A DNA stretch of 64,000 nucleotides. Origin: Bacteroidota bacterium (GTDB taxonomy: Bacteria > Bacteroidota > Bacteroidia > Chitinophagales > Chitinophagaceae). Where the stretch lies: contig JAEYQO010000104.1 of assembly GCA_023409975.1 (NCBI GenBank), forward strand, positions 1,157 through 65,156, written 5' to 3'. The translations under genes and the position numbers were made by a program. Of the stretch, positions 1 to 64,000 are shown piece after piece; positions within the stretch are counted from its first letter, which is position 1, and each line of letters begins with the position of its first letter. Below the pieces are notes generated by a model, which saw nothing but the letters and a program-made list of their open reading frames with translations, was not told the DNA's origin and did no database searches.

Positions 1-275
1 TTATAAAGCGCCTGGATAAACCCAAGTGCTATTGAAGCCCGGTCTTTATCATTAGTGAGGGCATTGTGGAACGCCCTTCGGGCATGTGCCCCGCAGCCTA
101 CATGTGTTACGTCCTTGCGCATCCAAATCTTGTCGTAGACAGCATAACCATCCGATTGAAGAAAGCCTTTGAAGCCTTCCAATACATGGGCTGCAGCCCC
201 GGAGCCACGTCTGGGCTGATGGTTGAACGACACTGTTCCATCAACGGGACAAAAGAACCTGGATATATACAAACA
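1..275 (-). pseudogene. IS66-family transposase fragment (5'-truncated, runs off left edge)
   Basis: Minus-strand frame (codons at 3k..3k+2) reads ...GFLQSDGYAVYDKIWMRKDVTHVGCGAHARRAFHNALTNDKDRASIALGFIQALY with no stop down to position 1. The DGY..Y / C.AHARR.F / ..LY string is the IS66 Tnp signature. The frame is closed upstream by TAG at 306-308, and no N-terminal domains are present. Confidence 0.6.
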
Positions 276-299
276 TGGGGAAATCGAACGCTCTATTAA

Positions 300-442
300 G
301 TAGGGCTATTACCTCATGGGTTACCGGCTGCAAGCAGAAGTCATCCAGGATGAGCAAGGGAGCCTTGGCAATCTTGTTGAGTCATTATATAGAGGTTCGG
401 GTTCAGCCTTGCCAGAGACAGCTGTTCTATAAATCTGTTCAT
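300..442 (-). pseudogene. IstB-like (IS21 helper ATPase) fragment, frameshifted
   Basis: Minus strand reads MNRFIEQLSLARLN... from ATG at 442. After a frame change it reads KIAKAPLLILDDFCLQPVTHEVIALLNRAFDF, which resembles the IstB Walker-B region (LLIlDDfG.qp). It is too short and broken to be functional. Confidence 0.4.
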
Positions 443-502
443 TGATTTACATCTACAGCCACAATTCTAGCTGTCAAAATCAAATGTCATATTCATTCTT
501 TG

Positions 503-538
503 AAAAGGGGCCGTCTAAAAAGTCAGACGGCCCTTTTT
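503..538. terminator. Bidirectional intrinsic terminator-like hairpin
   Basis: aaaa-GGGCCGTCT-(8 nt loop)-AGACGGCCC-ttttt: a 9-bp GC-rich stem flanked by an A-run and a T-run. Confidence 0.5.
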
Positions 539-981
539 ACTTTAGTGAATGTAACATATAATTTTGACAGTTTGTTTAGTGGCTGTAGGTGATATGTAAG
601 CGAAAAACTTATAAGGCCCTCCTCTGCAAGTAACTGAACTACCTGGCTGAAGATATCTTTGAGTGCGCCTTTTAAACGCTGACCACGAAAGTTGTTGATC
701 GTGTTATGATCGGGAGTCTGCATCCCACTCAGCCACATGAAGTGAATATTCTCCTGGAGAGCTGCCTCAATTTTACGGCTACTGTAGATATTGGTCAGAT
801 AGTTATAAACAAGAACCTCCGACATCATCTTGGGATGATAAGAAGAAGTGCCTCCACCGCTGTATTTGCTGATAAGCAACTTCGGGTCAATCTTTTCGAT
901 GACATCATTTACAATCTGAACCGGATGGGTCACGGGAATAAAAAAAGGGGCTATACCACTTTTGAGACAGACCCCTACTTG
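523..981 (-). pseudogene. IS1182-family transposase N-terminal fragment
   Basis: ...THPVQIVNDVIEKIDPKLLISKYSGGGTSSYHPKMMSEVLVYNYLTNIYSSRKIEAALQENIHFMWLSGMQTPDHNTINNFR...EEGLIS matches the IS1182/IS5-type N-terminal transposase domain. Similarity stops near nt 607, and no DDE catalytic part follows. The listed start is GTG, and the frame is open upstream to a stop at 982-984. Confidence 0.6.
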
Positions 982-1020
982 TTAGGTCGCTCTTTTTTGG
1001 TTACTATCCGATAAAAAACC

Positions 1021-1647
1021 TTAAAGGGACCAACTAACACAAAGCTCAGAACTAAACATTCTGCGGTTTACAGGATTGGATTGATCTTTATGAACTATAG
1101 TCATCGAAGGAAGGGATCGAATAAGACGAAGGGAGACTCTAAAAAAATTCACCTCCCCAAAATGGGCAACTCCCATATCTATATATAGCGGGAAGTTGCT
1201 ATAGGCATGATCCATATTTTCCACCTTTTCGAAATTACTGCCTGCTGATTCCGCGACCTCTCTACCTATTAAACTGGAATAAAGAATTCCCACTTCAAAG
1301 GTTTGAACGAAGGGACGTTTCCGTATTTCGAAAAGTGTTCTTGAGGAACGTATCCCTGCACCAATTCCTGCTTCCAAAAATTGCTCTCTCAAAATACCAT
1401 TTGAAGTTCTCCCAGAGAATTGGTTCAGATTAACTTCAGTTTTTATAAATGGTGCACCATTCATAAAGTAGGTCGTGGTAAAGCCGACCCTGAAACCGGG
1501 CCGCGGCGCTACAGCGGACTTTCTCCCATCCAGGTTATACCAGCCAAGCTTTCCTGCAATTTCAGTACCAAGATATATTCGGCTTTCCTGGCCGTAAATT
1601 ATTAAAGGAGCAACCAGCAAAACAACTATAGTTAGCACTACTTTCAT
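1021..1647 (-). CDS. Hypothetical secreted protein, possible outer-membrane beta-barrel
   Basis: ATG start, N-terminal signal peptide MKVVLTIVVLLVAPLIIYGQ, alternating hydrophobic/polar pattern rich in G/Y/F. No specific family recognised. Confidence 0.45.
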   Translation of the reverse strand: MKVVLTIVVLLVAPLIIYGQESRIYLGTEIAGKLGWYNLDGRKSAVAPRPGFRVGFTTTYFMNGAPFIKTEVNLNQFSGRTSNGILREQFLEAGIGAGIRSSRTLFEIRKRPFVQTFEVGILYSSLIGREVAESAGSNFEKVENMDHAYSNFPLYIDMGVAHFGEVNFFRVSLRLIRSLPSMTIVHKDQSNPVNRRMFSSELCVSWSL

Positions 1648-1965
1648 GACCGAAATTTTTTATTGATTAAATCACTAGCTGTCTTTGTAACAGCTAGACG
1701 CCCATCCCCCTACGGTTGGAGTCCTTCTGGACTCTTGGTGCAAGCGGCTGAAAAAACCAGCATCAAAAAACTACTGTCAATTTTGTCATTTGTCTAATAA
1801 TAAACATTTTTTAATGAAAAAATATGAATGCTTGACTAAGGTAATAAATTTATTAATATATCGCACATTTTCTAGTTTAGTTATGAATGATGCAATTTTA
1901 TGTATCGACGTAGTTGGCTTAATTACGCTTTTTTCGTCGTCTCATGAAAGCATTTAAGGTAAATG

Positions 1966-1988
1966 AAATCACTGTTGTCCGACAAAAT
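1966..1988. repeat. IS left terminal inverted repeat
   Basis: aaatcactgttgtccgacaaaat; matches the reverse complement of 3362-3384 at 21/23 positions. Confidence 0.75.
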
Positions 1989-2066
1989 CGAAAACAGGTT
2001 GTAAATTCCTCTGAGACCTTTGATTTTACTGGCTCGTGTTGCCGGTTTTCGAAAGCAGGGGGGGGC

Positions 2067-3278
2067 TCAGGTGGGCCCAAACAAGTCATAGTGGACCGGA
2101 AGTTTTGCGTTTCTTTTCCTTTTCTGGTTATGCAGTGCAAGCAGGCCCTTAATACTGATGTATCCTGCCAGATGGATGCGTAACAAAGTAGTGACATTGC
2201 TGAAAGCAATTTTTGAGCCATTACGGTTGTGGATAACACTGAGCAGCAGCACGCCAATCAGCGCGCACCATATCTGCACCTCTATGGCGTTTTGATTATC
2301 TCCCACAAAATACTGCAAAGGAAAATTCTGCTTAAGCTTCTTAAAGAATAGCTCTATCTGCCATCGATACTGGTAGATAGCCGCAATTGTGGCTGCATCT
2401 AACTCAAAGTTATTGGTGATAAACTCGTAGACCCGGCCTCCTTTGGCATCCCACCAGGCAATGCGACGCAGTTCCAGAATGTGCTCTTTCCCTTGCCCAT
2501 CTTTATAGGTCTGATGAATGATTTCATCTTTTAAGACCGAATCCGGCGTGTCTTTAGCCGGTAACTTTTCGGATACCGAAGTATAGATGGCATTATCCTT
2601 CTGGCGGGTGACAAAGAAGATGCCTTTCCGGATAAAGTCTGCAAACTGCAGGTAGTTGTTGTACCCCTTGTCAAAAGTCAGAAAGGAGCCCTCAGGTAGC
2701 TGAATATACTTCAGGAATTGCTGGTCATTATCTGCTGCGGCATTAAAGCGGATCAGTACGGGCATTAGGGATGTAGCCTGGAGCATGGTGTTCTTCTTAA
2801 TCCCTCCCTTTCTTTTGCCATCTGCAGGTGTTCTCCCGGATGTCTTTAGAATGGCCTTAAACAGGGAAAAAACCGTTGAATCAATAACAAAGAGCTTAGA
2901 CAGTACTGCGGAAGATAGAGTGCTGTCCGACAAATTAAGCCGGTAGCGAGCGCATAAATCCTCATATATCTTACCAAATACGGCGGATGATCTGTTCTTA
3001 TTTGCATCAGCAAGCGTGGAACGTGGAGGTACCTTATTAAGGTTCAGGTGAGAGAGCTTACCGCCAAAAGCTTCCAGCCCCATCACGATCTCCCGTAGCG
3101 ACGTACAGTTGGACAGTACACAAAACATCATGGTAACATAATGATCCCAGGCTGTGATAGACTTATACCACTTGTTTGCCTTAGTTTCTTTGAAAACCTG
3201 AGACAGGCTGTCTTTAGACGAAAGCGTCAGGATCTGGGAGAAGATGTGCTGTCCGACAAAATGGGTACTTTTGTTCAT
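2067..3278 (-). CDS. IS4-family DDE transposase (DUF4372-type N-terminus)
   Basis: MNKSTHFVGQHIFSQILTL...WDHYVTMMFCVLSNCTSLREI...FVIDSTVFSL...TFDKGYNNY...YRWQIELFFKKLKQNF: the N-terminal domain plus DDE_Tnp_1-like YRWQIE.FFK motif typical of Bacteroidota IS4 elements. I use the ATG at 3278; the listed ORF start at 3314 is TTG. Confidence 0.85.
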   Translation of the reverse strand: MNKSTHFVGQHIFSQILTLSSKDSLSQVFKETKANKWYKSITAWDHYVTMMFCVLSNCTSLREIVMGLEAFGGKLSHLNLNKVPPRSTLADANKNRSSAVFGKIYEDLCARYRLNLSDSTLSSAVLSKLFVIDSTVFSLFKAILKTSGRTPADGKRKGGIKKNTMLQATSLMPVLIRFNAAADNDQQFLKYIQLPEGSFLTFDKGYNNYLQFADFIRKGIFFVTRQKDNAIYTSVSEKLPAKDTPDSVLKDEIIHQTYKDGQGKEHILELRRIAWWDAKGGRVYEFITNNFELDAATIAAIYQYRWQIELFFKKLKQNFPLQYFVGDNQNAIEVQIWCALIGVLLLSVIHNRNGSKIAFSNVTTLLRIHLAGYISIKGLLALHNQKRKRNAKLPVHYDLFGPT

Positions 3279-3361
3279 GTTGTAGTTAATTCTATGGAAA
3301 GAACAAACTAACAACTTTTAGGGGGCCCCGTGGCCCCCTTTATAATGATTTATACCGAATT

Positions 3362-3384
3362 ATTTTCTCGGACAACAGTGGTTT
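3362..3384. repeat. IS right terminal inverted repeat
   Basis: attttctcggacaacagtggttt; pairs with 1966-1988. Confidence 0.75.
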
Positions 3385-3470
3385 TCTTCCTTTTATTTCA
3401 ACTGAAACTTTCCCACAGTTTGCGTTTTTCTGAAATATGGCGGCTAAGATGCTCCAATTTCTCAACCTAC

Positions 3471-3536
3471 TGACAAGGTATTGACAAGGTATCAACAAGG
3501 AGTTAACAAGGAGTCAACAAGGAGTCAACAAGGAGT
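3471..3536 (+). repeat. Tandem array A1: 6 x 11-bp units
   Basis: tgacaaggtat tgacaaggtat caacaaggagt taacaaggagt caacaaggagt caacaaggagt; exact 11-bp period. Confidence 0.9.
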
Positions 3537-3600
3537 TATCCCCCATTCTCGTTCGTCTAAATAATTGGTATTTCAATCACATATGAGGCGAGAAAATGGT

Positions 3601-3665
3601 CCCACATTTTTGATGCCAGAGATTTTCTTTCCGCGCCAGGCGGGGCTTTGCTGTGTGTTGCGCAA
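3601..3665 (+). repeat. Box B1 (about 65-bp direct repeat, partner at 4196-4260)
   Basis: Shares ..atgcca.a.ATTTTCTTTCCGC.CCAG....GGCTTTG.. with 4196-4260. The 13-mer attttctttccgc is exact at 3622-3634 and 4216-4228. Confidence 0.7.
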
Positions 3666-3691
3666 CAACAGCAATGGATTTGGATGAGAAT

Positions 3692-3930
3692 GGCCGTTGG
3701 CCGTTGGCGGTGGAGCTGAATCGATGGAAGGAAAATGGGGAAAGCCAAGACGAAGGCTCAGGCAAGGGCGAAGGCCAAGGCCAAGGCGAAGGCCAAGGCA
3801 CCCCCACAACCCACGACCTCGACCAAACGGGCCGTTGGCCATTGGCGGGGAAAAGAGCGAAAGCCAAAGCCAAGGCCAAAGCCAAGGCACCCGCACAACC
3901 CACAACCCACAACCCACAACCCACAACCAA
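3692..3930 (+). repeat. Two tandem low-complexity modules (M1 3692-3828, M2 3829-3930)
   Basis: Each module starts ggccgttggcc(g/a)ttggcgg. It continues with an (AAGGCC/AAAGCC)n hexamer tract (about 3742-3800 and 3857-3890) and ends with CACAACC-type heptamers. Confidence 0.85.
3894..3928 (+). repeat. Perfect heptanucleotide microsatellite (CACAACC)x5
   Basis: cacaacc repeated five times without mismatch; a degenerate 3-unit version lies at about 3805-3825. Confidence 0.95.
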
Positions 3931-3943
3931 TCAGGTATGGACA

Positions 3944-4009
3944 ACTCCTTAATGACTCTTTACTGACTCTTTGGTGACTGTTTGGTGATACTTTGGTGAT
4001 ACCCTGGCA
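3944..4009 (-). repeat. Tandem array A2: 6 x 11-bp units, inverted copy of A1
   Basis: actccttaatg actctttactg actctttggtg actgtttggtg atactttggtg ataccctggca. It matches 49/66 positions of the reverse complement of A1, with the same 4 act.. + 2 atac.. unit order. Confidence 0.85.
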
Positions 4010-4088
4010 ACTGGGTAGCAAAGCATAGCTCTTTTCTTAAAAAATAGCGTTTTGGCTGCACAAGCCTTATGCAGCCTTCACTGTGATG

Positions 4089-4154
4089 ACTCTTTGCTGA
4101 CTCTTTGGTGATACTTTGGTGACTCTTTGGTGATACTTTGGTGATACCCTCGCA
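4089..4154 (-). repeat. Tandem array A3: 6 x 11-bp units, direct copy of A2
   Basis: actctttgctg actctttggtg atactttggtg actctttggtg atactttggtg ataccctcgca; 57/66 identical to A2 and 79 bp downstream of it. Confidence 0.9.
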
Positions 4155-4195
4155 GCACACTTGTTTTTAACTGGTTTTTTTCGGAAACATTGTCT

Positions 4196-4260
4196 CCTCA
4201 TTTCTCATGCCACAAATTTTCTTTCCGCACCAGCAGCGGCTTTGACACGGGTCGCGCGAC
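4196..4260 (+). repeat. Box B2 (direct repeat of B1)
   Basis: cctcatttctcatgccacaaATTTTCTTTCCGCaCCAGcagcGGCTTTGacacgggtcgcgcgac; see B1. Confidence 0.7.
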
Positions 4261-4453
4261 CTTAGCGACCCATATTTCTGCCTGTTCTTGCTCATTTTTG
4301 CACCATGATTCACAACATCAGACCCATGAACGGATTAAACGCTCAGATACTCATTCAGTACGCCCGGTTCCCACTATTGAAAATTTCTATATTCGATGGC
4401 CGCCAAACGGTTTGTCCTGATCCGATGTCTCTACAGTCACCTCAAAGTTTTTT

Positions 4454-5749
4454 ATGAAGTATTTTGATCGGCGAAAGATGATTCAGAACCTGATTTCAAC
4501 TACCGCTTTCCTCGTTTTGCTTGTGTCCTGCAGTTCGGAGGCTGCCGGAAAGCAAGTGAAGGTTTTGTTCATTGGCAATAGCTATACGTATGTCAACAAT
4601 CTGCCAGTGCTGATCGCTGACATGGCAACAGCCTCCGGTGACCAACTAGTTTTCAGCACCAGCGCCCCCGGAGGACACACCCTGGAGCAACATGCATCGA
4701 ATCCAGCCACTTTATCGCTGATAGCCCAGGGGGGGTGGGATTATGTTGTATTGCAGGAACAAAGTCAACGGCCTGCCTTTCCCGATGCCCAGGTAGTCGC
4801 CGATGTATATCCCTATGCCCGAAAGCTCGACAGCCTTGTAAAGGCAGCGGATTCCTGTACAAAAACTGTTTTTTATATGACCTGGGGACGAAAGAATGGT
4901 GATCAGATGAACTGCGCTTTTTTCCCGCCACTTTGTACGTATCTCGGTATGGATAGTCTGCTGCAGCTTCGCTACAGTATTATGGCCGATAATAACGGTG
5001 CCGTTCTTGCCCCCGTTGCAAAGGTTTGGAGGCAAGTCAGAGCTCAGCACCCCTCACTGGAACTGTACGATGCGGACGAGAGTCATCCTTCTCTGAAAGG
5101 TTCTTTTGCCGCTGCCGCCGCGTTCTATGCGATTTTCTTCAATAAAAATCCTGCGCTAAACAGCTATACCGCAGGTCTGGATGCGAGCGAGGCACTTACT
5201 ATAAAAAATGCTGCAAAGTTGGTTGTATTCGATTCTCTGACTACCTGGTATCAGCATGATCCACTGCCGGCTGCTCAGTTTAATTATACCGTGTCTGGAA
5301 ATCAGGTAAGTTTTCAGAATGCTTCTACAGATGCCACCACTTTTAAATGGTACTTCGGTGATGGTGACAGCTCTACACTGGAACACCCGGTACACTCCTA
5401 TGCTTCCATTGGGACCTATCCGGTGACCCTTATTGCCAGTCATTGTTCTTTCACCGATACTACATTAATCAATGTTCAAATGTCCGGCACTGGATTGGAG
5501 GTGATCCACAGCCCTATGGACATCAACATCTACCCAAATCCTGCCAAAGACTTCGTTTCGCTGCAGGCGTCTGAGGATATCAGGAAAGTTGTGATGTTTA
5601 GCGTGTCTGGATCTAAAGTCGCGGAATGGCAATCCCTCAAAGCCAGGGAGCTGGAACTGGATATCAGATTGCTCTCCAGCGGTATGTACTACCTGAATAT
5701 GATCACCGACGAAGGCCGGAACGTGAGGCTGATCCAGGTCATCAAATAG
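4454..5749 (+). CDS. Secreted SGNH/DUF4886-like hydrolase with PKD domain and T9SS type-A C-terminal sorting domain
   Basis: Signal peptide; KVLFIGNSYTYVNNLP (SGNH block I-like); PKD motif FKWYFGDGDSSTLEHPVHSYASIGTYPVTLIA; C-terminal IYPNPAKDFVSLQ...GMYYLNMITDEGRNVRLIQVIK (Por secretion tail). Confidence 0.8.
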   Translation: MKYFDRRKMIQNLISTTAFLVLLVSCSSEAAGKQVKVLFIGNSYTYVNNLPVLIADMATASGDQLVFSTSAPGGHTLEQHASNPATLSLIAQGGWDYVVLQEQSQRPAFPDAQVVADVYPYARKLDSLVKAADSCTKTVFYMTWGRKNGDQMNCAFFPPLCTYLGMDSLLQLRYSIMADNNGAVLAPVAKVWRQVRAQHPSLELYDADESHPSLKGSFAAAAAFYAIFFNKNPALNSYTAGLDASEALTIKNAAKLVVFDSLTTWYQHDPLPAAQFNYTVSGNQVSFQNASTDATTFKWYFGDGDSSTLEHPVHSYASIGTYPVTLIASHCSFTDTTLINVQMSGTGLEVIHSPMDINIYPNPAKDFVSLQASEDIRKVVMFSVSGSKVAEWQSLKARELELDIRLLSSGMYYLNMITDEGRNVRLIQVIK

Positions 5750-5847
5750 TAACTGGTAGTTGACAACGAAGAGATGAAGACACAGCTGCGGAAACAGTGG
5801 TTCTGTAACTTCGTTACAATGTTTTCAGATCATCAACAGCAAGTGCC

Positions 5848-6291
5848 ATGATTAATTTATATACCATCGGGTTCGCCGGGAAATCTGCGGAGAAGTTCTT
5901 CAGCCTGCTTCAGCAGGCTGGGGTGACCAGAATTATCGACACCCGCCTCAATAATGTGTCGCAAATGTCGGGGTTTGCCAAAGCCGGGGATCTGAAGTTT
6001 TTTGCGAAGGTGATCGGCAATATCGACTATATCCATCGTTTAGACTTTGCACCGACAAAGGAGCTGCTGGACCAATACCGGCAAAAGCACCTGACCTGGG
6101 TGGAGTACGAGGTAGCGTACCTCAATCTCCTTAAGAGGCGCGGGATAGCACAGAAGATCGATATTGAAATGTTGGAGAATAGTTGTCTTCTTTGCAGCGA
6201 ACACAGCCCTGGCTACTGTCACCGCAGGTTGCTGGCGGATTATCTATGCCGGGTGAAGGGCGGCATAGATGTATATCATCTGGTCGATTAG
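5848..6291 (+). CDS. DUF488 family protein
   Basis: LYTIGFAGKSAEKFFSLLQQAGVTRIIDTRLNN...LLCSEHSPGYCHRRLLADYL matches the DUF488 layout (TIGh..ks...F, vvDvR, C.E....CHR). Confidence 0.7.
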   Translation: MINLYTIGFAGKSAEKFFSLLQQAGVTRIIDTRLNNVSQMSGFAKAGDLKFFAKVIGNIDYIHRLDFAPTKELLDQYRQKHLTWVEYEVAYLNLLKRRGIAQKIDIEMLENSCLLCSEHSPGYCHRRLLADYLCRVKGGIDVYHLVD

Positions 6292-6324
6292 AGAGTAGCG
6301 TTTCGAATGATGAGGTTTGATGGG

Positions 6325-7089
6325 TTATGCGTACGCCAACGATTCCCACTCACTAATATCGTGGTAGCCATAAACCGGTATGTCCGGATACGTGGCTATG
6401 AATTGCCGGATTTTTTCCAGCGACTCCAGCCTGAGCGCATTATCATCCGCTCTGCTTTCTGCCAGTTCGTGGACAGGATGCTCAGGATCATCCAGTTCCG
6501 CACGAAGGTAGTAGGCGTCACCTGTGTAGAATATTATGCTGCTCCCATGTTCAATAGCAACGCCGCAGTGTCCGAATGTGTGTCCAAACAATGGGATCAG
6601 ATATATGCTCGTCCCCGGCAGAACAGAAACGCTTCTGGCCTCAAAGCCCATCCAGTTTGCATCCGCCTGCTCATAGGTCTTGATCACAGGCCGGTGTTCA
6701 AGCTGATGAGGCAGGTATCGGAAATGCCCCGATTTAAAATGCTCGAATTCCTCAAAACCAACATGTACTACGGCCTGGGGAAAGTCAGCCAGACCACCGA
6801 TATGGTCCGGGTCTAAATGGCTGATCACACAATCACTGACCTTTGCAGGATCCAGACCCAGTTGCTGTATCTGCCTGTACGCGGTCCGTTCCTCGCTGAA
6901 TCTGAATCCTACTATAGAAATCAGTTCCTGCCCAATCCTCTCGGCAGGATGTTCGGTGTCCTTTAAGCCTATTCCCACATCGATCATTACCAACTGTTCG
7001 TCCTGTTCCAGAAGCAGGCAATGACCAATGGCGCTCCCATTTCCCGGAGATTCAATTTCAACACAATTCAGGTGGTGTACCCTTAACAT
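6325..7089 (-). CDS. MBL-fold metallo-hydrolase
   Basis: ISHLDPDHIGGLADF (HxHxDH-type motif), GHTFGHCGV, and YTGDAYY later in the sequence. Confidence 0.8.
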   Translation of the reverse strand: MLRVHHLNCVEIESPGNGSAIGHCLLLEQDEQLVMIDVGIGLKDTEHPAERIGQELISIVGFRFSEERTAYRQIQQLGLDPAKVSDCVISHLDPDHIGGLADFPQAVVHVGFEEFEHFKSGHFRYLPHQLEHRPVIKTYEQADANWMGFEARSVSVLPGTSIYLIPLFGHTFGHCGVAIEHGSSIIFYTGDAYYLRAELDDPEHPVHELAESRADDNALRLESLEKIRQFIATYPDIPVYGYHDISEWESLAYA

Positions 7090-7158
7090 ACTATCTCTGC
7101 TTAAATTACAGCAAACTTAATCGATCGATTCCAGGCCAGATAGAACCAAAACGACGTC

Positions 7159-7998
7159 TTATCCTTCAGTGAGGATGCGCAGGGGCTTCAGGGGATAGTC
7201 CATCGTCGGTTGAAACGGCTGGCGTTTCGTAACGACTCTGAGAAACTGCCCCGGAGTATAACCCGAAAAATCTTTGAATGTCCTGATGAAATGAGAGGGG
7301 TCTGTGTATCCCAGGTTATAGGCAATATCACTCATCTTTTGATACTGAAAGCTTTTGAGCATTTGAAGTGCCTGTTGAAACTTGAGGATACGAAGCCAGG
7401 TCTCTGCTTTCAGACCGATATTTTGTTTGAATATTCGCTGAAATTGCCTCTGCGAAATATGCAGCGAGGCTGGGAGCATCCCCGGCCTGATTGTGTCAAT
7501 TTCATCCTTTACCAGTTTCAGGCAGGATTCGAAAAGTGGATCGGGGTTGGCGGAACCAGCAAGCCGGCGCAGGGAGCTGCTGAACAGGTCGCTGAGTTGG
7601 GCAGGTGGCCCCGCATGCAGCAATTGATCATTTATCCCGTGTCCCAGAAGTTCTTCCAGCGCTACTACCGAATTGGTAAGTTCTGATGCATCGATCCTGA
7701 AAAAGGTTTTCAGAGCAGAGGGTTTCAGGTCAATGCCAAATACAAAGGTCTTGTCCGTTATCTGATTGAGGCAGGGTTTGGTCGCCTGGCCATGAACAAA
7801 GGATACCGGCAGGGGAGACCCGAGCGGGTCGAATACTTTTGACCGGCCATTGCTGTGTTGGAAAATGATACCGGGTGCACCGGTTGGAAGAATCCTGATG
7901 GTTGATTTCAGATCACTGTGCTGCGTCTCTTCATAGTACCAGTACCTGGTAACGAATTGCCTCAGAGAGGGTGGCGGCTCCAGTATTTGAATTGCCAT
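7159..7998 (-). CDS. AraC-family transcriptional regulator
   Basis: C-terminal HTH_18 region: MSDIAYNLGYTDPSHFIRTFKDFSGYTPGQF. I use the ATG at 7998 (MAIQILEPP...); the listed ORF extends to 8106. Confidence 0.8.
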   Translation of the reverse strand: MAIQILEPPPSLRQFVTRYWYYEETQHSDLKSTIRILPTGAPGIIFQHSNGRSKVFDPLGSPLPVSFVHGQATKPCLNQITDKTFVFGIDLKPSALKTFFRIDASELTNSVVALEELLGHGINDQLLHAGPPAQLSDLFSSSLRRLAGSANPDPLFESCLKLVKDEIDTIRPGMLPASLHISQRQFQRIFKQNIGLKAETWLRILKFQQALQMLKSFQYQKMSDIAYNLGYTDPSHFIRTFKDFSGYTPGQFLRVVTKRQPFQPTMDYPLKPLRILTEG

Positions 7999-8135
7999 TG
8001 AAATGTGATTTGATTGTTCGGTTCGTAAAGTAGCAGCTTTTCCGGTGAAGAGAAACTGATAGGTTCTGCGGCCACGATGACCTGTAAGGATGTAGCCGGG
8101 AATCACCCTCCATTCGGAAGCATCGCGAATGGAGG

Positions 8136-8168
8136 CTGTCTCTGAACTGAGAGACAGCCTTTTTTTTG
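8136..8168 (+). terminator. Intrinsic terminator-like hairpin with T8 run (plus-strand sense)
   Basis: AGGCTGTCTC-(8 nt)-GAGACAGCCT followed by tttttttt. The stem starts at 8133 and overlaps by 3 nt a second 10-bp hairpin (8107-8116 / 8126-8135). Both flanking genes are on the minus strand. Confidence 0.45.
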
Positions 8169-8265
8169 CGGGTGTCGGATGGAAACCCGCTGGCTTTCAT
8201 ACGATTCCCGATGCCTCATTTCCGTTTTTTGATACAGCCCTTTTGCCAGTGGCTGTGTTAATGCC

Positions 8266-9063
8266 CTATTTCCGGATGAATCGTTGCTGTTGATTTCCAA
8301 AGCGGATGAGATATATGCCGCCTGGGAGGTTCATCAGGGATGCTCTGCCCGTAGGGAAGGGGACGGATTGGAGCACTTTCCCCGAAAGATCTAGAATCTC
8401 AACCTTGTCGGTGCTTTTTATCCCTGATGTCGACCACTGAATAAAGTCACCGGCAGGATTCGGAGCCACCTCGAATGTTTCAGCTCTGCTGATAGGTCCT
8501 ATATTATTGGTTCCGGGGAGAACGGTAATATCATCGAAAGCAACTGCATACCAATTGTTGAAGGTCGTATACCGGAAAACCAGGCGACCATTACCAGGTA
8601 CAGCCGGTATCGGCAGCGTAGTATCCCGGAAATTCCTGGAATTATGCTCAAGGGATATCAGATCAGCCAGCAGATAGTCAGTGCCGTTCGATCGTAAGAT
8701 CACCTGAATACTATCCGCGCTCCATGCGCCCCCGAAAGTGAATACATTGAAGCTGAACTGGAGCTCCCCACCGTCCGTAAAGTCAAATAACGGCGAAATA
8801 GCCTCGTCAACGGAAAGCACGTCCGGGTCATTGAACAAGCCTGAGGGGTGCTGAAGGCAATTCGGAGCTGAAGTGGGAACATAACCGTCCATATAATCCT
8901 CAGCATAACCAAATCCGTGTCCGGCAACTGCACCATGTCTGACCATCGTCCAACCCTGTTTTTGTGAAGGCGAATCAAAGCCTGTAGTGTAGGGGAGCGG
9001 TGTTTGCGCTGTAAGGCTGGTAGGTAACGCAAACAACGCAACAAGTAATAGATGTCTTTTCAT
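8266..9063 (-). CDS. Secreted beta-sandwich protein (choice-of-anchor-J/MAM-like, uncertain) with T9SS type-A C-terminal domain
   Basis: Signal peptide MKRHLLLVALFALPTSLTAQ; C-terminal FEVAPNPAGDFIQW...GGIYLIRFGNQQQRFIRK. Confidence 0.7.
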   Translation of the reverse strand: MKRHLLLVALFALPTSLTAQTPLPYTTGFDSPSQKQGWTMVRHGAVAGHGFGYAEDYMDGYVPTSAPNCLQHPSGLFNDPDVLSVDEAISPLFDFTDGGELQFSFNVFTFGGAWSADSIQVILRSNGTDYLLADLISLEHNSRNFRDTTLPIPAVPGNGRLVFRYTTFNNWYAVAFDDITVLPGTNNIGPISRAETFEVAPNPAGDFIQWSTSGIKSTDKVEILDLSGKVLQSVPFPTGRASLMNLPGGIYLIRFGNQQQRFIRK

Positions 9064-9314
9064 AAAATGGAAACTTTAGTATTGATGAATTGGCTCGTTA
9101 GACTGTCAGTTCAGTGTGTTTGTTGGCTTCCAGTTCCAAAAATTCGTTGAAATGACCCTGCGATGACCTGGATAGTACCCATGCGACAAAACCTACTGAC
9201 GTAGGCGCGGCCCCGCCCCCACAAGCACAGGATTGGGCTGAAATCCTTAATTTACTTCCGTTTCATACCGGAGATATATTCGGGAACCCCGTATTACTAT
9301 TAAAACATTGCTTA

Positions 9315-9884
9315 ATGCTTTCTGTGAGAATAAAAAGCGAAACCCTGGAGGAACACCAACAGGCTGAAGCCCAATTATTGCCTTTTCTGAATTCCATCCA
9401 AACCCGCGACCAATACATACAACTGCTCCAAAGTTTCCTGCAATTTTATCAGCCATTGGAAAATTTAATACATGCTGCGCTGACCCCAGAGCAATTGCCA
9501 GACCTACACGAACGCAGGCATGCACACCGGCTGCTTTCAGACCTCAGGGAACTGAATGCTGCAGAGGGTCTCCTGCCGGTGCCGGTCCGTGATACCCTTA
9601 CTGCTCCCGGTGCCTGGGGCGCTCTTTATGTACAGGAAGGATCCACACTGGGAGGTCAGTATATCAGTCGACTTTTACTGAAGAATGAGGCGCTCCGTCT
9701 GACACCTGCCCAGGTATCGTTTTTTAGTGGATATGGTAGTCAGACCGGCACCCGGTGGAAACTGTTTCAGGAATCCCTCAATAAACAGCGGGACGAAGAT
9801 GCCATCATTGCTGCCGCAAAACATACTTTTTTACTTTTTCAAAACCATCTGAATGCAACCCTTAACTTTTTCGTCACTCGCTGA
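9315..9884 (+). CDS. bphO: Heme oxygenase (biliverdin-producing, BphO-type)
   Basis: LSVRIKSETLEEHQQAE (proximal-His region), ...YIQLLQSFLQFYQPLE..., GALYVQEGSTLGGQYIS (the distal-helix G..YV.EGS.LGG motif of HO). Its end overlaps the phytochrome start by 32 nt. Confidence 0.8.
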   Translation: MLSVRIKSETLEEHQQAEAQLLPFLNSIQTRDQYIQLLQSFLQFYQPLENLIHAALTPEQLPDLHERRHAHRLLSDLRELNAAEGLLPVPVRDTLTAPGAWGALYVQEGSTLGGQYISRLLLKNEALRLTPAQVSFFSGYGSQTGTRWKLFQESLNKQRDEDAIIAAAKHTFLLFQNHLNATLNFFVTR

Positions 9885-11382
9885 ACAGGATGCTGAATTC
9901 TGCGGGAAGGTACCGCTCCATCAGACCAATCTGCTGCAGCCACACGCCTGCCTGTTCCTTGTACGCCAGTCAGATCTGGTCATCATTCAGGTCGGGGAGA
10001 ACTGCGCCAGCCTGCTTCAGACAACCGCTGATCAGATTATCGGACAATCGCTGTCGCAATTCCTTCAACCGCAGCACCTCGCCCAGATCAGGGATCAACA
10101 GGTGTCGGAAAGTCTACCGTATCCTTTCGCTGTTGGGGAAGCCATCCATCATGCGGCCATTAAAAAGTCCGGCGATCTGCTATTTGTCGAGGTGGAAAAT
10201 TCACCCTATGATCGCGGAATCAATTCTTTTAAAGATATCTACCGCGACCTTAAGCATATCGCGGCTGAAATGGAACGTGCAGAATGCACGGATCAGCTCT
10301 GTGAGACGGCGGCAAGAGAGCTGAAGCGGATTTCTGGTTTTGATAAAGTGATGATTTATCAGTTTGATCAGGACTGGAATGGAGATGTGGTAGCCGAGGC
10401 TCTTGAGGAAGGAATGGATAGCTACATGGGTCTAAAGTTTCCTGCCTCCGACATTCCTCGGCAGGCCAGAGAGCTGTATAAAACAACACCCTACCGGGTC
10501 ATACCCGCTGTGGATTATGAACCGGTAAAGCTTTATCCGTTACTGAATCCCGAGACGCAGACGTTTACCGACCTGTCCGCCTGCAACCTGCGTAGCGTAG
10601 CGCAGGTCCATCTCGAGTACCTGCGGAATATGGGTGTCCAGGCGTCCATGTCAACACGTATTATGCTGAATGGTGAGCTCTGGGGGCTGATCGCCTGTCA
10701 CCACCGGCAGCCTCACGATCCGGGCTACGAGATCTGCTCGCAACTGGAGCTTTTGAGCATGCTGATTTCCAGCAAACTTTCTGCAATGCAGCTCAAGGAC
10801 GTATTTACTTACAAGAACGGACGCCAGCAGTTGCTCACAGATTTCCTGGAAGACCTTTTTGGTTCACAGGATCTGTTTCAGGCGGCTGAAAAAAATCAGG
10901 AGGAGCTGCTCCGGCTTCTGGCCGCGGAGGGTGTGGCTGTTTGTGCGAACCATAAGGTGCGAACGTTCGGTGAAGCGCCTCCACCGCATGTGGTAGAAGA
11001 ACTTTTGTTCTGGCTTCGGGCAAAACAGGTGACCGGGATTTATACACAGAACGCACTGCCGCAGCATATGGATGAAATGCAGCCGTACGCCGGGGTTGCT
11101 ACGGGTGTAATCGCATTACCTATTCAGCCTTCCCGCAATATATTTATTCTTGGCTTCAGGCCGGAGGCGGTTAAAGAAGTGCAATGGGCAGGTAACCCCT
11201 ACGAATCCATACAGATGGAGCCGGGAGAGAAGCGATATCATCCCCGGGCATCTTTCCGGTCCTGGCAGGAACAGGTGCATCACACCGCTACCGACTGGAA
11301 CAGGGAACAGCTGGATGTTGCAGAAAGTCTGAGGCAGGCTGTGGTGGAATATTATTTGAATTTCATTCAATCTTCCAATTAA
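9853..11382 (+). CDS. bphP: Bacteriophytochrome photosensory core (PAS-GAF-PHY) without an output domain
   Basis: N-terminal Cys17 in EFCGKVPLHQTNLLQPHA (compare CEREPIHIPGSIQPHG). GAF: DKVMIYQFDQDWNGDVVAE, FPASDIPRQARELY, LRSVAQVHLEYLRNMG, ELWGLIACHH. PHY tongue: WAGNP and HPRASFRSWQE. The protein stops about 25 aa after the tongue region (..SLRQAVVEYYLNFIQSSN*). Confidence 0.85.
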   Translation: MQPLTFSSLAEQDAEFCGKVPLHQTNLLQPHACLFLVRQSDLVIIQVGENCASLLQTTADQIIGQSLSQFLQPQHLAQIRDQQVSESLPYPFAVGEAIHHAAIKKSGDLLFVEVENSPYDRGINSFKDIYRDLKHIAAEMERAECTDQLCETAARELKRISGFDKVMIYQFDQDWNGDVVAEALEEGMDSYMGLKFPASDIPRQARELYKTTPYRVIPAVDYEPVKLYPLLNPETQTFTDLSACNLRSVAQVHLEYLRNMGVQASMSTRIMLNGELWGLIACHHRQPHDPGYEICSQLELLSMLISSKLSAMQLKDVFTYKNGRQQLLTDFLEDLFGSQDLFQAAEKNQEELLRLLAAEGVAVCANHKVRTFGEAPPPHVVEELLFWLRAKQVTGIYTQNALPQHMDEMQPYAGVATGVIALPIQPSRNIFILGFRPEAVKEVQWAGNPYESIQMEPGEKRYHPRASFRSWQEQVHHTATDWNREQLDVAESLRQAVVEYYLNFIQSSN

Positions 11383-11400
11383 TAGCTGTTATTTTCAAGT

Positions 11401-14400
11401 ATGCGTAAAGGAAGCAGTTCGCAGGAAAACACCGAGGTGAAGGAACGCTCTTTGGAAAAAAACTATGTGGTAGCAATAGGGGCGTCTGCAGGCGGATTGG
11501 AGGCGATCAATGAGTTCTTCGACAATATGCCGGCTACACGCCACCTTTCCTTCATCATCATCCAGCACCTTTCGCCGCAGCATAAGAGCCTGCTGGTGGA
11601 GCTGATCTCCCGTCACACGGAGATGCCCGTGAAAGAAGCGTCTCAGGAAGAGCGGATCCGCCCGGGACATGTTTATGTGATCCCCAATAATAAAGTCATT
11701 ACTGTAGTCAACGGTCAACTCAAGCTGGAGGATAAGTCCTTTGTAAAGGCACCGAATACGGCGATCGATATTTTCCTGAAATCACTGGCGGATGATATGA
11801 GAGACCGCAGTATTGCGGTTATACTTTCCGGAACTGGTACGGACGGAAGCAGGGGGATTCAGGATATTAAGACGGCGAACGGCCTGGTGCTATCGCAGGA
11901 CCCTGCCTCCGCACAGTTTGATGGTATGCCTAATAGTGCCATCGCAACTGGATTCGTCGACTTCATTCTGCCGCCCGAACTGATGCCTGAAACGATTTTT
12001 GATCATATTGACGAGTCTCCGAAAATTGAGCAGCAGGATGAACACCAGCCTGCTGAGTCTGATCTGCCGGGCGTATTGAAGCTGGTGGAGCAGCAATGTC
12101 AGCATGATTTCACTAACTATAAGGCAGCCACACTGCTGCGCAGGATCTACCGGCGCATGATCTCACAGGGGATTAATCATTTCCCGGACTACAGGAAGCT
12201 ACTGGAAACCTCAGCTGAAGAATGTGAAAACCTCGGTAAGGACTTCCTGATCGGTGTCACAAAGTTCTTCAGGGATAACTCCGCTTTCCAGGCCCTGCAA
12301 CAAAAAGTGCTGATCCCACTCATCCGGGAGAAAGCCGATAACGAACTGTTGAAAGTATGGGTAACCGCCTGCAGTACCGGACAGGAGGTGTACAGCCTTG
12401 CAATCCTGATCAATGAACTGATCGAAAGGGAAGGGAAGAACCTGGGGGTAAAGCTTTTTGCGACCGATGTGGATGCCGGGGCAATTGAAACCGCAGCGAA
12501 GGGTGTCTATTCCGCAGAGCAAATGGAGGATGTGCCAAAGCCGCTGCGTGACCGATATTTCATTTCCGACGGCCGGAATTTCGTCATACAGCCTCAGTAT
12601 CGTAAACAGATCGTATTCACCAGACATAACGTGATCAAGGACCCGCCCTTTATCAAAAATGATCTGGTGACCTGCCGCAATATGCTCATCTATATGAATC
12701 CGGCGCTGCAGCAGAAGGTATTGTCGACACTGGAGTTCTCGCTGAATACCGGAGGGTACCTCTTTCTTGGACCCAGCGAGGTGCCGGGTTCCGGACACGC
12801 TTTGGAAACGGTGGATGTGAAATGGAAAATATTCCGGAAACTTGAAGCGAGTGATGGATATAGGCCGGAGCGGACGCCTTCCGTACAGATACAGACCAGG
12901 AAAGCCTCGCCGGTCGCTACGAGAAAGCTTTCGCCTCTGGAAGAGCTATTTAAAAGCACGTTGATAGAACATTACGGTTTTGCAGCTCTTACTATTGATA
13001 AGAATTTCGATCTAAAAGAGGCTATCGGGGATTATAAGAAATACCTGTCACTGCCGGAAAAGCAGTTCTCACTGAACATCCTGAAAATGGTGCCGCCAGA
13101 GCTTTCCTTGAGTATTTCAGCCGCAGTCAGAAAGGCTATGAAGGAAGAAAAGGAGGTTACCATTCCTCAACTTTTTATCAGTGAAACCGGTGAGCGGGTT
13201 CAGATGCTGGTGCGGCCTTTCCCGGGCGGCACACAGGCCATGTTGCTCCTGGCACGTGCAGAAAACCTTCATGCTCCCGCTGCAGAACCGATAGAGCCAC
13301 TGAATCCTTCTGATGCCGCCTACGTGAAGGAACTGCAGGAGGAGCTGAAGGAAACACGACTGAACCTTCAAGTGGCCCTGGAAAGCCAGGAAACAGCCAA
13401 CGAAGAACTGCAAAGCAGCAACGAAGAACTACTGTCGGCCAATGAAGAGCTGCAGAGCAGTAACGAGGAGTTGCAGTCACTGAATGAGGAACTGCATACA
13501 CTCAATACGGAGCACCAGTTACGCATCAAAGAGTTGGTTGAGCTGACGGATGATCTGAATAACTATTTCAGTAGTACGCACATCGCCCAGATCTTTGTTG
13601 ATGGAGATCTGCGGATCCGTAAGTTCAATCCGGCTGCACAGGAGGTTATCAACCTGATAGAAGATGATATCGGACGTCCGATTCAGCATATTTCGAGTAA
13701 TATCACCAATGCCCCCCACTTTCCCGATGAGATTCAGAAAGTGATCGCGAGCCGGCAATCAGTGGAGCGGGAAGTGCAGTTGTTCAATGGTCACGCGCTT
13801 TCTCTGCGGATCTTTCCTTTTGTACGAAAGGACAAATCGGTTGACGGGGCAGTAATTACCTTGTATGATATCACTGCGATCAAAGAACTCAATGCTATTG
13901 TAAAGGCGGTATACAATGCCTCACTCAGCGCCACCCTTGCGCTGAAGGTAGTTCGCAGAAATGACAAGGTTTCCGGTTTTGAGGTGCTTTCGGCCAATCC
14001 TGCTACCGCTTTGCTATTACAGGGTAGTTTTACGGAGATCATCGGCAAAAACCTGAAAGACGTTTTGCCTTCGCTGCACCAGATGGGATTGACTGCGAAA
14101 TGCCAGCAGGTACTGGAAAGCGGCAGTCCGCATCATGAAGAGATTTTTCTCGCTAATGGTCAGCCACAAGGCTGGTTCGACCTTACAATTACGCAAATCA
14201 TAGATGGAGTCGTTATCTCCCTGCTGGACATCAGCGAAAGAAAGCGAAATGAAGAGCGTTTCAGGCAGAACTATCAGGAGCTGGTGAATACCCGCGAAAG
14301 TCTTCGTCAGCTGAATACCCAATTGGAACAGGTGGTAGCCTCGAGGACAGGGGAACTCCGACAGAGTGAAGAGCGATTCCGTATCGTGGCTTCCAGTATC

Positions 14401-16362
14401 AGCAGTGCCATCTATGACCGGGACCTCGTGAATAACAGGATATGGTGGAGCGAATCGTTTTATAAATGGCTGGGCCATGAGGAAACCCCCGAACTATCCC
14501 AGCCATCCTCCTGGCTCAACCTTGTGCATCCTGACGACCGAAAACGGGTGGAGGAAGCCTGGTCTGCACTGCTTCTTAATAACGGACAATGGGAACAGAC
14601 CTACCGTCTGAAAAGCAGGGATGGAAATTATATTGCTGTTGAAGATAAAGGCACCCTGCTTACCAGTGAAGCCGGGATTCCTTTTCGACTTATCGGTGCA
14701 CTGACCGATCTTTCGATTGCAGAACTCAAACAGCAGAACAGGCAGCTTCAACTGACCAATGATGAGCTGGAAAGGCAGGTTCAAAAAAGGACCCGGGATC
14801 TGGCAGAGCAGAAAGCCGTATTACAGGATCTGTTCATGAGGGCACCGGCGATGATCTGTATCCTCAGAGGGGAAAGCCTGGTGTTCGAGCTGGTAAATCC
14901 GCAGTATCAGAAGATGTTCCCACACCGGGAATTGAAAGGTAAATCGGTCTGGGACGCGTTACCGGAAATCAAAGGACAGCCCATCGAAAAGATATTGCAG
15001 CAGGTATATGAGAAGGGTGAAACTGCGGTAGAAAATGAATTCAGGGTAGAGTTGACGCGGGCTGGGGATGGTTCGCTGGAAGAATCCTTTTTCAATTTTG
15101 TTTATCAACCGACATTTGACGAAGAAGGAAAAGTGGATGGGATTCTGGTATTTGCCTATGAGGTGACAGAACAAATGTTGGCACGCCGGGCAGTACAACA
15201 GGCCAACGAAGAACTGAGACAATTGAACCGTGAGTTCCAGTTTGTTACCGATTTTATGCCTCAACTGGTTTGGTCTACACAGCCGGATGGTTATCACGAT
15301 TTCTACAACCGGCGCTGGTATGAATACACAGGATTGAGCTACGAAAGAACCAAAGGGGAAGGGTGGAACGCTGTTTTGCATCCGGAAGACCAGGACAGGT
15401 CCTGGGAATTATGGAAGAAGAGTCTGGAGACGGGGGAAGTCTATGAGGTGGAATACCGGTTCCGGAGATACGACGGCGAATATCGCTGGTTTCTGGGAAG
15501 AGCGCTCCCTCTGAGAGATGACAACGGAACCATCCTGAAATGGTTTGGGACCTGCACGGACATCCATGATCAGAAGATTATGAACGAACTCCTGGAGGAA
15601 CGGGTGAAAGAACGTACTTCTGAACTGGAGGCCGCCAATGCGGAGCTCACCCAGTTTGCTTCCATCGCCAGTCATGATCTTAAGGAGCCTGTCCGAAAGG
15701 TGATCATTTTCAGCCATGCTTTGAGAGATCTTCATGAGAAAGATCTGAACGAGAAAGCGCTTCGCTACCTCGAAAGAATCATCACTTCCGCAACACGGAT
15801 GAATCAGCTGGTGACGGATCTGCTGGACTTCACCGGTCTGAGTAATGTAAACTTCCAGACTGAAGTGGTGGATCTGAATGAGCTGCTTGCTGGGGTTCTT
15901 GGTGACCTGGAGCTTAAGATTCAGGAGACAGAAGCTGAGATAGAAATAGGCCCACTTCCTGAAATAGAACTGATTCCTGCTCAGATACGGCAGGTGTTTC
16001 AGAATCTGATCTCCAATTCATTAAAGTTCAGGCGCGGGGAAGTTCCGCTGCTCGTGCGGGTTGAAGCTCAGCGCGTCTCAGATCTTTCCTTTACCAGCAC
16101 CCAGACCAGGGAAGGTGCCTATGTACGGATCCGCGTGGAGGATAATGGCATCGGCTTCGATAATGAGTATGCGGAGAGGATCTTTAAGATGTATCAGCGA
16201 TTGCATTCAAAGGAAAGCTACGAGGGTACGGGCATTGGTCTGGCCATCGTCAAAAAGGTAATCGAAAACCACAAAGGCATCATACGCGCGCAGGGCAGGG
16301 AAGGTCATGGGGCTGTATTTGAGATCGTTCTGCCTTTGAGACAGAAGGAGGGTGCCAGGTAG
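11401..16362 (+). CDS. CheB methylesterase - CheR methyltransferase - coiled coil - multi-PAS - HisKA/HATPase sensor histidine kinase
   Basis: CheB: VVAIGASAGGLEAINEFF..IIIQHL..ILSGTGTDGS. CheR: DFTNYKAATLLRRIYRRM, VWVTACSTGQEVYSLAI, LFATDVDAGAIE, CRNMLIYMN. NEELxSx heptads, then several PAS modules. HisKA: FASIASHDLKEPVRK (His codon 15673-15675). HATPase: VEDNGIGF...GTGIGLAIVKKVIENHKG. Confidence 0.9.
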   Translation: MRKGSSSQENTEVKERSLEKNYVVAIGASAGGLEAINEFFDNMPATRHLSFIIIQHLSPQHKSLLVELISRHTEMPVKEASQEERIRPGHVYVIPNNKVITVVNGQLKLEDKSFVKAPNTAIDIFLKSLADDMRDRSIAVILSGTGTDGSRGIQDIKTANGLVLSQDPASAQFDGMPNSAIATGFVDFILPPELMPETIFDHIDESPKIEQQDEHQPAESDLPGVLKLVEQQCQHDFTNYKAATLLRRIYRRMISQGINHFPDYRKLLETSAEECENLGKDFLIGVTKFFRDNSAFQALQQKVLIPLIREKADNELLKVWVTACSTGQEVYSLAILINELIEREGKNLGVKLFATDVDAGAIETAAKGVYSAEQMEDVPKPLRDRYFISDGRNFVIQPQYRKQIVFTRHNVIKDPPFIKNDLVTCRNMLIYMNPALQQKVLSTLEFSLNTGGYLFLGPSEVPGSGHALETVDVKWKIFRKLEASDGYRPERTPSVQIQTRKASPVATRKLSPLEELFKSTLIEHYGFAALTIDKNFDLKEAIGDYKKYLSLPEKQFSLNILKMVPPELSLSISAAVRKAMKEEKEVTIPQLFISETGERVQMLVRPFPGGTQAMLLLARAENLHAPAAEPIEPLNPSDAAYVKELQEELKETRLNLQVALESQETANEELQSSNEELLSANEELQSSNEELQSLNEELHTLNTEHQLRIKELVELTDDLNNYFSSTHIAQIFVDGDLRIRKFNPAAQEVINLIEDDIGRPIQHISSNITNAPHFPDEIQKVIASRQSVEREVQLFNGHALSLRIFPFVRKDKSVDGAVITLYDITAIKELNAIVKAVYNASLSATLALKVVRRNDKVSGFEVLSANPATALLLQGSFTEIIGKNLKDVLPSLHQMGLTAKCQQVLESGSPHHEEIFLANGQPQGWFDLTITQIIDGVVISLLDISERKRNEERFRQNYQELVNTRESLRQLNTQLEQVVASRTGELRQSEERFRIVASSISSAIYDRDLVNNRIWWSESFYKWLGHEETPELSQPSSWLNLVHPDDRKRVEEAWSALLLNNGQWEQTYRLKSRDGNYIAVEDKGTLLTSEAGIPFRLIGALTDLSIAELKQQNRQLQLTNDELERQVQKRTRDLAEQKAVLQDLFMRAPAMICILRGESLVFELVNPQYQKMFPHRELKGKSVWDALPEIKGQPIEKILQQVYEKGETAVENEFRVELTRAGDGSLEESFFNFVYQPTFDEEGKVDGILVFAYEVTEQMLARRAVQQANEELRQLNREFQFVTDFMPQLVWSTQPDGYHDFYNRRWYEYTGLSYERTKGEGWNAVLHPEDQDRSWELWKKSLETGEVYEVEYRFRRYDGEYRWFLGRALPLRDDNGTILKWFGTCTDIHDQKIMNELLEERVKERTSELEAANAELTQFASIASHDLKEPVRKVIIFSHALRDLHEKDLNEKALRYLERIITSATRMNQLVTDLLDFTGLSNVNFQTEVVDLNELLAGVLGDLELKIQETEAEIEIGPLPEIELIPAQIRQVFQNLISNSLKFRRGEVPLLVRVEAQRVSDLSFTSTQTREGAYVRIRVEDNGIGFDNEYAERIFKMYQRLHSKESYEGTGIGLAIVKKVIENHKGIIRAQGREGHGAVFEIVLPLRQKEGAR
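13399..13503 (+). repeat. Five in-frame 21-nt repeats encoding the NEEL(Q/L)S(S/A) heptad coiled coil
   Basis: aacgaagaactgcaaagcagc / aacgaagaactactgtcggcc / aatgaagagctgcagagcagt / aacgaggagttgcagtcactg / aatgaggaactgcatacactc. Confidence 0.9.
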
Positions 16363-16747
16363 TGCGGCTGAGCAACCAGTAGCATCTATTGCTGTATAGC
16401 TCCCACCTCTTTGTTTTTCAGTAAGTTTGCATTTATGTTGAACCGTAACATCAAAAGGACTTCCGGAGCAGGCCACGTACGCGTTGTGCCTGACCTGAGA
16501 AATTATGTTACCTGGTCTTTTCCTGAGTTTGTGCCCTTCTGCGCGCAGCTTTTTTATTTCTCCTGCCTGAAGCGTTTCAGCGAAGGCTCCTCCTGTTAAT
16601 ACAGCACGTGTCACTGAATGCCCGGTTGATCAGTCCGGGCATATGGCTATTTAAGGCCTTCTAGTCGCACGTGTCATGTTTCCCCATCACCGGCCCTGCC
16701 CGTGCTGGGGCTTTCGTATGTATTGTTCACACCAAATCATAAATTTT

Positions 16748-17095
16748 ATGGAAACCACAATGGCAAGGCCCGAAGGCCTGAAAGTAGACGTGCAATCAAC
16801 CGGGATTAAAATGAATCCCTACATTCAGAAGAAAGTGGATGGCATGGTAAAAACACTGACACAGTTCGTTCCGCAGATCGAAAAAGTGGAGGTGCAGTTT
16901 CAGGAAATTGAAGGAAAGGTTCAGGACCAGCGTTCTGTAACCGTTAGACTGGATGTGCCAGGGTTCAGGATGGAATCTACTGACTCTGAGGTTCGCTGGA
17001 AGATCGCTATCCGAAATGTTGAGAAGAAGCTTCTGCGACAGTTGGAACGGCGAAAACAGGCCATCGAAAGGGAAACGGCTGAGCGTGCCCTTTAA
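16748..17095 (+). CDS. Ribosome hibernation factor-like protein (HPF/RaiA/YfiA family, short form)
   Basis: GLKVDVQSTGIKMNPYIQKKVDGMVKTLTQFVPQIEKVEVQF...VTVRLDVPGFRMESTDSEVRWKIAIRNVEKKLLRQLERRK follows the HPF pattern (i.i.g..i.it..lr.yv..k..kl..y......v.v.l....a.d.....ai......l.rql.k.k). The start is uncertain (ATG at 16676, 16748 or 16760). Confidence 0.55.
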   Translation: METTMARPEGLKVDVQSTGIKMNPYIQKKVDGMVKTLTQFVPQIEKVEVQFQEIEGKVQDQRSVTVRLDVPGFRMESTDSEVRWKIAIRNVEKKLLRQLERRKQAIERETAERAL

Positions 17096-17284
17096 TCTCA
17101 ACTCTTCAAATGTTAGCTAATAGTCGTCGGTCCGGTACGGGTGCAGCGATTGCCTTACTCGTGCCGGATCATACGACTATTTTCACTCGTTGTTTAAAAC
17201 GGGAAGACTGTCCGCAAAGTAACACTCAGTAATTTTTTTTAATTTTATTGTCCGCCCATTCTCTTCATTTAAAAAACCAGGCGG

Positions 17285-18910
17285 ATGTTAGGACGTCTTT
17301 ATCTTTTTGGCGCTGTCTGGCTACTGCTGGGCAGTTCTGACCTAAACGCTCAATCGCTGCAGTGGGCACATCATTTCGGCGGCCAGGAGTGGGATATCAG
17401 TTCGGCCATTGTCGTGGATGACAGCGGGTATGTTTACGCTACCGGAACTTTTAAGGGAACTGTGGATTTCGATCCGGGACCTTCTTCACAGATACTTACA
17501 GCGCAGGGAACGGCTGATGGTTTCGTCTGCAAGTTCAATCGACTCGGCGAGTTGGTTTGGGTTGGGCATCTGGAGGGCGACGGAGCGCAGGATTGCCATG
17601 CGCTTGCAACTGATCATCAGGGAAACATTTTGGTTGCAGGATTCTTTCTGGGACAGACTGATTTTGATCCGTCTGCCGGTACGCATCAACTGATCTCTTC
17701 ACCCGGAGGTGACGCTTTCATATGGAAGCTGAACGCTGCCGGTCAGCTCGTATGGGCCAAACAGTTTACAGGTACACTTGCCATTACAGCCTATGGTGTC
17801 GCTGTGGATGATTCTGGTGATGTTTATTCCACTGGCTTTTTCGACGGGACTGCAGACTTTGATCCTGGACCTGGGCAGGTGCTTCGGACGGTTGCCGGGT
17901 ATAGTGACGCTTTCGTAGCGAAGCTTGATGCGGATGGTAATCATCAATGGGTACAATTGTTTGCCGGTAATTATGGTGAGGTAGGGCATGCCATTGTGCT
18001 TGACCAGCAGGGAAATGTATTCACTACAGGTACTTTTTTCGGCACGGCGGATTTTGATCCGGGTCCCAATCTGTTCCAGTTACATGCTCCGGGTGACCAG
18101 GAGATCTTCCTTTGTAAACTGGACGCAAACGGTGAATTTCAGTGGGCACAGTCGCTGGGTGGAGATGTGGGAATGGCACTGCTTGTGGATGACTCTGCCA
18201 ACGTGTATACGACCGGTTACTTCGGCTGGGACGATATTCAAATATTCAAGTTTGATAATAATGGGTCGCTTCTCTGGACGAAGCAGATAGGTGCCTTTTT
18301 CGGAAACGACCTTGCGATGGGCAGTGATGGGAGCGTTTATATTGCAGGTCAGTTCTTTGATACCCGGGATTTTGATCCAGGTCCTGGTCAGGTGTTCCTC
18401 ACCGCCATTGGCAGTACGGATTCCTATATTCTGAAGCTTTCACCAGGTGGCGGTTTTGATTGGGTAATGCAATTTGGTGGTATGAATGAAGTGAAAGCCG
18501 TATCGCTGGCTATTGATGATCAGGAACAGTTGTATTTAGCAGGAACTTTCGACAGTACGGCTGACTTCGATCCTGGTCCGGGGAGCGTTCCATTAACCTC
18601 CAATGGCAGCTATGATATCTTCCTAACCAGATTGAGCGCAGTTCCGCAGACGGTGTTTCAACCTGAGAAGCAGCAGTCAGCAGTCGTGTATCCAAACCCG
18701 GTTTCCGGCAGATTATGGGTGCGTTTCCCTGTGGAACAGCAACAGGTTCAGATACGACTGATGAACCTGGAAGGCAAGACCTTGGAGGAGTGGACGAAAC
18801 GGAAGATTCAGGAGGCTGCATTCCCGGTAACGCAGCCATCAGGGATTTACCTGCTGGAAATTGTGACGGAAGAACACGCGCGAACCGTTCAGCGGGTGGT
18901 GGTTCCGTGA
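17285..18910 (+). CDS. SBBP (beta-propeller) repeat protein with T9SS type-A C-terminal domain
   Basis: About 8 repeats of G(T/S)(A/V)DFDPGPG...; signal peptide; C-terminal VVYPNPVSGRLWVRF...GIYLLEIVTEEHARTVQRVVVP. Confidence 0.8.
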   Translation: MLGRLYLFGAVWLLLGSSDLNAQSLQWAHHFGGQEWDISSAIVVDDSGYVYATGTFKGTVDFDPGPSSQILTAQGTADGFVCKFNRLGELVWVGHLEGDGAQDCHALATDHQGNILVAGFFLGQTDFDPSAGTHQLISSPGGDAFIWKLNAAGQLVWAKQFTGTLAITAYGVAVDDSGDVYSTGFFDGTADFDPGPGQVLRTVAGYSDAFVAKLDADGNHQWVQLFAGNYGEVGHAIVLDQQGNVFTTGTFFGTADFDPGPNLFQLHAPGDQEIFLCKLDANGEFQWAQSLGGDVGMALLVDDSANVYTTGYFGWDDIQIFKFDNNGSLLWTKQIGAFFGNDLAMGSDGSVYIAGQFFDTRDFDPGPGQVFLTAIGSTDSYILKLSPGGGFDWVMQFGGMNEVKAVSLAIDDQEQLYLAGTFDSTADFDPGPGSVPLTSNGSYDIFLTRLSAVPQTVFQPEKQQSAVVYPNPVSGRLWVRFPVEQQQVQIRLMNLEGKTLEEWTKRKIQEAAFPVTQPSGIYLLEIVTEEHARTVQRVVVP

Positions 18911-18976
18911 GGTTTACGGTTGAGATACTTGATTCCTGAAAAAGTATAATATACTTTTGGATTCAAATCTCAGTTT

Positions 18977-19384
18977 ATGCCAGCCATTCTAAGAAATATT
19001 CTCGCTGTTATCGTCGGTTCCGTAATAGGAAGTGTCGTCAACATGGGTATTATCATGTTGAGTGGCTCGGTGATCCCTCCGCCTGAAGGTGCTGATCTTA
19101 CAACTCCTGAGGGCCTGAAAGCCTCGATGAATCTGATGGAACCCAGGCATTTCATCTTTCCCTTTCTGGCGCATGCCCTCGGTACCTTTGTAGGAGCTTA
19201 CATAGCAGCCAGAATTGCTGCGAACAGAAAAATGACAATGGCCATGATCGTAGGCGTACTATTTCTGATCGGTGGTATTGCCAACGTTCTGATGCTGCCT
19301 TCACCAATGTGGTTCACAGTGCTGGATCTGGTAGTTGCTTATCTGCCCATGGCGTGGTTGGGAGGAAAGCTGGCCAAAGGCTAG
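18977..19384 (+). CDS. Small integral membrane protein (about 4 TM)
   Basis: ATG start; four hydrophobic stretches (ILAVIVGSVIGSVV.., FPFLAHALGTFVGAYIAA, MAMIVGVLFLIGGIANVL, WFTVLDLVVAYLPMAWL). No family recognised. Confidence 0.55.
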   Translation: MPAILRNILAVIVGSVIGSVVNMGIIMLSGSVIPPPEGADLTTPEGLKASMNLMEPRHFIFPFLAHALGTFVGAYIAARIAANRKMTMAMIVGVLFLIGGIANVLMLPSPMWFTVLDLVVAYLPMAWLGGKLAKG

Positions 19385-19443
19385 TGCCTCTGGCCAGTTG
19401 AGCGGTAAAAATTAAGCGGTCGGAAAACAAAGACTCAGGAGAT

Positions 19444-20340
19444 CTACTGCTCACTTGTCAGCCATTCGAGTATATTCAATAGTAAAGGCAGATTATTTGG
19501 TGCAAAGTCGGCGTTCATACCCACCTTCACCTTGCCTGCAACCTGGGCAGTGAACATGGCTGCTTCACCCGATACTACCACTTTCCCTTTACCGAATCTG
19601 CTATAAGCCAGTTGGCTGAGTCCGGCTGCTGGTTGCATCTTCATCTGGTCGTTAAACTGCCAGGCCACTTCCGGCATCAGAACCCAGTAATTTGAATCCA
19701 GTGTGAGAACTGCGGTCGCATCATCAGGGATCTGGAATGCCTGTCCTGTGAAAGAAACAATGCTGTCAATACCTTCCGTTAGGGAATTCGATTGCAGCAT
19801 CTGATTGTTTCTGCTGAACAGGTCGTAGTTTTTCCTGGGCCTCCTCATGGCAAATCCGTCGTAGAATTCATAGCCGAAGGCAGCTGCGAGGTTGCTGGCA
19901 GCACCGGGGAAAGGCATATGATCGGCAATGAGGAAAAGCCGACCCCCGTCAGACACCCAGTCTTTGATGACAGCAACTTCCTCATCGGAAAAGGCAGGAT
20001 GAACTGGTTGTTCCCAGGCCTCGATATTCTCTTCATGGAGCGCATTGGCAATGACCAGAATCTTTGCGTCTTTCAATTGGTCCTTTTCAAATTTGCGACT
20101 GATGGATTTAACCTGAAACCCACTTGCTACGGCCACCTTTCCGAATGGAGCGAAACGTTCTTCCAGTGTGTGGAAATTATGGTGGCCTGCGTCAATAAGC
20201 ATCACCGGACCCTGGCCTTTCGGGAACAACGGCTGTTTCAGCCCCGGATCAAAATCTTTATCTGGTCTTTGTTGTGCGCAGCCTGTAAGGGGTATCCAGG
20301 TGGCGGCTGCAGCCAGGATCAAACTAATGAGTTGTTTCAT
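19444..20340 (-). CDS. Hypothetical lipoprotein
   Basis: Lipobox MKQLISLILAAAATWIPLTGC; ILVIANA and LFLIADHMPFPGAA strands hint at a flavodoxin/GATase1-like fold. The family is uncertain. Confidence 0.55.
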   Translation of the reverse strand: MKQLISLILAAAATWIPLTGCAQQRPDKDFDPGLKQPLFPKGQGPVMLIDAGHHNFHTLEERFAPFGKVAVASGFQVKSISRKFEKDQLKDAKILVIANALHEENIEAWEQPVHPAFSDEEVAVIKDWVSDGGRLFLIADHMPFPGAASNLAAAFGYEFYDGFAMRRPRKNYDLFSRNNQMLQSNSLTEGIDSIVSFTGQAFQIPDDATAVLTLDSNYWVLMPEVAWQFNDQMKMQPAAGLSQLAYSRFGKGKVVVSGEAAMFTAQVAGKVKVGMNADFAPNNLPLLLNILEWLTSEQ

Positions 20341-20959
20341 GACTGGTGGTTTTTACAAAGCCATTCTTATACATCTGGTAGAAAAACAAGGGGAGAAACA
20401 GGAAATTGAGCAGGATGGTTCCCAAACCATAGATCACATTGGCGCCCGGCATATGAAAGGTCTTAAACATGAAGCCGATAGCTATAAGAGCAAGGGAGGT
20501 TACACCCGCAAAGGTTCGTAACCAGAAGCTGGAGGGCTGATCGCGCAGGAACCGGGTAGCATGGATGGCTGTCAGGATCATAGTGATCAACAGCATAGCA
20601 AAGCCCAGGAACAGGAGTATGGGCGCAGGGAACCAATGCAGTGTTTTAAACATGATACCTGTGGAGATCAGGAAGGCTGAAGTGAAGCCTGTAAAGAACA
20701 ATAGCTTTTTCATCTGTAGCTGTTTTTTATAGTTAACAAAAAGGAAGTGCTCGAATTCTAATTCTTTGAATCCGCCGGGTGCGATCTCATGAAGTGCCTG
20801 CGCCCAGGCGGTTTCTATTGTAGTGCCGTTTTCTATCTGCTCCTCTATGAAGCAACAGAAGTGATCCAGCAGCTCCGGTTTAAGCGTCTGTTTCCGGAGC
20901 CCCTGTTGGTGTAGCTGTGCAGCCACCCAGTCGACCTGTTGTTCATTGAGCTGGTACAT
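20324..20959 (-). CDS. PadR-associated membrane protein
   Basis: Soluble N-terminal domain followed by 4 TM segments with repeated MFKT(L/F)H(W/M)PGA-like motifs. It overlaps the PadR stop by 17 nt and the downstream lipoprotein start by 17 nt. Confidence 0.6.
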   Translation of the reverse strand: MYQLNEQQVDWVAAQLHQQGLRKQTLKPELLDHFCCFIEEQIENGTTIETAWAQALHEIAPGGFKELEFEHFLFVNYKKQLQMKKLLFFTGFTSAFLISTGIMFKTLHWFPAPILLFLGFAMLLITMILTAIHATRFLRDQPSSFWLRTFAGVTSLALIAIGFMFKTFHMPGANVIYGLGTILLNFLFLPLFFYQMYKNGFVKTTSHETTH

Positions 20960-21293
20960 AGCTGCCTGGAAAAGGTAGAATCAGTTCTTCAATTGTTTTA
21001 AGAAAACCTCTGAGCTCCTCTACATGCATTTTTGTAGCCTTCTTTCCGGGAGCTGTAAGCTTGTAATACTTCCGGACTCTCTTTCCGATAAAAACTTCTT
21101 CAGAAGTCACAAGTCCCTCAGCTTCCAGTCTGTGGAGGGCGGGGTATAGCGACCCTTCCTTCAGAAGAATCTTTTCTTTTGAACGCTCCTTCACGAGCTG
21201 TGTAATCTCATACCCATAGAGTCTTTTGTGCTCGGTGAGCAGACAGAGGATCAGCGTGCTCAGGGTACCTTTCAATAATTCCGTGTTATTCAT
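20943..21293 (-). CDS. PadR-family transcriptional regulator
   Basis: LKGTLSTLILCLLTEHKRLYGYEITQLVKERSKEKILLKEGSLYPALHRLEAEGLV (winged-helix PadR signature). Confidence 0.85.
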   Translation of the reverse strand: MNNTELLKGTLSTLILCLLTEHKRLYGYEITQLVKERSKEKILLKEGSLYPALHRLEAEGLVTSEEVFIGKRVRKYYKLTAPGKKATKMHVEELRGFLKTIEELILPFPGSYVPAQ

Positions 21294-21433
21294 GTCTCAT
21301 GTTCCTATACATCGCAAAGCTAGGTATGCTGTTTGAATTATGCAAATTATCCTATAAAGAATCTTTGTTTCAATGTTTCGGGATAGGAAAGGCGTACTTA
21401 CCAGTGGCTTAAATTTGTTATCTCACTTCGTTT

Positions 21434-22312
21434 ATGGCTCAGGAGCACCATCATGTACAACATCATCAGGGGTCAGGAAACCTGCGGATGGCATTTTTCC
21501 TAAACCTGGTATTTGCGATCATTGAGCTTCTCGGGGGGCTGATCACTAATAGTGTTGCCATTCTTTCAGACGCTGTTCACGATCTTGGAGATAGCATTAC
21601 ACTAGGGATTTCCTGGTACCTGCAGAAGAAGTCGCGTCAGCCCGGGAATTCAACCTACACCTACGGTTATCAGCGTTTTTCCTTGCTGGGTGCTCTCGTC
21701 AATGCTCTTGTTCTGATGATCGGCTCCCTGTTTGTTATCGCAGAGGCTATAGAACGACTACGGTCTCCGGAACAGGCAGATGCAGGGGGGATGGTGTTAT
21801 TGGCACTGCTGGGTATTGTCTTTAATGGCCTGGCATTACTCAGGCTTCGGAAAGGTTCTAGTTTGAACGAGCGAGTAGTTTCTCTGCATTTTATAGAGGA
21901 TGTACTGGGCTGGGTTGCTGTCCTGATCGGTGCAGTAGTGATGTTGTTCTGGGACGTGCCGGTACTGGATCCACTTTTGTCGCTCGCAATAGCAGCGTAC
22001 ATTTTGTTCAATGTCTACAGGAATCTGCTTCCTGTACTCCGGGTGATCCTGCAAGGTGTGCCCAGTCATTCGCAGCAGGAGAAGATCAGGGAACTGATCG
22101 TTAGTCACCCTGAGGTGAAAAGTATTCATGACTTCCGGCTTTGGTCTCTGGACGGAGAAGAATGTGTCCTGTCGTTTCATCTGGTGCTTAAAGACGAGAT
22201 GAATCTGAAGCAGGCGGAATTCCTGAAAGAGTCGATCAAGGTGGAGTTACGTGCGCTGAAGGTAGCCCATGCCACTATCGAGATCGAGTATAAGCCGGAA
22301 CACGCCGGATAG
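21434..22312 (+). CDS. Cation diffusion facilitator (CzcD/ZitB-type) metal efflux transporter
   Basis: His-rich N-terminus (MAQEHHHVQHHQG), LAILSDAVHDLGDS (TM2 HD motif), six TM segments, C-terminal cytoplasmic domain VKSIHDFRLWSL. Confidence 0.85.
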   Translation: MAQEHHHVQHHQGSGNLRMAFFLNLVFAIIELLGGLITNSVAILSDAVHDLGDSITLGISWYLQKKSRQPGNSTYTYGYQRFSLLGALVNALVLMIGSLFVIAEAIERLRSPEQADAGGMVLLALLGIVFNGLALLRLRKGSSLNERVVSLHFIEDVLGWVAVLIGAVVMLFWDVPVLDPLLSLAIAAYILFNVYRNLLPVLRVILQGVPSHSQQEKIRELIVSHPEVKSIHDFRLWSLDGEECVLSFHLVLKDEMNLKQAEFLKESIKVELRALKVAHATIEIEYKPEHAG

Positions 22313-22314
22313 GA

Positions 22315-22770
22315 TCAGGATTTGAGATGTCCATTCAATCTGTCCAGTTCTCCATTCCTGCAGTGACTCACGACTGCTGAAAGGACTTCTATAAGCAGTT
22401 TATACTCTGATGGTTTTGTAATAAAACTGATGGCGCCAAGGTCAGAGGCAATTTCCCGGTCTCGGTCATGCGACGAAGTGGAGTACATAATAACGGGAAT
22501 ATCCCGGTGCTCCTGAGTCTTCTTGAGTTGTGTCAGGCATTGCCAGCCACTCATTCCCGGGAGATTTATGTCCAGAAAGATCAGATCAGGTTTTAGCCCG
22601 CCATTCCCTCCAAGTCTGTTTAAGGCATCCTCGGCGTTTTCTGCAAACTCGCAACTGATTTGACTGTCAACACTTGCGAGTGCTTCTGAAAATAATTCGC
22701 GGTCATCTGCATCATCGTCTACTACTAAGAAACTATTTTTCATGGGGTCTTGTTGGTTAGATTCTGGCAT
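22315..22770 (-). CDS. Single-domain response regulator (receiver only, Rcp1-like)
   Basis: FLVVDDDADDRELFSEAL...PDLIFLDINLPGMSGWQCL...IPVIMYSTSS...ISFITKP. The start is ATG 22770 (14-nt overlap with the kinase stop) or ATG 22743. Confidence 0.85.
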   Translation of the reverse strand: MPESNQQDPMKNSFLVVDDDADDRELFSEALASVDSQISCEFAENAEDALNRLGGNGGLKPDLIFLDINLPGMSGWQCLTQLKKTQEHRDIPVIMYSTSSHDRDREIASDLGAISFITKPSEYKLLIEVLSAVVSHCRNGELDRLNGHLKS

Positions 22771-25700
22771 TTTCTTGTTTCATAGGTAACAGGATCGTGA
22801 ATGTTGCACCCTGTTCTCTTTCGCCTTTTGCACTGATCTGTCCTCTGTGACGTTCCACGATCTTTTTGCAAAGAGCCAGTCCGAGCCCTGTACCTTCAAA
22901 ACGGTCTTTGGAGTGCAGACGCGTAAAGGTATTAAAGATCTTTTCAGCATACTCCTGTTGGAAGCCGATACCATTATCTTCAATGGTAATTGCGGCATAA
23001 CGCCCGGAAACATCCTCGACTTCTTTTGAAGAAATGGTGATTACAGGGTGGGTATCTTCTTTGGCGAACTTGAGAGAGTTGTTTACGAGGTTGTAGAAAA
23101 GCTGATAGATCAACAAGGACGCGCCTGGCACGGCTGGTAGTCTGCCTCTTTTTATCTGCGCGTTTTTCTGGTTTATCGGAATTTCCAGGTCAGCTTCCAC
23201 ATGATCGATCACCTCATTGAGGTCCACGTCACTGATCGGCTGTTTTTCAGCATCAGCCTTTGAGTAATTCAATACACCGTCAATCATCGCAATCATCCTG
23301 TCTGTAGCGTTCTGGACTTTGTTGATAAAGGTTTTACCTTTTTCCGGAAGCATTTCAGCGAACTCGTCCTCCAGCCGGAGCGTAAACGTTTTGATCTTGC
23401 GTACCGGTTCTTTCAGATCGTGACTGGCGACGTGGGCAAACTGCTGGAGATCCTGGTTTGATCGCTGCAGTTCCTGGGTTCTTTCTGTTACCAGCATCTC
23501 CAGTTTTTCCTGGAAGGTTTTCTGATCATCGATATCTGTACTGGTGCCCACCCAACGCACCACATTACCATTGGAGTCGTTGAGTGGGTGTACCCTTGTG
23601 AGAAACCAACGGTATTCACCATCGTGTCTCCGCATCTGGAAAGTAAATTCAAATGGCTCCTCGGAACGCAGGCCTTCTGTGGTAAGTGCCATTACAGCAT
23701 CCTGTTCTTCAGGGTGGTAACAAGAGCGCCAGCCCCAGCCTTCCATTTCCGAAGCGGGTGCCCCTGTATACTCAAACCAACGGTTATTGTACCAGTAGAC
23801 CCATCCATCAGACCTGGCCATCCAGGTGAGGTTCTGAATGCTGTCTGCGAGCGTCCGGAATTGTTCCTCGCTTTGCTTGAGTGCTTCTTCAGCCAGTTTC
23901 CTTTCGTGAATATCGAAGCCAACACCTACATGGCCAATGAAGCCGCCATTTGGCAGAAACCGGGGGCTTCCTTTGAAAGTATGCCAGCGGTATTCGCCAT
24001 CATGCCTTTTGAGCCGCACTTCGGGGATTGTATAGGCCTCTTTATTACGGAAACCCTCAGTGTATTTTTCAAAAACCAGGTGCAGGTCGTCGGGATGAAT
24101 AAACCCGTTCCATGCACGTTCCAGTGCTTCGTCATAATTCTGACCCGTATAATCCAGCCAGGTTTTATTGAAGTAGCTCATCGTAGCCTGCTCGTTCGGC
24201 TCTACTATGTAAATGATCATAGGAGTCTGGTCCGCCAGCATACGGAAGCGCTTCTCACTTTCCATGAGCGCTTTTTCCGCTTTTTGCTTTTCCAGAACAT
24301 CCTGATACCATTCAATAACGATACCCGCTGAACGGGAAAGAAGATTGACCACATCCTTGTCTTCCTCACTTGGAGTATGGATCTCAGGATAGTAGAAAGC
24401 GAAAGTGCCCAGCACCTTTCCTCTCGAAGAAAAGATCGGCGTTGACCAGCAGGCCCGGAGCCCATGTGTCAGTGCCAGGTCTTTGAAATTATGCCATCGT
24501 GGATCATTCGCGATATCGGCGACTACAACCTCCTTCTGTAAGAATGCGGCGGTACCGCAGGATCCAACCTGCTCACCGATGGAAATACCATGAATAGCTG
24601 CATTATACGCTTCCGGCAGGCTCGGGGCAGCGCCGTGAAGCAGCCGCTGACCTTCTTCGTCCAACAGGAGCAGAGAGGCTGATAGTGGGAAAGATGCATT
24701 AGTTTCTGCCGCTCTTACCAGGGTCTCCAATACAGCCGGAAGCGGCTCTGCATGAACAGCCTGTTCGAAAGCTTCCTTTTGCCCTTTCAGGATTGATTCT
24801 ATGCGCTTCCTTTCGGTGATGTCCTGCATGGAACCGAGCATCCGGGTGGCTTTACCGGAAGCGTCTCTGATAACATACCCGCGGTCGAGAACAGACTTAT
24901 AACTACCCTGCGATGTGCGGAAACGGTATTCATCAATCCAGAAGCTATCGCCCTTGTCAATGATTTCATGAATGCCATTGACAACACGATCCTGATCGTC
25001 CGGATGTATGCCGTTATACCAGGATGCGACGGTAGGGTCGATTTCGTAATCCTCAAATCCGAACAAGGTTTTGAAGCCTTCATTCCACCATAGGGAATTT
25101 GTTTGCAGTTCCCAATCCCAAACAGCGTCCTGGGTCGCTTTCGTTACCAGACGGAATCGCTCATCGCTCTCCACGAGCTGTTGCTTTGCTTTCACCTGTT
25201 GGGTCACATCATTGGCAATGACTAACACTCCGCTGATCTGACCATCCATTTCACGGTAGGGCTGATAAATGAAGTTGAAATAAACGGTTTCCTTTGTACC
25301 GTCCTGGCGATGGAAGGTAGCGGGCGTTTCTGTTCCTTTAATAATCTTATCGTTGAAATAGACATCCTGCAGCAGGTCCAGGAAACCCTGTTCTTTAGCC
25401 TCCGGTAGAATATCAAGGAATTTCTTTCCGATTGCCGAACTGTCGACCTGCCAGACATTGAAGAGTGGCTGGTTGGCTACTTCTAAGACCATGTCCGGTC
25501 CTTTAAGAATCAGTATTGGATCAGGAGCCTGCTCGAGAACACTTCTGAAGAGATTTTCGCTGAGCTCAATTCTCTTTCTGGCCTGCACGGTTTCGGTTAC
25601 GTCAATGGAAAAGTTCAGCACACCCTGGACTTCCCCGCGCAGGTTGTGCCAGGGTTTATAGGCTACATTGAAGAATCGTTCCCGGAGTACGCCGCTTTCA

Positions 25701-28222
25701 TCCCTCAACTGCACGGGCATTTCGTTTTTCGTAACAGTCTGCCCGGTTTGATATACCTCGTCGAGTATGGATAGAACATCTTGTTGTTCCAGCTCGGGAA
25801 GGGCTTCTCTCACAGTCATTCCGGTAAAATCCTTGTTACCGAAAACCTCTTTGTTTTTTGGATGGAAGAATTCAAAATGGTGCTGCGGCCCTTTGAATAC
25901 ATTGATTGTCGCCGGTGCCTGCAGAAAGAGCTGATAGAATTGCTGTTCCGTCTCCCGCCGTACTTTATTGATTCGGATATGATTGGTGACACGTACAAGC
26001 AGTTCCTTAGCTGAAAATGGCTTGACAAGATAGTCATCTGCGCCTGCATCTAAACCTTCCACCTTGGCTTCTTCCCCGGCTCTTGCTGATAGGAAAATGA
26101 CCGGTGTATGTTTGAGTTCCGGGTGCTGTCGGATCTTCTCAAGTAATCCGAAGCCATCCAACAGTGGCATCATGATATCTGATAGAACCAGCTCGGGCCT
26201 GTCTGTTATCATTTTTTCGTATGCATCATTACCATCTTTAGCGGTTATAACCTCGAAATGTTCGGCCAGTAATCGCTGAAGGTATTCGCGCATGTCTGCA
26301 TTGTCATCTGCGATCAACACTTTGTGAATCTGATCGCCGGTAAGGTTTCCTATCGGTGAATTCGGAACCTCATTTTTAGCCGCTTTACGTTCCTGGAGGG
26401 GAAGCCATTTCATGGCTTCTTCAGCAAATACAACAGAATGGGTGCCCGAGGAGCCGGTATGTGCCGACTCGTTGATCTTCTCTGGGGGAAGGTGATCTTT
26501 ACCAGCGGGGATGTTGACTGTGAAAGTAGAACCCTTTCCCAGCTCGCTGGACACTTCAATGTTACCATTGTGGATTTTCACAAGTTCCATTACCATCGCA
26601 AGTCCTATACCGGTACCTTCCTGACTCCTGCCTTCCGAATGCTCCACCCGGTGGAATCGGTTAAATATCTTTTCAATCTGGTCTGAGGGAATACCTATCC
26701 CGGTATCTTTCACACTGACCTGTATGGATTTTCCAGCCTGTGCCACTGAGACTATGATGGATCCCTTTTTGCTGTACTTGAAAGCATTGGAAACCAGGTT
26801 AAGGATGATCTTTTCCCACATGTCGACATCCACATAAACATCCTCCTTTATTCTGCCACAGTTGAAAACAAGTTGCATCCCTGCTTTCTCGACTGCAGAT
26901 CTGAAGGTGCTAACGAGGTCTTCCGTGAACTTGCAGATATTCACCCTGCTAAATCTGCCTTCCATTCGGCCGGCTTCAATTCGCGAGAAATCGAGGAGTG
27001 TGTTTACCAGCTTCTGCATTCGCCGGGCATTACGCAGGGCCACATCGAGCCTGGCTTTGTTTTCTTCGATCGCTTCAGGCTCCTGAAGAGCGTCCTCTAT
27101 GGGGCCGACCAGTAGTGACAGGGGGGTGCGGAACTCATGGCTGATATTCGAGAAGAATATGGTTTTTGCACGATCGATTTCCGCCAGCGCTGCAGCTCGT
27201 TTTCTCTCCTCTTCCAGGGTACGTACGTCACCAAATGCTGTAGTGAGCTGATCTGTGATCAGTTGAAAGAAAGCCTGATATTTTTCATCCAGCAGCCGGT
27301 AGGGATTTAGACCTACCACGAGGACACCAATCGGCTCTCTGGTGGCGGTCGAGTGGACCGGAATAACCAGGACGTTGTCGGGTGGTATTTGCCAGGCGCC
27401 AGTGGGAAGCTGACCGATTTTGGAAGTAAGACCTTCCATCAGGGCGGGCTGACCTGTCTCAAGAGCGCGTCTGATCGTAGTGGGAATTTCGCCATCCGCC
27501 TGAAGAGCTACTTCGTCGTCAACAAGCGCCCTGGAACCGGCCAGGTCGGTATGCGAGACAAGAACAGCCTTCCCATTCTCTATTTTTCTGAATAATGCGA
27601 ATGGAAAATCCTGTGGATTCTCACCCAGAGTAGTGATCGTGTTTTCGATCACATCCTGATTCGTTTCACAATCCGAAAGCCGTTTGCCGAGGAGTGTAAG
27701 CGTCTTAAGCTGCCGCTCACTGATAATCTTAGCGGTATCATCTGTATTGGCACAGAACATTCCGGCGGTCTTACCATCGTCTCCGGGAATAGGGGTATAA
27801 GAGAAGGTATAGTAGGTTTCTTCGGGGTATCCGTTACGCTCCATGATGAGGAGTTGTGACTCTACATACGTGCCTTGGTCATGCTCCATCACCTTGCGGA
27901 GTAGCGGGTCGATATCGTGCCAGATATCTTTCCATACTTCGGAAGCCGGTTTGCCAAGTGCCGACGGGTGTTTACCCCCAACAATAGCCTTATAGGGGTC
28001 ATTGTATAATTTGATAAGTTCTTTGCCCCAGCCGATCCAGATTGGTTGTCTTGAGGTCAGCATGATTCTGACACAGGTTCGAAGGTTTTGAGGCCAGGTG
28101 TGTACGGGCCCGAGTGGAGTGGTAGACCAATCAAACTTCCGGATATATTCACCCAGTTCGCCTCCACCGGAAAGGAACTCGGGTAGGACAGGTGTTTCCG
28201 TTGAGGTCAGGTGTGATTCCAT
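22757..28222 (-). CDS. 1821-aa multi-domain sensor kinase: N-terminal PAS-like/GAF-like - HisKA/HATPase #1 - REC - multi-PAS - GAF - PAS x2 - HisKA/HATPase #2
   Basis: Transmitter 1: FFSNISHEFRTPLSLL (His362, nt 27137-27139) and GTGIGLAMVMELVKIHNGNIEV. REC: KVLIADDNADMREYL...LVLSDIMMPLLDG (Asp682, nt 26177-26179) ...YLVKPF. GAF: LLLLDEEGQRLLHGAAPSLP...CWSTPIFSSRGKVLGTFAFYY. Transmitter 2: FAHVASHDLKEPVRK (His1601, nt 23420-23422) and GTGLGLALCKKIVERHRGQI. Confidence 0.9.
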   Translation of the reverse strand: MESHLTSTETPVLPEFLSGGGELGEYIRKFDWSTTPLGPVHTWPQNLRTCVRIMLTSRQPIWIGWGKELIKLYNDPYKAIVGGKHPSALGKPASEVWKDIWHDIDPLLRKVMEHDQGTYVESQLLIMERNGYPEETYYTFSYTPIPGDDGKTAGMFCANTDDTAKIISERQLKTLTLLGKRLSDCETNQDVIENTITTLGENPQDFPFALFRKIENGKAVLVSHTDLAGSRALVDDEVALQADGEIPTTIRRALETGQPALMEGLTSKIGQLPTGAWQIPPDNVLVIPVHSTATREPIGVLVVGLNPYRLLDEKYQAFFQLITDQLTTAFGDVRTLEEERKRAAALAEIDRAKTIFFSNISHEFRTPLSLLVGPIEDALQEPEAIEENKARLDVALRNARRMQKLVNTLLDFSRIEAGRMEGRFSRVNICKFTEDLVSTFRSAVEKAGMQLVFNCGRIKEDVYVDVDMWEKIILNLVSNAFKYSKKGSIIVSVAQAGKSIQVSVKDTGIGIPSDQIEKIFNRFHRVEHSEGRSQEGTGIGLAMVMELVKIHNGNIEVSSELGKGSTFTVNIPAGKDHLPPEKINESAHTGSSGTHSVVFAEEAMKWLPLQERKAAKNEVPNSPIGNLTGDQIHKVLIADDNADMREYLQRLLAEHFEVITAKDGNDAYEKMITDRPELVLSDIMMPLLDGFGLLEKIRQHPELKHTPVIFLSARAGEEAKVEGLDAGADDYLVKPFSAKELLVRVTNHIRINKVRRETEQQFYQLFLQAPATINVFKGPQHHFEFFHPKNKEVFGNKDFTGMTVREALPELEQQDVLSILDEVYQTGQTVTKNEMPVQLRDESGVLRERFFNVAYKPWHNLRGEVQGVLNFSIDVTETVQARKRIELSENLFRSVLEQAPDPILILKGPDMVLEVANQPLFNVWQVDSSAIGKKFLDILPEAKEQGFLDLLQDVYFNDKIIKGTETPATFHRQDGTKETVYFNFIYQPYREMDGQISGVLVIANDVTQQVKAKQQLVESDERFRLVTKATQDAVWDWELQTNSLWWNEGFKTLFGFEDYEIDPTVASWYNGIHPDDQDRVVNGIHEIIDKGDSFWIDEYRFRTSQGSYKSVLDRGYVIRDASGKATRMLGSMQDITERKRIESILKGQKEAFEQAVHAEPLPAVLETLVRAAETNASFPLSASLLLLDEEGQRLLHGAAPSLPEAYNAAIHGISIGEQVGSCGTAAFLQKEVVVADIANDPRWHNFKDLALTHGLRACWSTPIFSSRGKVLGTFAFYYPEIHTPSEEDKDVVNLLSRSAGIVIEWYQDVLEKQKAEKALMESEKRFRMLADQTPMIIYIVEPNEQATMSYFNKTWLDYTGQNYDEALERAWNGFIHPDDLHLVFEKYTEGFRNKEAYTIPEVRLKRHDGEYRWHTFKGSPRFLPNGGFIGHVGVGFDIHERKLAEEALKQSEEQFRTLADSIQNLTWMARSDGWVYWYNNRWFEYTGAPASEMEGWGWRSCYHPEEQDAVMALTTEGLRSEEPFEFTFQMRRHDGEYRWFLTRVHPLNDSNGNVVRWVGTSTDIDDQKTFQEKLEMLVTERTQELQRSNQDLQQFAHVASHDLKEPVRKIKTFTLRLEDEFAEMLPEKGKTFINKVQNATDRMIAMIDGVLNYSKADAEKQPISDVDLNEVIDHVEADLEIPINQKNAQIKRGRLPAVPGASLLIYQLFYNLVNNSLKFAKEDTHPVITISSKEVEDVSGRYAAITIEDNGIGFQQEYAEKIFNTFTRLHSKDRFEGTGLGLALCKKIVERHRGQISAKGEREQGATFTILLPMKQENARI

Positions 28223-28304
28223 AAATGCGGTTTAGGGGAGTGTCGATTCCATTTTTTTATAAAAATTATGCCTAGCAACTTCAATACCAGGGGGTGTCAT
28301 ATTG

Positions 28305-28333
28305 AAAAAAAGCGCCTGTTTAATGCAGGCGCT
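28305..28333 (-). terminator. Rho-independent terminator after the upstream receiver gene
   Basis: Minus strand: AGCGCCTG-(7 nt)-CAGGCGCT followed by ttttttt. Confidence 0.65.
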
Positions 28334-28359
28334 GTCAATAATGACGTGAGAAACGATAT

Positions 28360-28827
28360 CTAATTCAGGTGTAGTTGTTTATAAACTGTTTCGCAAATGC
28401 TGTCTATATCCTGAATCTTGAGCTTTTCCAGTACGATCTTCAGCATTTGCATTGTCTTTCTGAAATCATAGGATTTCGTAACGAAACAGATAGCGCCTTT
28501 TTCAATCGCAAGTTCCCGGTCAGCTCTTCTGGATGAAGTGGTGTGAATGATCACCGGAATGTCCTTGAAGCGTTCCATTGATTTCAGTTTTTCAAGACAT
28601 TCCCAGCCGCTCATTCCCGGCATGTTGAGGTCCAGAAAGATGATGTCAGGGTTGTCAAATTGCAGCGTCTCGAGTTTCTCCAGAGCTTCGAACCCATCAT
28701 TAGCACAGTAGCAAATTACCTCAGGTTCGATGGAACTCAGGGCCTCACTAAATAAGCTACTGTCGTCATTGTCGTCATCTACGATGAGAAATTTTCTGTT
28801 AGAGGAGTGTTCAACTGTACTGGTCAT
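28360..28827 (-). CDS. Single-domain response regulator (receiver only), paralog of 22315-22770
   Basis: FLIVDDDNDDSSLFSEALSSIEPEVIC...PDIIFLDLNMPGMSGWECLEKLK...IPVIIHTTSS...ICFVTKS. I use ATG 28827; the listed ORF extends to 29004 with no receiver-like sequence. Confidence 0.8.
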   Translation of the reverse strand: MTSTVEHSSNRKFLIVDDDNDDSSLFSEALSSIEPEVICYCANDGFEALEKLETLQFDNPDIIFLDLNMPGMSGWECLEKLKSMERFKDIPVIIHTTSSRRADRELAIEKGAICFVTKSYDFRKTMQMLKIVLEKLKIQDIDSICETVYKQLHLN

Positions 28828-29057
28828 AGTGAGTCGATTAAGTTCAGTTATCAGCAAACATAAAGCGGAAATGGTATTTACGAAACACCTGATTTGAAAT
28901 GAGTGATAATCAAGAACTTGAAATTGTCTAACCGCGCACACCCTATGAAGATCCTGCTGAAATCTGCTGTGTTGCCTACGTGTGAAGACGAAAATTGTCG
29001 TCACGACAGGACCGTATCATTTGCTCAAACCTTAGTTTTACAGGCAACTGGACAGTG

Positions 29058-29423
29058 ATGATCATCAGGTTTATAAAAAGTCTGCGTTGGGCGGTAGCGG
29101 GATGGAATGCCTTCTTTGGTAAAGAGCGGAATGGGCAAATGCAATTAGTTGCAGCTATAGTAGTTGCAGGGTTGGGTTTCCTGCTGAATATCACAAGGAT
29201 GGAATGGATTGTGATTATTCTGTGTATTTCCATTGTGCTGATCCTGGAAATGCTGAATACTGCGATAGAGAAACTTTGCAATCTAATAACAACGGAATTT
29301 CATCCTGAGATCAAAACCATCAAGGACGTTTGTGCAGGCGCTGTTCTGACTGCAGCTGTGGCATCTTTCATTGTTGGGCTGCTGATATTCATCCCCTATG
29401 TCCTGAGGCTGATTTCCGAATAG
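29058..29423 (+). CDS. dgkA: Diacylglycerol kinase / undecaprenol kinase family (DgkA-type) membrane protein
   Basis: FIKSLRWAVAGWNAFFGKERNGQMQLV...EMLNTAIEKLCNLIT.EFHPEIKTIKDVCAGAVL: the EMLNTAIE motif is characteristic of DgkA. Starts at ATG 29058. Confidence 0.8.
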   Translation: MIIRFIKSLRWAVAGWNAFFGKERNGQMQLVAAIVVAGLGFLLNITRMEWIVIILCISIVLILEMLNTAIEKLCNLITTEFHPEIKTIKDVCAGAVLTAAVASFIVGLLIFIPYVLRLISE

Positions 29424-29736
29424 GCTGTTTGGCAACCTGCTGGTATTTTTCAGGACTGGTGGGACGTCATTCTAAAACTACCTCTATTGGACTTCAATGT
29501 AATGAAATCCTGCTTTTTGAAACCGTTTTGAGACGTTTGTTTAACCAGGCCGAAAACAAAGAACAAATACCTGGTTATAACAAGGCATGTCATTTCCAGG
29601 ATCAGGAATAGCAATCTTTAAAACGGTGCTATTGTGTATAAATAATCCATTATGCGTCGTTTAAAACACATCAAAGAAAAATCCGTGTGAACGGTCGTGG
29701 AGCGGTGGAGCGGCGGTGGAGAGTCGGTGGGTTACT

Positions 29737-29780
29737 AACGCAGGTATAACGCAGGTATAACTCAGGTCCAACTGAATGGT
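29737..29780 (+). repeat. Tandem 11-bp array (4 units, decaying further to about 29802)
   Basis: aacgcaggtat aacgcaggtat aactcaggtcc aactgaatggt. It has the same period as arrays A1-A3 and a related unit (AAC..AGG.(A/T)(G/T)T). It is preceded by ggtggagc-type short repeats at 29693-29730. Confidence 0.8.
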
Positions 29781-29855
29781 GACGGAGGGGTAGGGGGTAT
29801 TGGACGCTAAGTTGGCCCTTGGCTTGTTCGTCACAGTTAGATGTCAGTTTTCAAC

Positions 29856-29867
29856 CGGACAACAGTG
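29856..29867. repeat. 12-mer identical to the IS right-end core (cggacaacagtg)
   Basis: An exact copy of 3369-3380 in the same orientation, with no further IS similarity around it. Possibly a solo-end remnant or a shared motif. Confidence 0.35.
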
Positions 29868-29951
29868 TTTCAGAATAAATAGATTGTGTTTTCCTTAACA
29901 GCCTATTATCTTTGCGCTGATTTTACTCAAGTTATTTTCAAATACTGCCAG

Positions 29952-30632
29952 ATGAATTGGAAACATTACTTTACCACTTCGATTGGAAAGAAGCTGGTAA
30001 TGGGATTTACAGGTCTATTTCTGATTTCCTTCCTGATTGTTCACGTTTACATCAACTCCATGATCTTCGTTGGCAGAGATGCATTTAATGCCGCTGCTGA
30101 TTTCATGGGCTCGACCATCATTATCCGGATCATGGAAATCGGATTGTTTGCCGGTATTATCCTGCACATCGTCCAGGGATATATGCTGGCGTCTAAGAAC
30201 CTCGCGACCCGTAGTGTGCGTTATGAGGTGAAACCAGGCAACAAGACCAGCGCCTGGTACAGTCGTTCCATGGGCCTGCTGGGAACTCTTATCCTCCTGT
30301 TTCTCGTAGTTCATATCGTTCATTTCTGGGTGCCTTCCAGAGTTACTCACGATCTGAACCCTGTAGTGGTTCGTGACAGGGAAATGCATGATCTCTATCA
30401 GCGAATGCTGGACGTGTTCCAGGAACTTTGGGTAGTGATCTTATATCTCGTGGGTGTTTTTTCGCTGGGCTGGCATCTGGTCCACGGGTTTTACAGTGCC
30501 TTTCAGACGATGGGTCTTACAACGCATAAGTATAAGCGTATGATCCGGAACACAGGCATTGTGTTTACCATCGTAATCTGCCTGCTTTTTGCTGCGATGC
30601 CGGTTTCCATGTATATGGGCTGGGTGAACTAA
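29952..30632 (+). CDS. sdhC: Succinate dehydrogenase/fumarate reductase cytochrome b subunit (b558 family)
   Basis: MNWKHYFTTSIGKKLVMGFTGLFLISFLIVHV..., five TM helices with conserved His residues, immediately upstream of sdhA. Starts at ATG 29952. Confidence 0.85.
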   Translation: MNWKHYFTTSIGKKLVMGFTGLFLISFLIVHVYINSMIFVGRDAFNAAADFMGSTIIIRIMEIGLFAGIILHIVQGYMLASKNLATRSVRYEVKPGNKTSAWYSRSMGLLGTLILLFLVVHIVHFWVPSRVTHDLNPVVVRDREMHDLYQRMLDVFQELWVVILYLVGVFSLGWHLVHGFYSAFQTMGLTTHKYKRMIRNTGIVFTIVICLLFAAMPVSMYMGWVN

Positions 30633-30665
30633 TCTAATCTTCAAACTTTAATTTCATTACCTGAT

Positions 30666-32642
30666 ATGATACTCAATTCCAAGATACCAGCAGGAGCATT
30701 AGAGTCGAAATGGACAACATATAAATCGACCTGTAAGCTGGTGAACCCGGCTAACAAGCGTCAGCTGGAGGTGATCGTGATTGGGACCGGCCTGGCGGGG
30801 GCGTCAGCTGCTGCTTCACTCGGTGAACTGGGCTATAAAGTAAAAACCTTCTGCTTTCAGGATAGTCCCCGTCGTGCGCACTCAATAGCTGCACAAGGGG
30901 GAATCAATGCTGCCAAGAATTATCAGAATGACGGTGACAGTACCTTCCGTCTGTTCTACGATACTGTTAAAGGTGGTGACTACCGTGCACGTGAGGCCAA
31001 TGTATACAGGCTTGCAGAGGTAAGCGCCAATATTATTGATCAGTGTGTGGCTCAGGGGGTTCCCTTTGCGCGTGAATATGGAGGTTTGCTGAGTAACCGT
31101 TCTTTTGGCGGAACTCAGGTTCAACGAACTTTCTACGCTGCAGGACAGACCGGGCAGCAACTATTGATCGGAGCCTATCAGGCGCTCGAACGACAGGTGG
31201 CTCTGGGCAATGTTACACAGTACTCCCGCCATGAAATGCTGGAAATCGTAGTGATCGATGGCAAGGCAAGAGGTGTGATCGTGAGAAATCTGGTGACCGG
31301 AGAGTTAGAGCGTCATTTCGGACATGCTGTACTGCTTTGTTCGGGTGGATATGGTAACGTGTTTTATCTTTCTACAAATGCAATGGGCTCTAACGTAACG
31401 GCAGCATGGAAAGCTCATAAAAAAGGTGCTTACTTCGGAAATCCATGCTTTACGCAAATTCACCCTACCTGTATTCCGGTGAGCGGCGACCACCAGTCGA
31501 AACTGACGCTGATGTCTGAATCACTGCGTAATGATGGGCGGATTTGGGTGCCAAAGAAGCAGGGTGATAATCGCAGACCAAATGAGATTCCCGAAGAGGA
31601 AAGAGACTATTATCTGGAAAGAAGGTATCCGGCATTCGGTAACCTTGTGCCACGTGACGTGGCCAGCCGTGCCGCGAAGGAGCGTTGCGATGCAGGCTTT
31701 GGAGTGGGGGCGAGCAAGCAGGCGGTTTACCTGGACTATGCATCGGCTATCGAAAGGTATGGAAGAATTGAAGCAAACAAGCAGGGGCTGGTAAATGCCG
31801 ATGCCGCAACAATTACCGAATTAGGCAGGGGTGTTGTAAAAGAGAAGTACGGTAACCTTTTCGAAATGTACGAGAAGATTACTGGTGAAAATCCATATGA
31901 GGTCCCAATGAGAATCTACCCAGCCGTCCACTATACAATGGGTGGACTGTGGGTGGACTATGAACTAATGACAACGGTACCGGGACTTTACGCATTAGGA
32001 GAAGCTAACTTTAGCGATCATGGTGCTAACAGGCTTGGAGCGTCTGCTCTGATGCAGGGATTGGCTGACGGGTATTTCGTGATACCATACACTATGGGTA
32101 ATTACCTGGCAGACGATATCCGTACCAAAGCTATTCCAACTAATCACCCTGCTTTTGAAGAAGCTGAGAAGAATGTGCGTGACAGAATACAAAAGCTGAT
32201 GAGCATACAGGGTACAGAGAGTGTTGAAAGCTTTCACAAACGCCTTGGAAAGATCATGTGGGATAAGTGCGGTATGGCGAGAAACGAAAAAGGGCTAAAG
32301 GAAGCAATTACAGAAATCCAGGCATTGAGAAAAGAGTTCTGGACGAATGTTCGAATTCCAGGCGCTATCGAAGAGTTTAATCCGGAACTGGACAAAGCAA
32401 ATCGCGTTGCCGACTTCCTGGAACTGGGTGAATTGATGTGTATAGATGCTTTACACCGGAACGAGAGCTGCGGTGGTCATTTCCGTGAGGAATATCAGAC
32501 AGAAGATGGTGAAGCAATGCGTCAGGATGACAAGTATATGTATGTAGGATGTTGGGAATTCAAAGGAGAAAGCCAATTCGAACTACATAAAGAAGAGTTG
32601 AATTACGATGTGGTTCATCCAACACAGCGTAGCTATAAATAA
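30666..32642 (+). CDS. sdhA: Succinate dehydrogenase/fumarate reductase flavoprotein subunit
   Basis: [21 protein letters not shown] (FAD GxGxxG), [14 protein letters not shown] (covalent FAD His), [20 protein letters not shown]. Confidence 0.95.
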
Positions 32643-32664
32643 AGGTGGAACAACGGTCAGTAAG

Positions 32665-33243
32665 ATGAAACTTTTCAGAGGATTGATAGCAATAGCCGTT
32701 TCAGGATCCATAATCCTGGCCTCCTGTCAGAAGGCAGAAACCCTTCCTTCAGGCTGTGTCGATAATGGTGCTATGAGTTTTCTGAAGGTGGGTAATGAAT
32801 TGGTCTATGATTACACTGATATTGCCACTCTGGATGATGAGCTGATCATAACCGTAAGTGGGAAAACAGAAGACGGGGCCTACATTCTGGACCTGACCGA
32901 GGGTGGCGCATATGTTGAGACAACAGGAGATACGCGCTATATGAGGGAATGTGATGAATGGTTGTTAATCGATGCAGAACAAGATCCTACTTCCTCTGAC
33001 AGGGGCTTTCCGGTGAATCGAACGATCGATCAAACCTGGATGGAGGGGCAGGCCGGGCAATACAAAGTGATTGAAAAGAACGTAGCCGTTTCGGTACAGG
33101 CGGGTACATTTACCTGTGATGTTATACGTTTTGAACCCACGAATACTTTTGATACTATTACCATTTATTTCAACAATCAGGTTGGATACGTGAAGTATGA
33201 TGGGTTTCAAACTCAGTACGAATTGAAAAGCAAGAATTTTTAA
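32665..33243 (+). CDS. Hypothetical lipoprotein encoded between sdhA and sdhB
   Basis: ATG 32665; lipobox MKLFRGLIAIAVSGSIILASC. No family recognised. Gaps are 22 nt after the sdhA stop and 34 nt before the sdhB ATG. Confidence 0.6.
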   Translation: MKLFRGLIAIAVSGSIILASCQKAETLPSGCVDNGAMSFLKVGNELVYDYTDIATLDDELIITVSGKTEDGAYILDLTEGGAYVETTGDTRYMRECDEWLLIDAEQDPTSSDRGFPVNRTIDQTWMEGQAGQYKVIEKNVAVSVQAGTFTCDVIRFEPTNTFDTITIYFNNQVGYVKYDGFQTQYELKSKNF

Positions 33244-33277
33244 AAAGTAAAAACTAGGTCCAGTGGAACACTACAAT

Positions 33278-34036
33278 ATGAATCTGACGCTGAAGGTCTG
33301 GAAGCAACAGAACATGCACTCAAAAGGGCATTTCGAGACCTATCAAGTCAAAAACATTTCCTCTGAAATGTCTTTCCTGGAAATGTTCGATGTCCTTAAC
33401 GAGCAGCTTATCGCTGAAGGGAAAGAGCCTATTGCATTTGACCACGACTGCCGCGAAGGTATCTGTGGAATGTGTAGTATGTATATCAATGGTCGTGCTC
33501 ATGGTCCCTGGCATAATACCACCACATGTCAGCTTCATATGAGGGAATATAAGGATGGTGACACCATCGTTGTAGAGCCCTGGAGAGCCAATGCGTTTCC
33601 GGTGATAAAAGATCTGGTCGTAGACAGGCAGGCATTTGATCGCATCATTCAGGCAGGTGGTTACGTTTCCGTAAATACAGGTAACGCTGTAGATGCCAAT
33701 GCTATCCCTGTTGAAAAATATAAGGCTGACGAGGCATTTGCTGCAGCATCCTGCATTGGTTGCGGCGCCTGTGTTGCTGCCTGTCCGAATGCTTCTGCGA
33801 TGCTGTTTGTAGGAGCCAAGGCCTCTCACCTCGCCTTATTACCTCAGGGTGATCCTGAGCGCAAAATAAGAGCGGTTAATATGGTGGCGCAAATGGACAA
33901 GGAAGGATTCGGTAGCTGTACGAATATCGGCGCATGTGAAGCAGAATGTCCCAAGGGCATTTCCGTTGAAAATATTGCTCGTTTGAACCGCGAGTATATG
34001 GGTGCCGTTTTCTCAGGCGGTTCTGATAACGCATAG
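33278..34036 (+). CDS. sdhB: Succinate dehydrogenase/fumarate reductase iron-sulfur subunit
   Basis: [16 protein letters not shown] (2Fe-2S), [13 protein letters not shown] (4Fe-4S), [15 protein letters not shown] (3Fe-4S). Starts at ATG 33278. Confidence 0.95.
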
Positions 34037-34057
34037 GTTTCAACCATATAGAATTTC

Positions 34058-34085
34058 AGGCTGTCTTCATAGGCAGCCTTTTTTG
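34058..34085 (+). terminator. Rho-independent terminator after sdhB
   Basis: AGGCTGTCT-tcat-AGGCAGCCT (9-bp stem with one G:U pair) followed by ttttttt. Confidence 0.65.
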
Positions 34086-34098
34086 TTACTTTGCCTCC

Positions 34099-35241
34099 AT
34101 GTTGTTGCGCACGGTTATTCTGACGCTCCTGGTATCGATGCTTGTGATCACCTCTACTGCACAGGATAGTAGCGGCCTTCGTATTACATTGCTTACCTGC
34201 GGTACGGGCACTCAGCCCTGGGAAACATTCGGTCATTCAGGGGTCAGAGTTATCGATAGCTTTCGGGGCACTGACAATGTCTACAATTACGGAACTTTTA
34301 ATGGATATGATGAAGACTTTCTGATCAAATTCACCAGAGGAAAGCTTGATTATTATCTTTCTTACTATCCCTATACCGAATTTATTCGTGAATATGCCGA
34401 GGCTGGGAGAAGTGTCAGAGAACAGGAGCTTTTACTTAATTCCGGAGCAAAGCTGTCGATTTACCGATTCCTGCAATGGAATGCAGCCGAAGAGAACCGG
34501 TATTATAAGTACGATTTCTTTTTTGATAACTGCGCCACAAGAATAAGAGATGTTTTCCCCGAATCTTTGGGAGAAGGATTCAGCTTTGGAAAAGCTTTGC
34601 CGGAAGGTGTAAAGCTTAGTTTCAGAGACATCATCAATCAGTACTTCTACAGAGTACACTGGCAGCGGTTTGGTGTCAATTTGCTTTTAGGTAGCCGGAT
34701 AGACAAGACCATGTCTAACGAGGATATTATGTTTCTGCCTGACTTCCTCAGCGAAGGAATTCGCACTGCCACGATACAAAACACCCGTATTTCTACCGAT
34801 CCGGTCCCTGTTGTAACGGCTGGTGAACAAGCGGGAGTGGGTGTAAACGGACCCTTAATTCTGATGCTTGCTCTTCTGGCACTGACGATGGGAGGCGTTT
34901 TCCATTCTGGCCTCCATCGTTTTATCAGTTTTCTTCTACTGTTCCTCACAGGGTTCATCGGCTGCTTTATTCTAGTAATGTGGTTTGGCACAGATCATCA
35001 GGCTTGTCAGAACAACTACAACCTTTTATGGGCACTGCCAACAAATCTCATCCTGGCATTTGGACGAAGGAGCAGAAAGGATCGCTATGCATTAATCGGC
35101 ATGTTTCTGATCCTGATCAGTTTTCTGCTGCATATTCTTGAAGTTCAGCAACTATTGCTGCCAGAGTTTGCTCCTTTACTACTGGCCTTGCTGCTGACCT
35201 ATGGCATGATTTATAGGAATAGTAAACTGAAGACAACCTGA
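34099..35241 (+). CDS. DUF4105 (Lnb N-terminal periplasmic domain) membrane protein
   Basis: ITLLTCGTGTQPWETFGHSGVRVIDS..DNVYNYGTF... followed by several C-terminal TM helices, the typical DUF4105 layout. Confidence 0.7.
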   Translation: MLLRTVILTLLVSMLVITSTAQDSSGLRITLLTCGTGTQPWETFGHSGVRVIDSFRGTDNVYNYGTFNGYDEDFLIKFTRGKLDYYLSYYPYTEFIREYAEAGRSVREQELLLNSGAKLSIYRFLQWNAAEENRYYKYDFFFDNCATRIRDVFPESLGEGFSFGKALPEGVKLSFRDIINQYFYRVHWQRFGVNLLLGSRIDKTMSNEDIMFLPDFLSEGIRTATIQNTRISTDPVPVVTAGEQAGVGVNGPLILMLALLALTMGGVFHSGLHRFISFLLLFLTGFIGCFILVMWFGTDHQACQNNYNLLWALPTNLILAFGRRSRKDRYALIGMFLILISFLLHILEVQQLLLPEFAPLLLALLLTYGMIYRNSKLKTT

Positions 35242-36050
35242 TGCAAACGATCCAGCTAAATACTGACAAACAAACTATTTCCTATCGTAAAACTGGTGCC
35301 GGACCGGTAGCTATTTTGATTCACGGATTTCCGGAAGACGGTTCACTTTGGGAACCGGTGGTACCAGTACTGGCTTCCACTTTCACCGTCATTTGCCCGG
35401 ACATACCTGGTGCAGGCAGTAGTACTCTTTCGCAGGTTCAGAACCAGACGATAGAATCACTTTCTGGCTTCCTGAACGATATTTACAGACAAGAGGATAT
35501 AGCGGAAGCAGTGCTTGTAGGTCATTCTATGGGTGGCTATCTGGCATTGGCTTTTCTGGAAAGCTACCCTGAAAAAGTAAAGGGTATTTCTTTGGTACAT
35601 TCTACCGCTACCGCAGATTCCGAAGAAAAGAAGGAAATGCGCCGCAAAGCTGTTGCGTTAATTTCTAAGGGCGGAAAGGAGGCATTTGTAAAAGGGATGA
35701 TACCGAACCTTTTCTCTGATGCCTTCAAAACAGATCAACCGGCACAACTTGAAAGGCAGGTTCAGCGGGGACTGAAGCTGAGATCAGAGTCGATGGCAGC
35801 TTTTTACACTGCTATGATGAACAGGCAGGATCGAACAGGTAACTTGAAGGATAATGCAAAACCTGTGCAGTGGGTCATAGGAAAGGAAGACTCGGTAGTG
35901 CCCCTGAATCTCGCATTGTCACAGGCAAGATTGAGCCAGACCACCTTTGTTTCACTATACGAAAACTGTGGTCACATGAGTATGCTGGAACAACCTGAAA
36001 AGCTTTCAGGCGACCTGCGAGACTTTCTGGCTTACTGTTATAATCGTTAA
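35241..36050 (+). CDS. Alpha/beta-fold hydrolase
   Basis: ILIHGFPEDGSLW, nucleophile elbow VGHSMGG, C-terminal CGHMSMLEQP. ATGA overlap with the upstream gene. Confidence 0.85.
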   Translation: MQTIQLNTDKQTISYRKTGAGPVAILIHGFPEDGSLWEPVVPVLASTFTVICPDIPGAGSSTLSQVQNQTIESLSGFLNDIYRQEDIAEAVLVGHSMGGYLALAFLESYPEKVKGISLVHSTATADSEEKKEMRRKAVALISKGGKEAFVKGMIPNLFSDAFKTDQPAQLERQVQRGLKLRSESMAAFYTAMMNRQDRTGNLKDNAKPVQWVIGKEDSVVPLNLALSQARLSQTTFVSLYENCGHMSMLEQPEKLSGDLRDFLAYCYNR

Positions 36051-36060
36051 CTTAGTAGTG

Positions 36061-37986
36061 ATGAAGCGCTGGTGTCGTTACAGTTTGATTCTGATGATAT
36101 TGCTTCTGGGAGCACTGCCAGCCACAGCTTCGCATATTGTAGGTGGCGATTTCACCTATAAGTGTTTAGGTCCAACCGGAAATGGCAGTTATCTCTATGA
36201 AGTAAGACTTGATATATATCAAGACTGTATAAGTGGTTTACCCGCAGCGATCGCAGAAGACAATCCTGCTTTTTTTGGTGTTTTTGATGCTGTTACCGGT
36301 CTCATGGTCGACACCTTCAATGTGTCGTTGGCAAATAGCATAATGGTTCCCCCGAATTTTTCCAACGACTGTATCAACCAGATACCTCCCATTTGTTTGC
36401 GGAGGGCAACGTTCATCACTAGTATTAATCTTCCGCAGAATACCGGTGGTTATAAGATTGTTTACCAGAGGTGCTGCCGCAATAGCGCCATCCTGAACAT
36501 TCTGAATCCAGCCAATGTTGGTGCTACCTACGAAGCCACCATACCACCAGTATCCGTAGCCTCCTGTAACAATAGTGCGGTTTTTAGGAACTATCCTCCA
36601 CAGATCATCTGTATCAATAACCCTCTTTTTTATGATCATTCGGCGGTTGACCCAGATGGCGATTCATTGAGCTACGAGTTTTGTACATCTTATGTCGGCG
36701 GTTCGACTACCGATGCTAAACCTATTCCTTCTGCCCCACCTTATCAACCCGTTACGTATGCACCTAATTTTTCTGCTCAGGTTCCTATGGCTGGAAATCC
36801 CGTAATTCAGATCCACCCGGTTACTGGTATGATCTCCGGCACTACCAATTTGATAGGGCGCTTTGTAGTTACTGTCTGCTGCCATGAATGGCGCAACGGA
36901 GTGATCATCAACACAGTAAAGCGGGAGTTTCAGTTCGAGGTGACCAATTGTTCCAAGGCGGTAGTAGCCAACATTCCACAGTATTCCGAGGAGTTTAATA
37001 CCTATATCGTCAATTGTGAAGATTATACCGTCAAGTTCGATAACCTCAGCACAGGTGGGTTTGATTATTCCTGGGATTTCGGCGTGCCTAATATGCAGAA
37101 TGATACTTCAGATCAATTCGAGCCCGTCTTTACCTATCCTGACACAGGTACCTATGTAGTGAAGCTGGTTGTAAACCGTGGGTCTACCTGTCCGGATAGT
37201 ATTCAGCGCTTCGTTAAAGTCTATCCGGTTTTTAAAGGAGATTTTTCTGTCGGTGGTCTTGAATGTCCTGGGGTCGATCGGCAATTCACCGACCTGAGTA
37301 CATCAACCTATACTCCCGTTAGTTTCTGGGTTTGGAATTTCGATGACGGTTTCACTTCGACAGATCAGCACCCCGTTCATGTCTACGATAGTGGTGGGCT
37401 ATACAACGTCACCTTAATCTCAGGTAACCAGAAAGGCTGTCTGGATACGGTACAGAAAGAGGTTTTTGTAGAGGATTTCAGACCCTTCGCAGGCAACGAC
37501 ACAGTTATTGTTAAGGGAGAATATATCAATTACAGGGCCCGCGGCGGGGTAGAGTACACCTGGACACCCGGTACCAATCTCAGTGATACGACAATCCGGA
37601 ATCCAGTAGGGTTTTACCCGGAAGTGGGAGAGTTCAGTTATCATGTCCACATCAAAAGCGCCTATAGTTGCGAAGGAGACGACACGATCAATGTCAGGGT
37701 TGTAAACCAGTCTTCGGTCTTCGTGCCTACGGGTTTTACACCCAATGGAGATGGCAGAAATGACAAGCTCAGACCACTCGGGGTCGGCTACAGGAATATC
37801 AACTACTTCCGGGTTTTTAACCGGTGGGGCCAGCAAGTCTTTTATACCACTCAGTTCGATGAAGGGTGGGACGGTACCATCAATGGCGTTCCGCAGGATC
37901 TCGGCACCTATTTCTGGATTCTAAGCCTTACCAACCGGTTTGGAAAGGAGGAGGTCATCAAAGGTGATTCTGCCCTTCTCAGATAA
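36061..37986 (+). CDS. PKD-domain surface protein with gliding-motility-associated (T9SS type-B) C-terminal domain
   Basis: Signal peptide; PKD-like FDYSWDFG...FTYPDTGTYVVKLVV and WNFDDGF...HVYDSGGLYNVTLI; C-terminal VFVPTGFTPNGDGRNDKLRP...FRVFNRWGQQVFYT...GWDGTINGVPQDLGTYFWIL. ATG at 36061 (the listed start 36058 is GTG). Confidence 0.85.
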   Translation: MKRWCRYSLILMILLLGALPATASHIVGGDFTYKCLGPTGNGSYLYEVRLDIYQDCISGLPAAIAEDNPAFFGVFDAVTGLMVDTFNVSLANSIMVPPNFSNDCINQIPPICLRRATFITSINLPQNTGGYKIVYQRCCRNSAILNILNPANVGATYEATIPPVSVASCNNSAVFRNYPPQIICINNPLFYDHSAVDPDGDSLSYEFCTSYVGGSTTDAKPIPSAPPYQPVTYAPNFSAQVPMAGNPVIQIHPVTGMISGTTNLIGRFVVTVCCHEWRNGVIINTVKREFQFEVTNCSKAVVANIPQYSEEFNTYIVNCEDYTVKFDNLSTGGFDYSWDFGVPNMQNDTSDQFEPVFTYPDTGTYVVKLVVNRGSTCPDSIQRFVKVYPVFKGDFSVGGLECPGVDRQFTDLSTSTYTPVSFWVWNFDDGFTSTDQHPVHVYDSGGLYNVTLISGNQKGCLDTVQKEVFVEDFRPFAGNDTVIVKGEYINYRARGGVEYTWTPGTNLSDTTIRNPVGFYPEVGEFSYHVHIKSAYSCEGDDTINVRVVNQSSVFVPTGFTPNGDGRNDKLRPLGVGYRNINYFRVFNRWGQQVFYTTQFDEGWDGTINGVPQDLGTYFWILSLTNRFGKEEVIKGDSALLR

Positions 37987-38043
37987 TTCCGGCTATTCTT
38001 CGGTCTTTTCAAAGAACCTATCTTTACCCCCAAGGTTACAGGA

Positions 38044-38811
38044 ATGAATAAAACCATCATGATTACCGGAGCTACCTCCGGGTTTGGAAAGGCTATCGCA
38101 GAATTATTCGCAAGGAATGGTTACAAGTTAATTATTACTGGTCGCCGATCTGACAGATTAGAATCTCTGAAGAAGGAACTTTCAAATGAGTTTGGAACTC
38201 AGATTACAACTCTATGCTTCGATATCCGCGACCGGAAGGCTGTAGAACAGGCCATCGCTTCACTGGGTGAAGACCGGCAGATCGACATCCTGGTAAATAA
38301 CGCCGGCCTCGCTGCAGGTATGACTTCCATCGAAGACGGTGATCCTGATGATTGGGATCTTATGATCGATACTAATGTCAAGGGGCTTTTGTATGTCAGC
38401 AGACAGGTGTTGCCTTTGATGAAGAACCGCGGCAATGGCCACGTGTTCAATATTGGTTCCACAGCCGGAAAAGTGGTTTATAAGCATGGAAACGTTTATA
38501 ATGCAACTAAGTTTGCAGTCGATGCTTTAAACCAGGCAATGCGCATTGATTTGCTCCCCTATGGTATCAAAGTGACTGCTATTAATCCCGGTATGGCAGA
38601 AACCGAGTTCTCCCTGGTAAGATTTAAGGGTGACAATCAGCGTGCAGCGCAGGTGTATCAGGGGGTGCAACCTCTTCGACCGGAGGATATTGCGGACGTC
38701 ATATTTTACTGCGCAAACCTGCCTCCTCATGTCTGTATTAACGACCTGACCATGACCTGTTCGCGTCAGGCTAATAGTATTTACACCATCAGGGAGGGAG
38801 AGATGGTCTAA
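38044..38811 (+). CDS. SDR-family NAD(P)-dependent oxidoreductase (YdfG-like)
   Basis: ITGATSGFGKAIA, NNAG, Y..YNATK catalytic motif (VYNATKFAV). Confidence 0.9.
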   Translation: MNKTIMITGATSGFGKAIAELFARNGYKLIITGRRSDRLESLKKELSNEFGTQITTLCFDIRDRKAVEQAIASLGEDRQIDILVNNAGLAAGMTSIEDGDPDDWDLMIDTNVKGLLYVSRQVLPLMKNRGNGHVFNIGSTAGKVVYKHGNVYNATKFAVDALNQAMRIDLLPYGIKVTAINPGMAETEFSLVRFKGDNQRAAQVYQGVQPLRPEDIADVIFYCANLPPHVCINDLTMTCSRQANSIYTIREGEMV

Positions 38812-38813
38812 CT

Positions 38814-39236
38814 ATGTATACCGCTACTACACAGATCAGGGTCAGGTATGGAGAAACGGACCAAATGGGGTACCTCTATTACGGAAACTATGCGCTCTAC
38901 TATGAAGTAGGAAGGGCAGAAGCCATTCGTGAACTGGGTTTCACATACAGAGAACTTGAAGAAATGGGCATTATGATGCCAGTGGTCAAGTTGCAATGTG
39001 ATTTTCTCAGACCAGCACTTTATGATAATCTCATAACAGTAAAAACAATCCTCAGGGAACTACCCACGGGATCAAGTATTCAATTCCACTCAGAACTTTA
39101 TAATGAGGATGACCAATTACTGAACCGGGGCATTACTACTCTGGTATTCTACGATCCCCTCGCAAAGAAAAAGGTGACCATGCCACCGGAACTGCTGAAC
39201 CGGCTACGTACATTTTTTGAAGAATCAGATCCATGA
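38814..39236 (+). CDS. Acyl-CoA thioesterase (4HBT/YbgC family)
   Basis: IRVRYGETDQMGYLYYGNYALYYEVGRAEAIRELG is the hotdog-fold 4HBT signature. Confidence 0.85.
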   Translation: MYTATTQIRVRYGETDQMGYLYYGNYALYYEVGRAEAIRELGFTYRELEEMGIMMPVVKLQCDFLRPALYDNLITVKTILRELPTGSSIQFHSELYNEDDQLLNRGITTLVFYDPLAKKKVTMPPELLNRLRTFFEESDP

Positions 39237-40495
39237 CAATAGCAAACGCATCAATTATCACCATCGGTGATGAACTACTCATAGGTCAGACGATCGATAC
39301 TAATTCAGCGTGGATGGCACAACACCTGAACGCTATCGGTATTCAAGTCATCCGAAGAGTGGCGATAGGAGATGACAAGGAAGCCATCAAAAATACGCTG
39401 GACGAAGAACTAAACCATTCGGACATAGTCCTGATCACCGGAGGACTAGGCCCCACTGCAGATGATATCACCAAACCCACACTTTGCGAGTACTTTGGAA
39501 GTCACCTGGTCGTTAATGAACAGGTTTTGGAGCAGGTGACACAAAGGTTTGCCAAAAGAAACCTTCCGATACTTGAAAGGAACACCAGGCAAGCAGAAGT
39601 ACCGGATAATTGTACAGTTCTGTACAATGCGAAAGGGACAGCACCTGGCATGTTGTTCGAGAAAGTAGTGCACAACAGGAAGAAGCTGATTGTATCGATG
39701 CCCGGAGTGCCTTATGAAATGATGTATGTAATGGAGGAGCATGTACTGCCGTATGTTCAACAGCATTTCACTGGTAAGGCCATCATTCACAAGTCTGTTC
39801 TTACAGCAGGATTAGGAGAAAGTTTCGTCGCCGAACGTATCCGTGATCTTGAGGAAGCGCTACCTGATCATATCAGGTTAGCTTATCTGCCCGGACCGAT
39901 GACGGTTACCCTGCGCCTTTCGGGAACTTGCGAGGATAAGCTGCGTCTCGAGAAAGAAATGCAATTGCGGCAGGAGGAAATAGCCAATCGACTTTCTGAA
40001 CTTGTTGTCGCACTGGATGATTCACCACTGGAGTTCTCCATAGGGAAGGAGTTGACGGTCAGGGGCGAGACAATCGGCCTGGCCGAAAGCTGCACCGGCG
40101 GCTTCGTTGCCCATCGCATTACGCAGGTAATGGGTTCTGCAAAGTATTTCCAGGGCTCTGTGGTTTGCTACCAGAATGAAATCAAGGAATCTATGGTTGA
40201 TGTTCCTCCGGATCTGCTGGAGGAAAAAGGGGCTGTATGTGAAGAGGTGGCTGTGGCCATGGCAAAAGGTGCCCGAAGTCGGCTGAAAAGCAACTACGGC
40301 TTCGGTGTCACCGGACTCCTGAGCCCCGGAGGTTCGGAGGATGCCCCTGTGGGAACAGTCTGGATGGCTATTACCGATGGCGAAAAAACCGTAACCAAAA
40401 TGTACCGGTTTAGTTTTGACCGGTTACGCAATAAGGAAGCTTCTGTGAATCTGAGTCTGATGCTGATACTACGGTTCATACAAGGAAAGGCATGA
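39233..40495 (+). CDS. cinA: CinA family protein (MoCF-binding domain + nicotinamide-nucleotide amidohydrolase PncC domain)
   Basis: ASIITIGDELLIGQTIDTNSAWMAQ...ITGGLGPTADDIT...; C-terminal IGLAESCTGGFVAHRIT..GSAKYF.GSVVCY. Confidence 0.9.
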   Translation: MTIANASIITIGDELLIGQTIDTNSAWMAQHLNAIGIQVIRRVAIGDDKEAIKNTLDEELNHSDIVLITGGLGPTADDITKPTLCEYFGSHLVVNEQVLEQVTQRFAKRNLPILERNTRQAEVPDNCTVLYNAKGTAPGMLFEKVVHNRKKLIVSMPGVPYEMMYVMEEHVLPYVQQHFTGKAIIHKSVLTAGLGESFVAERIRDLEEALPDHIRLAYLPGPMTVTLRLSGTCEDKLRLEKEMQLRQEEIANRLSELVVALDDSPLEFSIGKELTVRGETIGLAESCTGGFVAHRITQVMGSAKYFQGSVVCYQNEIKESMVDVPPDLLEEKGAVCEEVAVAMAKGARSRLKSNYGFGVTGLLSPGGSEDAPVGTVWMAITDGEKTVTKMYRFSFDRLRNKEASVNLSLMLILRFIQGKA

Positions 40496-41016
40496 AGCAG
40501 TTCATATTTCTAACCGGTATGCCCGGTTCGGGAAAGTCCTGGTGGGGCCGCCACCTCTCAGCAGCTTGTGAAATCCCGTTTATCGATCTTGATGAGGTTG
40601 TCGAGCAGAAGACCAATCTGTCCATTGCAGCGATTATTCAAAGATATGGCGAGCCTGCATTTCGCGAGCTTGAAACAAGGTTTCTTCAGGAAGTGATCTC
40701 CAGTGCTTCAGAACCAATACTTCTCAGCACAGGTGGTGGGGCAATTCTTTCCAAAGACAACCGTCGGCTTTTCAAACAACACGGCTATACGATTTATCTC
40801 AAGGCAGGTATCGATTTCCTTATGGAACGTCTTCGGGATGAACTACATCTGCGTCCGCTTTTGACTTCTGGCCCAGACCTGCGTACGAGATTGGAGGAAC
40901 TACTGATCCTCCGAAAACCCATGTATGAACAGTCTGACCTAATTTTGCAGGTAGAACACCTCCAGGCGGAGGAATTTGAACGAATTATCCGAACATGTAT
41001 AGAACAGCAATCGTAA
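40492..41016 (+). CDS. aroK: Shikimate kinase
   Basis: IFLTGMPGSGKSWWGRHLS (P-loop), IPFIDLDEVVEQ, FRELE, LSTGGGA. Confidence 0.9.
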   Translation: MKQFIFLTGMPGSGKSWWGRHLSAACEIPFIDLDEVVEQKTNLSIAAIIQRYGEPAFRELETRFLQEVISSASEPILLSTGGGAILSKDNRRLFKQHGYTIYLKAGIDFLMERLRDELHLRPLLTSGPDLRTRLEELLILRKPMYEQSDLILQVEHLQAEEFERIIRTCIEQQS

Positions 41017-41390
41017 CAGGATCCGTGTTTGCAGGGTTAGGTATCATTCTGGGAGCTTTTGGAGCCCATGCGCTTAAACCACTTTTGACGCCAGAACAAC
41101 TGGTTACCTTCGAAACTGCGGTTCGTTATCAGATGTATCATGCGTTCGGTTTACTTTTTTCGGGGTTGTTACATCATCTGGTACCGTCCAGATTGCTTCG
41201 TACCGCCGCTGTTTTTTTTATTATCGGAATTTTTCTTTTCAGCGGCTCTCTCTACGCCATCACCTTGCTAAAGATGCAGGGTGAGGTAGGTCTTGGCGGG
41301 GTGGGCATCATCACTCCCATTGGCGGCTTATTCTTTATTCTTGGCTGGATATTCCTCGTGCTGGCATCTCTGTCCAGACGTCTTTCCTGA
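40995..41390 (+). CDS. DUF423 family membrane protein
   Basis: Four TM segments; GAFGAHALK...AVRYQMYHAF is typical of DUF423. Confidence 0.75.
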   Translation: MYRTAIVTGSVFAGLGIILGAFGAHALKPLLTPEQLVTFETAVRYQMYHAFGLLFSGLLHHLVPSRLLRTAAVFFIIGIFLFSGSLYAITLLKMQGEVGLGGVGIITPIGGLFFILGWIFLVLASLSRRLS

Positions 41391-41502
41391 AGAAGATCCC
41401 TCCTTCACATCCATTAAATCATAGTTTGGTAGTTTCGTAGAAGCTACCGGGTTTGAATTTTGTGTCAGCCCGGGTAATTGTATTCATTATAACCATACTG
41501 CC

Positions 41503-42573
41503 ATGAAGGAAATCTTAGATCAAAGCTATTGGGGTAACAGTTTACGCGACTATTTGATTGCAGCAGGCGTAACTATCGTCACACTGCTGATCATTAGTGT
41601 CATCAATATACTTGTTGTTAGAAAACTGAAAAGAATCACGGAGAAGACCGACAACAGGATAGATGATTACCTGATTGCACTCGTACAGAAAAGCATTATG
41701 CCGCTGTTATTCGTCGGTTGCATCTACGCGGGGGTCAGAACTCTTAGAATCGAAGCGCGTTACCTGAAGTTTATTGAAAATATCTGGATGGTGATTTTCA
41801 CCTTCTTTGCCATCCGCCTCATCGCATCTTTCGTCGAGTTTTTGCTGAAAGGTTATGTGAAGCGCCGTTTTGCAGCATCCGACAGGAGAAAAGAAGTACG
41901 CGGTATGCTCCTCATTCTGAAAGCCATACTCTGGGTCCTTGGTTTTGTGTTTCTACTCGACAATATGGGCTATAATGTCACTACCGTCATTACAGGTCTT
42001 GGTATCGGCGGTATCGCCGTTGCGCTGGCTGCGCAAACCGTCCTGGGTGACCTTTTTGCCTATTTTATCATCTTCTTCGACAGGCCGTTTGAAATAGGCG
42101 ATTTCATCATAGTAGGGGATAAAATGGGGACCATCGAAACTGTGGGGCTGAAGACTACCCGAATTCGAAGTCTCGGTGGTGAAGAAGTGATCTTCTCAAA
42201 TAAGGATCTGACTGAAGCCCGCCTGCACAACTATAAACGGATGGGCCGCAGGAGGGTAGTATTCAAGTTTCGCGTTGTTTATAGCACACCGGCTGCTATG
42301 TTGGAAGCGATCCCTGAAATCGTAAAGAAAGCTATAGAAGATGCAGAGGATACGACTTTCGACAGGGCTCATTTTTTCGCGTTCGGCGACAGTAGTCTCG
42401 ACTTTGAGGTGGTCTACTATGTTGAGTCTTCAGACTATAATGTCTATATGGATAAACAACAGACGATCAACCTGACAATTTTCCGCGAGTTTGAAAGCAG
42501 GGGAATCGGTTTTGCCTTCCCGACACGCACACTCTACCTCAACCATGAAACAAAACAGGAGCCACTTTCGTGA
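41503..42573 (+). CDS. Mechanosensitive ion channel (MscS family)
   Basis: TM region followed by GIGGIAVALAAQTVLGDLFAYFIIFFDRPFEIGDFIIVGDKMGTIETVGLKTTRIRSLGGEEVIFSN (MscS pore/beta domain). Confidence 0.9.
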   Translation: MKEILDQSYWGNSLRDYLIAAGVTIVTLLIISVINILVVRKLKRITEKTDNRIDDYLIALVQKSIMPLLFVGCIYAGVRTLRIEARYLKFIENIWMVIFTFFAIRLIASFVEFLLKGYVKRRFAASDRRKEVRGMLLILKAILWVLGFVFLLDNMGYNVTTVITGLGIGGIAVALAAQTVLGDLFAYFIIFFDRPFEIGDFIIVGDKMGTIETVGLKTTRIRSLGGEEVIFSNKDLTEARLHNYKRMGRRRVVFKFRVVYSTPAAMLEAIPEIVKKAIEDAEDTTFDRAHFFAFGDSSLDFEVVYYVESSDYNVYMDKQQTINLTIFREFESRGIGFAFPTRTLYLNHETKQEPLS

Positions 42574-42607
42574 CTCCTGTCTGTTTCTTATCAAAAATGA
42601 CTGCCTG

Positions 42608-45001
42608 CTATTCGGCCATCATTTCCTGAATAACTCCTGCTATGTCCTCCGCATTGGGTTTTGAGAAGTAATCGCCGTCCGTGGCATAGGCAGGGCGATG
42701 AGATTGTGCAGTAATAGTGCGAGGTGCAACATCCAGCCAGCGGTATCCGCCCTGTTGTTCCATCACCTGCTGGAACATATAAGCCGATGCACCCCCGGGA
42801 ACATCCTCGTCCACAAATACAATTCTATTAGTCTTTTTCAGTGATTCGAGAATAATATGGTTGATGTCAAACGGCAGTAAAGTACGAACGTCCACTATTT
42901 CACAACTGATGCCCTGTGGCTCAAGATAGCTGACGACAGCCTCTTCTATGACTCTCAGGGTAGAACCATACGACACGATTGTAATGTCTTCTCCCTCGCG
43001 AATGATCTCAGGTACACCAAACGGCACTGTGTAGGTGTCCAGGTTTGCAGGAAGGTTCTCTTTAAGGCGATATCCATTGAGACACTCAATCACAATACCA
43101 GGTTCGTCGCTGCGGAGTAGCGTATTGTACATTCCGGCTGCCTGGGTCATGTTTCTGGGTACACAGAGATACATGCCCCGGATACTGTTGAGGATCATGC
43201 CTATAGGCGATCCGCTATGCCAGATTCCTTCAAGTCTGTGTCCCCGCGTACGTACGATCAGCGGACACTTCTGTCCTCCCTTTGTACGATAAAGCAGGGT
43301 AGCGACATCATCACTCAATGGCTGCAATCCATAAAGCAGATAATCGAGATATTGTATCTCCGCAATTGGCCTTAGCCCGCGCATGGCCATACCGATGCCC
43401 TGACCAATGATAGAAGCTTCGCGGATACCGGTATCAAATATCCTGAGCTCACCATATTTCTCCTGAAGTCCCGCAAATCCCTGGTTCACATCTCCGATTT
43501 TTCCAAGGTCTTCGCCAAAGGCAAAGACTGCGGGGTTCTTAGCAAAGGTGATATCAAAAAACTTGTTCAATACCTCGTACCCATTGGCCATCTCACCTGT
43601 AAATTGAGCCGGTACTTCTTCCACCTTCATGGCGGAATACCGGGATTCAGAATGTAGATGAGAACTAAACTTGTCTTTGTTTTCCTGTTTCAGCAGCTCA
43701 TAATAACTCCTCAGATTTCTTACTGCCTCACTGTTGCTGCTGGTCATTCCAAGAACCTTCCCGATAGTCTGCATCACATCCTTACGGATCGGTTCCTTAA
43801 TGCTGTTAAGTTGTTGCACAAGGCTGGCGATCTGCTGCCCCTGTGGACCCCCTTCGTAGACGAGTTGGTTTAGCAAGTTCGTAGCCTGCTGAATCTGCTG
43901 ACGAATAGGGTTGATGAAATTATCCCAGGCCCTCTGTTTACTTTCTCTGGCCTCCTGTTTTGCCTCAGCCTCAAGCTGGTTCAGCTCTTCCTCGTTGCAA
44001 ATTTCATTCTCCAGCAGGAAGTCCCGCATTTTTGCCAGACAGTCATATTCTTTTTCCCATTCCAGTCGCTCTTTACTTTTATATCGCTCATGAGAGCCGG
44101 AAGTAGAGTGCCCCTGTGGCTGGGTCACTTCCTGAATATGGAATACTGCGGGAATGTGCGTCTCCCGGACTTTTGCTATTCCATGCTGGATGGTTTCCAC
44201 AAGGCCTGCATAATCCCAGCCTTTAGCTGTATAAATATTGATACCGCCCTTTCTGCTGTCATACTGCATTCCGGACAGTGCTTCAGATATCGAATTCTTG
44301 GTTGTTTGATACTTTCGGGGTACTGAAATACCATAGCCATCATCCCAGATGAATACTGCCAGCGGAACCTGAAGTACTCCTGCTGCGTTAATCGTTTCCC
44401 AGAACAGCCCCTCAGAGGTCGATGCGTCTCCAATGGTACAAAAGACCACCTCATTACCCTTCCTTGTGAATTTTTCAAAGCCCTGCTCCAGCTCTTTTAC
44501 ATTCCGGTAGCATTTGGAGGCAAAGGCAAGCCCCAAAGCCCGGACCATCTGTCCTGCAGTAGGGGAAATATCACTCGAAGATTGTGGTGCTGTTGTCAGG
44601 TCTTTCCAGTCTCCATTGTCATCCAGCCAACGGGTGCCATAGTGACCATTCATCATCCTTCCCCCTGTCGCGGGTTCCTGGGTAATATCAGGATTGGCAT
44701 ATAGCTGAGCGAAAAACTTTTCGATATCACTCATACCCGTAGAGAACATAAGTGTCTGATCCCTGTAATACCCTGAGCGGATATCACCCGGTTGCATGCA
44801 TTTTGCTGCTGCTATTTGCGCCAGCTCCTTGCCATCGCCAAATATTCCAAATTTCGCTTTTCCTGTAAGCACTTCGCGACGGCCGATAAGACTAGCCTCC
44901 CTGCTGGCTACAGCAAGTCGGTAGTCGCGTAGTACCTCCTCTCTGAATTCATCAAAAGACAAACGGCCTGTGGTCTGGGTAGTAGATGCTTGCGTCAACA
45001 T
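42608..45001 (-). CDS. 2-oxoacid dehydrogenase E1 component, fused alpha/beta subunits (TPP-dependent)
   Basis: 797 aa. Alpha part: GDASTSEGLFWETINAAGV (TPP motif). Beta part: FGEDLGKIGDVNQGF...IFDTGIREASIIGQGIGMA. Confidence 0.85.
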   Translation of the reverse strand: MLTQASTTQTTGRLSFDEFREEVLRDYRLAVASREASLIGRREVLTGKAKFGIFGDGKELAQIAAAKCMQPGDIRSGYYRDQTLMFSTGMSDIEKFFAQLYANPDITQEPATGGRMMNGHYGTRWLDDNGDWKDLTTAPQSSSDISPTAGQMVRALGLAFASKCYRNVKELEQGFEKFTRKGNEVVFCTIGDASTSEGLFWETINAAGVLQVPLAVFIWDDGYGISVPRKYQTTKNSISEALSGMQYDSRKGGINIYTAKGWDYAGLVETIQHGIAKVRETHIPAVFHIQEVTQPQGHSTSGSHERYKSKERLEWEKEYDCLAKMRDFLLENEICNEEELNQLEAEAKQEARESKQRAWDNFINPIRQQIQQATNLLNQLVYEGGPQGQQIASLVQQLNSIKEPIRKDVMQTIGKVLGMTSSNSEAVRNLRSYYELLKQENKDKFSSHLHSESRYSAMKVEEVPAQFTGEMANGYEVLNKFFDITFAKNPAVFAFGEDLGKIGDVNQGFAGLQEKYGELRIFDTGIREASIIGQGIGMAMRGLRPIAEIQYLDYLLYGLQPLSDDVATLLYRTKGGQKCPLIVRTRGHRLEGIWHSGSPIGMILNSIRGMYLCVPRNMTQAAGMYNTLLRSDEPGIVIECLNGYRLKENLPANLDTYTVPFGVPEIIREGEDITIVSYGSTLRVIEEAVVSYLEPQGISCEIVDVRTLLPFDINHIILESLKKTNRIVFVDEDVPGGASAYMFQQVMEQQGGYRWLDVAPRTITAQSHRPAYATDGDYFSKPNAEDIAGVIQEMMAE

Positions 45002-45171
45002 AAATTACGTATTGCCGGGGTTTCTCAAAGCCACAAAGGTAACTTCCCGGAGCTGGAAAATACAAAACGTTTGGGGTTTATGCGTCGGTCGGGCAGCCGA
45101 AAACTGTTCCTCAAACGATCATTTTGCCTCCGGAGGTACAGATTTTATTGCTTCTGAAGCAAATAGTACTG

Positions 45172-46020
45172 ATGAAATCGGTTACAGCATCGATGCAGGA
45201 ATACGCGCGGGGAATTGCAGGAGGACTGCTCTTCAGCCTGCCGATACTGTACACCATGGAGGTTTGGTGGGCTGGGTTTATTATGCGCCCTCTGCATCTG
45301 GTGCTCTACATGTTAGCCACTTTCCTGCTGCTGCTCGGATACAATCGGTTTGCGGGCGTTCATGAGGGTACTTCCTGGAAAGAAGTGATCGTGGAATCCG
45401 TGGAGGAAATCGGTCTGGGAATGCTGCTTTCCTGCGCCGCCCTCTGGATTCTCGGCCGGATTAATTTCTCAACCATGGCGCCTTCTGAGATTGTCGGAAA
45501 GGTGATTATCGAGTCGATGACCGTCGCTATCGGTGTTTCAATCGGAACTGCCCAGCTTGGAGCCGAAGAGGAGGAAGGACAGGAAAATAGAAAGACTGAC
45601 AAAGAAATACCAGATACGACAACGGCCTGGGGTGTATTTCAACAGGCTACACTCTCCCTTTGCGGCGCTGTTGTAATCGCAGGAAACATCGCCCCTACAG
45701 AAGAAATTCAACTCATAAGCTATGGGACAAGCCCCATAAAGCAATTGATAATCGTGTTGTTTTCTCTGTTTCTGGGAGTATTGATTTTATTCTTAAGCAA
45801 CTTCCGAGGAGGAAGAAAGCCCGATTCTAAGGGACTTTGGTTTACTGTTATAGTTGAGGTAGGTCTGGCCTATCTTGCTGCAGTATCAGCCTCAGCTTTC
45901 ATGTTATGGTTCTTCGGTCACGTAGACGGTATCGGTTGGAATATGTTCCTGGCTCAGGTGATTGTTCTTGGACTCCCCGCCATGCTCGGAGCTTCCGCAG
46001 GAAGGCTACTTATCAGATAG
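45172..46020 (+). CDS. Integral membrane protein (resembles the TIGR02587-type family, from memory)
   Basis: YARGIAGGLLFSLPILYTMEVWW..., about 7 TM segments with an acidic loop (AEEEEGQENRK). The listed start 45124 is TTG; ATG candidates are 45172 and 45193. Confidence 0.55.
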   Translation: MKSVTASMQEYARGIAGGLLFSLPILYTMEVWWAGFIMRPLHLVLYMLATFLLLLGYNRFAGVHEGTSWKEVIVESVEEIGLGMLLSCAALWILGRINFSTMAPSEIVGKVIIESMTVAIGVSIGTAQLGAEEEEGQENRKTDKEIPDTTTAWGVFQQATLSLCGAVVIAGNIAPTEEIQLISYGTSPIKQLIIVLFSLFLGVLILFLSNFRGGRKPDSKGLWFTVIVEVGLAYLAAVSASAFMLWFFGHVDGIGWNMFLAQVIVLGLPAMLGASAGRLLIR

Positions 46021-46026
46021 AAAAAG

Positions 46027-46455
46027 ATGCTCATGGCTCGACAAAAACGAAAAAGTGCCGGAAAGGCGGAGGGTATCAAGAAAAACTGGTTGGAATGGCT
46101 GGTTTTTGGAATCGGCTCGCTTCTGATTTGTTTGGTGCTGGCAAACCTTCTCTTTCAAATGGTCAGGAAAACGGATCCTGAACCTCACCTTTCCCTTAAG
46201 GCTTGGCCGGACTCCCGTCACCATGAACCATTCCGATATAAAGTCCTGATCACTAACAATGGAGATGTAACGGCTGAAGGAATTGTGATCACTGGTGCTG
46301 CATTTAAAAACGGTTTCGCTGTTGAACAGGCCAGCATCAGGCTGGACTTCTGCGCGCGTCATTCCGAAGAGGAAGGATGGTTAAATTTTAATGCAGGGGT
46401 AGGGCAGTCCGATTCTACAAGATTCTGGATTGAAAGTTATCGCATAGCTAAGTAA
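46027..46455 (+). CDS. Small N-terminally anchored protein (resembles the TIGR02588-type partner, from memory)
   Basis: Basic N-terminus, one TM (WLEWLVFGIGSLLICLVLANLLF), then a beta-rich domain (YKVLITNNGDVTAEGIVITG). It starts 6 nt after the upstream gene. Confidence 0.5.
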   Translation: MLMARQKRKSAGKAEGIKKNWLEWLVFGIGSLLICLVLANLLFQMVRKTDPEPHLSLKAWPDSRHHEPFRYKVLITNNGDVTAEGIVITGAAFKNGFAVEQASIRLDFCARHSEEEGWLNFNAGVGQSDSTRFWIESYRIAK

Positions 46456-46738
46456 GGAGCCATAGCCAGCTATATCACTGGATGCTTGTTATGAATGGAT
46501 TGTCAACTAAACCGCATTAGGGGCCTTTTTCGTTGTGTTTTAATCAGAGCCGTGACTTTCGTCTTTACGGTTTCCGCCAGCTCCGCCTGTCTGACGATTG
46601 ATTTTGGATGGTGCGCCTGGTCGACTTGTTTGCTTGCGCTCCGCACCGGTTCCGTTACCTCGGCTGTCACTACGGTTGTTTCTGGGGCTTTTCATAGTGC
46701 TGAAGTTTTTATGTTTCGCGGGTAAACGGTGCTATTAA

Positions 46739-47263
46739 TTATAGATCATACCGCATCAGAATGTCTGTCTGCTTGTCGTTTCCCAGCATAAAGTCATGCC
46801 TGCCAAAGGTGTTGAATCCGTTCTTTTCATAAAACCGGATAGCCCTGTAGTTTGCCTCCCAGACACCCAGCCAGATGAAGGGAGCTTCCTGCTGTCCTGC
46901 TGTACTAAAGGCTATCTCCAGCAGCGACTGTCCGATGCCCTCTCCAAGAAATTGCCTGGTGACATAGATGCGCTCAATCTCAAAAGCCGCTGCATCTAGT
47001 GGCTCTGTCTGGGCGGTTCCCGTATTCAGCTTGAGGTAGCCCGCAACGACATCACCTTGAGATGCCAGAAAGAAAGTGGAATTTTGGTTCTGAAGTTCGG
47101 ATTTCAGCTGGGGTATTGAAAAGCTCTGTTCGAGATACATCGCCATATTCCCCGGGTCGTTCATCTCAGCAAATGCTTCGGCAAATGTCTGAATGCTGAT
47201 CTGTTGTAACAGCTCGACATCATTTACATCTAAACGGCGGACTGAAATGGGTTCACCAGGCAT
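46739..47263 (-). CDS. GNAT-family N-acetyltransferase
   Basis: IERIYVTRQFLGEGIGQSLLE (acetyl-CoA-binding Q/R-x-x-G-x-G/A motif), AIRFYEKNGF. Confidence 0.85.
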   Translation of the reverse strand: MPGEPISVRRLDVNDVELLQQISIQTFAEAFAEMNDPGNMAMYLEQSFSIPQLKSELQNQNSTFFLASQGDVVAGYLKLNTGTAQTEPLDAAAFEIERIYVTRQFLGEGIGQSLLEIAFSTAGQQEAPFIWLGVWEANYRAIRFYEKNGFNTFGRHDFMLGNDKQTDILMRYDL

Positions 47264-47524
47264 CGTTCAAATGTACAAAACCTTTATCCGCTTAGCGATT
47301 CAAACACTCATTGGCCGGCGAAGGATGCTCAGAAGATTTTTTTCCAACCATTAGCATCCTTCGCCAATGATAACTCTTCTATGACTCAACGATAATACTT
47401 CTTTGATAGCCTGTCGACCTAATATTTTCGGAAATTCAAGTCTGGGATTTGTGGATGAATGAAGTAAATCGCACCAAGCTAGTTGCGTTTTAATCCGAGT
47501 TAACGCCCCGGAACTTCATGGCTT

Positions 47525-47560
47525 AAAATAAAAAAAGCCTCCCGCGCTTTGCGGAAGGCT
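47525..47560 (-). terminator. Rho-independent terminator after tRNA-Leu
   Basis: Minus strand: AGCCTTCCGC-(5 nt)-GCGGGAGGCT (one mismatch) followed by a T-run. Confidence 0.7.
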
Positions 47561-47561
47561 T

Positions 47562-47648
47562 TGGTGCCCAGGAATGGATTCGAACCATCACACCCTTGCG
47601 GGCGCTGCGACCTGAACACAGTGCGTCTACCAATTTCGCCACCTGGGC
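47562..47648 (-). tRNA. tRNA-Leu (anticodon CAG), class II with long variable arm, CCA encoded
   Basis: Reverse complement: GCCCAGGTGGCGAAATTGGTAGACGCACTGTGTTCAGGTCGCAGCGCCCGCAAGGGTGTGATGGTTCGAATCCATTCCTGGGCACCA. The 7-bp acceptor, D arm, anticodon stem CTGTG/CGCAG with loop TTCAGGT, long variable arm and TPsiC GGTTCGAATCC all fold. Confidence 0.95.
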
Positions 47649-47717
47649 ATTCAGATCTTATTAGAAGAACTTCCCGCTCATTCCCAAAGCTTTAGGCCTT
47701 GTTCCTGTAAGGGAGTG

Positions 47718-47749
47718 CAAAGATAATAGCACGCTTTGAAACAAACAAA
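47718..47749 (-). promoter_or_regulatory. Candidate Bacteroidota sigma-A promoter (-33 TTTG / -7 TAnnTTTG) for tRNA-Leu
   Basis: Minus strand: tTTGtTTGtttcaaagcgtgctatTATCTTTG. The -7 box is about 70 nt upstream of the mature tRNA 5' end. This is a motif match only. Confidence 0.3.
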
Positions 47750-47771
47750 TTGACTCCCGATTTTTGCTAAG

Positions 47772-48572
47772 ATGCCTATATTGCGCCCATTCCTGTTTTT
47801 AAGCTTTGGCACTATGTATCGTTTGGTTAGTCTGGTATCCATTTTTTCACTTTGTTTATCGTCTTCCCTGAAGGCGCAACGTATCGCCGATCACAATACG
47901 CTCGGTTGGGCAGCTAGCTTCAACACCATTCATATCAATCAACGTTACTCCATATTGCTGGAATACCAATGGCGCCGTGATCAGCTAGTCGCCGACTGGC
48001 AACAGTCGCTGTTCCGAACAGGCATCCAGGCTCATCTGAAGAATGGACTACACCTAATGGCTGGCTATGGCTATATTATCACTTTCCCTCATGGCGATTT
48101 CCCTGCTGGTCCGCACCCGGTGCCTGAACACCGGATCTTCGAACAGCTGATGTGGAACGACGCCATTAGAAGGGTAAGCCTTAACCACCGTTTCCGGTTT
48201 GAACAAAGGTTTCTTGGAAAGATTGACCAACTGGCTTCAGAGAAAGTGGTTACTGACTGGACCTACCTCAATAGGATTCGCTACCAGCTACGCGCCACTA
48301 TTCCTCTTAACAAAAGATCAATGTCTGATGATACCTGGTACCTTGCTGCGTTCGAGGAGATCTTCATCGGTTTTGGAAAGAATGTCAACCAAAATGTGTT
48401 CGATCAGAACAGAGTTGGACTACTTCTGGGTTATCAGGTAAGTAAACACGTTCGCGCTGAAGCAGGCTATTTCAACGTTATTGTTCAGCAAGGTGGTTTG
48501 ATCAATGGCCGCGAAGTGTTCCAGTATAACCAGGGAGTCATGGCCAATCTTTATCTGACGCTGAATAACTAG
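47772..48572 (+). CDS. DUF2490-like outer-membrane protein
   Basis: Signal peptide ...LVSIFSLCLSSSLKAQ; W.....EYQWRRD; HRFRFEQRF; aromatic-rich beta pattern. The start may instead be ATG 47814. Confidence 0.6.
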   Translation: MPILRPFLFLSFGTMYRLVSLVSIFSLCLSSSLKAQRIADHNTLGWAASFNTIHINQRYSILLEYQWRRDQLVADWQQSLFRTGIQAHLKNGLHLMAGYGYIITFPHGDFPAGPHPVPEHRIFEQLMWNDAIRRVSLNHRFRFEQRFLGKIDQLASEKVVTDWTYLNRIRYQLRATIPLNKRSMSDDTWYLAAFEEIFIGFGKNVNQNVFDQNRVGLLLGYQVSKHVRAEAGYFNVIVQQGGLINGREVFQYNQGVMANLYLTLNN

Positions 48573-49747
48573 CTCAAATATTCCACTATGCCTGCAATCC
48601 CCTGGCCCCCACCAACACACGCGGTCACCAGGCCTCTTCTTTTACCGGTTCTTGCCAGATCGTGAAGCATTTGTATGGTCAACTTCGCACCAGAACACCC
48701 TAATGGATGGCCAAGCGCAATAGCACCGCCATTGATGTTGACCAGTTCAGGGTTCATGTCCAGTTTACGGATAACCGCCAGTGATTGAGACGCAAAGGCC
48801 TCATTAAGCTCTATGAGATCTATCTGGTTTAAAGAAAGGTCTGCCTGCCGGAGGGCTTTGGGCACTGCCGCCACCGGACCAATACCCATGATCCTGGGGT
48901 CTACCCCCGCTACAGCGCAGGCGACAAGTCTTCCCCACGGTTTCAATCCCAATTGGTTCATCAACCGTTCACTCATCACGATCACGAAGGCTGCCCCGTC
49001 CGATGTCTGAGACGCATTCCCCGCTGTTACCGTACCACCCTGTGCAAATACCGGCGGTAGTTTTGCAAGGACCTCCTTCGAAGTATCTTTCCTGGGTCCT
49101 TCATCTGTATCCACAACAAATTCTCTGGTCTGCCGCTTGCCTTTTTCATCAACGAACGTATGTTGCACAGCGATGGGCAGTATCCCATCTTTGAATCGAC
49201 TTTCTTCTATTGCCTGGAGTGCTTTCAGATGAGAGTGATATGCAAACTCATCCTGGTCTTCACGGGATACTTTGTAGTCTCTCGCCACCTGCTCAGCAGT
49301 CAATCCCATACTCAGATAGTAATCGGGTTCCGTCTGAGCGATGCGGTAATTAGGCATGGTCCTCCAGCCGGCGGTTGGCACCAGGCTCATACTTTCAGTT
49401 CCTCCCGCAATAATGCATTCCGCCATACCACTCTGAATCTTTGCCGTAGCCATGCTAATCGTCTCAAGTCCCGATGCGCAATACCTGTTGACGGTCACGC
49501 CCGGTGCCCATTCACCTATGGCCCTGTTGGCAATAATTCGGCCCACCTGAAGTCCCTGTTCTGCCTCCGGCACCGCGTTGCCAACTATTACATCATCTAC
49601 AAGTTTAGGGTCAAGTTGAGGAACACTGGTCAATAATCCTGTGATCACATCTACCGCCAGGTCATCAGGTCTTGTATGCCTGAATCCACCCCGTTTAGCT
49701 TTCGCTACCGCTGTCCTGAAACCCGCAATGATATAAGCTGCCTGCAT
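48569..49747 (-). CDS. Acetyl-CoA C-acyltransferase (thiolase)
   Basis: VNRYCASGLETI (active-site Cys), NEAFASQ, GGAIALGHPLGCSGA, ACVGGGQG. Confidence 0.95.
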   Translation of the reverse strand: MQAAYIIAGFRTAVAKAKRGGFRHTRPDDLAVDVITGLLTSVPQLDPKLVDDVIVGNAVPEAEQGLQVGRIIANRAIGEWAPGVTVNRYCASGLETISMATAKIQSGMAECIIAGGTESMSLVPTAGWRTMPNYRIAQTEPDYYLSMGLTAEQVARDYKVSREDQDEFAYHSHLKALQAIEESRFKDGILPIAVQHTFVDEKGKRQTREFVVDTDEGPRKDTSKEVLAKLPPVFAQGGTVTAGNASQTSDGAAFVIVMSERLMNQLGLKPWGRLVACAVAGVDPRIMGIGPVAAVPKALRQADLSLNQIDLIELNEAFASQSLAVIRKLDMNPELVNINGGAIALGHPLGCSGAKLTIQMLHDLARTGKRRGLVTACVGGGQGIAGIVEYLS

Positions 49748-49865
49748 TCGAAATGGTTTGTCTTAAAGTTAAGAATAATTATACCATGGGATTAATAACA
49801 GCTCTATCCGGAAGGTTGATGCGACTTCAGCCTTCTGGTACTAAATTTGAATATTATTCTCGGTT

Positions 49866-50231
49866 ATGGAAAAAACAAAGACATTGGTTTTAGGGGCTTC
49901 TGAGAATCCAGGTCGTTACAGCTATCTCGCTATCAAACGATTATTGGCTCACCAGAAGGAAGTCGTGGCAATCGGCAAGAAGAAGGGTAGGGTAGATGGC
50001 GTTGAGATCATAACAGACACTCCGCAAATGGAAGATATCCATACAGTTACACTGTACCTCAACCCCACTAACCAGAAGCCTTATTACGATTATATCCTCT
50101 CCCTAAAGCCAAAGAGGATTATTTTCAATCCCGGAACGGAGAATGAAGAACTGGAAAGGAAACTTGCCCAGATTGGCACTAACACCCTGGAAGCCTGTAC
50201 CCTGGTAATGCTCAGCACCGGTAGTTACTAA
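49866..50231 (+). CDS. CoA-binding domain protein
   Basis: TLVLGASENPGRYSYLAIKRL...VVAIG...V.LYLNP matches the small YccU/CoA_binding_2-type layout. Confidence 0.7.
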   Translation: MEKTKTLVLGASENPGRYSYLAIKRLLAHQKEVVAIGKKKGRVDGVEIITDTPQMEDIHTVTLYLNPTNQKPYYDYILSLKPKRIIFNPGTENEELERKLAQIGTNTLEACTLVMLSTGSY

Positions 50232-50251
50232 AGCGGATTCCGGACGCTTTG

Positions 50252-51019
50252 TTACTCAGATACCTCCACATAAACGGGGCAGTGATCCGAATGTTGTATG
50301 TCCGGAAATATCGCCGCGTCTTTCAGCCGATCGCGTAATGCTTCAGTAACAACACAGTAATCGATCCGCCATCCCTTATTCTCAGCTCTTACCGAGGGAA
50401 ATCGCCTGCTCCACCAACTATACTGATGAGGGTGAGGGTTGAAATACCGGAAACTATCAATCATCCCACTCTCCAGAAATTTATCCATCCATTCCCGTTC
50501 TTCAGGCAGAAATCCACTGGTTTTCTTGTTTCCTACAGGATTGTGAATGTCTATGGGCCTATGTGCGATATTGTAATCCCCACAGATGACAAGATTCGGC
50601 CGTGTTGTTCTAAGTTCCAGGATATAATCGAAAAATTCTTCCAGCCATTGATATTTATAGGTCTGACGAATGTCCCCTGTAGTTCCGCTTGGGAAATAGG
50701 CGTTGATCACTGAAAGATCTCCATAGTCTGCGCGGATCACTCTCCCCTCAGAATCACTCTGAAGAACACCATTTCCATAGAAAAGCGCATCTGGCTGTAT
50801 CCTTGTGAAAACAGCAACGCCACTATACCCCTTCTTCTCAGCCGGAAACCAGTAGTTGTGATATCCCAGTTCTTCCAACGCCTGATGATCAATATTGCTC
50901 TTTTCTGCTTTGATCTCCTGCAGACAGACTACATCAGCAGGATTGGTTGCCAGCCAATCAAGAAATCCTTTCTTGATGGCACTTCTGATACCATTGACAT
51001 TGTAGGAAATAATACGCAC
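50252..51019 (-). CDS. xth: Exodeoxyribonuclease III
   Basis: RIISYNVNGIRSA...DVVCLQEIK...ICGDYNIAHRPIDIHNP...WRIDYCVV...HSDHCPV. GTG start. Confidence 0.95.
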   Translation of the reverse strand: MRIISYNVNGIRSAIKKGFLDWLATNPADVVCLQEIKAEKSNIDHQALEELGYHNYWFPAEKKGYSGVAVFTRIQPDALFYGNGVLQSDSEGRVIRADYGDLSVINAYFPSGTTGDIRQTYKYQWLEEFFDYILELRTTRPNLVICGDYNIAHRPIDIHNPVGNKKTSGFLPEEREWMDKFLESGMIDSFRYFNPHPHQYSWWSRRFPSVRAENKGWRIDYCVVTEALRDRLKDAAIFPDIQHSDHCPVYVEVSE

Positions 51020-51060
51020 GACTGGAAAACTTGAACCGCAAATAACTAAAGTTTGAAGAT

Positions 51061-51957
51061 TTAGCCAAGTCGGTCTTTCGTGTCAGGAAAAAGGAGTACC
51101 AGAGCATTTCGCTGGGTCTGAGCGCTGATTCTTCTTGTTTTTCCAAGGTACTCTCCATCCACCTGGAAATAGGCCTTACCGCGAACTTCTATGGTCACTG
51201 ATTCTGCCTGTATCGTTTCAATTTTTTTGGTGTTGAAGGGCCGGTTAAAAAATAGCATTTTGATTAGTTCAATGACCGAGAGTTTACGAAGGATAACCAC
51301 TTCAAATAATCCATCCTGCATATTACCCAGCGGATTAATCCTGGCACCGGTACCGTACATTCTTGCATTGGCCAGTACCACCATGAATGCACTGCGGTGA
51401 AAAATGGTATTGTCTCTCTTGATGCTCACCTGGATCAATCTTCGTCTCCAAAGTACCCGGAAAACCTCGCGTGCATATCCAATTTTACCTCTTACGTCAT
51501 TCTCCTCAAAATACTTCACCAACTGGGCATTAAGACCGATGTCGCTAAGATGGATACAAACATTTTCCTGGTTGAGCCGGATAATATCAACATATTTAGG
51601 GCTGCCATGTAACAACACATGTATGCAATCCTCAAGAGTGGTCGGCATCTGCAACTCTCTTGCCATACCGTTTGCTGATCCTGCAGGAAAGATACACACG
51701 GGGATCCCCGTGTCTATTACCACCTCCGCCACCAGCTTTAAAGTCCCATCCCCTCCCACAGCAACTACTTTATCGGGTCGCCAGCTCTGGATCCAGAATC
51801 CGATAGATTCTTTATCATTCTTGCCTGAAGTGTGAAAAATTTCAATATTGTGTTGCGTCTGCCGGAAATAGTCTTTGATCCCGGTTTCCCAGGATTCTTT
51901 AGACCTTCCCCCGGATACAGGGTTGATCACGAATAGCAACTTAAGGGGTTCTGGCAC
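51061..51957 (-). CDS. Diacylglycerol-kinase-family lipid kinase (DAGK catalytic domain, YegS/BmrU-like)
   Basis: LLFVINPVSGGRSK, VVAVGGDGTLKLVAEV (GGDGT motif), FPAGSANGMAREL. GTG start. Confidence 0.85.
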   Translation of the reverse strand: MPEPLKLLFVINPVSGGRSKESWETGIKDYFRQTQHNIEIFHTSGKNDKESIGFWIQSWRPDKVVAVGGDGTLKLVAEVVIDTGIPVCIFPAGSANGMARELQMPTTLEDCIHVLLHGSPKYVDIIRLNQENVCIHLSDIGLNAQLVKYFEENDVRGKIGYAREVFRVLWRRRLIQVSIKRDNTIFHRSAFMVVLANARMYGTGARINPLGNMQDGLFEVVILRKLSVIELIKMLFFNRPFNTKKIETIQAESVTIEVRGKAYFQVDGEYLGKTRRISAQTQRNALVLLFPDTKDRLG

Positions 51958-52003
51958 GTTATTGTTTTGGTTTTAACTGCTATATAAAAATAAGACCATC
52001 TTC

Positions 52004-53029
52004 ATGCCCAACCAGAAATCTTCTTTAAAGGAGTGGTTCTACAACAAGCTTTACATCACCCGCAACCCGGTGATCAGAGTATACAATGGCTATGGAGACA
52101 ATGATCAACTAATCATTTACGGACATGTACTGAAACAGTCCCCGCTTCCCAGACGGAAATTCCGAAAGAATTTCTGGAGTAACAGCCTGTCTCTTCTGCG
52201 GCTTTTTATGGTGCAGCCTTTTAAGAATGCCAGGGTTGTCTTAGAATGGCAGGACATGAAGTTGGAGGCTATTACAGATGTTGATGGTTTCTTCAAGTTC
52301 GAATGGAAACCGGAAAAAGAACTGGAAGAAGGCTGGCATCGTGTTACAGTTCGGATTGCCGAGGGTAAATTCGCCGGCCATTCAGGTGAAGGAAAGTTAC
52401 TGGTCCCGCACAATACAAGATACCTGTTCATCTCGGATATCGATGATACTTTTCTCGTTTCGCACTCATCGAATCTTCGAAAGCGTCTTTACGTACTGCT
52501 GACAAAGAACGCCCGTACCAGAAGGCCTTTTGAGGGTGTCGTCCGGCACTATCAGCTATTGGCTCATGCAGGCACTTCCCTGGAAGCACCCAATGCATTC
52601 TTCTATGTAAGTAGCAGCGAATGGAACCTCTACGACTATATCCGTGAGTTCAAGAGGAGCTATGGTATTCCGGAAGGGGTTTACCTGCTGAATCAACTGA
52701 AACAGGGCTACGAATTCCTGAAAACCGGACAAACCAAGCACAATGGCAAATTCTTCCGGATCATCAGGATTCTGAAGGAGTTTCCAAATCATAGGTATAT
52801 CCTGTTGGGAGACGATACTCAAATGGATCCGGAGATTTATCAGTCTGTAGCCGAGAATTTCCCTGATCGTATTCACTGTGTCTATCTGCGTCATGTCGGG
52901 AAGCATAAAAGGCCTGAAGTGGAAGAACGTGTCCGGGCTATGAAAGCGCTCGGAGTTGAAGTCTGTTATTTTACTACAAGTAGTGAGGCTATCGCCCACT
53001 CGAAAAAAATGGGGTTAATAGAAAGCTGA
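52004..53029 (+). CDS. App1-family (DUF2183) phosphatidate phosphatase-like protein
   Basis: Ig-like N-terminal part, then the DxDxT motif in LFISDIDDTFLVSH, FFYVSSSEWNLYD, and ILLGDDTQMDPEIY (the HAD-like motifs of App1). Confidence 0.7.
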   Translation: MPNQKSSLKEWFYNKLYITRNPVIRVYNGYGDNDQLIIYGHVLKQSPLPRRKFRKNFWSNSLSLLRLFMVQPFKNARVVLEWQDMKLEAITDVDGFFKFEWKPEKELEEGWHRVTVRIAEGKFAGHSGEGKLLVPHNTRYLFISDIDDTFLVSHSSNLRKRLYVLLTKNARTRRPFEGVVRHYQLLAHAGTSLEAPNAFFYVSSSEWNLYDYIREFKRSYGIPEGVYLLNQLKQGYEFLKTGQTKHNGKFFRIIRILKEFPNHRYILLGDDTQMDPEIYQSVAENFPDRIHCVYLRHVGKHKRPEVEERVRAMKALGVEVCYFTTSSEAIAHSKKMGLIES

Positions 53030-53030
53030 A

Positions 53031-53510
53031 ATGGGATACGAAGAAAAGTTTATGCTGGAAGCTGCCAGGATTGCTGGCAAAGGTGTTGACACCTGCAAGG
53101 GAGGTCCGTTCGGGTCTGTAGTGGTCAGAAATGGCGAGGTTGTGGGTAGCAGTAGCAATCGGGTGTTTGAAACCAATGACCCTACAGCACATGCCGAAGT
53201 GATGGCCATACGGGATGCAGCAAAACGACTGGGTACTCCGGAGCTGGAGGGATGTGAAATCTACTCGGTCGGAGAGCCCTGTCCAATGTGCCTTGCTGCC
53301 ATTTACTGGGCTCGGATCGAAAAGGTCTATTTCGCCAACACGAAAGAACAGGCAGCACGTCTCGGCTTCGATGACAGCTTTATTTACAAAGAGCTGGCTT
53401 CAACATTCCATGAGCGTACACTAACTATGCAACACACGCCCATCAATGAAGCGGCTGATCTGTTTGATAAATGGCGTAATATGGATACGGAAGGTCTTCC
53501 TCAAACCTGA
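53031..53510 (+). CDS. guaD: Guanine deaminase, CDA-fold (B. subtilis GuaD-type)
   Basis: GGPFGSVVVRNGEVVG...NDPTAHAEVMAIRDA...GEPCPMCLAAIYWARIEKVYFA...GFDDSFIYKEL closely parallels the GuaD sequence as I recall it. Confidence 0.8.
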   Translation: MGYEEKFMLEAARIAGKGVDTCKGGPFGSVVVRNGEVVGSSSNRVFETNDPTAHAEVMAIRDAAKRLGTPELEGCEIYSVGEPCPMCLAAIYWARIEKVYFANTKEQAARLGFDDSFIYKELASTFHERTLTMQHTPINEAADLFDKWRNMDTEGLPQT

Positions 53511-53530
53511 ATTCCAGAACTATAGATCAC

Positions 53531-53575
53531 AAAAAAAAGGCTGCCTCATCCGAGGCAGCCTTAAATGTTTTTTAA
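53531..53575. terminator. Bidirectional intrinsic terminator between convergent guaD and lpdA
   Basis: aaaaaaaa-GGCTGCCTC-atcc-GAGGCAGCC-ttaaatgtttttt. Confidence 0.75.
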
Positions 53576-53582
53576 TGAATAC

Positions 53583-54989
53583 TTACAGATGTATGGCCTC
53601 GCCCAGGGCTACTTCAATCGCATCCTTCACACTCTCACTCATTGTTGGGTGTGGGTGAATGCTGTCAAGTACCTCTTGCCAGGTGGTCTCCAGTTTTCTT
53701 GCAGTCACGGTCTGAGCAATGATCTCAGTAACGTTCGCTCCAATCATATGGGTTCCCAGCCATTCGCCGTATTTAGCATCGAAGATCACTTTTACAAAGC
53801 CTTCCATCGCACCGGCGGCGCTCGCCTTACCGGAAGCGGAGAATGGGAACTTACCAACTTTAACCTCATAACCAGCCTCACGCGCTTGCTTTTCAGTCAA
53901 GCCAACAGAAGCAATTTCAGGCGCACAGTAAGTACAGCCGGGAACATTACCGTAATCCAGAGGCTCCGGCTGATGATGGTATTTTCCTTCCTTCTGTGCA
54001 AAGGCCTCAACGCAAATCACTGCTTCTTTTGAAGCCACGTGCGCCAGCGCCTGCCCTGGTGTAATATCACCAATGGCATAAACACCCTCTACGTTAGTCT
54101 TGTAATACTGGTCTACTACCACTTTGCCTTTCTCGGTTTTGATACCGAGGTTTTCCAGGCCGATGTTCTCAATGTTGGCAACAACACCCACAGCAGATAG
54201 AACTACATCAGCTTCCAAAGTCACCTCTCCGCTCTGTGTTTTAACAGTAGCCTTCACGCCCTTTCCGGAAGCCTCAACTTTCTCCACAGAAGCATTGGTC
54301 ATGATCTCCATGCCCTTCTTCTTGTAGATCTTCTCAAGTTCTTTTGAAATGTCCTCGTCTTCAACAGGCACTATGCGCGGCATAAACTCGACGATGGTAA
54401 CCTTAGTGCCCATGCTATGGTAGAAATAAGCGAATTCAACACCAATGGCTCCACTACCTACCACGATCATCGACTTGGGTTGTTGAGGCAGAGCCATTGC
54501 CTCACGGTAACCAATAACGTTCTTGCCATCAATTGGAAGATTCGGAAGCTGACGGGCGCGTCCACCAGTAGCCAGGATGATGTGTTTCGCCTGATGAACG
54601 GTGGTCTTTCCATCTCCTCCGGTCACTTCTACTTCCTTTTTATTATTCAGCTTTCCAAAGCCATTGATCACATCAATCTTATTCTTGCGCATCAGGAATT
54701 GAATTCCCTTGCTCATTTTGTCCGCCACACCACGACTGCGTTTCACAACAGCAGGGAAGTCAGCTTTTGCACCGCTAACCTCAATGCCATAATCCTTGGA
54801 ATGGTTCATGTATTCCATCACCTGCGCGCTTTTCAGCAAAGCTTTGGTAGGAATACACCCCCAGTTGAGGCAGATGCCGCCGAGACTCTCCCTTTCGACG
54901 ATTGCAGTTTTGAATCCTAATTGTGAAGCACGGATAGCAGCCACATATCCACCCGGGCCACTCCCGACGACTATTACATCATATGCCAT
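53583..54989 (-). CDS. lpdA: Dihydrolipoyl dehydrogenase
   Basis: YDVIVVGSGPGGYVAAIRA, GGICLNWGCIPTK (redox disulfide), VVGSGAIGVEFA, HPHPTMSE. Confidence 0.95.
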   Translation of the reverse strand: MAYDVIVVGSGPGGYVAAIRASQLGFKTAIVERESLGGICLNWGCIPTKALLKSAQVMEYMNHSKDYGIEVSGAKADFPAVVKRSRGVADKMSKGIQFLMRKNKIDVINGFGKLNNKKEVEVTGGDGKTTVHQAKHIILATGGRARQLPNLPIDGKNVIGYREAMALPQQPKSMIVVGSGAIGVEFAYFYHSMGTKVTIVEFMPRIVPVEDEDISKELEKIYKKKGMEIMTNASVEKVEASGKGVKATVKTQSGEVTLEADVVLSAVGVVANIENIGLENLGIKTEKGKVVVDQYYKTNVEGVYAIGDITPGQALAHVASKEAVICVEAFAQKEGKYHHQPEPLDYGNVPGCTYCAPEIASVGLTEKQAREAGYEVKVGKFPFSASGKASAAGAMEGFVKVIFDAKYGEWLGTHMIGANVTEIIAQTVTARKLETTWQEVLDSIHPHPTMSESVKDAIEVALGEAIHL

Positions 54990-55100
54990 TTGACGGAACT
55001 TATTTTTGAGTTAAATGTGAAAAAAGAGCGGAGCAAATGTAGCCATTTTTTTGACTTTACCCTCTGAAGTCAGGGTGGAGGAGTACCCAAAGCAGACAAT

Positions 55101-55127
55101 AAAAAAAGCCGGTCTTGTGACCGGCTT
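55101..55127 (-). terminator. Rho-independent terminator after tRNA-Met
   Basis: Minus strand: AAGCCGGTC-acaa-GACCGGCTT followed by ttttttt. Confidence 0.75.
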
Positions 55128-55134
55128 CTCTTCG

Positions 55135-55206
<72 letters not shown>

Positions 55207-55328
55207 ATGTGGATGCAAAGATAAGGCGCACGTTTTGATCTGCCAAAACAATTCAAAAGGTTTTTAGCTTTTCTTAGCATACTGCTCAAATTAATGTAGT
55301 CATATACATAGCTTAATTTTATCGCCGC

Positions 55329-56213
55329 ATGGAACAACAACACAAGGCTGGATATGTCAACATCTTCGGCGCACCAAATGCAGGAAAGAGCACGCTGCTC
55401 AATGCCCTGCTCGGAGAACGACTGGTTATCACCTCCCCAAAAGTCCAGACTACCCGCCACCGCATTCTGGGATTTCTGACCGAACCAGGTTTTCAGATCA
55501 TTTTTTCAGACACGCCAGGCATCATCGAGCCTAAATATAAACTGCACGAAAAAATGATGCGTCATGTGAAGAGTGCCCTCGAAGATGCAGACGTCGCAAT
55601 GCTGGTTCACGACATTACGCAGCCCATTGAAGAAATAGAGGCCATTAGCGACCGTCTGAAGCTAAAAGTTCCTACCATCCTGCTGCTGAATAAAATCGAT
55701 CTCATAAAGGACAAAAAGAAGCTTGAGAAATTGCAACAGTCATACAGCGAGAAGTTCAGCAACTGGAAAGTTCTGGGTGTATCAGCATTGCAAAAGGATT
55801 CTCTTACCGGACTGTTGCCCATGATCCTGGATTTACTGCCTGAAGGTCCTGCCTTTTACCCGGACGACCATGTGTCTGATCGACCAACTCGCTTTTTCGT
55901 GAGTGAACTGATAAGAGAGCAAATCTTCAAATTGTACCATGAGGAAATTCCCTATCATACTGCCGTCATCATTCAATCTTTCGAGGAAAAGCCGCATATC
56001 AATGTGATCAAGGCCGAGATCATCGTAAGCCGTGAAACTCAAAAGATCATCATTCTGGGCAAAGGTGGTAGCCTTATCAAACAACTCGGAATTAATTCCA
56101 GAAAGTCAATTGAAGATTTTCTCCAAACAAAAGTTCATCTGGAAATCTTTGTCAAGGTCAGACCAAAGTGGCGCGACAATGATACCTACCTGAGGGAATA
56201 TGGTTACAATTGA
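55329..56213 (+). CDS. era: GTPase Era
   Basis: GYVNIFGAPNAGKSTLLNAL (G1), DTPG (G3), NKID (G4), C-terminal KH domain with ..IILGKGGSLIKQLG. Confidence 0.95.
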   Translation: MEQQHKAGYVNIFGAPNAGKSTLLNALLGERLVITSPKVQTTRHRILGFLTEPGFQIIFSDTPGIIEPKYKLHEKMMRHVKSALEDADVAMLVHDITQPIEEIEAISDRLKLKVPTILLLNKIDLIKDKKKLEKLQQSYSEKFSNWKVLGVSALQKDSLTGLLPMILDLLPEGPAFYPDDHVSDRPTRFFVSELIREQIFKLYHEEIPYHTAVIIQSFEEKPHINVIKAEIIVSRETQKIIILGKGGSLIKQLGINSRKSIEDFLQTKVHLEIFVKVRPKWRDNDTYLREYGYN

Positions 56214-57105
56214 TACAGAGAAAATTAGGATCGACGCTACTGCTGGCCAGACACGTGCTTTCGGCAACGCAGCCATTGATGTTCTGAGACTCGATCTGCT
56301 GCATCCCATCGTATCAGGGAACAAGTGGTTCAAACTTTTCTATAATATTGAGGAAGCCAAAGCCGAAGGTAGGGATACGCTCATCACATTCGGCGGCGCC
56401 TGGTCAAACCACCTGGTAGCAACGGCTGCAGCAGCCAAAGCAGCAGGCTTCAAATCCCTCGGCCTCGTGCGTGGTCTTCACGGCGCTGTCACTTCCACAC
56501 CCATTCTGCAACTCTGTAGATCTTACGGAATGCAACTGGAATTTCTGACCCGTAGCCAATACAAAAGCAAGGCGGAAAAGGAATTGATCGGTTATTTTCA
56601 ATCACACCATCCTACAGCCTGGATTATTCCTGAAGGGGGTGCCAACGAGGCCGGAAGAACAGGTGCTGCTCATATTACTGAGTTTATTCCACCCTCCTAT
56701 ACGCATGTATGCATCTCCGTTGGAACAGGCTCCAGCTTTATCGGACTCCGAAATGCATTGCCTGCATCAACTCGGCTCCTCGGATTTGCCCCAATGAAGT
56801 CAGGCAGTTATCTGAATAATTCGGTTGCTAACATGCTGCTGCCTGAAAAGAACTGCAATTTTGAGCTTTTGGATCGATGGCACTTCGGTGGATTCGGTAA
56901 ATGGAAGCCTGAATTAATTTCTTTTATGAATCAGTTTTACGAAGAAACATCAATGCCGCTGGATGTGGTGTATACCGGCAAGATGATGTACGGTGTCAGT
57001 GATCTTCTGAAGGAGGGATATTTCAGTTCCCGGGACAGGGTTCTCTGCATTCACACAGGTGGTTTGCCAGGTAATGCCTCCGTTTCGAATTTGCTCAGAT
57101 TCTAA
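56200..57105 (+). CDS. PLP-dependent enzyme, ACC deaminase / D-cysteine desulfhydrase family
   Basis: LHPIVSGNKWFKL (PLP-Lys motif GNK..KL), TFGGAWSNHLVATAAAA, PEGGAN, IHTGG. Overlaps the era end by 14 nt. Confidence 0.75.
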   Translation: MVTIDTEKIRIDATAGQTRAFGNAAIDVLRLDLLHPIVSGNKWFKLFYNIEEAKAEGRDTLITFGGAWSNHLVATAAAAKAAGFKSLGLVRGLHGAVTSTPILQLCRSYGMQLEFLTRSQYKSKAEKELIGYFQSHHPTAWIIPEGGANEAGRTGAAHITEFIPPSYTHVCISVGTGSSFIGLRNALPASTRLLGFAPMKSGSYLNNSVANMLLPEKNCNFELLDRWHFGGFGKWKPELISFMNQFYEETSMPLDVVYTGKMMYGVSDLLKEGYFSSRDRVLCIHTGGLPGNASVSNLLRF

Positions 57106-57164
57106 AGGCTGCAATAAAAGGATTATCTGGAAGTTATACCACAGAGTTTCTATTTTTACCCGCC

Positions 57165-58556
57165 ATGGCTGAAATGACAACTTCCAAACAAGGGAATAGA
57201 CTAACGCTTTATATAATTATCGCACTGGTTGCGGGAATCGCGCTGGGCTTCATTCTCAATGGTTCTTATGTAAAGGAGGAGAATACGCAACTTCTGGTAA
57301 TGGAGGACAGCCTTTCGGCGATGAAGGCGCAACTCGCACAAATTCCAGATTCCACAGGTCCCGCTTTTCAGGAATTGGCTTCGACCCGTGCAGAACTGGC
57401 TGAACGTCGCAATGAAGTGATGAAAGCCCGGGATGGTAAACTAGATCCCTTCAGCGTGCTGGCAGATATTTTTCTTCGTCTCATTAAAATGATCGTTGCA
57501 CCACTGGTGTTCTCTACGCTGGTGGTCGGGGTCGCCAAACTAGGGGATATCAAATCTGTCGGCAGAATTGGCGGAAAAACGCTCGTCTGGTTCTTCGGGG
57601 CTTCTTTCATGAGTCTGATGCTGGGGATGATGCTGGTCAATTTCTTCCAGCCAGGTATCGCGATGAACCTCCCGCTCCCTGAGGCTGCAGATACCGGCAT
57701 TCAAAAGGCAGCGCTTTCACTCAAGGATTTCCTTTACCATGTATTTCCTTCCAGCGTGTTCGAATCCATGGCAAAGAACGAGATCCTGCAGATCGTCGTG
57801 TTCTCGCTTTTCTTTGGAGTCGCAACGGCGGCCATAGGAGAGAAGGGAGAGATCGTAATCAGAGCTTTTGATGCCATCGCTCACGTCATTCTAAAGGTAA
57901 CAGGGTATGTAATGAACCTGGCTCCCATAGCGGTTTTCGGGGCCATGACAGCCATCATTGCCAAACAGGGGGTAGGGATTCTGAAGACTTATAGCATTTT
58001 CATCGGTGAGTTTTATCTCGGACTGCTCATCCTTTGGCTGTTGTTATTACTAGCCGGTAGCTTCTTTATTCGCAATCGGATATTTACACTAATAAAAAGG
58101 ATCAGAGAGCCGGTCCTGCTAGCGTTCAGCACCAGCAGCAGTGAGGCAGCCTTCCCTAAAACGATGATGGAGCTGGAGCGTTTTGGCTGCAAAGACAAGA
58201 TCGTGAGTTTCGTACTGCCTTTAGGGTATTCCTTCAATCTGGATGGCTCTATGATGTACATGACGTTCGCTTCTCTGTTCATTGCACAGTCCTATGGTAT
58301 CAACCTCGACTTCGGAACACAGATGAGTATGTTACTGGTCCTGATGTTAACTAGTAAAGGTATCGCTGGGGTACCAAGAGCGTCTTTAGTAGTAATCGCA
58401 GGTACCCTCGCTACGTTTGACATTCCCGAAGCTGGTCTGGCACTCCTTCTGGGTATAGATCCACTCCTGGATATGGGACGAAGTGCTACTAATGTGGTTG
58501 GTAATAGCGTCGCTACCGCAGTTGTCAGCAAATGGGAAAAATCCCTCGACGATTAA
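57165..58556 (+). CDS. Dicarboxylate/amino acid:cation symporter (DAACS family, DctA/GltP-like)
   Basis: FLRLIKMIVAPLVFSTLVVG, FSTSSSEAAFP, NLDGSMMY, GIAGVPRASLVVIAG, DMGRSATNVVGN. Confidence 0.9.
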   Translation: MAEMTTSKQGNRLTLYIIIALVAGIALGFILNGSYVKEENTQLLVMEDSLSAMKAQLAQIPDSTGPAFQELASTRAELAERRNEVMKARDGKLDPFSVLADIFLRLIKMIVAPLVFSTLVVGVAKLGDIKSVGRIGGKTLVWFFGASFMSLMLGMMLVNFFQPGIAMNLPLPEAADTGIQKAALSLKDFLYHVFPSSVFESMAKNEILQIVVFSLFFGVATAAIGEKGEIVIRAFDAIAHVILKVTGYVMNLAPIAVFGAMTAIIAKQGVGILKTYSIFIGEFYLGLLILWLLLLLAGSFFIRNRIFTLIKRIREPVLLAFSTSSSEAAFPKTMMELERFGCKDKIVSFVLPLGYSFNLDGSMMYMTFASLFIAQSYGINLDFGTQMSMLLVLMLTSKGIAGVPRASLVVIAGTLATFDIPEAGLALLLGIDPLLDMGRSATNVVGNSVATAVVSKWEKSLDD

Positions 58557-58638
58557 CCGGCGCTTCCATATTACTGATCAATACTTTAGCAAACCCACTG
58601 CTTAATTTTTCCTATTTTCACGGCTCTTTTAGATTTTT

Positions 58639-59331
58639 ATGCAAGAATTTATTGAGTTTCTGAAGAACCTCATGGATGCCGACTGGATTATGGCGCATGG
58701 AGGATTGTACCTGGTTGCCCTGATCGTTTTTGCCGAAACCGGGCTGTTTGTTGGTTTCTTCCTCCCGGGAGACTCACTCTTGTTCGTTAGTGGACTGATT
58801 GTCGCCAATACCACAATTGCATCTCCAATTATGGCAGGACCTGTCGACCTGATGTTCTGGATCTTGATCATCGCCATCTGCGGCATCATAGGAAATTTTG
58901 TGGGCTATTGGTTTGGAAAGAAGTCAGGACCGTTGTTGTTCCAGCGAAAGGATACCTGGTTGTTCAAACGTAAGCACCTGATTCAGGCACGCGAATTCTA
59001 TGATAAGAAGGGTGGTGTAGCAATTATCCTCGCTCGTTTCCTTCCTATCGTCCGCACCTTTGCACCCATCGTAGCCGGTGTCGTACAGATGGACTTTAAA
59101 AAGTTTTCTTTCTACAATATAGTAGGCTCCTTTGCCTGGGTAGTCAGTATGATGACCGCAGGTTATCTTCTCGGTGATATTCCCTGGGTGAAAGACAATC
59201 TCGACAAGATCGTTATCGGTATCATCGTCATCACCACGGGTCCGGTACTGTTCAAAATGTTCTTCGGCAAGAAGAAAGATCCTACCCTCGAAGTCGGTAA
59301 AGACATCGTTGAAGAAAGTCTTAAAGACTAA
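58639..59331 (+). CDS. DedA-family (VTT domain) membrane protein
   Basis: FAETGLFVGFFLPGDSLLFVSG, GNFVGYWFGKK, ILARFLPIVRTFAPIVAGV. Confidence 0.9.
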   Translation: MQEFIEFLKNLMDADWIMAHGGLYLVALIVFAETGLFVGFFLPGDSLLFVSGLIVANTTIASPIMAGPVDLMFWILIIAICGIIGNFVGYWFGKKSGPLLFQRKDTWLFKRKHLIQAREFYDKKGGVAIILARFLPIVRTFAPIVAGVVQMDFKKFSFYNIVGSFAWVVSMMTAGYLLGDIPWVKDNLDKIVIGIIVITTGPVLFKMFFGKKKDPTLEVGKDIVEESLKD

Positions 59332-59350
59332 TAGCTGTCTATCATAAAAT

Positions 59351-59384
59351 AAAAGGGGCTGTTCATTTTGGACAGCCCCTTTTA
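59351..59384. terminator. Bidirectional intrinsic terminator between convergent dedA and the GT39 gene
   Basis: aaaa-GGGGCTGT-(9 nt)-ACAGCCCC-tttta. Confidence 0.75.
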
Positions 59385-59484
59385 TTTGGGTTTTACATTT
59401 GCGAACGTAACTGTTAATGTCATTTTCCGCAGTGACCACACTGCCACTGTGTTTACTACTTCGAAGCCCACTAACGACTAGCGA

Positions 59485-61428
59485 CTAACGACTATTAAGC
59501 TCCTGCTCCCGCATCATAATCGCATTCGACTGCATCACAGCCTGCTGCGCCTGTTGCATATCACCCCTGGCCTGGTGAATCTGCGCCAGCATCTGGTAAA
59601 AGTCTGCTCTGGATGGATCTAATTGCGCAGCCATACTTACCGCCGCAGCTGCCGCATCCAATTGTCCTGTAGAGGCCAGTGCGATGCCGTAATTCGCCTG
59701 GGCGTTCTCATCCTTGGGGTGGTGCTTCAGGTATTCTGCATATAACCGCACAGCCGTCTCAAAGTCATTTGCCTGCAGAGCTTTATTAGCCTCAATACCT
59801 GCAGTGCTCTGCCTTTTAATAATGGCGGACAAAGGAACACCATCAATTTCTATCGTATGCACCACATTGTCCGCCGGCCAATTTCCGTTCTGAAGTTGTT
59901 CCGCAGAGATATATCGCGAATAGGTAATATAATAATCCCATTCTTTCGTATGACGGTCATTATAGCGCACATAGTAGGCGCCAATCCAGGCTGTATCGTT
60001 CCGGAAATATTTGTCGAAACCCAACATATTAGAGGCTACAATGATCTTCCTTCCCTCCAAGGGTTTTTCATGCTCCAGGAGCCAGTCTGCTGCCTGCAGC
60101 CCGGTATTTTGATAATAATCGGTATCGTAATATCCGTGTGCACCTTGAATGCCACCAATAAACTCATTGAAGTAAACATATTGGTTAGGATGGCTCCTCA
60201 CCGTCCACGCGATGGCGGGGGTCAGCCCCAACAGGGTAATACCCAGGGGCAACCATTTGTATTTCACTTCGTGAACCCATCCGGCAATGATCGAAATACC
60301 GATGGCAGCCATGCAAACCCAGAATGGATAAATGAAGAACAGATGCCTCCAGGTATCATGCACGCTCGACTTCTTATAAATCATATACAGTGGCGTGAAA
60401 AAGGCTCCGAACACGAGTATCAAAAACAAAAAGGTTCCGTAGGTTTTACGCACCTTGCTGAAAAGGAGCAGGAATGCAATCACGCCGAGGATGACTATGA
60501 CCGGATTCGACATCAGAATCCATTTAAACTCGTAGTACCATGGCTGGTTATTGTTTGGACGAAACACACCCTCGAAGAATACCCTCAGCGTAATCTCGAC
60601 ATTGGTCATTGCCTTTAACGATTGAAGGGGCCGGGTCAGGGGATCCTGTAATCCCCAGGGCCAGGAAATCAATCCCAGTAAATAACCCGCCAGTAGTGCA
60701 GGAACCAGGAATAACAACGTACGCTTGAGGTTTTTCCCATTCTCGGCTTTCAGTCGCTCCCGGAATGCTGGTTGCAACCAATAAAACAATCCCGTCATTA
60801 CAACCAGGTTGGCAAGCAATAAGACTCCTCCCGCAGGCCGTACTCCAAAAGCAATCAGAAAGCCTATACCAACTCCCGTCGCGTTTCTTAATAATCGTCG
60901 GGGTAGTTCCTGCAGGCAGGCCAGCATATAGTACATGGCAATGATAAACCCGGTCGCAAATGGGATGTCCTTCGGATTGTTCATGCTTTCCCCGAAAATC
61001 CTTGGTGAAAAGGCTATAAGCAACAGCGCGATTAGCCCTATTTGCCAGCGTTTACCACTTATCCGCCAGGCAAACAAACCAGTGAAGATCATTAATACGG
61101 CTCCAAACAGTGCATTGAAGAAATGTCGGAGATACAAATGAGGGATCGATGGAAACGCCCGGTGCAAAATCTCAGTGTAGAAATCAAAGAATCCTCCATA
61201 GAACTCTATGCCCTGGTACTGCAAAGTACGATTACTGTAGTCCAGCGCCTGCTGGTCACCCTCAAAATGGTATTGATAGATGTGTTCTCCGTATTCGATT
61301 TGAAGCCATTCATCTCCGCTCTGCCCGTAATCATGACTGATCAGCGGCATAATAATGAGCAATAGGGCACTAAGGATGAGGAAACCCGTTTTCCAGTATC
61401 TGGATTCAGTTGTTATCGTTTCTTGCAT
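59485..61428 (-). CDS. GT39/ArnT-like (GT-C fold) glycosyltransferase with C-terminal TPR repeats
   Basis: About 11 N-terminal TM helices with an early DE..Q..YG loop (GQSGDEWLQIEYGEH); the C-terminal about 120 aa are TPR-like (ALQANDFETAVRLYAEYLKHHPKDENAQANYGIALASTGQLDAA..). Confidence 0.7.
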   Translation of the reverse strand: MQETITTESRYWKTGFLILSALLLIIMPLISHDYGQSGDEWLQIEYGEHIYQYHFEGDQQALDYSNRTLQYQGIEFYGGFFDFYTEILHRAFPSIPHLYLRHFFNALFGAVLMIFTGLFAWRISGKRWQIGLIALLLIAFSPRIFGESMNNPKDIPFATGFIIAMYYMLACLQELPRRLLRNATGVGIGFLIAFGVRPAGGVLLLANLVVMTGLFYWLQPAFRERLKAENGKNLKRTLLFLVPALLAGYLLGLISWPWGLQDPLTRPLQSLKAMTNVEITLRVFFEGVFRPNNNQPWYYEFKWILMSNPVIVILGVIAFLLLFSKVRKTYGTFLFLILVFGAFFTPLYMIYKKSSVHDTWRHLFFIYPFWVCMAAIGISIIAGWVHEVKYKWLPLGITLLGLTPAIAWTVRSHPNQYVYFNEFIGGIQGAHGYYDTDYYQNTGLQAADWLLEHEKPLEGRKIIVASNMLGFDKYFRNDTAWIGAYYVRYNDRHTKEWDYYITYSRYISAEQLQNGNWPADNVVHTIEIDGVPLSAIIKRQSTAGIEANKALQANDFETAVRLYAEYLKHHPKDENAQANYGIALASTGQLDAAAAAVSMAAQLDPSRADFYQMLAQIHQARGDMQQAQQAVMQSNAIMMREQELNSR

Positions 61429-61548
61429 GTGTATTGTCTGGTCTGGACGGCCGTAAAATTAGCAGAATCAGCATAGCTTCAAAACAGGAAGTCCGGTTGT
61501 TTGCGTCGAAGCATCTATATTTGTTAGCTTCAATAGCTGTTATCCCCC

Positions 61549-62166
61549 ATGTTTATAGCGAATCTGCCTATCTATAAAAAACTCACTCGTCAACGGTCTC
61601 TGAATTTTGCCCGATACCTGGCAAAACTGATACCTGACAATACCCGGGTGCTGGACTTCGGTTGCGGTAATATGTTTACTTCTAAAGAAATGCTGAACAT
61701 AAAGCCCACGCTCCACATCACAGGCATAGATGTCATCAGAGACCAGAATCTAAACGAGGCTTTCTTTACAGACAAACGACTGGATTTCAAATTGCTTAAG
61801 TCGAAAGAAATTCCTTTTCCCGATAACAGCTTCGATGTTTCATTCGCCCTGGCAGTACTCCACCACACGGAAGATCCTGAGTTCTACCTGTCTGAGCTAA
61901 AACGTGTCACAAAACCAACTGGTTCCATCATCCTCATAGAAGAGATGTATATCAATTGGCTTGACAAAATCTATATCTCTTCTCAGGATTGGCTGCTGAA
62001 CAAACTGAAAACCGGAGTGCCTGTTCCGCTGAATTTCCGCTCACACAAACATTATCTTGACGAATTCAGGAAACAGGGCCTGGAGATTGAATTTGAAGAT
62101 GGCATCCGAGCTTTCCTGACCAGAATGCATGTGTATGTCTACAAGCTGAAAAAGAAGGCTAGCTAA
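61549..62166 (+). CDS. Class I SAM-dependent methyltransferase
   Basis: VLDFGCGNMFTS (motif I), FDVSFALAVLHH, GSIILIE. Confidence 0.8.
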   Translation: MFIANLPIYKKLTRQRSLNFARYLAKLIPDNTRVLDFGCGNMFTSKEMLNIKPTLHITGIDVIRDQNLNEAFFTDKRLDFKLLKSKEIPFPDNSFDVSFALAVLHHTEDPEFYLSELKRVTKPTGSIILIEEMYINWLDKIYISSQDWLLNKLKTGVPVPLNFRSHKHYLDEFRKQGLEIEFEDGIRAFLTRMHVYVYKLKKKAS

Positions 62167-62621
62167 GATTGTAGGCGCTCCACAAGGGATGTATATCCTG
62201 CACGCATTACTGCACGATGATTATACTTAAAAACGGGGCGTAAAAGACCACTGAGCCTACGCATCCACTGACGCTTCGGGTTAACATTCCAGATGCACCT
62301 GACTCTGGTCCGGCCCTCGAGATTTTCAAAATGCCAGCTACCTTCCCCGCTAAGGTCGCCTGAAACCACCCCATGCAACAGCCTGTGCTCGATTCGGTCT
62401 GTAAGCTGTAAACGAAACCTAAGCCTGTATCGGAACGGACAGGAAAACTCGTAGTACCTGATATTGCCAATGCCGGATTCGTTACCTGGCAACTCTTCAT
62501 CTACTTTCAAAACGTAAGGCCACCACTCCGGCCATTGCTCCGATGCAAGTATCAGCCTCCAGACCTCAGAAAGTTCGTGCTCTATCAACCAGTCCGTCTC
62601 AAACTGATAGTCATACCTCAT
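62163..62621 (-). CDS. SRPBCC (START/polyketide-cyclase-like) family protein
   Basis: About 150 aa with W..I.....WP.WWP, then ..F.....G.....W. This is a pattern-level match only. Confidence 0.5.
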   Translation of the reverse strand: MRYDYQFETDWLIEHELSEVWRLILASEQWPEWWPYVLKVDEELPGNESGIGNIRYYEFSCPFRYRLRFRLQLTDRIEHRLLHGVVSGDLSGEGSWHFENLEGRTRVRCIWNVNPKRQWMRRLSGLLRPVFKYNHRAVMRAGYTSLVERLQS

Positions 62622-62651
62622 ATTCCTGTTCCTGCTCCTAAGTATATAATT

Positions 62652-64000
62652 CTAATGCCGGACCACCAGCCGAGCTGTCTGAACAGCGCTGTTGGTATGC
62701 AAACGAACCATATAGACTCCTGATGCAAATTCAGAAACCGGAATCAAAACCTCTGATAGGCCACCTTGCCGGACGGTCACACTATAAACAAGCTGTCCGG
62801 CCATATTGATCAGATCAAGCATTCCAGACTCATGAGCAGTAAGCTGTACCTGAACCTTGAGGTGCTGGTCAACGGGATTGGAGGAAAGAAATAATCCGGT
62901 TCCCGTATTCGTCGTATGGGCAACGCCAAGGGTATTCGAATATCTGAAGCCCAAAGTCCCCGTTTTCTGTCTGCAGGTGTTCATTCCACTTATGGGGGTT
63001 ACACTGATCAGGTAATTGGGTAGTTCCGATAATGTGAAATCAAGCTCTATAACCGTATCTGTCGTAAATAGCTCCTGTTTTGGAATGCCAGGAGGGTCGA
63101 AAGTGACGCGTACATGATAGTATTCGGCTTCATCAATTTTGTTCCATCTGATCTTTTTGTCATTTAGGTATACCAGATTACCGGGCAGAATAATGTTGGG
63201 CTCAGAAAGAGCGGTCCAGGTAGGGTGCGACTGATGTAAGTCAAAACGCAAATCGTAATTGTATTGCATGCTCCCCATCTGCAGATTGCTGAACCTGCTC
63301 ATACAGGCATCCGTTGAATAGGACATATATAGCGAACTATCTGGATGATACCTGTCTCCGTTCGCATCAAACATGACTCCGGTATAGGGGCAATTCCAAC
63401 GGTTGCTGATGTAGTCGGCATCGGTATCACAAAACCCATCACCTGCAAAACCACAGTTAGCCCCGAGCCCTCTGGTCACTAATTCGGGATTTCCCGGAGT
63501 ACCGTTTTCCCATCCACTGAAGGTATGTGGCAGTCCGAAGAAATGCCCCAGTTCATGTGTGAGCGTAGTGCTGTTGACACCACCACAACTGTTTTTGATC
63601 GCCACAGCATCCGGGCCGTAAGCATAGTATCCGCAGGCACCTGAAGGGTCTGCAACAAAATAAACGTTTATGGTATTGCTCACGTTATTCTGGTTCATCA
63701 TCTGATATCCTGTCCAGTAATTATGCTCGTAGAAAGTAGTGTTGTTGATATAATTAACCTGTCCCTTGATATAGAAATAGAAGCCAACTGGTGCAAAATG
63801 CTGGTTGAGATTACAAATCACTTTAAACAAATTATCGAGACTATAATATCCACCTCCGGAATTTGTACCTACAATATGGATGGACAAGGGAATCGTATCA
63901 CCGCTGGTGCTCGATTTCATTCTGGAGCCATGCTCTAAAAAGGCCGCAATCTTTGCCCGCTCTTCCTCAATAGTTAAGGTGCCACATCCTAAGTCTGAAA
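62652..64000 (-). CDS. M43 (pappalysin/cytophagalysin-like) zinc metalloprotease with T9SS type-A C-terminal domain; N-terminus off the right edge
   Basis: HELGHFFGLPHTF zincin motif; C-terminal SSNPVDQHLKVQV...SGVYMVRLHTNSAVQTARLVVRH. The frame stays open upstream of the listed Met (..SDLGCGTLTIEEERAKIAAFLEHGSRMKSS..) to position 64000. Confidence 0.8.
   Translation of the reverse strand, partial: SDLGCGTLTIEEERAKIAAFLEHGSRMKSSTSGDTIPLSIHIVGTNSGGGYYSLDNLFKVICNLNQHFAPVGFYFYIKGQVNYINNTTFYEHNYWTGYQMMNQNNVSNTINVYFVADPSGACGYYAYGPDAVAIKNSCGGVNSTTLTHELGHFFGLPHTFSGWENGTPGNPELVTRGLGANCGFAGDGFCDTDADYISNRWNCPYTGVMFDANGDRYHPDSSLYMSYSTDACMSRFSNLQMGSMQYNYDLRFDLHQSHPTWTALSEPNIILPGNLVYLNDKKIRWNKIDEAEYYHVRVTFDPPGIPKQELFTTDTVIELDFTLSELPNYLISVTPISGMNTCRQKTGTLGFRYSNTLGVAHTTNTGTGLFLSSNPVDQHLKVQVQLTAHESGMLDLINMAGQLVYSVTVRQGGLSEVLIPVSEFASGVYMVRLHTNSAVQTARLVVRH

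What the first reader, a model, noticed from the sequence alone, without database searches (positions are those of the whole stretch)
3385..4453. 1.07-kb non-coding region built from nested short tandem repeats: inverted 66-bp arrays of 11-mers, duplicated hexamer/heptamer microsatellite modules and a duplicated 65-bp box
**Seen in sequence.**
- A1 (3471-3536) is six exact-period 11-mers.
- A2 (3944-4009) is its inverted copy, with 49/66 matches and the same 4+2 unit order.
- A3 (4089-4154) is a direct copy of A2 (57/66).
- A1 and A2 bracket 407 bp. This stretch contains two tandem modules, each made of ggccgttggcc.ttggcgg, then (AAGGCC)n, then (CACAACC)n, with a perfect (CACAACC)x5 at 3894-3928.
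- A roughly 65-bp box with an exact 13-mer core (attttctttccgc) occurs at 3601-3665 and 4196-4260.
- All six frames are open or low-complexity, so none of this looks coding.
- The block lies between an IS right end (3384) and the start of a T9SS cargo gene (4454).

**Inference.**
- An 11-bp period is close to one helical turn. That would place identical sites on one DNA face, as in iteron-like protein-binding arrays.
- The inverted arrays could delimit an invertible or hairpin-forming segment. As plus-strand RNA, A1 and A2 pair at about 10/11 positions per unit if G:U pairs are allowed.
- The microsatellites are the kind of tract that changes length by slippage, so phase or expression variation of the downstream gene is possible.
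- I cannot tell which of these, if any, applies.
Basis: seen in the sequence. Interest (0 to 1): 0.6.

Follow-up and report, generated by a model that had tools for sequence, protein, structure and literature searches.

The report
Dispersed repeat modules with sigma-54-like promoters
The odd 1-kb stretch is a worn, IS-cut copy of a repeat family scattered between the genes of this freshwater Bacteroidota genome, each module pairing five or six 11-base units with a conserved sequence that reads as a sigma-54 promoter; what the family does is not shown.

Summary
The region is not unique slippage debris.

**What it is.** It is a composite of two "array-box" modules: type A (3381-3693, cut on the left by an IS) and type B (4027-4316). 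Microsatellite filler and an extra B-type array lie between them.

**The family.**
- The genome holds 27 box-bearing modules in three subtypes.
- It holds 78 period-11 arrays, against none at periods 9, 10 or 13.
- A second copy of the composite, about 0.84 kb aligned, lies on contig C113.
- Arrays, box and hairpin are 86-100% conserved among ten type-A copies. Spacers are 55-72%.
- At uppS-upp the module is a roughly 500-bp insertion absent from five congeners.

**The box.** On the opposite strand it reads TGGCAY-N6-TGC, a sigma-54 -24/-12 core aimed at the array. The genome has two rpoN genes and four activator genes. Both copies in the window have lost the -12 GC.

**Related family.** A family I call type D is a true MITE. 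It carries the terminal repeats of the neighbouring IS, an 11-mer array and a sigma-54-like core.

**Best reading (about 0.4).** Each module is a self-contained sigma-54-driven non-coding transcription unit. The classical iteron, CsrA or Hfq sponge, invertible-switch and coding readings are not supported.

Interest is moderate. This is a new variant of a known kind.

The parts
1970..3380 (-). IS4/IS5-type insertion sequence (context). Its inverted repeats are CACTGTTGTCCGAC/GAAAAT. The 415-aa DDE_Tnp_1 + DUF4372 transposase lies at 2067-3314. The IS truncates the type A module on its left.
   Evidence: The left flank of the IS does not continue the module, so the missing left part was lost.
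3381..3693 (+). Type A array-box module, the right-hand 313 bp. Complete copies elsewhere extend about 150-200 bp further left and carry another 11-mer array.
   Evidence: Eight other copies at 80-91% identity start their match at 3380-3383, and one further, truncated copy is 82% identical.
3471..3536 (+). A1: six 11-bp units in the unit-type order GTAT, GTAT, GAGT, GAGT, GAGT, GAGT.
   Evidence: All ten type A copies have six units at 0.86-0.96 pairwise identity.
3537..3557 (+). Post-array motif TATCCCCCATTCTCGTTCGTC, shared by types A and C.
   Evidence: 0.95-0.97 identity among type A copies. It is also present in type C.
3604..3632 (-). Box of module A. On the minus strand it reads GGAAAGAAAATCTCTGGCATCAAAAATGT, a sigma-54 -24/-12-like core pointing towards A1. 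The -12 element is TGT here instead of TGC.
3648..3674 (.). GC-rich palindromic hairpin TTGCTGTGTGTTGCGCAACAACAGCAA. The types differ symmetrically in the core palindrome: GTTGCGCAAC in A, GGTCGCGCGACC in B, GGTAGCGCTACC in C.
   Evidence: Identity among type A copies is 0.91-1.0.
3691..3928 (.). Two microsatellite modules, each GGCCGTTGGCC-type, then (AAGGCS)n, then (CACAACC)n. This is variable filler between the A and B parts of the composite.
   Evidence: The order is kept but unit numbers vary, and indels are not multiples of three, in C113, C75, C121, C91 and L024.
3944..4009 (+). A2: a B-type array that is inverted relative to A1. It has no box of its own. Some other copies have only one B array, with the A2-type start joined to the A3-type end.
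   Evidence: C113 has one unit fewer (an 11-bp indel).
4027..4316 (+). Type B array-box module.
   Evidence: C113, C14, C8 and C44 match at 85-92%, and further partial copies lie on C110, C91, C80, C51 and C74:75209-75400. The right boundary is at 4313-4316.
4054..4076 (.). Hairpin GGCTGCACAAGCCTTATGCAGCC at the left edge of module B. Read on the minus strand, it follows the array and precedes a U-rich run.
   Evidence: Variants in other copies keep pairing partly through G-U, but with mixed strand preference.
4089..4154 (+). A3: the B-type array, built of TGACTCTTTGG and TGATACTTTGG units.
4198..4226 (-). Box of module B. On the minus strand it reads GGAAAGAAAATTTGTGGCATGAGAAATGA, a sigma-54-like core pointing towards A3. 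The -12 element is TGA here instead of TGC.
4249..4271 (.). Palindrome plus a third half-site, GGGTCGCGCGACCTTAGCGACCC.
4293..4308 (+). Right end of module B, CATTTTTGCACCATGA. It contains a TAnnTTTG-like -7 element facing the downstream gene. This promoter reading is my inference.
   Evidence: The sequence is conserved at the right end of type B copies, and type A has CAGTTTTGCA at the same place.
4454..5749 (+). Downstream gene (context): a 431-aa T9SS cargo protein with DUF4886, PKD and Por_Secre_tail domains.

Best explanation
**Identity (shown).** The block is one composite copy (A module, microsatellite filler, B module) of a lineage-restricted family of dispersed intergenic repeats. This copy is cut by an IS and partly decayed.

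Each module has the same layout:
- five or six phased 11-bp units;
- a 45-70 bp spacer;
- a roughly 45-bp conserved box;
- a GC-rich palindromic hairpin.

**Mechanism (inferred).** It fires towards the module's own array. Each intact module would then be a self-contained, activator-dependent transcription unit making a non-coding RNA of about 150-250 nt. That RNA would display the array as five or six tandem 11-nt motifs.

Types A and C would display the pyrimidine-rich version (ACUCCUUGUUG). Types B and D would display the purine-rich version (CACCAAAGAGU, GGAACCUACAA). A-type and B-type RNAs would therefore be largely complementary.

**Spread.** The modules spread as DNA. One related family, type D, is a true MITE of the neighbouring IS type. 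How types A, B and C move is unknown.

**The two modules in the window.** Both carry a point change in the essential -12 GC, and module A has lost its left part to the IS. They are probably inactive relics. Their outward-facing TTTTGCA end may still contribute to the promoter region of the T9SS cargo gene.
For: **Family and non-randomness**
- The full box pattern occurs 27 times in G000. It occurs 0 times when the pattern is read backwards, and no real copy was found in 14 congeners.
- There are 78 period-11 arrays, 76 of them outside long ORFs, against 0 at periods 9, 10 and 13.
- A second copy of the composite, about 0.84 kb aligned, lies at C113:20214-21054.

**Constraint**
- Among ten type A copies, arrays score 0.86-0.96, the post-array motif 0.95-0.97, the box 0.90-0.96 and the hairpin 0.91-1.0. 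Flanks and spacers score 0.55-0.72.
- Across types A, B and C, which are about 70% identical or unalignable elsewhere, the box stays nearly invariant while its N positions vary.
- Unit number and unit-type order are fixed within types A and C, and the B array carries the same order in mirror image.

**Sigma-54 reading**
- The spacing is GG-N10-GC. TGGCA is kept in 26 of 27 copies and the -12 TGC in 23 of 27.
- These modules supply 21 of the 31 TGGCAY-N5-WTGC sites lying outside long ORFs. Four more lie in type D, whose core is a textbook TGGCATTCCGTTTGCA.
- The genome encodes two RpoN proteins and four Sigma54_activat proteins.
- The promoter lies inside the conserved element. Type C has no conserved sequence upstream of its array for a forward promoter.

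**RNA-unit layout**
- In type B, read from the box, the array is followed by a conserved 7-10 bp hairpin and a U-rich run at the element's edge.
- In type D the array is followed by a U7 run before the terminal repeat.
- The sister species G008 has its own 11-mer family, TATAGAGACCT, at 12 or more loci. In seven of the ten loci examined a conserved motif lies about 100-200 nt upstream on the same strand, so pairing a conserved upstream signal with an array may recur.

**Mobility**
- The module at uppS-upp is an insertion of about 500 bp relative to five congeners.
- Type D carries the terminal repeats of the window's IS.
Against: - Promoter activity, strand and RNA ends are all inferred.
- The array has opposite orientations relative to the box in types A and C versus B and D. 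That fits a DNA-level role at least as well as an RNA one.
- Types A and C have no recognisable terminator after the array on the promoter strand. Type C has a good hairpin plus T-run on the other strand.
- The palindromes lie only about 35-60 bp upstream of -24, which is closer than most activator binding sites.
- The -12 element is ATGC rather than TTGC.
- In type D the sigma-54-like core is degenerate in 3 of 9 aligned copies.
- The flanking genes show no common theme and only a weak orientation bias.
- Neither of the two sponge-RNA partner proteins searched for is present: there is no CsrA and no Hfq.
- Rfam finds nothing, and consensus folding does not clearly favour either strand.
- The genome is probably a short-read metagenome bin. 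Repeat copies may be collapsed or mis-joined.
Confidence: 0.4

Rival explanations
1. The family is a selfish, non-autonomous mobile repeat with no host function. The conserved arrays, box and hairpin would be the cis-acting sites that its unknown mobilising enzyme needs. The resemblance to a sigma-54 promoter would be incidental or a relic.
For: - The module at uppS-upp is an insertion polymorphism.
- The copies sit next to unrelated genes.
- The family is restricted to this lineage and to a co-occurring bin.
- Many copies lie at contig ends.
- The related type D is a true MITE with the IS terminal repeats.
- The array orientation is not fixed relative to the box.
Against: - Types A, B and C have no terminal inverted repeats and no recognisable target duplication.
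- There is no Y1/HUH transposase, and no candidate enzyme was found.
- The exact GG-N10-GC geometry is kept across three diverged types while the N positions drift. That is hard to explain as a relic.
- Selfish and functional readings are not mutually exclusive.
Confidence: 0.3
2. The 11-bp arrays work as double-stranded DNA. Five or six sites on one helical face would bind a cooperative protein, such as a ParR/omega-type or OmpR/PhoB-type direct-repeat binder, a nucleoid protein, or an activator or repressor of the adjacent box.
For: - The period is exactly 11, at 78 loci, with none at periods 9, 10 or 13.
- Unit number is fixed and the arrays are strongly conserved.
- The array works in either orientation relative to the box, as expected for a DNA site.
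- Sister species have different unit sequences, as if co-evolving with a binder.
Against: - At least eight unrelated unit sequences coexist in one genome. Several binders, or a shape reader, would be needed.
- The arrays lie downstream of the putative promoter in types A and C, so they are not at enhancer positions.
- There is no rep or par gene association, so classical iterons and centromeres are excluded.
- No candidate protein was identified.
Confidence: 0.12
3. The block is transcribed on the plus strand as part of a long leader of the T9SS cargo gene. A1 would pair with A2 or A3 into a roughly 66-bp imperfect duplex, giving an IVS-like, RNase III-type processing hairpin. This resembles the inverted tandem-repeat arms that flank PF05635 genes.
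For: - A1xA2 scores -74.9 kcal/mol and A1xA3 -76.7 kcal/mol on the plus strand. The minus strand gives -64.7 and -52.3, and shuffles give about -26.
- The genome's two PF05635 genes are indeed flanked by inverted arrays of short tandem units.
- Earlier notes of this scan describe such cassettes in other genomes.
Against: - There is no PF05635 remnant between the arms.
- Most period-11 arrays are solo or in direct pairs: 16 direct against 8 inverted neighbouring pairs.
- Solo type A and type C modules have no inverted partner.
- The arms are 397-407 bp apart, and what lies between them is another conserved module rather than a loop.
- No plus-strand promoter is evident upstream, where the IS sits.
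Confidence: 0.08
4. The block is a phase-variation or inversion switch for the downstream T9SS cargo gene. It would act by slippage of the hexamer, heptamer or 11-mer tracts, or by inversion of 3537-3943.
For: - Unit numbers differ between paralogous copies.
- The block lies upstream of a surface or secreted protein gene.
Against: - The same composite sits upstream of unrelated genes, including rpsF.
- The orientation of the inner segment is the same in all copies.
- No recombinase gene was found among the neighbouring ORFs scanned.
- The tracts are imperfect, which slows slippage.
- The tracts lie more than 500 bp from the start codon, outside any core promoter spacer.
Confidence: 0.05

Closest known systems
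Modular dispersed intergenic repeats that carry regulatory signals: BOX elements of Streptococcus pneumoniae (boxA-(boxB)n-boxC) and Correia/NEMIS elements of Neisseria (from my own knowledge)
   Same: - They are short, non-coding, multi-copy elements between genes.
- They are built from sub-modules, one of which is tandemly repeated.
- They sit next to unrelated genes.
- They can bring promoter or processing signals.
- They are restricted to one lineage.
   Different: - There is no sequence similarity.
- Types A, B and C have no terminal inverted repeats, whereas Correia elements have them.
- The tandem unit is 11 bp, not 45 bp.
- The conserved core here is a sigma-54-type -24/-12 motif, not a sigma-70 promoter or an IHF site. 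I found no report of that: a full-text search for 'sigma-54' together with 'miniature inverted-repeat' returned 0 papers.
Short tandemly repeated intergenic sequences: cyanobacterial STRR heptamers, TAACTGA repeats of Beggiatoaceae, Cyanobacteria and Bacteroidetes (PMC4679880), and G-rich heptamers of Xanthomonas and Nostoc (PMC4692102)
   Same: - Many intergenic arrays of short units occur in one genome.
- The words are lineage-specific.
- The function is unknown.
- The hexamer, heptamer and octamer tracts in this block and genome belong to this class.
   Different: - The 11-bp period is unusual.
- Inside types A and C the arrays have a fixed unit number and order. They are embedded in a larger conserved element with a box and a hairpin, unlike free-slipping heptamer tracts.
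MITEs mobilised by IS4/IS5-type transposases
   Same: - Type D matches this kind. It is about 420 bp, has the terminal repeats CACTGTTGTCCG...CGGACAGCAGTG that match the IS in the window, has no transposase, and matches on about 33 contigs.
- It carries the same kind of cargo: an 11-mer array plus a sigma-54-like core.
   Different: The modules in the finding itself (types A and B) have no such terminal repeats and no detectable target duplication.
RpoN-dependent protein-sponge small RNAs such as CrcZ/CrcY of Pseudomonas (my own knowledge; discussed in PMC8395346 and PMC9730152), and CsrB/RsmZ
   Same: The predicted layout is the same: a sigma-54 promoter followed by an RNA displaying about six repeats of one short motif. 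Many purine-strand units contain A(N)GGA.
   Different: - Neither partner protein is present: there is no CsrA in the genus and no Hfq in the genome.
- There are dozens of dispersed copies rather than one to three genes.
- Transcription is unproven.
IVS-like cassettes: PF05635 (23S rRNA intervening-sequence protein) genes between inverted arrays of short tandem units
   Same: - The block has inverted arrays of tandem units bracketing about 400 bp.
- This genome's two PF05635 genes do have such arms.
   Different: - There is no PF05635 remnant here.
- The units are 11-mers, not 7-8-mers.
- Most modules have no inverted partner.

Membership tests
Sigma-54 (RpoN)-dependent promoter | A -24 GG and a -12 GC separated by 10 nt, within TGGCAC-N5-TTGCW | tested here: inconclusive
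   The family consensus is TGGCAY-N4-AAATGCGG with correct spacing. TGGCA is kept in 26 of 27 copies and TGC in 23 of 27. The two copies inside the finding read ...ATGT (3604-3632) and ...ATGA (4198-4226), so the -12 GC is lost.
Sigma-54 (RpoN)-dependent promoter | RpoN and at least one AAA+ activator are encoded in the genome | tested here: met
   There are two Sigma54_DBD genes (C40, C89) and four strong Sigma54_activat genes.
Sigma-54 (RpoN)-dependent promoter | An upstream activator binding site | tested here: inconclusive
   A type-specific palindrome (GTnGCGCnAC) lies about 35-60 bp upstream of -24. No binder is known, and this is closer than usual.
Sigma-54 (RpoN)-dependent promoter | An RpoN-dependent transcript start about 12 nt downstream of the GC | not testable with these tools
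MITE of the neighbouring IS4/IS5-type IS | Terminal inverted repeats matching the autonomous IS | tested here: not met
   The genome-wide map of ACTGTTGTCCG shows that types A, B and C are not bounded by it. Type D is.
MITE of the neighbouring IS4/IS5-type IS | Multi-copy, small, no transposase, with presence/absence between relatives | tested here: met
   There are 27 modules. The copy at uppS-upp is a roughly 500-bp insertion absent from five congeners.
MITE of the neighbouring IS4/IS5-type IS | A target-site duplication | tested here: inconclusive
   The element edges are fuzzy because they begin with variable arrays. The congeners are too diverged (70-82% amino-acid identity) to define an empty site to the base.
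Plasmid or phage iterons, or a partition centromere | A single array per replicon next to a rep or par gene, with AT-rich or DnaA-box context | tested here: not met
   There are 78 arrays on many contigs. The flanking genes are unrelated chromosomal genes such as uppS/bamA, rpsF, hutH and sensor kinases.
Invertible promoter (inverton) | Both orientations are observed, and a site-specific recombinase is nearby | tested here: not met
   The internal orientation is the same in all composite copies. Among the neighbouring ORFs scanned, only a DDE transposase was found. Population reads were not available.
CsrB/RsmZ-type or CrcZ-type sponge RNA | The cognate RNA-binding protein (CsrA or Hfq) is present | tested here: not met
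   PF02599 is absent from all 15 genomes of the genus. PF17209 is absent from G000. One RRM_1 protein is present.
IVS-like PF05635 hairpin cassette | Inverted arrays enclosing a PF05635 gene or its remnant | tested here: not met
   The inverted arrays are present. There is no Pfam hit on the inner ORFs and no tblastn hit with the genome's own PF05635 protein from C20; the one from C9 was read in the wrong frame and did not count.
Short tandem intergenic repeats (STRR-type) | Many intergenic arrays of short units with lineage-specific words | tested here: met
Known RNA family (Rfam 15) | A covariance-model match | tested here: not met
   The only match is one chance-level hit (E = 1.7, 22 bits against a gathering score of 55), and it lies in the IS end.

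The most novel reading that the evidence does not exclude
The array-box modules are a MITE-like, self-propagating family of sigma-54-dependent non-coding RNA genes. Each RNA would present five or six tandem 11-nt motifs. Sense-type RNAs (B, D) and antisense-type RNAs (A, C) would pair with each other, or would titrate an unknown RNA-binding protein. That would put dozens of loci under one enhancer-binding activator. It would be a regulatory RNA system with no described counterpart in Bacteroidota, which lack Hfq, ProQ and CsrA.
Probability: 0.2. Interest if true: 0.75.

Novelty: new variant of a known kind. Interest (0 to 1): 0.5.

Why it matters
Dispersed intergenic repeats are common, but for most of them the function is unknown. 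This family has three features that make it testable.
- Its conservation is strongly uneven. Arrays, box and hairpin are kept while spacers drift, which points to constraint rather than neutral debris.
- Its most conserved block has the exact geometry of a sigma-54 promoter. The repeats supply about two thirds of all such sites outside long ORFs in the genome.
- A sister family with the same cargo rides on a true MITE.

If the promoters are active, one mobile element would have seeded dozens of activator-dependent transcription units across a chromosome. That would be a concrete example of repeats rewiring a sigma-54 regulon, and a possible source of regulatory RNAs in a phylum that lacks the usual RNA chaperones.

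If they are not active, the family is still a useful marker. It explains why this genome's assembly breaks at these sites. It also shows that the block upstream of the T9SS gene is not a dedicated control region for that gene.

Tried and rejected
- **Rfam** (evalue mode, 3200-4600): nothing relevant.
- **Coding reading** of the (AAGGCC)n/(CACAACC)n stretch as an AKAK...PQPTT peptide. Some copies start with MNQ(Q/K)R, but frames differ between copies and indels are 2, 11 and 61 bp. There is no Pfam hit. Rejected.
- **Common downstream gene family.** The flanking genes are unrelated. The orientation statistics rest on crude long-ORF gene calls and are weak.
- **Relatives.**
  - BLAST of the module against 40 related genomes found nothing.
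  - The exact box pattern in the GTDB species genomes found only two co-occurring bins, OH_CBB_99 and OH_CBB_66.
  - The JGI metagenome scan gave six chance hits without arrays.
  - The 3-mismatch hits in congeners lie in coding DNA.
- **REP/RAYT or IS200/IS605 origin.** There is no Y1 transposase.
- **CsrA sponge.** There is no CsrA in the genus.
- **Hfq sponge.** There is no Hfq.
- **Second rpoN as a lineage-specific partner.** Two rpoN genes are common in the genus.
- **IVS-like cassette.** There is no PF05635 remnant.
- **Rho-loading (rut) reading** of the C-rich strand. The arrays are not enriched downstream of co-directional genes in either orientation.
- **Strand assignment.** Consensus folding and G-U versus A-C variants in the hairpins gave mixed results.
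- **Sigma-70 and terminator consensus scan.** At background level.
- **Continuation of module A on the far side of the IS.** Absent.
Full report
**1. The observation**

- A1 (3471-3536) is six 11-mers.
- A2 (3944-4009) is inverted relative to A1. The arms are 71 nt long and 75% complementary, and 407 bp lie between A1 and A2.
- A3 (4089-4154) is a direct copy of A2 at 86%.
- The 65-nt box (3602-3666 and 4196-4260) is 75% identical, with the exact 13-mer ATTTTCTTTCCGC.
- Two microsatellite modules are present, including a perfect (CACAACC)x5 at 3894-3928.

The block is non-coding. Its ORFs have no Pfam match, and paralogous copies differ by indels of 2, 11 and 61 bp.

The IS to the left is an IS4/IS5-type element with a DDE_Tnp_1 + DUF4372 transposase. 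Its inverted repeats place it at 1970-3380. The gene to the right (4454-5749) is a T9SS cargo protein.

**2. The block is a copy of something, not a local curiosity**

A search of the window's own genome (3.2 Mb, 124 contigs) with the 1069-bp block gave 77 matches. They resolve into modules.

- **Type A** corresponds to window 3381-3693. It has nine other copies at 80-91% identity.
  - In the window the IS has cut it. Complete copies run about 150-200 bp further left and begin with another 11-mer array (CAGGCTAGAGT).
  - The far side of the IS does not carry the missing part.
- **Type B** corresponds to window 4027-4316. It has about ten other copies.
- **Type C** is not in the window. It has nine copies.

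All three types have the same layout: an array of five or six 11-bp units, a 45-70 bp spacer, an A-run, a conserved box, and a GC-rich palindrome. The B array is an A/C-type array turned round, with the same order of GAGTC-type and GTATC-type units.

A2 is an extra B-type array. Some copies have a single B array in which the A2-type start is joined to the A3-type end.

The whole order (A, microsatellites, B) recurs at C113:20214-21054 (80-91% identity) and partly on C91, C75, C44 and C74:75209-75564. Modules also cluster in the order C, A, B on C113, and C, A on C39 and C43.

The full box pattern occurs 27 times in this genome. It never occurs when read backwards. The genome holds 78 period-11 arrays, 76 of them outside long ORFs, against none at periods 9, 10 or 13. 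These arrays use at least eight different unit words.

**3. Constraint**

Pairwise identity among ten type A copies is uneven.

| Segment | Pairwise identity |
|---|---|
| Arrays | 0.86-0.96 |
| Post-array motif | 0.95-0.97 |
| Box | 0.90-0.96 |
| Hairpin | 0.91-1.0 |
| Leader, inner spacer and right flank | 0.55-0.72 |

Between types A, B and C most sequence is about 70% identical or unalignable. Even so, the box keeps its specified positions while its free positions drift.

The palindromes differ between types by symmetric changes: GTTGCGCAAC, GGTCGCGCGACC and GGTAGCGCTACC.

Type A has six units in all ten copies. Type C has one fixed five-unit order in the nine copies aligned. B arrays and the microsatellites do vary in unit number.

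This is not the pattern of neutral slippage debris.

**4. What the box looks like**

Read on the opposite strand, the box is GCGGAAAGAAAAT-NTNT-GGCAY-N4-AAATGCGG. That is TGGCAY-N6-TGC with the GG-N10-GC spacing of a sigma-54 -24/-12 promoter. It points at the module's own array.
- TGGCA is kept in 26 of 27 copies.
- The -12 TGC is kept in 23 of 27 copies.
- The genome has two rpoN genes and four enhancer-binding-protein genes.
- Of 31 TGGCAY-N5-WTGC sites lying outside long ORFs, 21 are in these modules and 4 are in type D.
- Both boxes in the window have lost the GC (ATGT at 3604-3632, ATGA at 4198-4226). On this reading the window's copies are relics.

At the right end, types A and B carry (C)AnTTTTGCA facing outward. 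It resembles the Bacteroidota -7 element TAnnTTTG. That comparison is my own inference from established knowledge of Bacteroides promoters.

**5. Mobility and distribution**

- In five congeners the divergent uppS-upp spacer is about 250 bp. In this genome it is about 760 bp, because a solo type A element sits in it.
- The family was not found in 40 related genomes by BLAST. It was not found in 14 congeners with a 3-mismatch pattern search, nor in the JGI metagenome scan.
- It does occur in two bins from one bloom metagenome, OH_CBB_99 and OH_CBB_66.
- One of those contigs overlaps a contig end of this genome by exactly 127 identical bases. The genome is therefore probably a k=127 short-read bin from that data set. 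Copy numbers are lower bounds, and joins through repeats need caution.
- The closest congener sampled (G008) has its own 11-mer family, TATAGAGACCT, at 12 or more loci. In seven of the ten loci examined a conserved motif (GGGTTACCTTTT..GGTATTAATA) lies about 100-200 nt upstream on the same strand. That motif is absent from this genome.
- A further repeat in this genome, type D, is about 420 bp long and matches on about 33 contigs. It is a true MITE.
  - Its ends (CACTGTTGTCCGGGGAAA ... TTTTTCCGGACAGCAGTG) match the inverted repeats of the IS in the window.
  - Inside, it carries an 11-mer array (GGAACCTACAA and GGAAGGTACAA units) and a textbook TGGCATTCCGTTTGCA.
- Types A, B and C are not bounded by that terminal repeat. 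No Y1 transposase is present.

**6. How it most likely works**

*Shown:* a dispersed, constrained, non-coding modular repeat.

*Inferred:* each intact module is a sigma-54-dependent unit that transcribes its array.

Points in favour:
- The promoter is the only candidate that lies inside the conserved element. Type C has nothing conserved upstream of its array.
- In type B the array is followed, on that strand, by a conserved hairpin and a U-rich run at the element's edge.
- In type D a U7 run follows the array.
- The sister species may pair a conserved upstream motif with an array on the same strand, in seven of ten loci.

Points against:
- There are no transcript data.
- The array has opposite orientations in A/C and B/D.
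- Types A and C have no terminator on the promoter strand, while type C has a good hairpin plus T-run on the other strand.
- The palindromes lie close to -24.
- The core is degenerate in 3 of 9 aligned type D copies.

I put this reading at about 0.4.

The main rival, at about 0.3, is a selfish repeat whose conserved parts serve its own spread.

DNA-level binding of the phased arrays is at about 0.12. It fits the orientation-independence. It needs several binders or a shape reader, and it is not a classical iteron or centromere.

A plus-strand long hairpin (A1 with A2 or A3) is energetically strong (-75 to -77 kcal/mol). Two things are reminiscent of it: the IVS-like cassettes noted elsewhere in this scan, and the inverted arms around this genome's two PF05635 genes. 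However, no PF05635 remnant lies between the arms, and most arrays have no inverted partner. I put it at about 0.08.

A switch dedicated to the T9SS gene is unlikely, at about 0.05. The same composite sits in front of rpsF and other unrelated genes.

**7. Comparison with known systems**

In kind, this is closest to modular dispersed repeats such as BOX and Correia elements. It is also close to short tandem intergenic repeats, namely STRR and the TAACTGA repeats (PMC4679880, PMC4692102).

It differs in three ways: the 11-bp period, the fixed array architecture, and the sigma-54-type core. A full-text search for sigma-54 together with MITEs found no paper.

It works like a CrcZ-type RpoN-dependent repeat-motif RNA only on paper. 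The partner proteins of the known sponge RNAs are absent.

**8. Verdict**

The block is a new variant of a known kind, and interest is about 0.5.

The decisive data are missing: 5'-end mapping, rpoN dependence and long reads.

Noticed in passing
G000 contigs C4:28148-28700, C66:77199-77650, C99:70829-71139, C55:44023-44475 and about 30 others, many at contig ends: Type D is a MITE of about 420 bp. Its terminal repeats (CACTGTTGTCCGGGGAAA / TTTTTCCGGACAGCAGTG) match the IS at window 1970-3380. It carries an internal 11-mer array and a consensus sigma-54-like core, TGGCATTCCGTTTGCA.
   Followed up: partly
window 29737-29867: A short 11-mer run (AACGCAGGTAT x2 and similar) lies next to a solo IS-type terminal repeat (CGGACAACAGTG at 29856-29867), in the leader of the sdh operon. 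It looks like the end of a type-D-like MITE.
   Followed up: partly
G008 loci L106-L115 (for example G008:C125:2499-2547): The closest congener sampled has its own 11-mer family, TATAGAGACCT, at 12 or more loci. In seven of the ten loci examined a conserved motif, GGGTTACCTTTTnCCnTTTTnGGTATTAATA, lies about 100-200 nt upstream behind an A-run. One such array sits at the orthologous upp upstream site.
   Followed up: partly
G000:C9:26676-26993 and G000:C20:4370-4678: Two PF05635 (23S rRNA intervening-sequence protein) genes are each flanked by inverted arrays of short tandem units (GTGTAGTTG/GGTGAGTT-type and GAGCGGAGAGCGAAA-type).
   Followed up: partly
G000:C89:23027-24531 and G000:C40:11989-12462: There are two rpoN genes, and the second lies next to an enhancer-binding-protein gene. 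Eight of the 15 genomes of the genus have two rpoN genes.
   Followed up: partly
L024 (JAEYRQ010000596.1) 1-127 versus G000:C111:1-127; L025 3181-3315 versus the end of C66: Contigs binned into other MAGs of the OH_CBB data set share identical overlaps of 127-135 bp with contig ends of this genome. The genome is therefore likely a k=127 metagenome bin whose repeat-rich contigs were scattered among bins.
   Followed up: partly
G000:C43:2150-2700 and L024:~3300: Another small palindromic repeat, GCGACCCCTTTCTGGGGTCGACCGGTGTTGC, recurs. It looks REP-like, but no Y1/RAYT gene is present.
   Followed up: no
G000 genome-wide: There are 33 period-8 arrays (for example CTAACCGT) and many heptamer tracts (GACATCT, TTAGTGG, CACAACC) in intergenic DNA, besides the 78 period-11 arrays.
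   Followed up: partly
window 1970-3380: The IS has intact 19-nt inverted repeats but no target duplication. Its left flank does not continue the repeat module that its right end interrupts, so a rearrangement or deletion followed the insertion.
   Followed up: yes

Follow-up and report, generated by a model that had tools for sequence, protein, structure and literature searches.

A bacteriophytochrome without an output domain is encoded next to a CheB/CheR-fused histidine kinase in Bacteroidota

How can a phytochrome that ends with its photosensory core pass on a light signal? The question is raised by a 509-residue protein encoded at positions 9853–11382 of a 64,000-nucleotide stretch of contig JAEYQO010000104.1 from a Bacteroidota bacterium of the family Chitinophagaceae. 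The whole stretch is referred to here as the window, and all features described below lie on its forward strand. The reading that we favor, with a probability of about 0.6, assigns the protein the role of light-input subunit in a signaling system of the CheB/CheR type that consists of two polypeptides. The anatomy of the protein, the conservation of its residues, the pairing of its gene with that of a kinase, and the existence of natural fusions are shown here. Chromophore binding, photoconversion, physical interaction of the two proteins, and the direction of regulation are inferred, as there are no biochemical data.

The open reading frame starts with ATG and encodes a PAS_2-GAF-PHY photosensory core only. 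The PAS_2 domain (Pfam PF08446) spans residues 17–95 (positions 9901–10137), the GAF domain with the bilin pocket (PF01590) residues 147–304 (10291–10764), and the PHY domain (PF00360, E = 4.5e-42) residues 325–502 (10825–11358). All three matches exceed the gathering scores, and the Pfam scan identified no further domain in the protein and nothing after residue 502. The PAS_2 domain starts at Cys17 (TGC, 9901–9903), which is part of the sequence EFCGKVPLH..LQPH, including the LQPH motif of the knot region. Cys17 aligns with C24 of DrBphP and is the putative site of biliverdin attachment, as inferred from conserved residues without binding data. The GAF domain contains the DIP motif (D200-I-P, 10450–10458), H253 (10609–10611) within VHLEYLRNMG, equivalent to H260 of DrBphP, and H283 (10699–10701) within GLIACHH, equivalent to H290. 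The pocket residues Y176, F203, Y216, R222, R254, Y263, S272, and S274, in DrBphP numbering, are identical in the 509-residue protein. The DrBphP sequence used as the reference is self-consistent at 21 numbered residues. The PHY tongue (11176–11256) contains WAGNP, starting at W445, and PRASF (P464–F468, 11242–11256), and the third tongue motif, WxE/Q, is present as W471-Q-E. An earlier note on this locus had described a PAS-GAF-PHY core without an effector, in which the cysteine, the DIP motif, both histidine contexts, WAGNP, and PRASF are intact. Both descriptions hold: the first is supported by the open reading frame and the Pfam matches, and the second by the alignment to DrBphP, which confirms conservation at the level of individual residues.

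The best match among solved structures is the photosensory module of SaBphP2 (E = 1e-91, residues 9–502). The AlphaFold2 model of the protein has a pLDDT of 83.5, and its Foldseek comparison with the solved modules of PsBphP, Cph1, and Agp2 gave TM scores of 0.83–0.86. The pLDDT of the PHY tongue is low, as expected of an element that refolds. The C-terminal PHY helix (residues 484–509, 11302–11379; residues 484–508 are helical in the model) stops where canonical bacteriophytochromes continue into the DHp helix. The end of the protein is thus at the boundary of PHY and DHp, seven residues past the Pfam PHY match and 41 residues after F468, not about 25 residues after PRASF as the earlier note had it. 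The protein does not fulfill the criterion for type 1 bacteriophytochromes, a DHp/CA module (HisKA and HATPase_c) continuing the PHY helix, nor that for type 3, a PAS9 domain at the C-terminus, alone or together with HOS, because PHY is its last domain.

The lack of an output domain is a property of the family. The best 119 homologues, with sequence identities of 45–52%, are all PAS_2-GAF-PHY proteins of 491–519 residues, and the C-terminal end, ...EYTLNK(I/V)YN, is common to them. Residues D200, P202, H253, Y256, H283, W445, G447, P464, R465, S467, and F468 are invariant across the 120 family sequences, and the equivalent of Cys17 is present in 119 of them. The DIP motif varies between isoleucine and valine within the family, and the other GAF pocket residues that were checked are invariant. 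Relative to full-length bacteriophytochromes, the clade has specific core positions F16, G18, N26, Y214, F238, R269, S302, and Y462. The shared length, end point, and invariant residues indicate that the protein is a conserved, selected, output-less phytochrome. The claim that the gene is not a decaying pseudogene therefore stands, and the finding that would have refuted it, full-length kinases among the close relatives, was not made. Among the bacteriophytochromes that have been studied, such an architecture is uncommon; however, it is typical of the large Bacteroidota clade described here and occurs again in a marine clade that is only distantly related.

The phytochrome gene is the middle one of a three-gene cassette. 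It is preceded by a gene for a bphO-like heme oxygenase of 189 residues (9315–9884; PF01126, E = 1.3e-11), which overlaps the start of the phytochrome gene by 32 nt, and followed, 18 nt downstream, by a kinase gene. The overlapping layout is also found in L008, L009, L011, L017, and L018, and a heme oxygenase gene is located upstream of the core in 18 of the 19 assessable metagenome loci. No terminator-like site was found between the core and kinase genes. A terminator-like hairpin with a T-run (16529–16548), located 167 nt past the kinase stop codon, is a possible end of the operon, but the evidence is weak. The scan for sigma-70 promoters and terminators gave counts no higher than expected from shuffled sequences, and no Bacteroidetes-type TAnnTTTG motif was found upstream of the cassette. 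The operon structure thus rests on gene spacing and synteny only. The only hits of the Rfam scan were two distant tRNAs; in the vicinity of the cassette, it identified no RNA element. Neither a response regulator nor an evident output gene is part of the cassette. The earlier note overlooked the cassette, which names the likely partner, and its description of a functional stand-alone photoreceptor is only partly right: the protein lacks an output domain, but "stand-alone" is misleading for the middle gene of a conserved cassette. The proposal that the protein acts by protein–protein interaction remains a reasonable inference of signaling in trans, without direct evidence of an interaction.

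The proposed partner (11401–16362) is a soluble protein of 1653 residues with the Pfam domain order CheB-CheR-coiled coil-PAS_10-PAS(n)-HisKA-HATPase and without a receiver domain. Its CheB methylesterase domain (11470–11997; PF01339, E = 7.6e-56) lacks the N-terminal receiver domain. The residues S29, H56, and D148 align with the catalytic triad S164/H190/D286 of CheB from S. typhimurium (PDB 1A2O), and conservation of the CheB motifs is 95% or higher across 120 homologues. The CheR methyltransferase, composed of CheR_N and a SAM-binding domain (12073–12783; PF03705 and PF01739), matches CheR structures in the PDB with E-values down to 5e-35 and contains the motifs ACSTGQE at residue 323, FATDVD at 353, and CRNMLIYM at 425. 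CheR is followed by PAS_10 (PF13596). The highest conservation in the partner is found in five heptads, NEELQSS, NEELLSA, NEELQSS, NEELQSL, and NEELHTL (13399–13503), with at least 95% invariance among 120 homologues and 65–88% identity across orders. It is possible that these heptads are an intramolecular methyl-accepting site, a speculative proposal made from sequence alone. The terminal PAS_3-HisKA-HATPase module (residues 1264–1648, 15190–16344; PF00512 and PF02518) contains the H-box SHDLKEP with His1425, the predicted phospho-acceptor. Since the CheB triad, the CheR SAM motifs, and His1425 are present, the enzymes of the partner appear to be active, but this is an inference; there are no data on methylation or demethylation activity or on the substrate. 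Homologues of the CheB/CheR kinase are numerous (7998 at E ≤ 1e-30), and no PHY domain is present among the top 120, so that no fusion of a phytochrome with CheB/CheR in one polypeptide was identified there. As CheB/CheR kinases are abundant without a phytochrome, the partner can exist without the photosensory core.

The pairing of the core with the kinase is conserved. In every Bacteroidota pair examined, that of the window included, a gene for a CheB-CheR-PAS_10-PAS-HisKA-HATPase protein directly follows that of the core, at a distance of −4 to about +75 nt. The pair spans the orders Chitinophagales (Flavisolibacter tropicus and others; L008–L012 and L017), Sphingobacteriales, and Cytophagales, and is present in Hufsiella, Mucilaginibacter, and Pedobacter heparinus (L001–L004) and in Pontibacter kalidii and Catalinimonas alkaloidigena (L013 and L014). 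Among metagenome loci encoding a core with at least 39% identity, the pair was found in all 21 that could be assessed. Synteny was quantified from this metagenome scan, because a single-protein pattern scan of genome contigs yielded only seven loci. The flanking genes vary between loci, and the conserved unit is therefore the pair itself. There are exceptions: in L015, the heme oxygenase and core are followed by a hexapeptide-repeat protein, and L016 is located near stressosome-like genes.

In a few proteins, the core and a kinase module are joined. P0244 (903 residues) and L036 (923 residues) are both core-PAS_3-HisKA-HATPase proteins, and their identity of 50.6% over 898 residues indicates that the fused architecture represents a genuine lineage. 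For its core, P0244 has the closest match (50%) in the core-only protein P0243, which is encoded in its own operon of heme oxygenase, core, and CheB/CheR kinase. Residues 507–897 of P0244 are 52% identical, over 393 residues, to the terminal module of the partner. The output of P0244 is 55–59% identical to the last approximately 390 residues of other Chitinophagales CheB/CheR kinases and 42% identical to a paralogue encoded in the window. The output of P0263 (1077 residues) is 47–48% identical, over about 550 residues, to the C-terminal 550 residues of the L008 and L009 kinases. Overall, the fused PAS-kinase modules share 45–59% of their residues with the C-terminus of CheB/CheR kinases. In the neighbor-joining tree, P0243, P0244, and P0248 group with a support of 72/100, whereas deeper nodes are weak. 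The tree thus gives only moderate backing to a derived origin of the fusions and does not resolve whether fission or fusion occurred.

A second core-only family, of marine origin, is very distant, with identities of 25–29%, yet keeps the cysteine, DIP, CHH, WAGNP, and PRASF. In nine loci, the marine cores are encoded 3–6 nt downstream of 1499-residue CheB-CheR-coiled coil-PAS-GGDEF-EAL proteins, which also contain the NEEL heptads. The partners of the two families thus share the CheB-CheR-coiled coil part and differ in output, a kinase in one and GGDEF-EAL in the other. We consider the marine family an independent recurrence of the pairing of a core with CheB/CheR. There are no obvious residues common to both core-only families that are absent from full-length bacteriophytochromes, and the core positions specific to the Bacteroidota clade are not shared by the marine family.

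In the mechanism that we propose, biliverdin would be made by the co-transcribed heme oxygenase and attached to Cys17 of the core. Red or far-red light would then switch the core between the Pr and Pfr states through refolding of the PHY tongue; attachment and switching are both inferred from fully conserved residues. Because the PHY helix ends where canonical phytochromes enter the kinase, the signal must reach the protein encoded by the next gene without a covalent link. The receiver would be the soluble 1653-residue CheB-CheR-coiled coil-PAS-histidine kinase encoded by that tightly coupled gene. The light state would set the kinase output of the partner and, through it, act on an unlinked response regulator. 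The methyltransferase and methylesterase domains of the partner could add methylation-based adaptation, which is speculative. The clues to the docking site conflict: the fusions point to the terminal PAS-kinase, and the marine family to the shared CheB-CheR-coiled coil core.

An alternative that we regard as unlikely is that the core is a target or gate of CheR and CheB, so that methylation, not direct allostery, sets the output and adapts it to background light. The photoreceptor itself might accept methyl groups, or its light-dependent docking might control methylation of the NEEL heptads. This reading is supported by the CheB-CheR-coiled coil being the element shared by the partners of both core-only families, by the intact CheB triad and CheR SAM motifs in a protein whose CheB lacks a regulatory receiver domain, and by the heptads being the most conserved part of the partner. 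The methylation-site consensus of methyl-accepting chemotaxis proteins (MCPs) has an EE-x-x-[AST][AST] half, which the NEEL heptads resemble. However, the heptads match the consensus only in part, and the photosensory core shows no conserved Glu-Glu or Gln-Glu pair that is specific to the clade. The heptads also occur in L005, a CheB/CheR protein without a phytochrome neighbor, and so are not specific to phytochromes. Furthermore, the natural fusions drop CheB and CheR entirely, so coupling of light to the kinase needs neither. It is similarly unlikely that the protein is a truly stand-alone photoreceptor with an unlinked partner, such as a transcription regulator, and that adjacency to the kinase gene reflects co-expression only. 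RpBphP1 is known to act on the transcription regulator PpsR2, core-only phytochromes without a CheB/CheR neighbor exist (L015 and L016), and an output gene is missing from the cassette. Against this stand the pairing, which spans three orders and all 21 assessable metagenome loci despite differing flanking genes, the translationally tight spacing of core and kinase, the fusions that unite the core with a homologous kinase module, and the independent recurrence of the pairing in the marine family.

A light-independent role, in sensing of biliverdin, heme, or redox state or through action of the apo form, is very unlikely. Proteins of the RpBphP4 type are reported to act in the apo form, the linkage to heme oxygenase would also fit a sensor of heme or biliverdin status, and the evidence for photochemistry is inferred from sequence. 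However, the residues for covalent biliverdin binding and the tongue-based Pr/Pfr switch are invariant across homologues (the cysteine in 119 of 120), which is hard to explain without photochemistry. All but excluded are a truncated pseudogene, an assembly artefact, and a single fusion protein produced by stop-codon readthrough. A truncated pseudogene is ruled out by the conservation of length, end point, and functional residues in the 119 homologues, and an artefact by the identical 509-residue protein recorded from NCBI, Logan, and ENA assemblies. Readthrough could be considered because the ATG of the kinase gene (11401) shares the reading frame of the phytochrome gene. However, the phytochrome ends with tandem in-frame stops, TAA TAG (11380–11385), followed by a 15-nt spacer up to 11400, and the spacing and frame of the two genes vary in relatives, including overlaps. 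A readthrough or frameshift fusion is therefore rejected.

The preferred reading, a light-input subunit acting on a separate kinase, has partial precedents. The protein resembles the type 1 bacteriophytochrome kinases DrBphP, SaBphP2, Agp1, PaBphP, and PsBphP in its PAS_2-GAF-PHY core, with the same cysteine, DIP, histidine, and tongue motifs, in the adjacent heme oxygenase, and in its similarity to the solved structures (30–40% identity and the TM scores given above). In contrast to type 1 proteins, its PHY helix stops at residue 509 without a DHp/CA module, and the kinase forms part of another polypeptide, in which 1260 residues of CheB-CheR-coiled coil-PAS precede it. RpBphP1 and XccBphP are non-kinase bacteriophytochromes (PMC6899989), and as in RpBphP1–PpsR2 and XccBphP, output is presumed to occur through binding of another protein and not through an intrinsic enzyme. 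However, PAS9, alone or combined with HOS, is retained at the C-terminus of those two proteins, whereas here nothing follows PHY, and the proposed partner is a kinase, unlike the repressor PpsR2. Short LOV proteins and the BLUF-only pairs PixD–PixE and PapB–PapA are effector-less photoreceptors that act in trans. They share with our system a lone sensor module encoded beside the gene of the regulated protein, but differ in chromophore and fold; a phytochrome equivalent was not found in the literature searched. In haloarchaea, sensory rhodopsin works with an Htr transducer and CheR/CheB adaptation (PMC5812497). In that system, an output-less photoreceptor signals to a separate coiled-coil protein that is coupled both to a histidine kinase and to the methylation and demethylation of glutamates, as would also be the case here. 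In contrast to the rhodopsin system, all components here are cytoplasmic, CheB, CheR, coiled coil, and kinase form one polypeptide, MCP, CheA, and CheW are absent, and methylation is unproven.

The partner is a typical CheB/CheR fusion protein (KEGG K13924; also a JGI label), with CheB_methylest, CheR_N, CheR, heptad coiled coil, PAS_10, PAS, and output. In the literature searched, such fusions appear only as a KEGG annotation label, without mention of what they sense or of which substrate they methylate, and neither a dedicated photoreceptor subunit for them nor the pairing of an output-less bacteriophytochrome with one has been reported there. Most subscription journals were outside the search, and absence is not proof.

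A bolder and less probable reading is possible, in which output-less phytochromes and CheB/CheR-fused proteins form an unrecognized class of cytoplasmic photosensory systems with methylation memory. Through its light state, the separate core would control a histidine kinase or GGDEF-EAL output. Adaptation to background light would come from the fused CheR and CheB, acting as methyltransferase and methylesterase on the (NEELxSx)n coiled coil or on the phytochrome. It would be a soluble, MCP-free analogue of sensory rhodopsin–Htr–CheR/CheB that arose at least twice, in Bacteroidota and in the marine lineage.

Phytochrome signaling is understood almost wholly through a continuous helix from PHY to a covalently attached effector. 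The large, naturally split family described here suggests that a photosensory core can function as a subunit of its own, an inference made without interaction data. The system is directly testable, because the pair is carried by the cultured hosts Pedobacter heparinus, Flavisolibacter tropicus, Mucilaginibacter pallidiroseus, and Pontibacter kalidii. The design of optogenetic tools could also profit from a near-infrared sensor that naturally acts in trans and from its docking partner. For the CheB/CheR-fused kinases and cyclases that are abundant in non-chemotactic bacteria, the pairing offers a first clue to function. If adaptation by methylation proves true, sensory memory of the chemotaxis type would extend to light-regulated two-component and c-di-GMP signaling.

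The phytochrome core is encoded on the forward strand (9853-11382) as a 509-residue protein composed of PAS_2 (residues 17-95), GAF (147-304), and PHY (325-502) domains. No other domain was detected in it by Pfam, in agreement with the claim of the earlier note that an effector is missing. The covalent kinase that defines type 1 bacteriophytochromes and the PAS9/HOS of type 3 are both absent, and the C-terminus is positioned seven residues beyond the Pfam PHY match, at the point where canonical proteins enter the DHp helix. Among solved structures, the Stigmatella SaBphP2 photosensory module matches best (E = 1e-91, residues 9-502). Residues were mapped by alignment to the canonical kinase DrBphP, the sequence of which was verified at 21 canonical numbered positions. 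C24, D207-I-P, H260, and H290 of DrBphP correspond to Cys17 (TGC, 9901-9903), D200-I-P (10450-10458), H253, and H283 of the core, and Y176, F203, Y216, R222, R254, Y263, S272, and S274 of DrBphP are identical in it. The PHY-domain tongue contains the motifs W445-A-G and P464-R-A-S-F468 (11242-11256). The motif coordinates of the earlier note are confirmed by the alignment; its estimate of about 25 residues from PRASF to the end of the protein is not, as there are 41. The AlphaFold2 model, calculated from a 40-sequence alignment, has a mean pLDDT of 83.5, with low confidence limited to the N-terminal 19 residues and tongue residues 442-466, and TM scores of 0.83-0.86 to solved phytochrome modules. 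By all sequence and fold criteria, the core is a genuine bacteriophytochrome photosensory protein; its photochemistry is inferred.

The output-less length is conserved. All of the best 119 homologues in the database (45-52% identity) have lengths of 491-519 residues, contain only PAS_2-GAF-PHY, and end at one position with the conserved sequence EYTLNK(I/V)YN. Their pocket and tongue residues do not vary, and those from named organisms belong to Flavisolibacter or Chitinophagaceae. When representatives of clusters at 50% identity were searched, nearly all of the top approximately 30 clusters were 495-520 residues long, and below approximately 335 bits the matches turned into ordinary phytochrome kinases of 735-790 residues. 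The earlier note had argued that the gene is not a pseudogene, a view that full-length kinases in relatives would have refuted; the argument held, since same-length homologues were found with conserved end point and residues. Core-type proteins carry generic database names such as "GAF domain-containing protein".

The core gene is the middle one of a three-gene cassette, a context missing from the earlier note. It is overlapped at its start by 32 nt by a gene for a 189-residue heme oxygenase (9315-9884, forward strand, PF01126), and is followed by the tandem in-frame stops TAA TAG and a 15 nt spacer (11380-11400). The ATG of the forward-strand gene for a 1653-residue CheB/CheR kinase (11401-16362) is in the same reading frame as the phytochrome. 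In order, this kinase comprises CheB_methylest, CheR_N, CheR, a coiled coil of heptads, PAS_10, a number of additional PAS domains, HisKA, and HATPase_c; it has no receiver domain. Its CheB triad S29/H56/D148 aligns with S164/H190/D286 of Salmonella CheB, and the CheR SAM-binding motifs and H-box His1425 are present, so the enzyme domains appear intact, as inferred from sequence alone. An extra PAS_4 domain (residues 1140-1262; 14818-15186) has no counterpart in nine compared CheB/CheR kinases. About 6 kb separate the cassette from an upstream DDE-type transposase (DUF4372 and DDE_Tnp_1; 2067-3314, reverse strand). Secreted proteins with C-terminal sorting domains of type IX secretion (Por_Secre_tail or CHU_C) are encoded at 4454-5749, 8266-9063, 17285-18910, and 36058-37986, a feature that assigns the window to Bacteroidota.

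A CheB/CheR kinase of 1338-1743 residues directly follows the core in Flavisolibacter tropicus and other Chitinophagales (loci L008-L012, L017), in Hufsiella arboris, Mucilaginibacter, and Pedobacter heparinus (L001-L004), and in Pontibacter kalidii and Catalinimonas alkaloidigena (L013, L014); the flanking genes vary from locus to locus. A metagenome scan provided 80 loci, of which those were counted that have a complete core-only gene of at least 39% identity followed by 300 nt or more of sequence. The CheB/CheR match starts 27-96 nt past the core stop in 21 of 21 counted loci, and heme oxygenase is upstream in 18 of the 19 with upstream sequence. In all three orders, the partners share a colinear organization from CheB up to and including the first PAS_3. 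Their coiled coil is the best-conserved block (65-88% identity), and the terminal PAS-kinase module is conserved within Chitinophagales only. Of the MAGs JAESFP01 and JAESGH01 (L034/L043 and L037/L041), one has two separate core-kinase pairs, and the other has one pair and a fused 771-residue phytochrome kinase with a partner-like kinase part. In a Microscillaceae MAG (L005; 3329-7288, 9833-12241), a full-length 802-residue phytochrome kinase and a CheB/CheR kinase are 2.5 kb apart, separated by two response-regulator genes. It is possible that the association extends to covalent phytochrome kinases.

Nested within the core-only group are a few longer relatives. The 903-residue homologue P0244 is a core-PAS_3-HisKA-HATPase protein; its locus lacks a CheB/CheR gene and has heme oxygenase upstream of it. 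Residues 507-897 of P0244 share 52% identity with residues 1264-1648 of the window kinase and 55-59% with the corresponding region of other Chitinophagales partners, versus 42% at most for the paralogous window kinase (22757-28222). The nearest core to that of P0244 (P0243, 50% identity) is core-only and belongs to a standard heme oxygenase-core-CheB/CheR-kinase operon. Because a protein from a different metagenome, at L036, shares 50.6% identity with P0244 over 898 residues, the fusion represents a real lineage and not a chimera. The output of another fusion (P0263, 1077 residues) is 47-48% identical over approximately 550 residues to the last 550 residues of the L008 and L009 partners. These fusions link the photosensory core to the partner's kinase end in the Rosetta-stone sense. 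A neighbor-joining tree groups P0244 with core-only proteins (bootstrap 72/100); deeper nodes are weak, leaving the order of fission and fusion unresolved. The paralogous window protein is an 1821-residue signalling protein (reverse strand) with two HisKA and HATPase_c sets, a receiver, GAF, and many PAS domains; its C-terminal PAS-kinase module shares 42% identity with the phytochrome-linked one, and it is followed by a single-domain response regulator (22315-22770, reverse strand).

A second, very divergent core-only family, from marine metagenomes, emerged from the metagenome scan; it is 25-29% identical to the query, and less similar to it than ordinary phytochrome kinases are. Its members (489-520 residues) are PAS_2-GAF-PHY proteins with Cys, DIP, CHH, WAGNP, and PRASF all present. 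At nine loci (L077, L088, L089, L091, L092, L094-L097), the core is located 3-6 nt downstream of a 1499-residue CheB-CheR-coiled coil-PAS-PAS-GGDEF-EAL protein, the coiled coil of which reads NEELQANNEELEATNEELQATNEEL. Compared with the window, the two genes stand in the opposite order, and turnover of c-di-GMP replaces the kinase as output; the CheB-CheR-coiled coil part is common to both. Core-only phytochromes also have other neighbors: at L015 heme oxygenase and core are followed by a hexapeptide-repeat protein, and at L016, a metagenome contig with the homologue P0308, a 508-residue output-less phytochrome is near RsbR-, RsbS-, and RsbT-like stressosome genes, with no CheB/CheR neighbor. 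The latter may be a different trans-acting arrangement. The output module was therefore lost more than once, with different partners.

Several alternative explanations were considered. A pseudogene or assembly artefact is excluded by the length and residue conservation of the homologues and by the identical 509-residue protein recorded from NCBI, Logan, and ENA assemblies. Readthrough producing a core-kinase fusion is likewise excluded, given the tandem stops and given that the TAA TAG junction with its same-frame ATG is not a conserved signal, because spacing and frame differ among relatives. It remains conceivable that the core is a truly stand-alone receptor acting on an unlinked partner, but this fits poorly with the synteny, the fusions, and the marine recurrence. 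Given that the photochemical residues are invariant, the core is unlikely to have a role independent of light.

The best-supported model, to which we assign a probability of about 0.6, is that heme oxygenase would supply biliverdin; the core would attach it at Cys17 and undergo photoconversion; the core would pass its state to the CheB/CheR protein, non-covalently because it has no covalent effector; and the kinase of that protein would signal to an unlinked response regulator. The analysis establishes the anatomy, the conservation, the synteny, and the fusions; that the core binds its chromophore, photoconverts, and enters a complex is inferred, as is the sign of regulation. No segment of the CheB/CheR kinase is more conserved than its five perfect heptads (NEELQSS, NEELLSA, NEELQSS, NEELQSL, NEELHTL; residues 667-701, 13399-13503), which are at least 95% invariant across 120 homologues. 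The heptads are found as well in partners from Sphingobacteriales and Cytophagales, in the marine CheB/CheR-GGDEF-EAL proteins, and in the L005 CheB/CheR kinase, which has no adjacent phytochrome. They resemble EE-x-x-[AST][AST], which is half of the chemoreceptor methylation consensus. Speculatively, they could be an intramolecular methyl-accepting site for CheR and CheB that provides adaptation.

The searched literature contains no description of the pairing of a phytochrome core with a CheB/CheR kinase, and mentions CheB/CheR fusions only as annotation labels. Buchberger & Lamparter noted that phytochromes of Bacteroidetes are basal and that rearrangements between the photosensory and kinase portions are frequent (PMC4422448); the passages on these points do not mention the output-less architecture. 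Short LOV and BLUF-only photoreceptors, which act in trans, are functionally similar to the core, and the sensory rhodopsin-Htr-CheR/CheB arrangement is a closer likeness. The recurrence in the marine family argues that output-less phytochromes would be dedicated input subunits of CheB/CheR-type signalling proteins.

What the first reader, a model, noticed from the sequence alone, without database searches (positions are those of the whole stretch)
22315..28827. Receiver - giant dual-transmitter kinase - receiver cluster, convergent with and paralogous to the phytochrome-linked kinase
**Seen in sequence.**
- One 1821-aa ORF holds two complete HisKA+HATPase transmitters. H-box 1 is SHEFRTP (His at 27137-27139) and H-box 2 is SHDLKEP (His at 23420-23422).
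- Between them lie an internal receiver (Asp at 26177-26179), many PAS domains and a GAF domain.
- The ORF is flanked by two receiver-only proteins that are clear paralogs of each other (FL[VI]VDDD.DD..LFSEAL...PD[LI]IFLD[IL]N[LM]PGMSGW[QE]CL...IPVI..TSS).
- The upstream receiver has its own terminator (28305-28333). The downstream receiver overlaps or abuts the kinase stop.
- The last roughly 380 aa are paralogous to the C-terminus of the CheBR kinase. Compare RRHDGEYRWFLTRVHPLNDSNGNVVRWVGTSTDIDDQK...FAHVASHDLKEPVRK with RRYDGEYRWFLGRALPLRDDNGTILKWFGTCTDIHDQK...FASIASHDLKEPVRK.
- The two genes face each other about 6.4 kb apart.

**Inference.**
- HK1 to internal REC may gate HK2.
- The stand-alone receivers resemble, in my judgement, the Rcp1-type receivers partnered with cyanobacterial phytochromes. 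They may be shared outputs of both kinases, which would tie this cluster to the light-sensing locus.
Basis: partly seen in the sequence, partly recalled or inferred. Interest (0 to 1): 0.6.

Follow-up and report, generated by a model that had tools for sequence, protein, structure and literature searches.

The report
Double-kinase sensor flanked by two receivers
This is a real 1821-residue signalling protein with two complete histidine-kinase units separated by a receiver, flanked by two small receiver genes; the design is already known (TodS, LvrA), it belongs to a large unstudied family found in many phyla, and its suggested tie to the neighbouring light-sensor locus is not supported.

Summary
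**Observation: confirmed.**
- ORF 22757-28222 (-) reads: PAS-like/GAF sensor, HisKA+HATPase (H362), receiver (D682), 3 PAS, GAF, 2 PAS, HisKA+HATPase (H1601).
- All catalytic motifs are intact in both kinase units.
- It is flanked by two single-domain receivers that are 44% identical. The upstream one has its own terminator.

**What it is.**
- It is not a one-off fusion. It belongs to a large family (about 8,200 clusters at 50% identity, at least 7 phyla).
- The family shares a very conserved N-terminal sensor and the order sensor, kinase 1, receiver, second kinase.
- In Bacteroidota the second kinase is phytochrome-type and is usually followed by a dedicated single-domain receiver.
- The transmitter-receiver-transmitter design is known from TodS and LvrA. 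This family is neither of them and appears uncharacterised.

**Likely mechanism (inferred).**
- The sensor drives kinase 1, which phosphorylates D682.
- D682 then controls kinase 2, by allosteric gating or by a His-Asp-His-Asp relay.
- Kinase 2 phosphorylates the flanking receivers.

**Link to the CheB-CheR/phytochrome locus: not supported.**
- The kinase domains are only distant paralogs (30/85 identities in the partner-determining DHp region).
- Adjacency is not conserved in relatives.
- The receivers belong to a clade tied to the double kinase.

Interest is modest.

The parts
22315..22770 (-). Downstream single-domain response regulator (151 aa from ATG 22770; 142 aa from ATG 22743). Probably co-transcribed with the kinase and its likely cognate.
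   Evidence: The only Pfam hit is Response_reg, residues 15-129. The acidic pocket DDD, the phospho-acceptor Asp in LIFLDINLP, the STSS motif and the Lys in ITKP are visible in the translation. It overlaps or abuts the kinase stop. Its ortholog sits directly downstream of the same-genus ortholog at 64% identity. In 23 of 38 Bacteroidota family loci a same-strand receiver lies directly downstream.
22778..23449 (-). Transmitter 2: HisKA (aa 1592-1659, His1601 in SHDLKEP) plus HATPase_c (aa 1703-1815). Phytochrome-type kinase core.
   Evidence: Pfam HisKA and HATPase_c. N, G1, F and G2 residues are invariant in the family alignment. Nearest solved structures are 8f71, then bacteriophytochrome kinases. 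It falls in the family-specific kinase-2 clade.
23531..25900 (-). Sensor array between the receiver and transmitter 2: three PAS, one GAF, two PAS (aa ~775-1564).
   Evidence: Pfam on slices. Only the first PAS is present in all Bacteroidota members. The rest varies in number among members. The same-genus ortholog has the identical array.
25988..26320 (-). Internal receiver domain (aa 635-745, phospho-acceptor Asp682).
   Evidence: Pfam Response_reg, E 2e-27. D639, D640, D682, S712 and K734 are invariant. Helix alpha-1 is conserved whatever the class of the second transmitter. In the AF2 model, helix alpha-5 runs on for 30 residues into the next PAS.
26504..27166 (-). Transmitter 1: HisKA (aa 353-418, His362 in SHEFRTP) plus HATPase_c (aa 467-573). 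Classical HisKA type carrying the E..T phosphatase motif.
   Evidence: Pfam. The H-box HEFRTP is present in 189 of 190 members. Nearest solved structures are HK853, SrrB and VicK.
27188..28222 (-). Family-defining N-terminal sensor (aa 1-345): a very conserved PAS-like domain followed by a GAF domain. Ligand unknown.
   Evidence: Weak PAS_4 and GAF_2 hits. No NCBIfam family. No solved sequence relative. Across seven phyla, 47 columns are invariant and mean column identity is 61%. AF2 model has pLDDT 87 and a PAS+GAF fold. Foldseek best matches are phytochrome PAS-GAF modules, but with TM ~0.35 and ~10% identity. A profile search finds 8,236 cluster representatives at E <= 1e-30.
28301..28333 (-). 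Intrinsic-terminator-like hairpin plus T-run after the upstream receiver gene.
   Evidence: 8-bp stem, 6 G-C pairs, 7-nt loop, T7 tail. The sequence is seen.
28360..28827 (-). Upstream single-domain response regulator (155 aa from ATG 28827), paralog of the downstream one.
   Evidence: The only Pfam hit is Response_reg. It is 44% identical to the downstream receiver. Its nearest relative is the receiver upstream of the Xanthocytophaga flavus double kinase (55% identity, SH-aLRT 98). Its best solved relative is RcpA.

Best explanation
**What it is**
- The locus encodes a cytoplasmic, multi-step two-component system of the transmitter-receiver-transmitter plus receiver (TRT-R) kind.
- It belongs to a large, uncharacterised family found in many phyla.

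**Proposed signal path (all steps inferred)**
1. An unknown signal is read by the highly conserved N-terminal PAS-like/GAF sensor. This sets the activity of kinase 1, which autophosphorylates on His362.
2. Kinase 1 phosphorylates the receiver in the same polypeptide on Asp682.
3. The state of Asp682 controls the second half of the protein.
   - Most likely this is allosteric. The signal would pass through the continuous helix that joins the receiver to the first PAS domain and along the PAS/GAF array, raising or lowering autophosphorylation of kinase 2 on His1601.
   - This matches what was shown for the receiver-kinase protein LvrB.
   - A TodS-like transfer Asp682 to His1601 may occur instead or as well.
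4. The five PAS domains and one GAF domain between the receiver and kinase 2 add further inputs. Kinase 2 would then act as an integrator.
5. Kinase 2 is phytochrome-type. It phosphorylates the dedicated single-domain receiver encoded directly downstream, and probably also its paralog upstream.
6. These receivers have no output domain, so the final output must pass through protein-protein contacts or further phosphotransfer.

**Shown versus inferred**
- Shown: domain content, intact catalytic residues, family-wide conservation of the order, and co-inheritance of the receiver genes.
- Inferred: every phosphotransfer step, the gating mechanism and the signal.
For: **Anatomy and residues**
- Domain map and key residues.
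- No hydrophobic segment suggests a membrane span; the maximum 19-residue hydropathy is 1.28.

**Not a chance fusion**
- 118 of the 119 best database relatives have sensor, HK1, REC, PAS(n), HK2.
- 71 of 80 genome loci from at least 7 phyla show two transmitters. Most of the rest are cut by contig ends.
- A same-genus genome has an ortholog with the identical ten-domain order and a downstream receiver.

**Both kinases kept as enzymes**
- H-box, N, G1 and G2 motifs are present in both cores in 187 of 190 members.
- They are invariant in the alignment.

**First tier is a fixed cassette, second tier is exchangeable**
- The kinase-1 H-box is HEFRTP in 189 of 190 members.
- Kinase 2 varies by lineage:
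  - HDLKEP-type in Bacteroidota;
  - HE..[TSN]P-type in Cyanobacteria, Acidobacteriota and Myxococcota, with its own C-terminal receiver in 27 of 30 loci with this kinase-2 type;
  - no HisKA H-box in two alphaproteobacteria.
- Helix alpha-1 of the internal receiver stays the same across these classes. This fits a receiver matched to kinase 1 and acting on kinase 2 by a route that does not require docking on its DHp.

**Structure model**
- AF2 model of the receiver plus first PAS has pLDDT 94. Receiver helix alpha-5 continues as one 30-residue helix into the PAS.

**Cognate receivers**
- 23 of 38 Bacteroidota loci have a same-strand single-domain receiver directly downstream.
- These receivers, including both receivers in the window, form one clade apart from the other receivers of this genome.

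**Precedents**
- TodS works by a His-Asp-His-Asp relay (PMC4321377; PMC3018481).
- LvrA is PAS-HK-REC-HK, and phosphorylation of the LvrB receiver raises its autokinase activity (PMC5863495).

**Expression**
- Weak evidence only. Three read-sized contigs at 99% or more identity from a manure metatranscriptome lie on the kinase and on the upstream receiver.
Against: - No phosphotransfer step has been tested for any member of this family.
- The sequence data do not separate allosteric gating from a TodS-like relay. TodS also keeps an active second autokinase.
- The invariant receiver helix is only an indirect argument.
- 12 of 37 Bacteroidota loci with both flanks have no adjacent receiver. Adjacency is therefore common but not obligatory.
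- The upstream receiver is separated from the kinase by a terminator. A directly adjacent upstream receiver is seen in only 3 of 40 loci with an upstream flank; the Xanthocytophaga flavus locus also has one, 130 nt upstream of its split kinase ORF. Its pairing with kinase 2 rests on paralogy alone.
- The family is patchy: 4 of 15 genomes of the genus and 3 of 251 of the order at strict thresholds. The system is accessory, and its physiological role is unknown.
- Metatranscriptome contigs can contain DNA.
Confidence: 0.7

Rival explanations
1. Strict TodS-type phosphorelay. The phosphoryl group travels His362 to Asp682 to His1601 to the Asp of the flanking receiver. The DHp of kinase 2 would play the role of an Hpt domain, and the receiver would have no allosteric role.
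For: - The T-R-T plus R domain order is the same as in TodS/TodT, where this relay was shown (PMC4321377; PMC3018481).
- No separate Hpt domain is encoded in the protein or its neighbours.
Against: - Helix alpha-1 of the internal receiver does not change when the second transmitter belongs to a different class.
- Up to eight PAS/GAF domains can be inserted between the receiver and kinase 2 in family members.
- The receiver is joined to the next PAS by a continuous conserved helix.
- The ATP-binding motifs of kinase 2 are kept in 187 of 190 members. It is therefore not a mere phosphotransfer domain, although TodS keeps its motifs too.
Confidence: 0.2
2. The flanking receivers are shared outputs of this kinase and of the convergent CheB-CheR kinase of the phytochrome locus. 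The two loci would then form one light-linked network.
For: - The CheB-CheR kinase has no receiver gene next to it in the window.
- Its kinase core belongs to the same phytochrome-type subfamily, with 42% identity over the last 386 aa.
- CheB-CheR kinases are found in 33 of 43 genomes that carry a double kinase, against 38 of 250 in a sample of the order.
Against: - About nine paralogs of this kinase type exist in the genome. With the core alone, two kinases on another contig are as close as the CheB-CheR kinase.
- In the tree, the CheB-CheR core groups with other paralogs of this genome, not with kinase 2.
- In the DHp region that sets partner choice it shares only 30 of 85 residues. That places it sixth among the genome's own paralogs.
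- Adjacency is not conserved. In the same genus the two genes lie on different contigs with unrelated neighbours. In a complete genome they are 720 kb apart.
- The phytochrome module is present in only 4 of 41 relatives and overlaps the double kinase in only one genome besides this one.
It is not significant among close relatives (p = 0.17).
Confidence: 0.08
3. The two kinase halves act independently. The N-terminal hybrid kinase (sensor, HK1, REC) and the C-terminal PAS/GAF kinase are merely fused, and the internal receiver serves as a phosphate sink or signals to other partners.
For: - Each half is a complete and common architecture on its own.
- Proteins with the sensor's PAS but without kinase 1 and the receiver exist in related genomes.
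Against: - The fusion is kept in nearly all members across at least 7 phyla, even though the class of the second kinase was exchanged.
- The receiver-to-PAS junction is among the best conserved parts of the protein.
- That junction is modelled as one helix.
Confidence: 0.07

Closest known systems
TodS/TodT (also TmoS/TmoT) of Pseudomonas: double sensor kinase with a His-Asp-His-Asp relay
   Same: - One soluble polypeptide with sensor PAS, kinase 1, receiver, PAS, kinase 2.
- Both kinases are active enzymes.
- The cognate regulator gene is adjacent.
- It belongs to the transmitter-receiver-transmitter-receiver class (PMC4321377, PMC3018481).
   Different: - There is no detectable sequence relation of the N-terminal sensor to any solved structure. 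The PDB search of the N-sensor returned no TodS PAS1 hit, although PMC4861429 describes crystal structures of that domain.
- The partner here is a single-domain receiver, not a DNA-binding NarL-type regulator.
- Kinase 2 is phytochrome-type.
- Six sensor domains, rather than one, lie between the receiver and kinase 2.
- There are two receiver genes.
LvrA/LvrB of pathogenic Leptospira (hybrid kinase / hybrid response regulator)
   Same: - LvrA is PAS, kinase, receiver, kinase in one cytoplasmic protein.
- In LvrB, receiver phosphorylation raises the activity of the attached kinase. This is the gating mechanism proposed here (PMC5863495).
- LvrA is the best-scoring NCBIfam model for this protein.
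   Different: - The score is 440 bits against a cut-off of 1200, so this protein is not a member.
- LvrA has no PAS/GAF array between the receiver and kinase 2.
- LvrA is paired with a receiver-kinase gene, not with single-domain receivers.
Cph1-Rcp1 and bacteriophytochrome-receiver pairs
   Same: - Kinase 2 has the HDLxEP H-box. Its nearest named solved relatives are bacteriophytochrome kinases.
- It is paired with single-domain receivers. RcpA, RcpB and Rcp1 are among their best solved relatives.
   Different: - The protein has no PAS_2 or PHY domain.
- Its N-terminal PAS-GAF resembles the phytochrome chromophore-binding module only in general fold (TM ~0.35, ~10% identity).
- The receivers are not clearly closer to Rcp proteins than to generic receivers.
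KipF-PakF two-tier kinase pathway of Sphingomonas melonis (as cited in PMC5863495)
   Same: One kinase phosphorylates the receiver domain of a second kinase, which then signals onward. The logic is the same two-tier logic.
   Different: There the two tiers are separate proteins, and the second kinase is of the HWE/HisKA_2 type feeding the general stress response. Here both tiers are in one polypeptide.

Membership tests
Double-transmitter hybrid kinases (TRT-R class of Williams and Whitworth 2010) | Two HisKA+HATPase transmitter modules in one polypeptide | tested here: met
   Pfam finds two stretches each of HisKA and HATPase_c. The motifs are intact.
Double-transmitter hybrid kinases (TRT-R class of Williams and Whitworth 2010) | A receiver domain between the two transmitters and a separate receiver gene in the same locus | tested here: met
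   Response_reg at residues 635-745. Receiver genes lie at 22315-22770 and 28360-28827.
TodS/TmoS/StyS family | N-terminal PAS1 homologous to the aromatic-hydrocarbon-binding PAS of TodS | tested here: not met
   A phmmer search of the 345-aa sensor against all PDB chains at E <= 1 returned no PAS domain. PMC4861429 describes crystal structures of TodS PAS1.
TodS/TmoS/StyS family | Adjacent cognate regulator with a NarL/FixJ-type DNA-binding domain | tested here: not met
   Both flanking proteins hit only Response_reg.
TodS/TmoS/StyS family | His1-Asp1-His2-Asp2 phosphoryl flow | not testable with these tools
   This needs labelled-ATP assays with point mutants.
LvrA (NCBIfam NF047465) | Score at or above the curated cut-off of 1200 bits | tested here: not met
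   439.7 bits, matching only residues 345-756.
Phytochrome histidine kinases (Cph1/BphP) | PAS_2-GAF-PHY photosensory module | tested here: not met
   P0001 has no PAS_2 or PHY hit. The fold match to phytochrome PAS-GAF is generic.
Phytochrome histidine kinases (Cph1/BphP) | Kinase core of the phytochrome type (HDLxEP H-box) | tested here: met
   The H-box is SHDLKEP. After one unnamed kinase (8f71), the best solved relatives are bacteriophytochromes, E 4e-27.
Rcp1-type phytochrome response regulators | Single-domain receiver encoded next to a phytochrome-type kinase | tested here: met
Rcp1-type phytochrome response regulators | Closer in sequence to Rcp1/RcpA/RcpB than to other receivers | tested here: inconclusive
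   Upstream receiver: RcpA is best at 53.5 bits, with the next hits within 3 bits. Downstream receiver: the PhoB receiver scores 54.5 bits against 48.2 for RcpB.
Hybrid response regulators (receiver-kinase proteins such as LvrB, PakF), for the C-terminal half | Receiver placed N-terminal to a kinase core and joined to it by helical connectors | tested here: met
   In the AF2 model, receiver helix alpha-5 runs without a break for 30 residues into the first PAS, pLDDT 94. Here a PAS/GAF array lies between the receiver and the kinase core.
Hybrid response regulators (receiver-kinase proteins such as LvrB, PakF), for the C-terminal half | Receiver phosphorylation changes autokinase activity | not testable with these tools
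   This needs biochemical assays.

The most novel reading that the evidence does not exclude
- The very conserved N-terminal PAS-like/GAF module may be an undescribed cofactor- or ligand-binding sensor. It has 47 invariant positions across seven phyla, including H85 and C157, and a fold that loosely recalls the phytochrome chromophore-binding module.
- The family may be a hard-wired two-tier kinase cascade. Its first tier (sensor, kinase 1, receiver) would be a portable input cassette that evolution has attached to at least three classes of second kinase.
- In this window the second tier would combine that input with six further sensor domains and feed two dedicated receivers.
Probability: 0.3. 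Interest if true: 0.6.

Novelty: new variant of a known kind. Interest (0 to 1): 0.35.

Why it matters
**Background**
- Kinases with two transmitters are rare. An early census found 51 among 4,650 hybrid kinases (PMC3018481).
- Only a few have been studied: TodS, TmoS and LvrA.

**What this locus adds**
- It points to a far larger and older family built on the same plan: about 8,200 clusters in many phyla.
- The family has an extremely conserved sensor whose signal is unknown.
- Its second kinase has been swapped between classes while the first tier stayed fixed.

**Why that is useful**
- The family is a natural system for asking whether an internal receiver gates a second kinase or passes its phosphoryl group to it.
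- It can also address why cells build such cascades into one polypeptide.

**Limits**
- For this genome the practical result is an annotation: one accessory, cytoplasmic, multi-input signalling system with two probable cognate receivers, not demonstrably tied to the neighbouring phytochrome locus.

Tried and rejected
1. **Assembly chimera or one-off gene fusion: rejected.**
   - An independent same-genus assembly has the same ten-domain order.
   - A 1814-aa relative covers 100% of the protein.
   - Short DNA and RNA contigs from other samples span the receiver-PAS junction.
2. **Recent, specific duplication of the CheB-CheR kinase C-terminus: rejected** by the tree and by DHp identities.
3. 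**Conserved physical linkage of the two loci: rejected**.
4. **The N-terminal sensor as a cryptic phytochrome: rejected.**
   - There are no PAS_2 or PHY hits.
   - The Foldseek match has low TM and about 10% identity.
   - Conservation is concentrated in the PAS, not in the GAF pocket.
5. **Curated family names.** NCBIfam gives nothing for the sensor and nothing above cut-off for the whole protein.
6. **Literature searches** for this family found only the TodS, Lvr and Williams-Whitworth papers, and nothing on this family. The search phrases covered two kinase domains, two transmitter domains and two HisKA.
7. **Transcription evidence.** Only three read-sized metatranscriptome contigs were found, too few to define an operon.
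8. **Sequence features meant to separate gating from relay.**
   - I compared receiver alpha-1 conservation, motif retention and the linker model.
   - They lean towards gating but are not decisive.

Full report
**1. The observation**

The window holds an uninterrupted minus-strand ORF at 22757..28222 of 1821 aa.
  - His362 in SHEFRTP at 27137-27139;
  - Asp682 at 26177-26179;
  - His1601 in SHDLKEP at 23420-23422.
- Pfam on the whole protein and on ten slices gives this order:
  - a weak PAS_4 match (~72-163) and GAF_2 (~195-330);
  - HisKA 353-418 and HATPase_c 467-573;
  - Response_reg 635-745;
  - three PAS (~795-880, ~896-1010, 1045-1131) and GAF 1160-1304;
  - two PAS (~1350-1435, 1453-1564);
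  - HisKA 1592-1659 and HATPase_c 1703-1815.
- No segment is hydrophobic enough for a membrane span.

The two flanking ORFs contain only a receiver domain.
- They are 44% identical.
- Each is the other's best match in the 3.2-Mb genome.
- The downstream receiver overlaps the kinase stop by 14 nt from its first ATG. From its second ATG it starts 13 nt after the stop.
- The upstream receiver (ATG 28827, stop 28360) is followed by a good terminator-like hairpin at 28333..28311.
- The kinase C-terminus is 42% identical over 386 aa to the C-terminus of the convergent CheB-CheR kinase at 11401..16362.
- That kinase is preceded by a heme oxygenase gene and an output-less PAS_2-GAF-PHY protein.

**2. 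It is a member of a large family, not a singular fusion**

A search of 5.8 billion proteins gave thousands of relatives.
- 118 of the 119 best have the order sensor, kinase 1, receiver, one to eight PAS/GAF domains, kinase 2.
- The shortest versions, about 1,115-1,140 aa, have a single PAS between the receiver and kinase 2.
- The protein here is one of the long versions.

The 80 loci kept come from these phyla:
- Bacteroidota;
- Cyanobacteriota;
- Acidobacteriota;
- Myxococcota;
- Pseudomonadota;
- Chloroflexota;
- Planctomycetota.

A profile of the N-terminal 345 residues finds 8,236 cluster representatives at E <= 1e-30 among 1.84 billion.

What unites the family is the N-terminal sensor.
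- It has 47 invariant columns and 61% mean column identity across phyla. The motif YPEETYYTFSY is one example.
- It has no curated family and no solved sequence relative.
- An AF2 model (pLDDT 87) shows a PAS followed by a GAF.
- Foldseek puts phytochrome PAS-GAF modules first, but with TM about 0.35 and about 10% identity. I read this as a generic tandem-fold match.

Kinase 1 is nearly invariant: the H-box is HEFRTP in 189 of 190 members. Kinase 2 differs by lineage:
- phytochrome-type (HDLKEP) in Bacteroidota;
- HE..[TSN]P-type in Cyanobacteria, Acidobacteriota and Myxococcota, carrying its own C-terminal receiver in 27 of 30 loci with this kinase-2 type;
- without a HisKA H-box in two alphaproteobacteria.

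Both cores keep H, N, G1 and G2 motifs in 187 of 190 members.

**3. The receivers**

- Among Bacteroidota loci with a downstream flank, 23 of 38 have a same-strand single-domain receiver within -60 to +150 nt of the kinase stop. In 3 of 40 loci with an upstream flank it lies directly upstream instead.
- In a tree, these receivers form one clade (SH-aLRT 90) apart from six other single-domain receivers of this genome.
  - The downstream receiver of the window pairs with the downstream receiver of the same-genus ortholog (64% identity).
  - The upstream receiver pairs with the receiver 130 nt upstream of the Xanthocytophaga flavus kinase (55% identity, support 98). That kinase also has a downstream receiver.
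- The receiver-kinase-receiver arrangement is therefore shared with at least one distant genome. The two receivers are old paralogs within a clade dedicated to this kinase family.
- Among solved structures, RcpA is the best relative of the upstream receiver. For the downstream receiver, the PhoB receiver scores slightly above RcpB. The 'Rcp1-type' label is reasonable but weak.
- Kinase 2 is nearest to an unnamed kinase (8f71) and then to bacteriophytochrome kinases. Kinase 1 is nearest to HK853, SrrB and VicK.

**4. How it most likely works**

Two experimentally studied systems have the same plan.
- TodS (PAS, kinase, receiver, PAS, kinase) passes phosphoryl groups His to Asp to His to Asp and on to TodT (PMC4321377). 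It was classed as transmitter-receiver-transmitter-receiver by Williams and Whitworth, who found 51 double-transmitter proteins among 4,650 hybrid kinases (PMC3018481).
- LvrA of Leptospira is PAS, kinase, receiver, kinase. In its partner LvrB, phosphorylation of the receiver raises the autokinase activity of the attached kinase (PMC5863495).

Three features of this family lean towards the second mechanism, gating.
- Helix alpha-1 of the internal receiver, the main kinase-docking surface, is the same whatever the class of the second kinase.
- The receiver-to-PAS junction is among the most conserved parts of the protein. It is modelled with pLDDT 94 as one 30-residue helix running from receiver helix alpha-5 into the PAS.
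- The number of domains between the receiver and kinase 2 varies from one to eight.

None of these features excludes a relay. I therefore state the common core with confidence 0.7: the sensor sets kinase 1, which phosphorylates Asp682, which controls kinase 2, which phosphorylates the flanking receivers. Within that core I favour gating over relay.

One further detail follows from established knowledge of HisKA domains. Kinase 1 has the E..T motif linked to phosphatase activity. Kinase 2 has D..E at those positions, as phytochrome-type kinases do.

**5. The proposed tie to the phytochrome/CheB-CheR locus**

- The genome has about nine kinases of the kinase-2 type. With the core alone, two on contig C48 are as close as the CheB-CheR kinase.
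- In a tree of 85 cores, kinase 2 sits inside a 100%-supported clade of 32 family kinase-2 domains. Its nearest neighbour is the same-genus ortholog at 70% identity. The CheB-CheR core groups with two other paralogs of this genome.
- In the 85-residue DHp region, kinase 2 shares 52-69 residues with family orthologs from other genera and orders. It shares only 30 with the CheB-CheR kinase.
- Among 41 relatives, the phytochrome module occurs in 4 and the sensor family in 10. They overlap in this genome and one other.
- CheB-CheR kinases as such are common in carriers of the double kinase: 33 of 43 against 38 of 250 in a sample of the order (Fisher p about 1e-15).
  - The carriers are mostly large soil-type genomes from several orders.
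  - Among close relatives the figure is 2 of 5 against 37 of 248 (p = 0.17).
- Linkage is not conserved.
  - In the same-genus genome with both genes, they lie on different contigs. None of the window's intervening genes is present, and the CheB-CheR kinase there has no heme oxygenase or phytochrome gene upstream.
  - In a complete genome of the family they are 720 kb apart.
- I conclude that the convergent position here is incidental. The shared-receiver idea gets 0.08.

**6. Organism and distribution**

- One locus from the named collection (Flavipsychrobacter sp., contig of 12,210 bp, 1372-aa kinase) is identical to the same-genus genome G002. The window therefore comes from a Flavipsychrobacter-like member of Chitinophagaceae.
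- Por-secretion tails and GldL-like hits in neighbouring genes agree with Bacteroidota.
- The kinase family is patchy: 4 of 15 genomes of the genus and 3 of 251 of the order at E <= 1e-60.
- Near-identical DNA occurs in digester, manure, compost and soil metagenomes.
- Three read-sized contigs of a manure metatranscriptome lie on the kinase and the upstream receiver. This is weak evidence of expression.

**7. Verdict**

- The finding is real and well described. The architecture is a known kind.
- The protein is a long member of a large family that nobody appears to have studied. It differs from TodS and LvrA in its sensor, its second-kinase class and its single-domain receiver partners.
The link to the light-sensing locus is not supported.
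- Interest is 0.35. The value lies in the family, meaning its unknown conserved sensor and its fixed first tier with an exchangeable second tier, rather than in this locus.

Noticed in passing
window 9315-16362: A heme oxygenase gene, an output-less PAS_2-GAF-PHY protein (509 aa) and a 1653-aa CheB-CheR-PAS-kinase lie in one tight string. A same-genus genome (G008) has a 67%-identical CheB-CheR kinase with no heme oxygenase or phytochrome gene in the 4.3 kb upstream, and no phytochrome module anywhere in that genome.
   Followed up: partly
L006 4566-8375 (Xanthocytophaga flavus NT2B1): The family kinase is split into two ORFs (4566-5318 and 5349-8375) inside the N-terminal sensor. This is either a pseudogene or a sequencing error. 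The locus otherwise has the same receiver-kinase-receiver layout as the window.
   Followed up: no
P0108 (2081 aa): One relative carries the whole first tier twice, in the order receiver, sensor, HK1, receiver, sensor, HK1, receiver, PAS. This looks like a tandem duplication of the input cassette.
   Followed up: no
L050 (Sphingomonas formosensis) and L076 (Sneathiellaceae): In these alphaproteobacterial members the second transmitter has no HisKA-type H-box but keeps G1 and G2. It may be of the HWE/HisKA_2 type.
   Followed up: no
L084-L089 (relatives G012, G016, G019, G023, G024, G027): The hyper-conserved PAS part of the sensor (residues ~15-173, 37-44% identity) also occurs at the N-terminus of shorter proteins (about 700-1080 aa). 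These go straight into PAS domains and a phytochrome-type kinase, without kinase 1 or the internal receiver. Two of them have a receiver gene just upstream.
   Followed up: partly
window 2067-3314: A DDE transposase gene (DDE_Tnp_1 plus DUF4372) lies near the start of the window.
   Followed up: no
window 17285-18910, 4454-5749 and 8266-9063: Three genes encode proteins with type IX secretion C-terminal sorting domains. One has beta-propeller repeats and one has a PKD domain.
   Followed up: no
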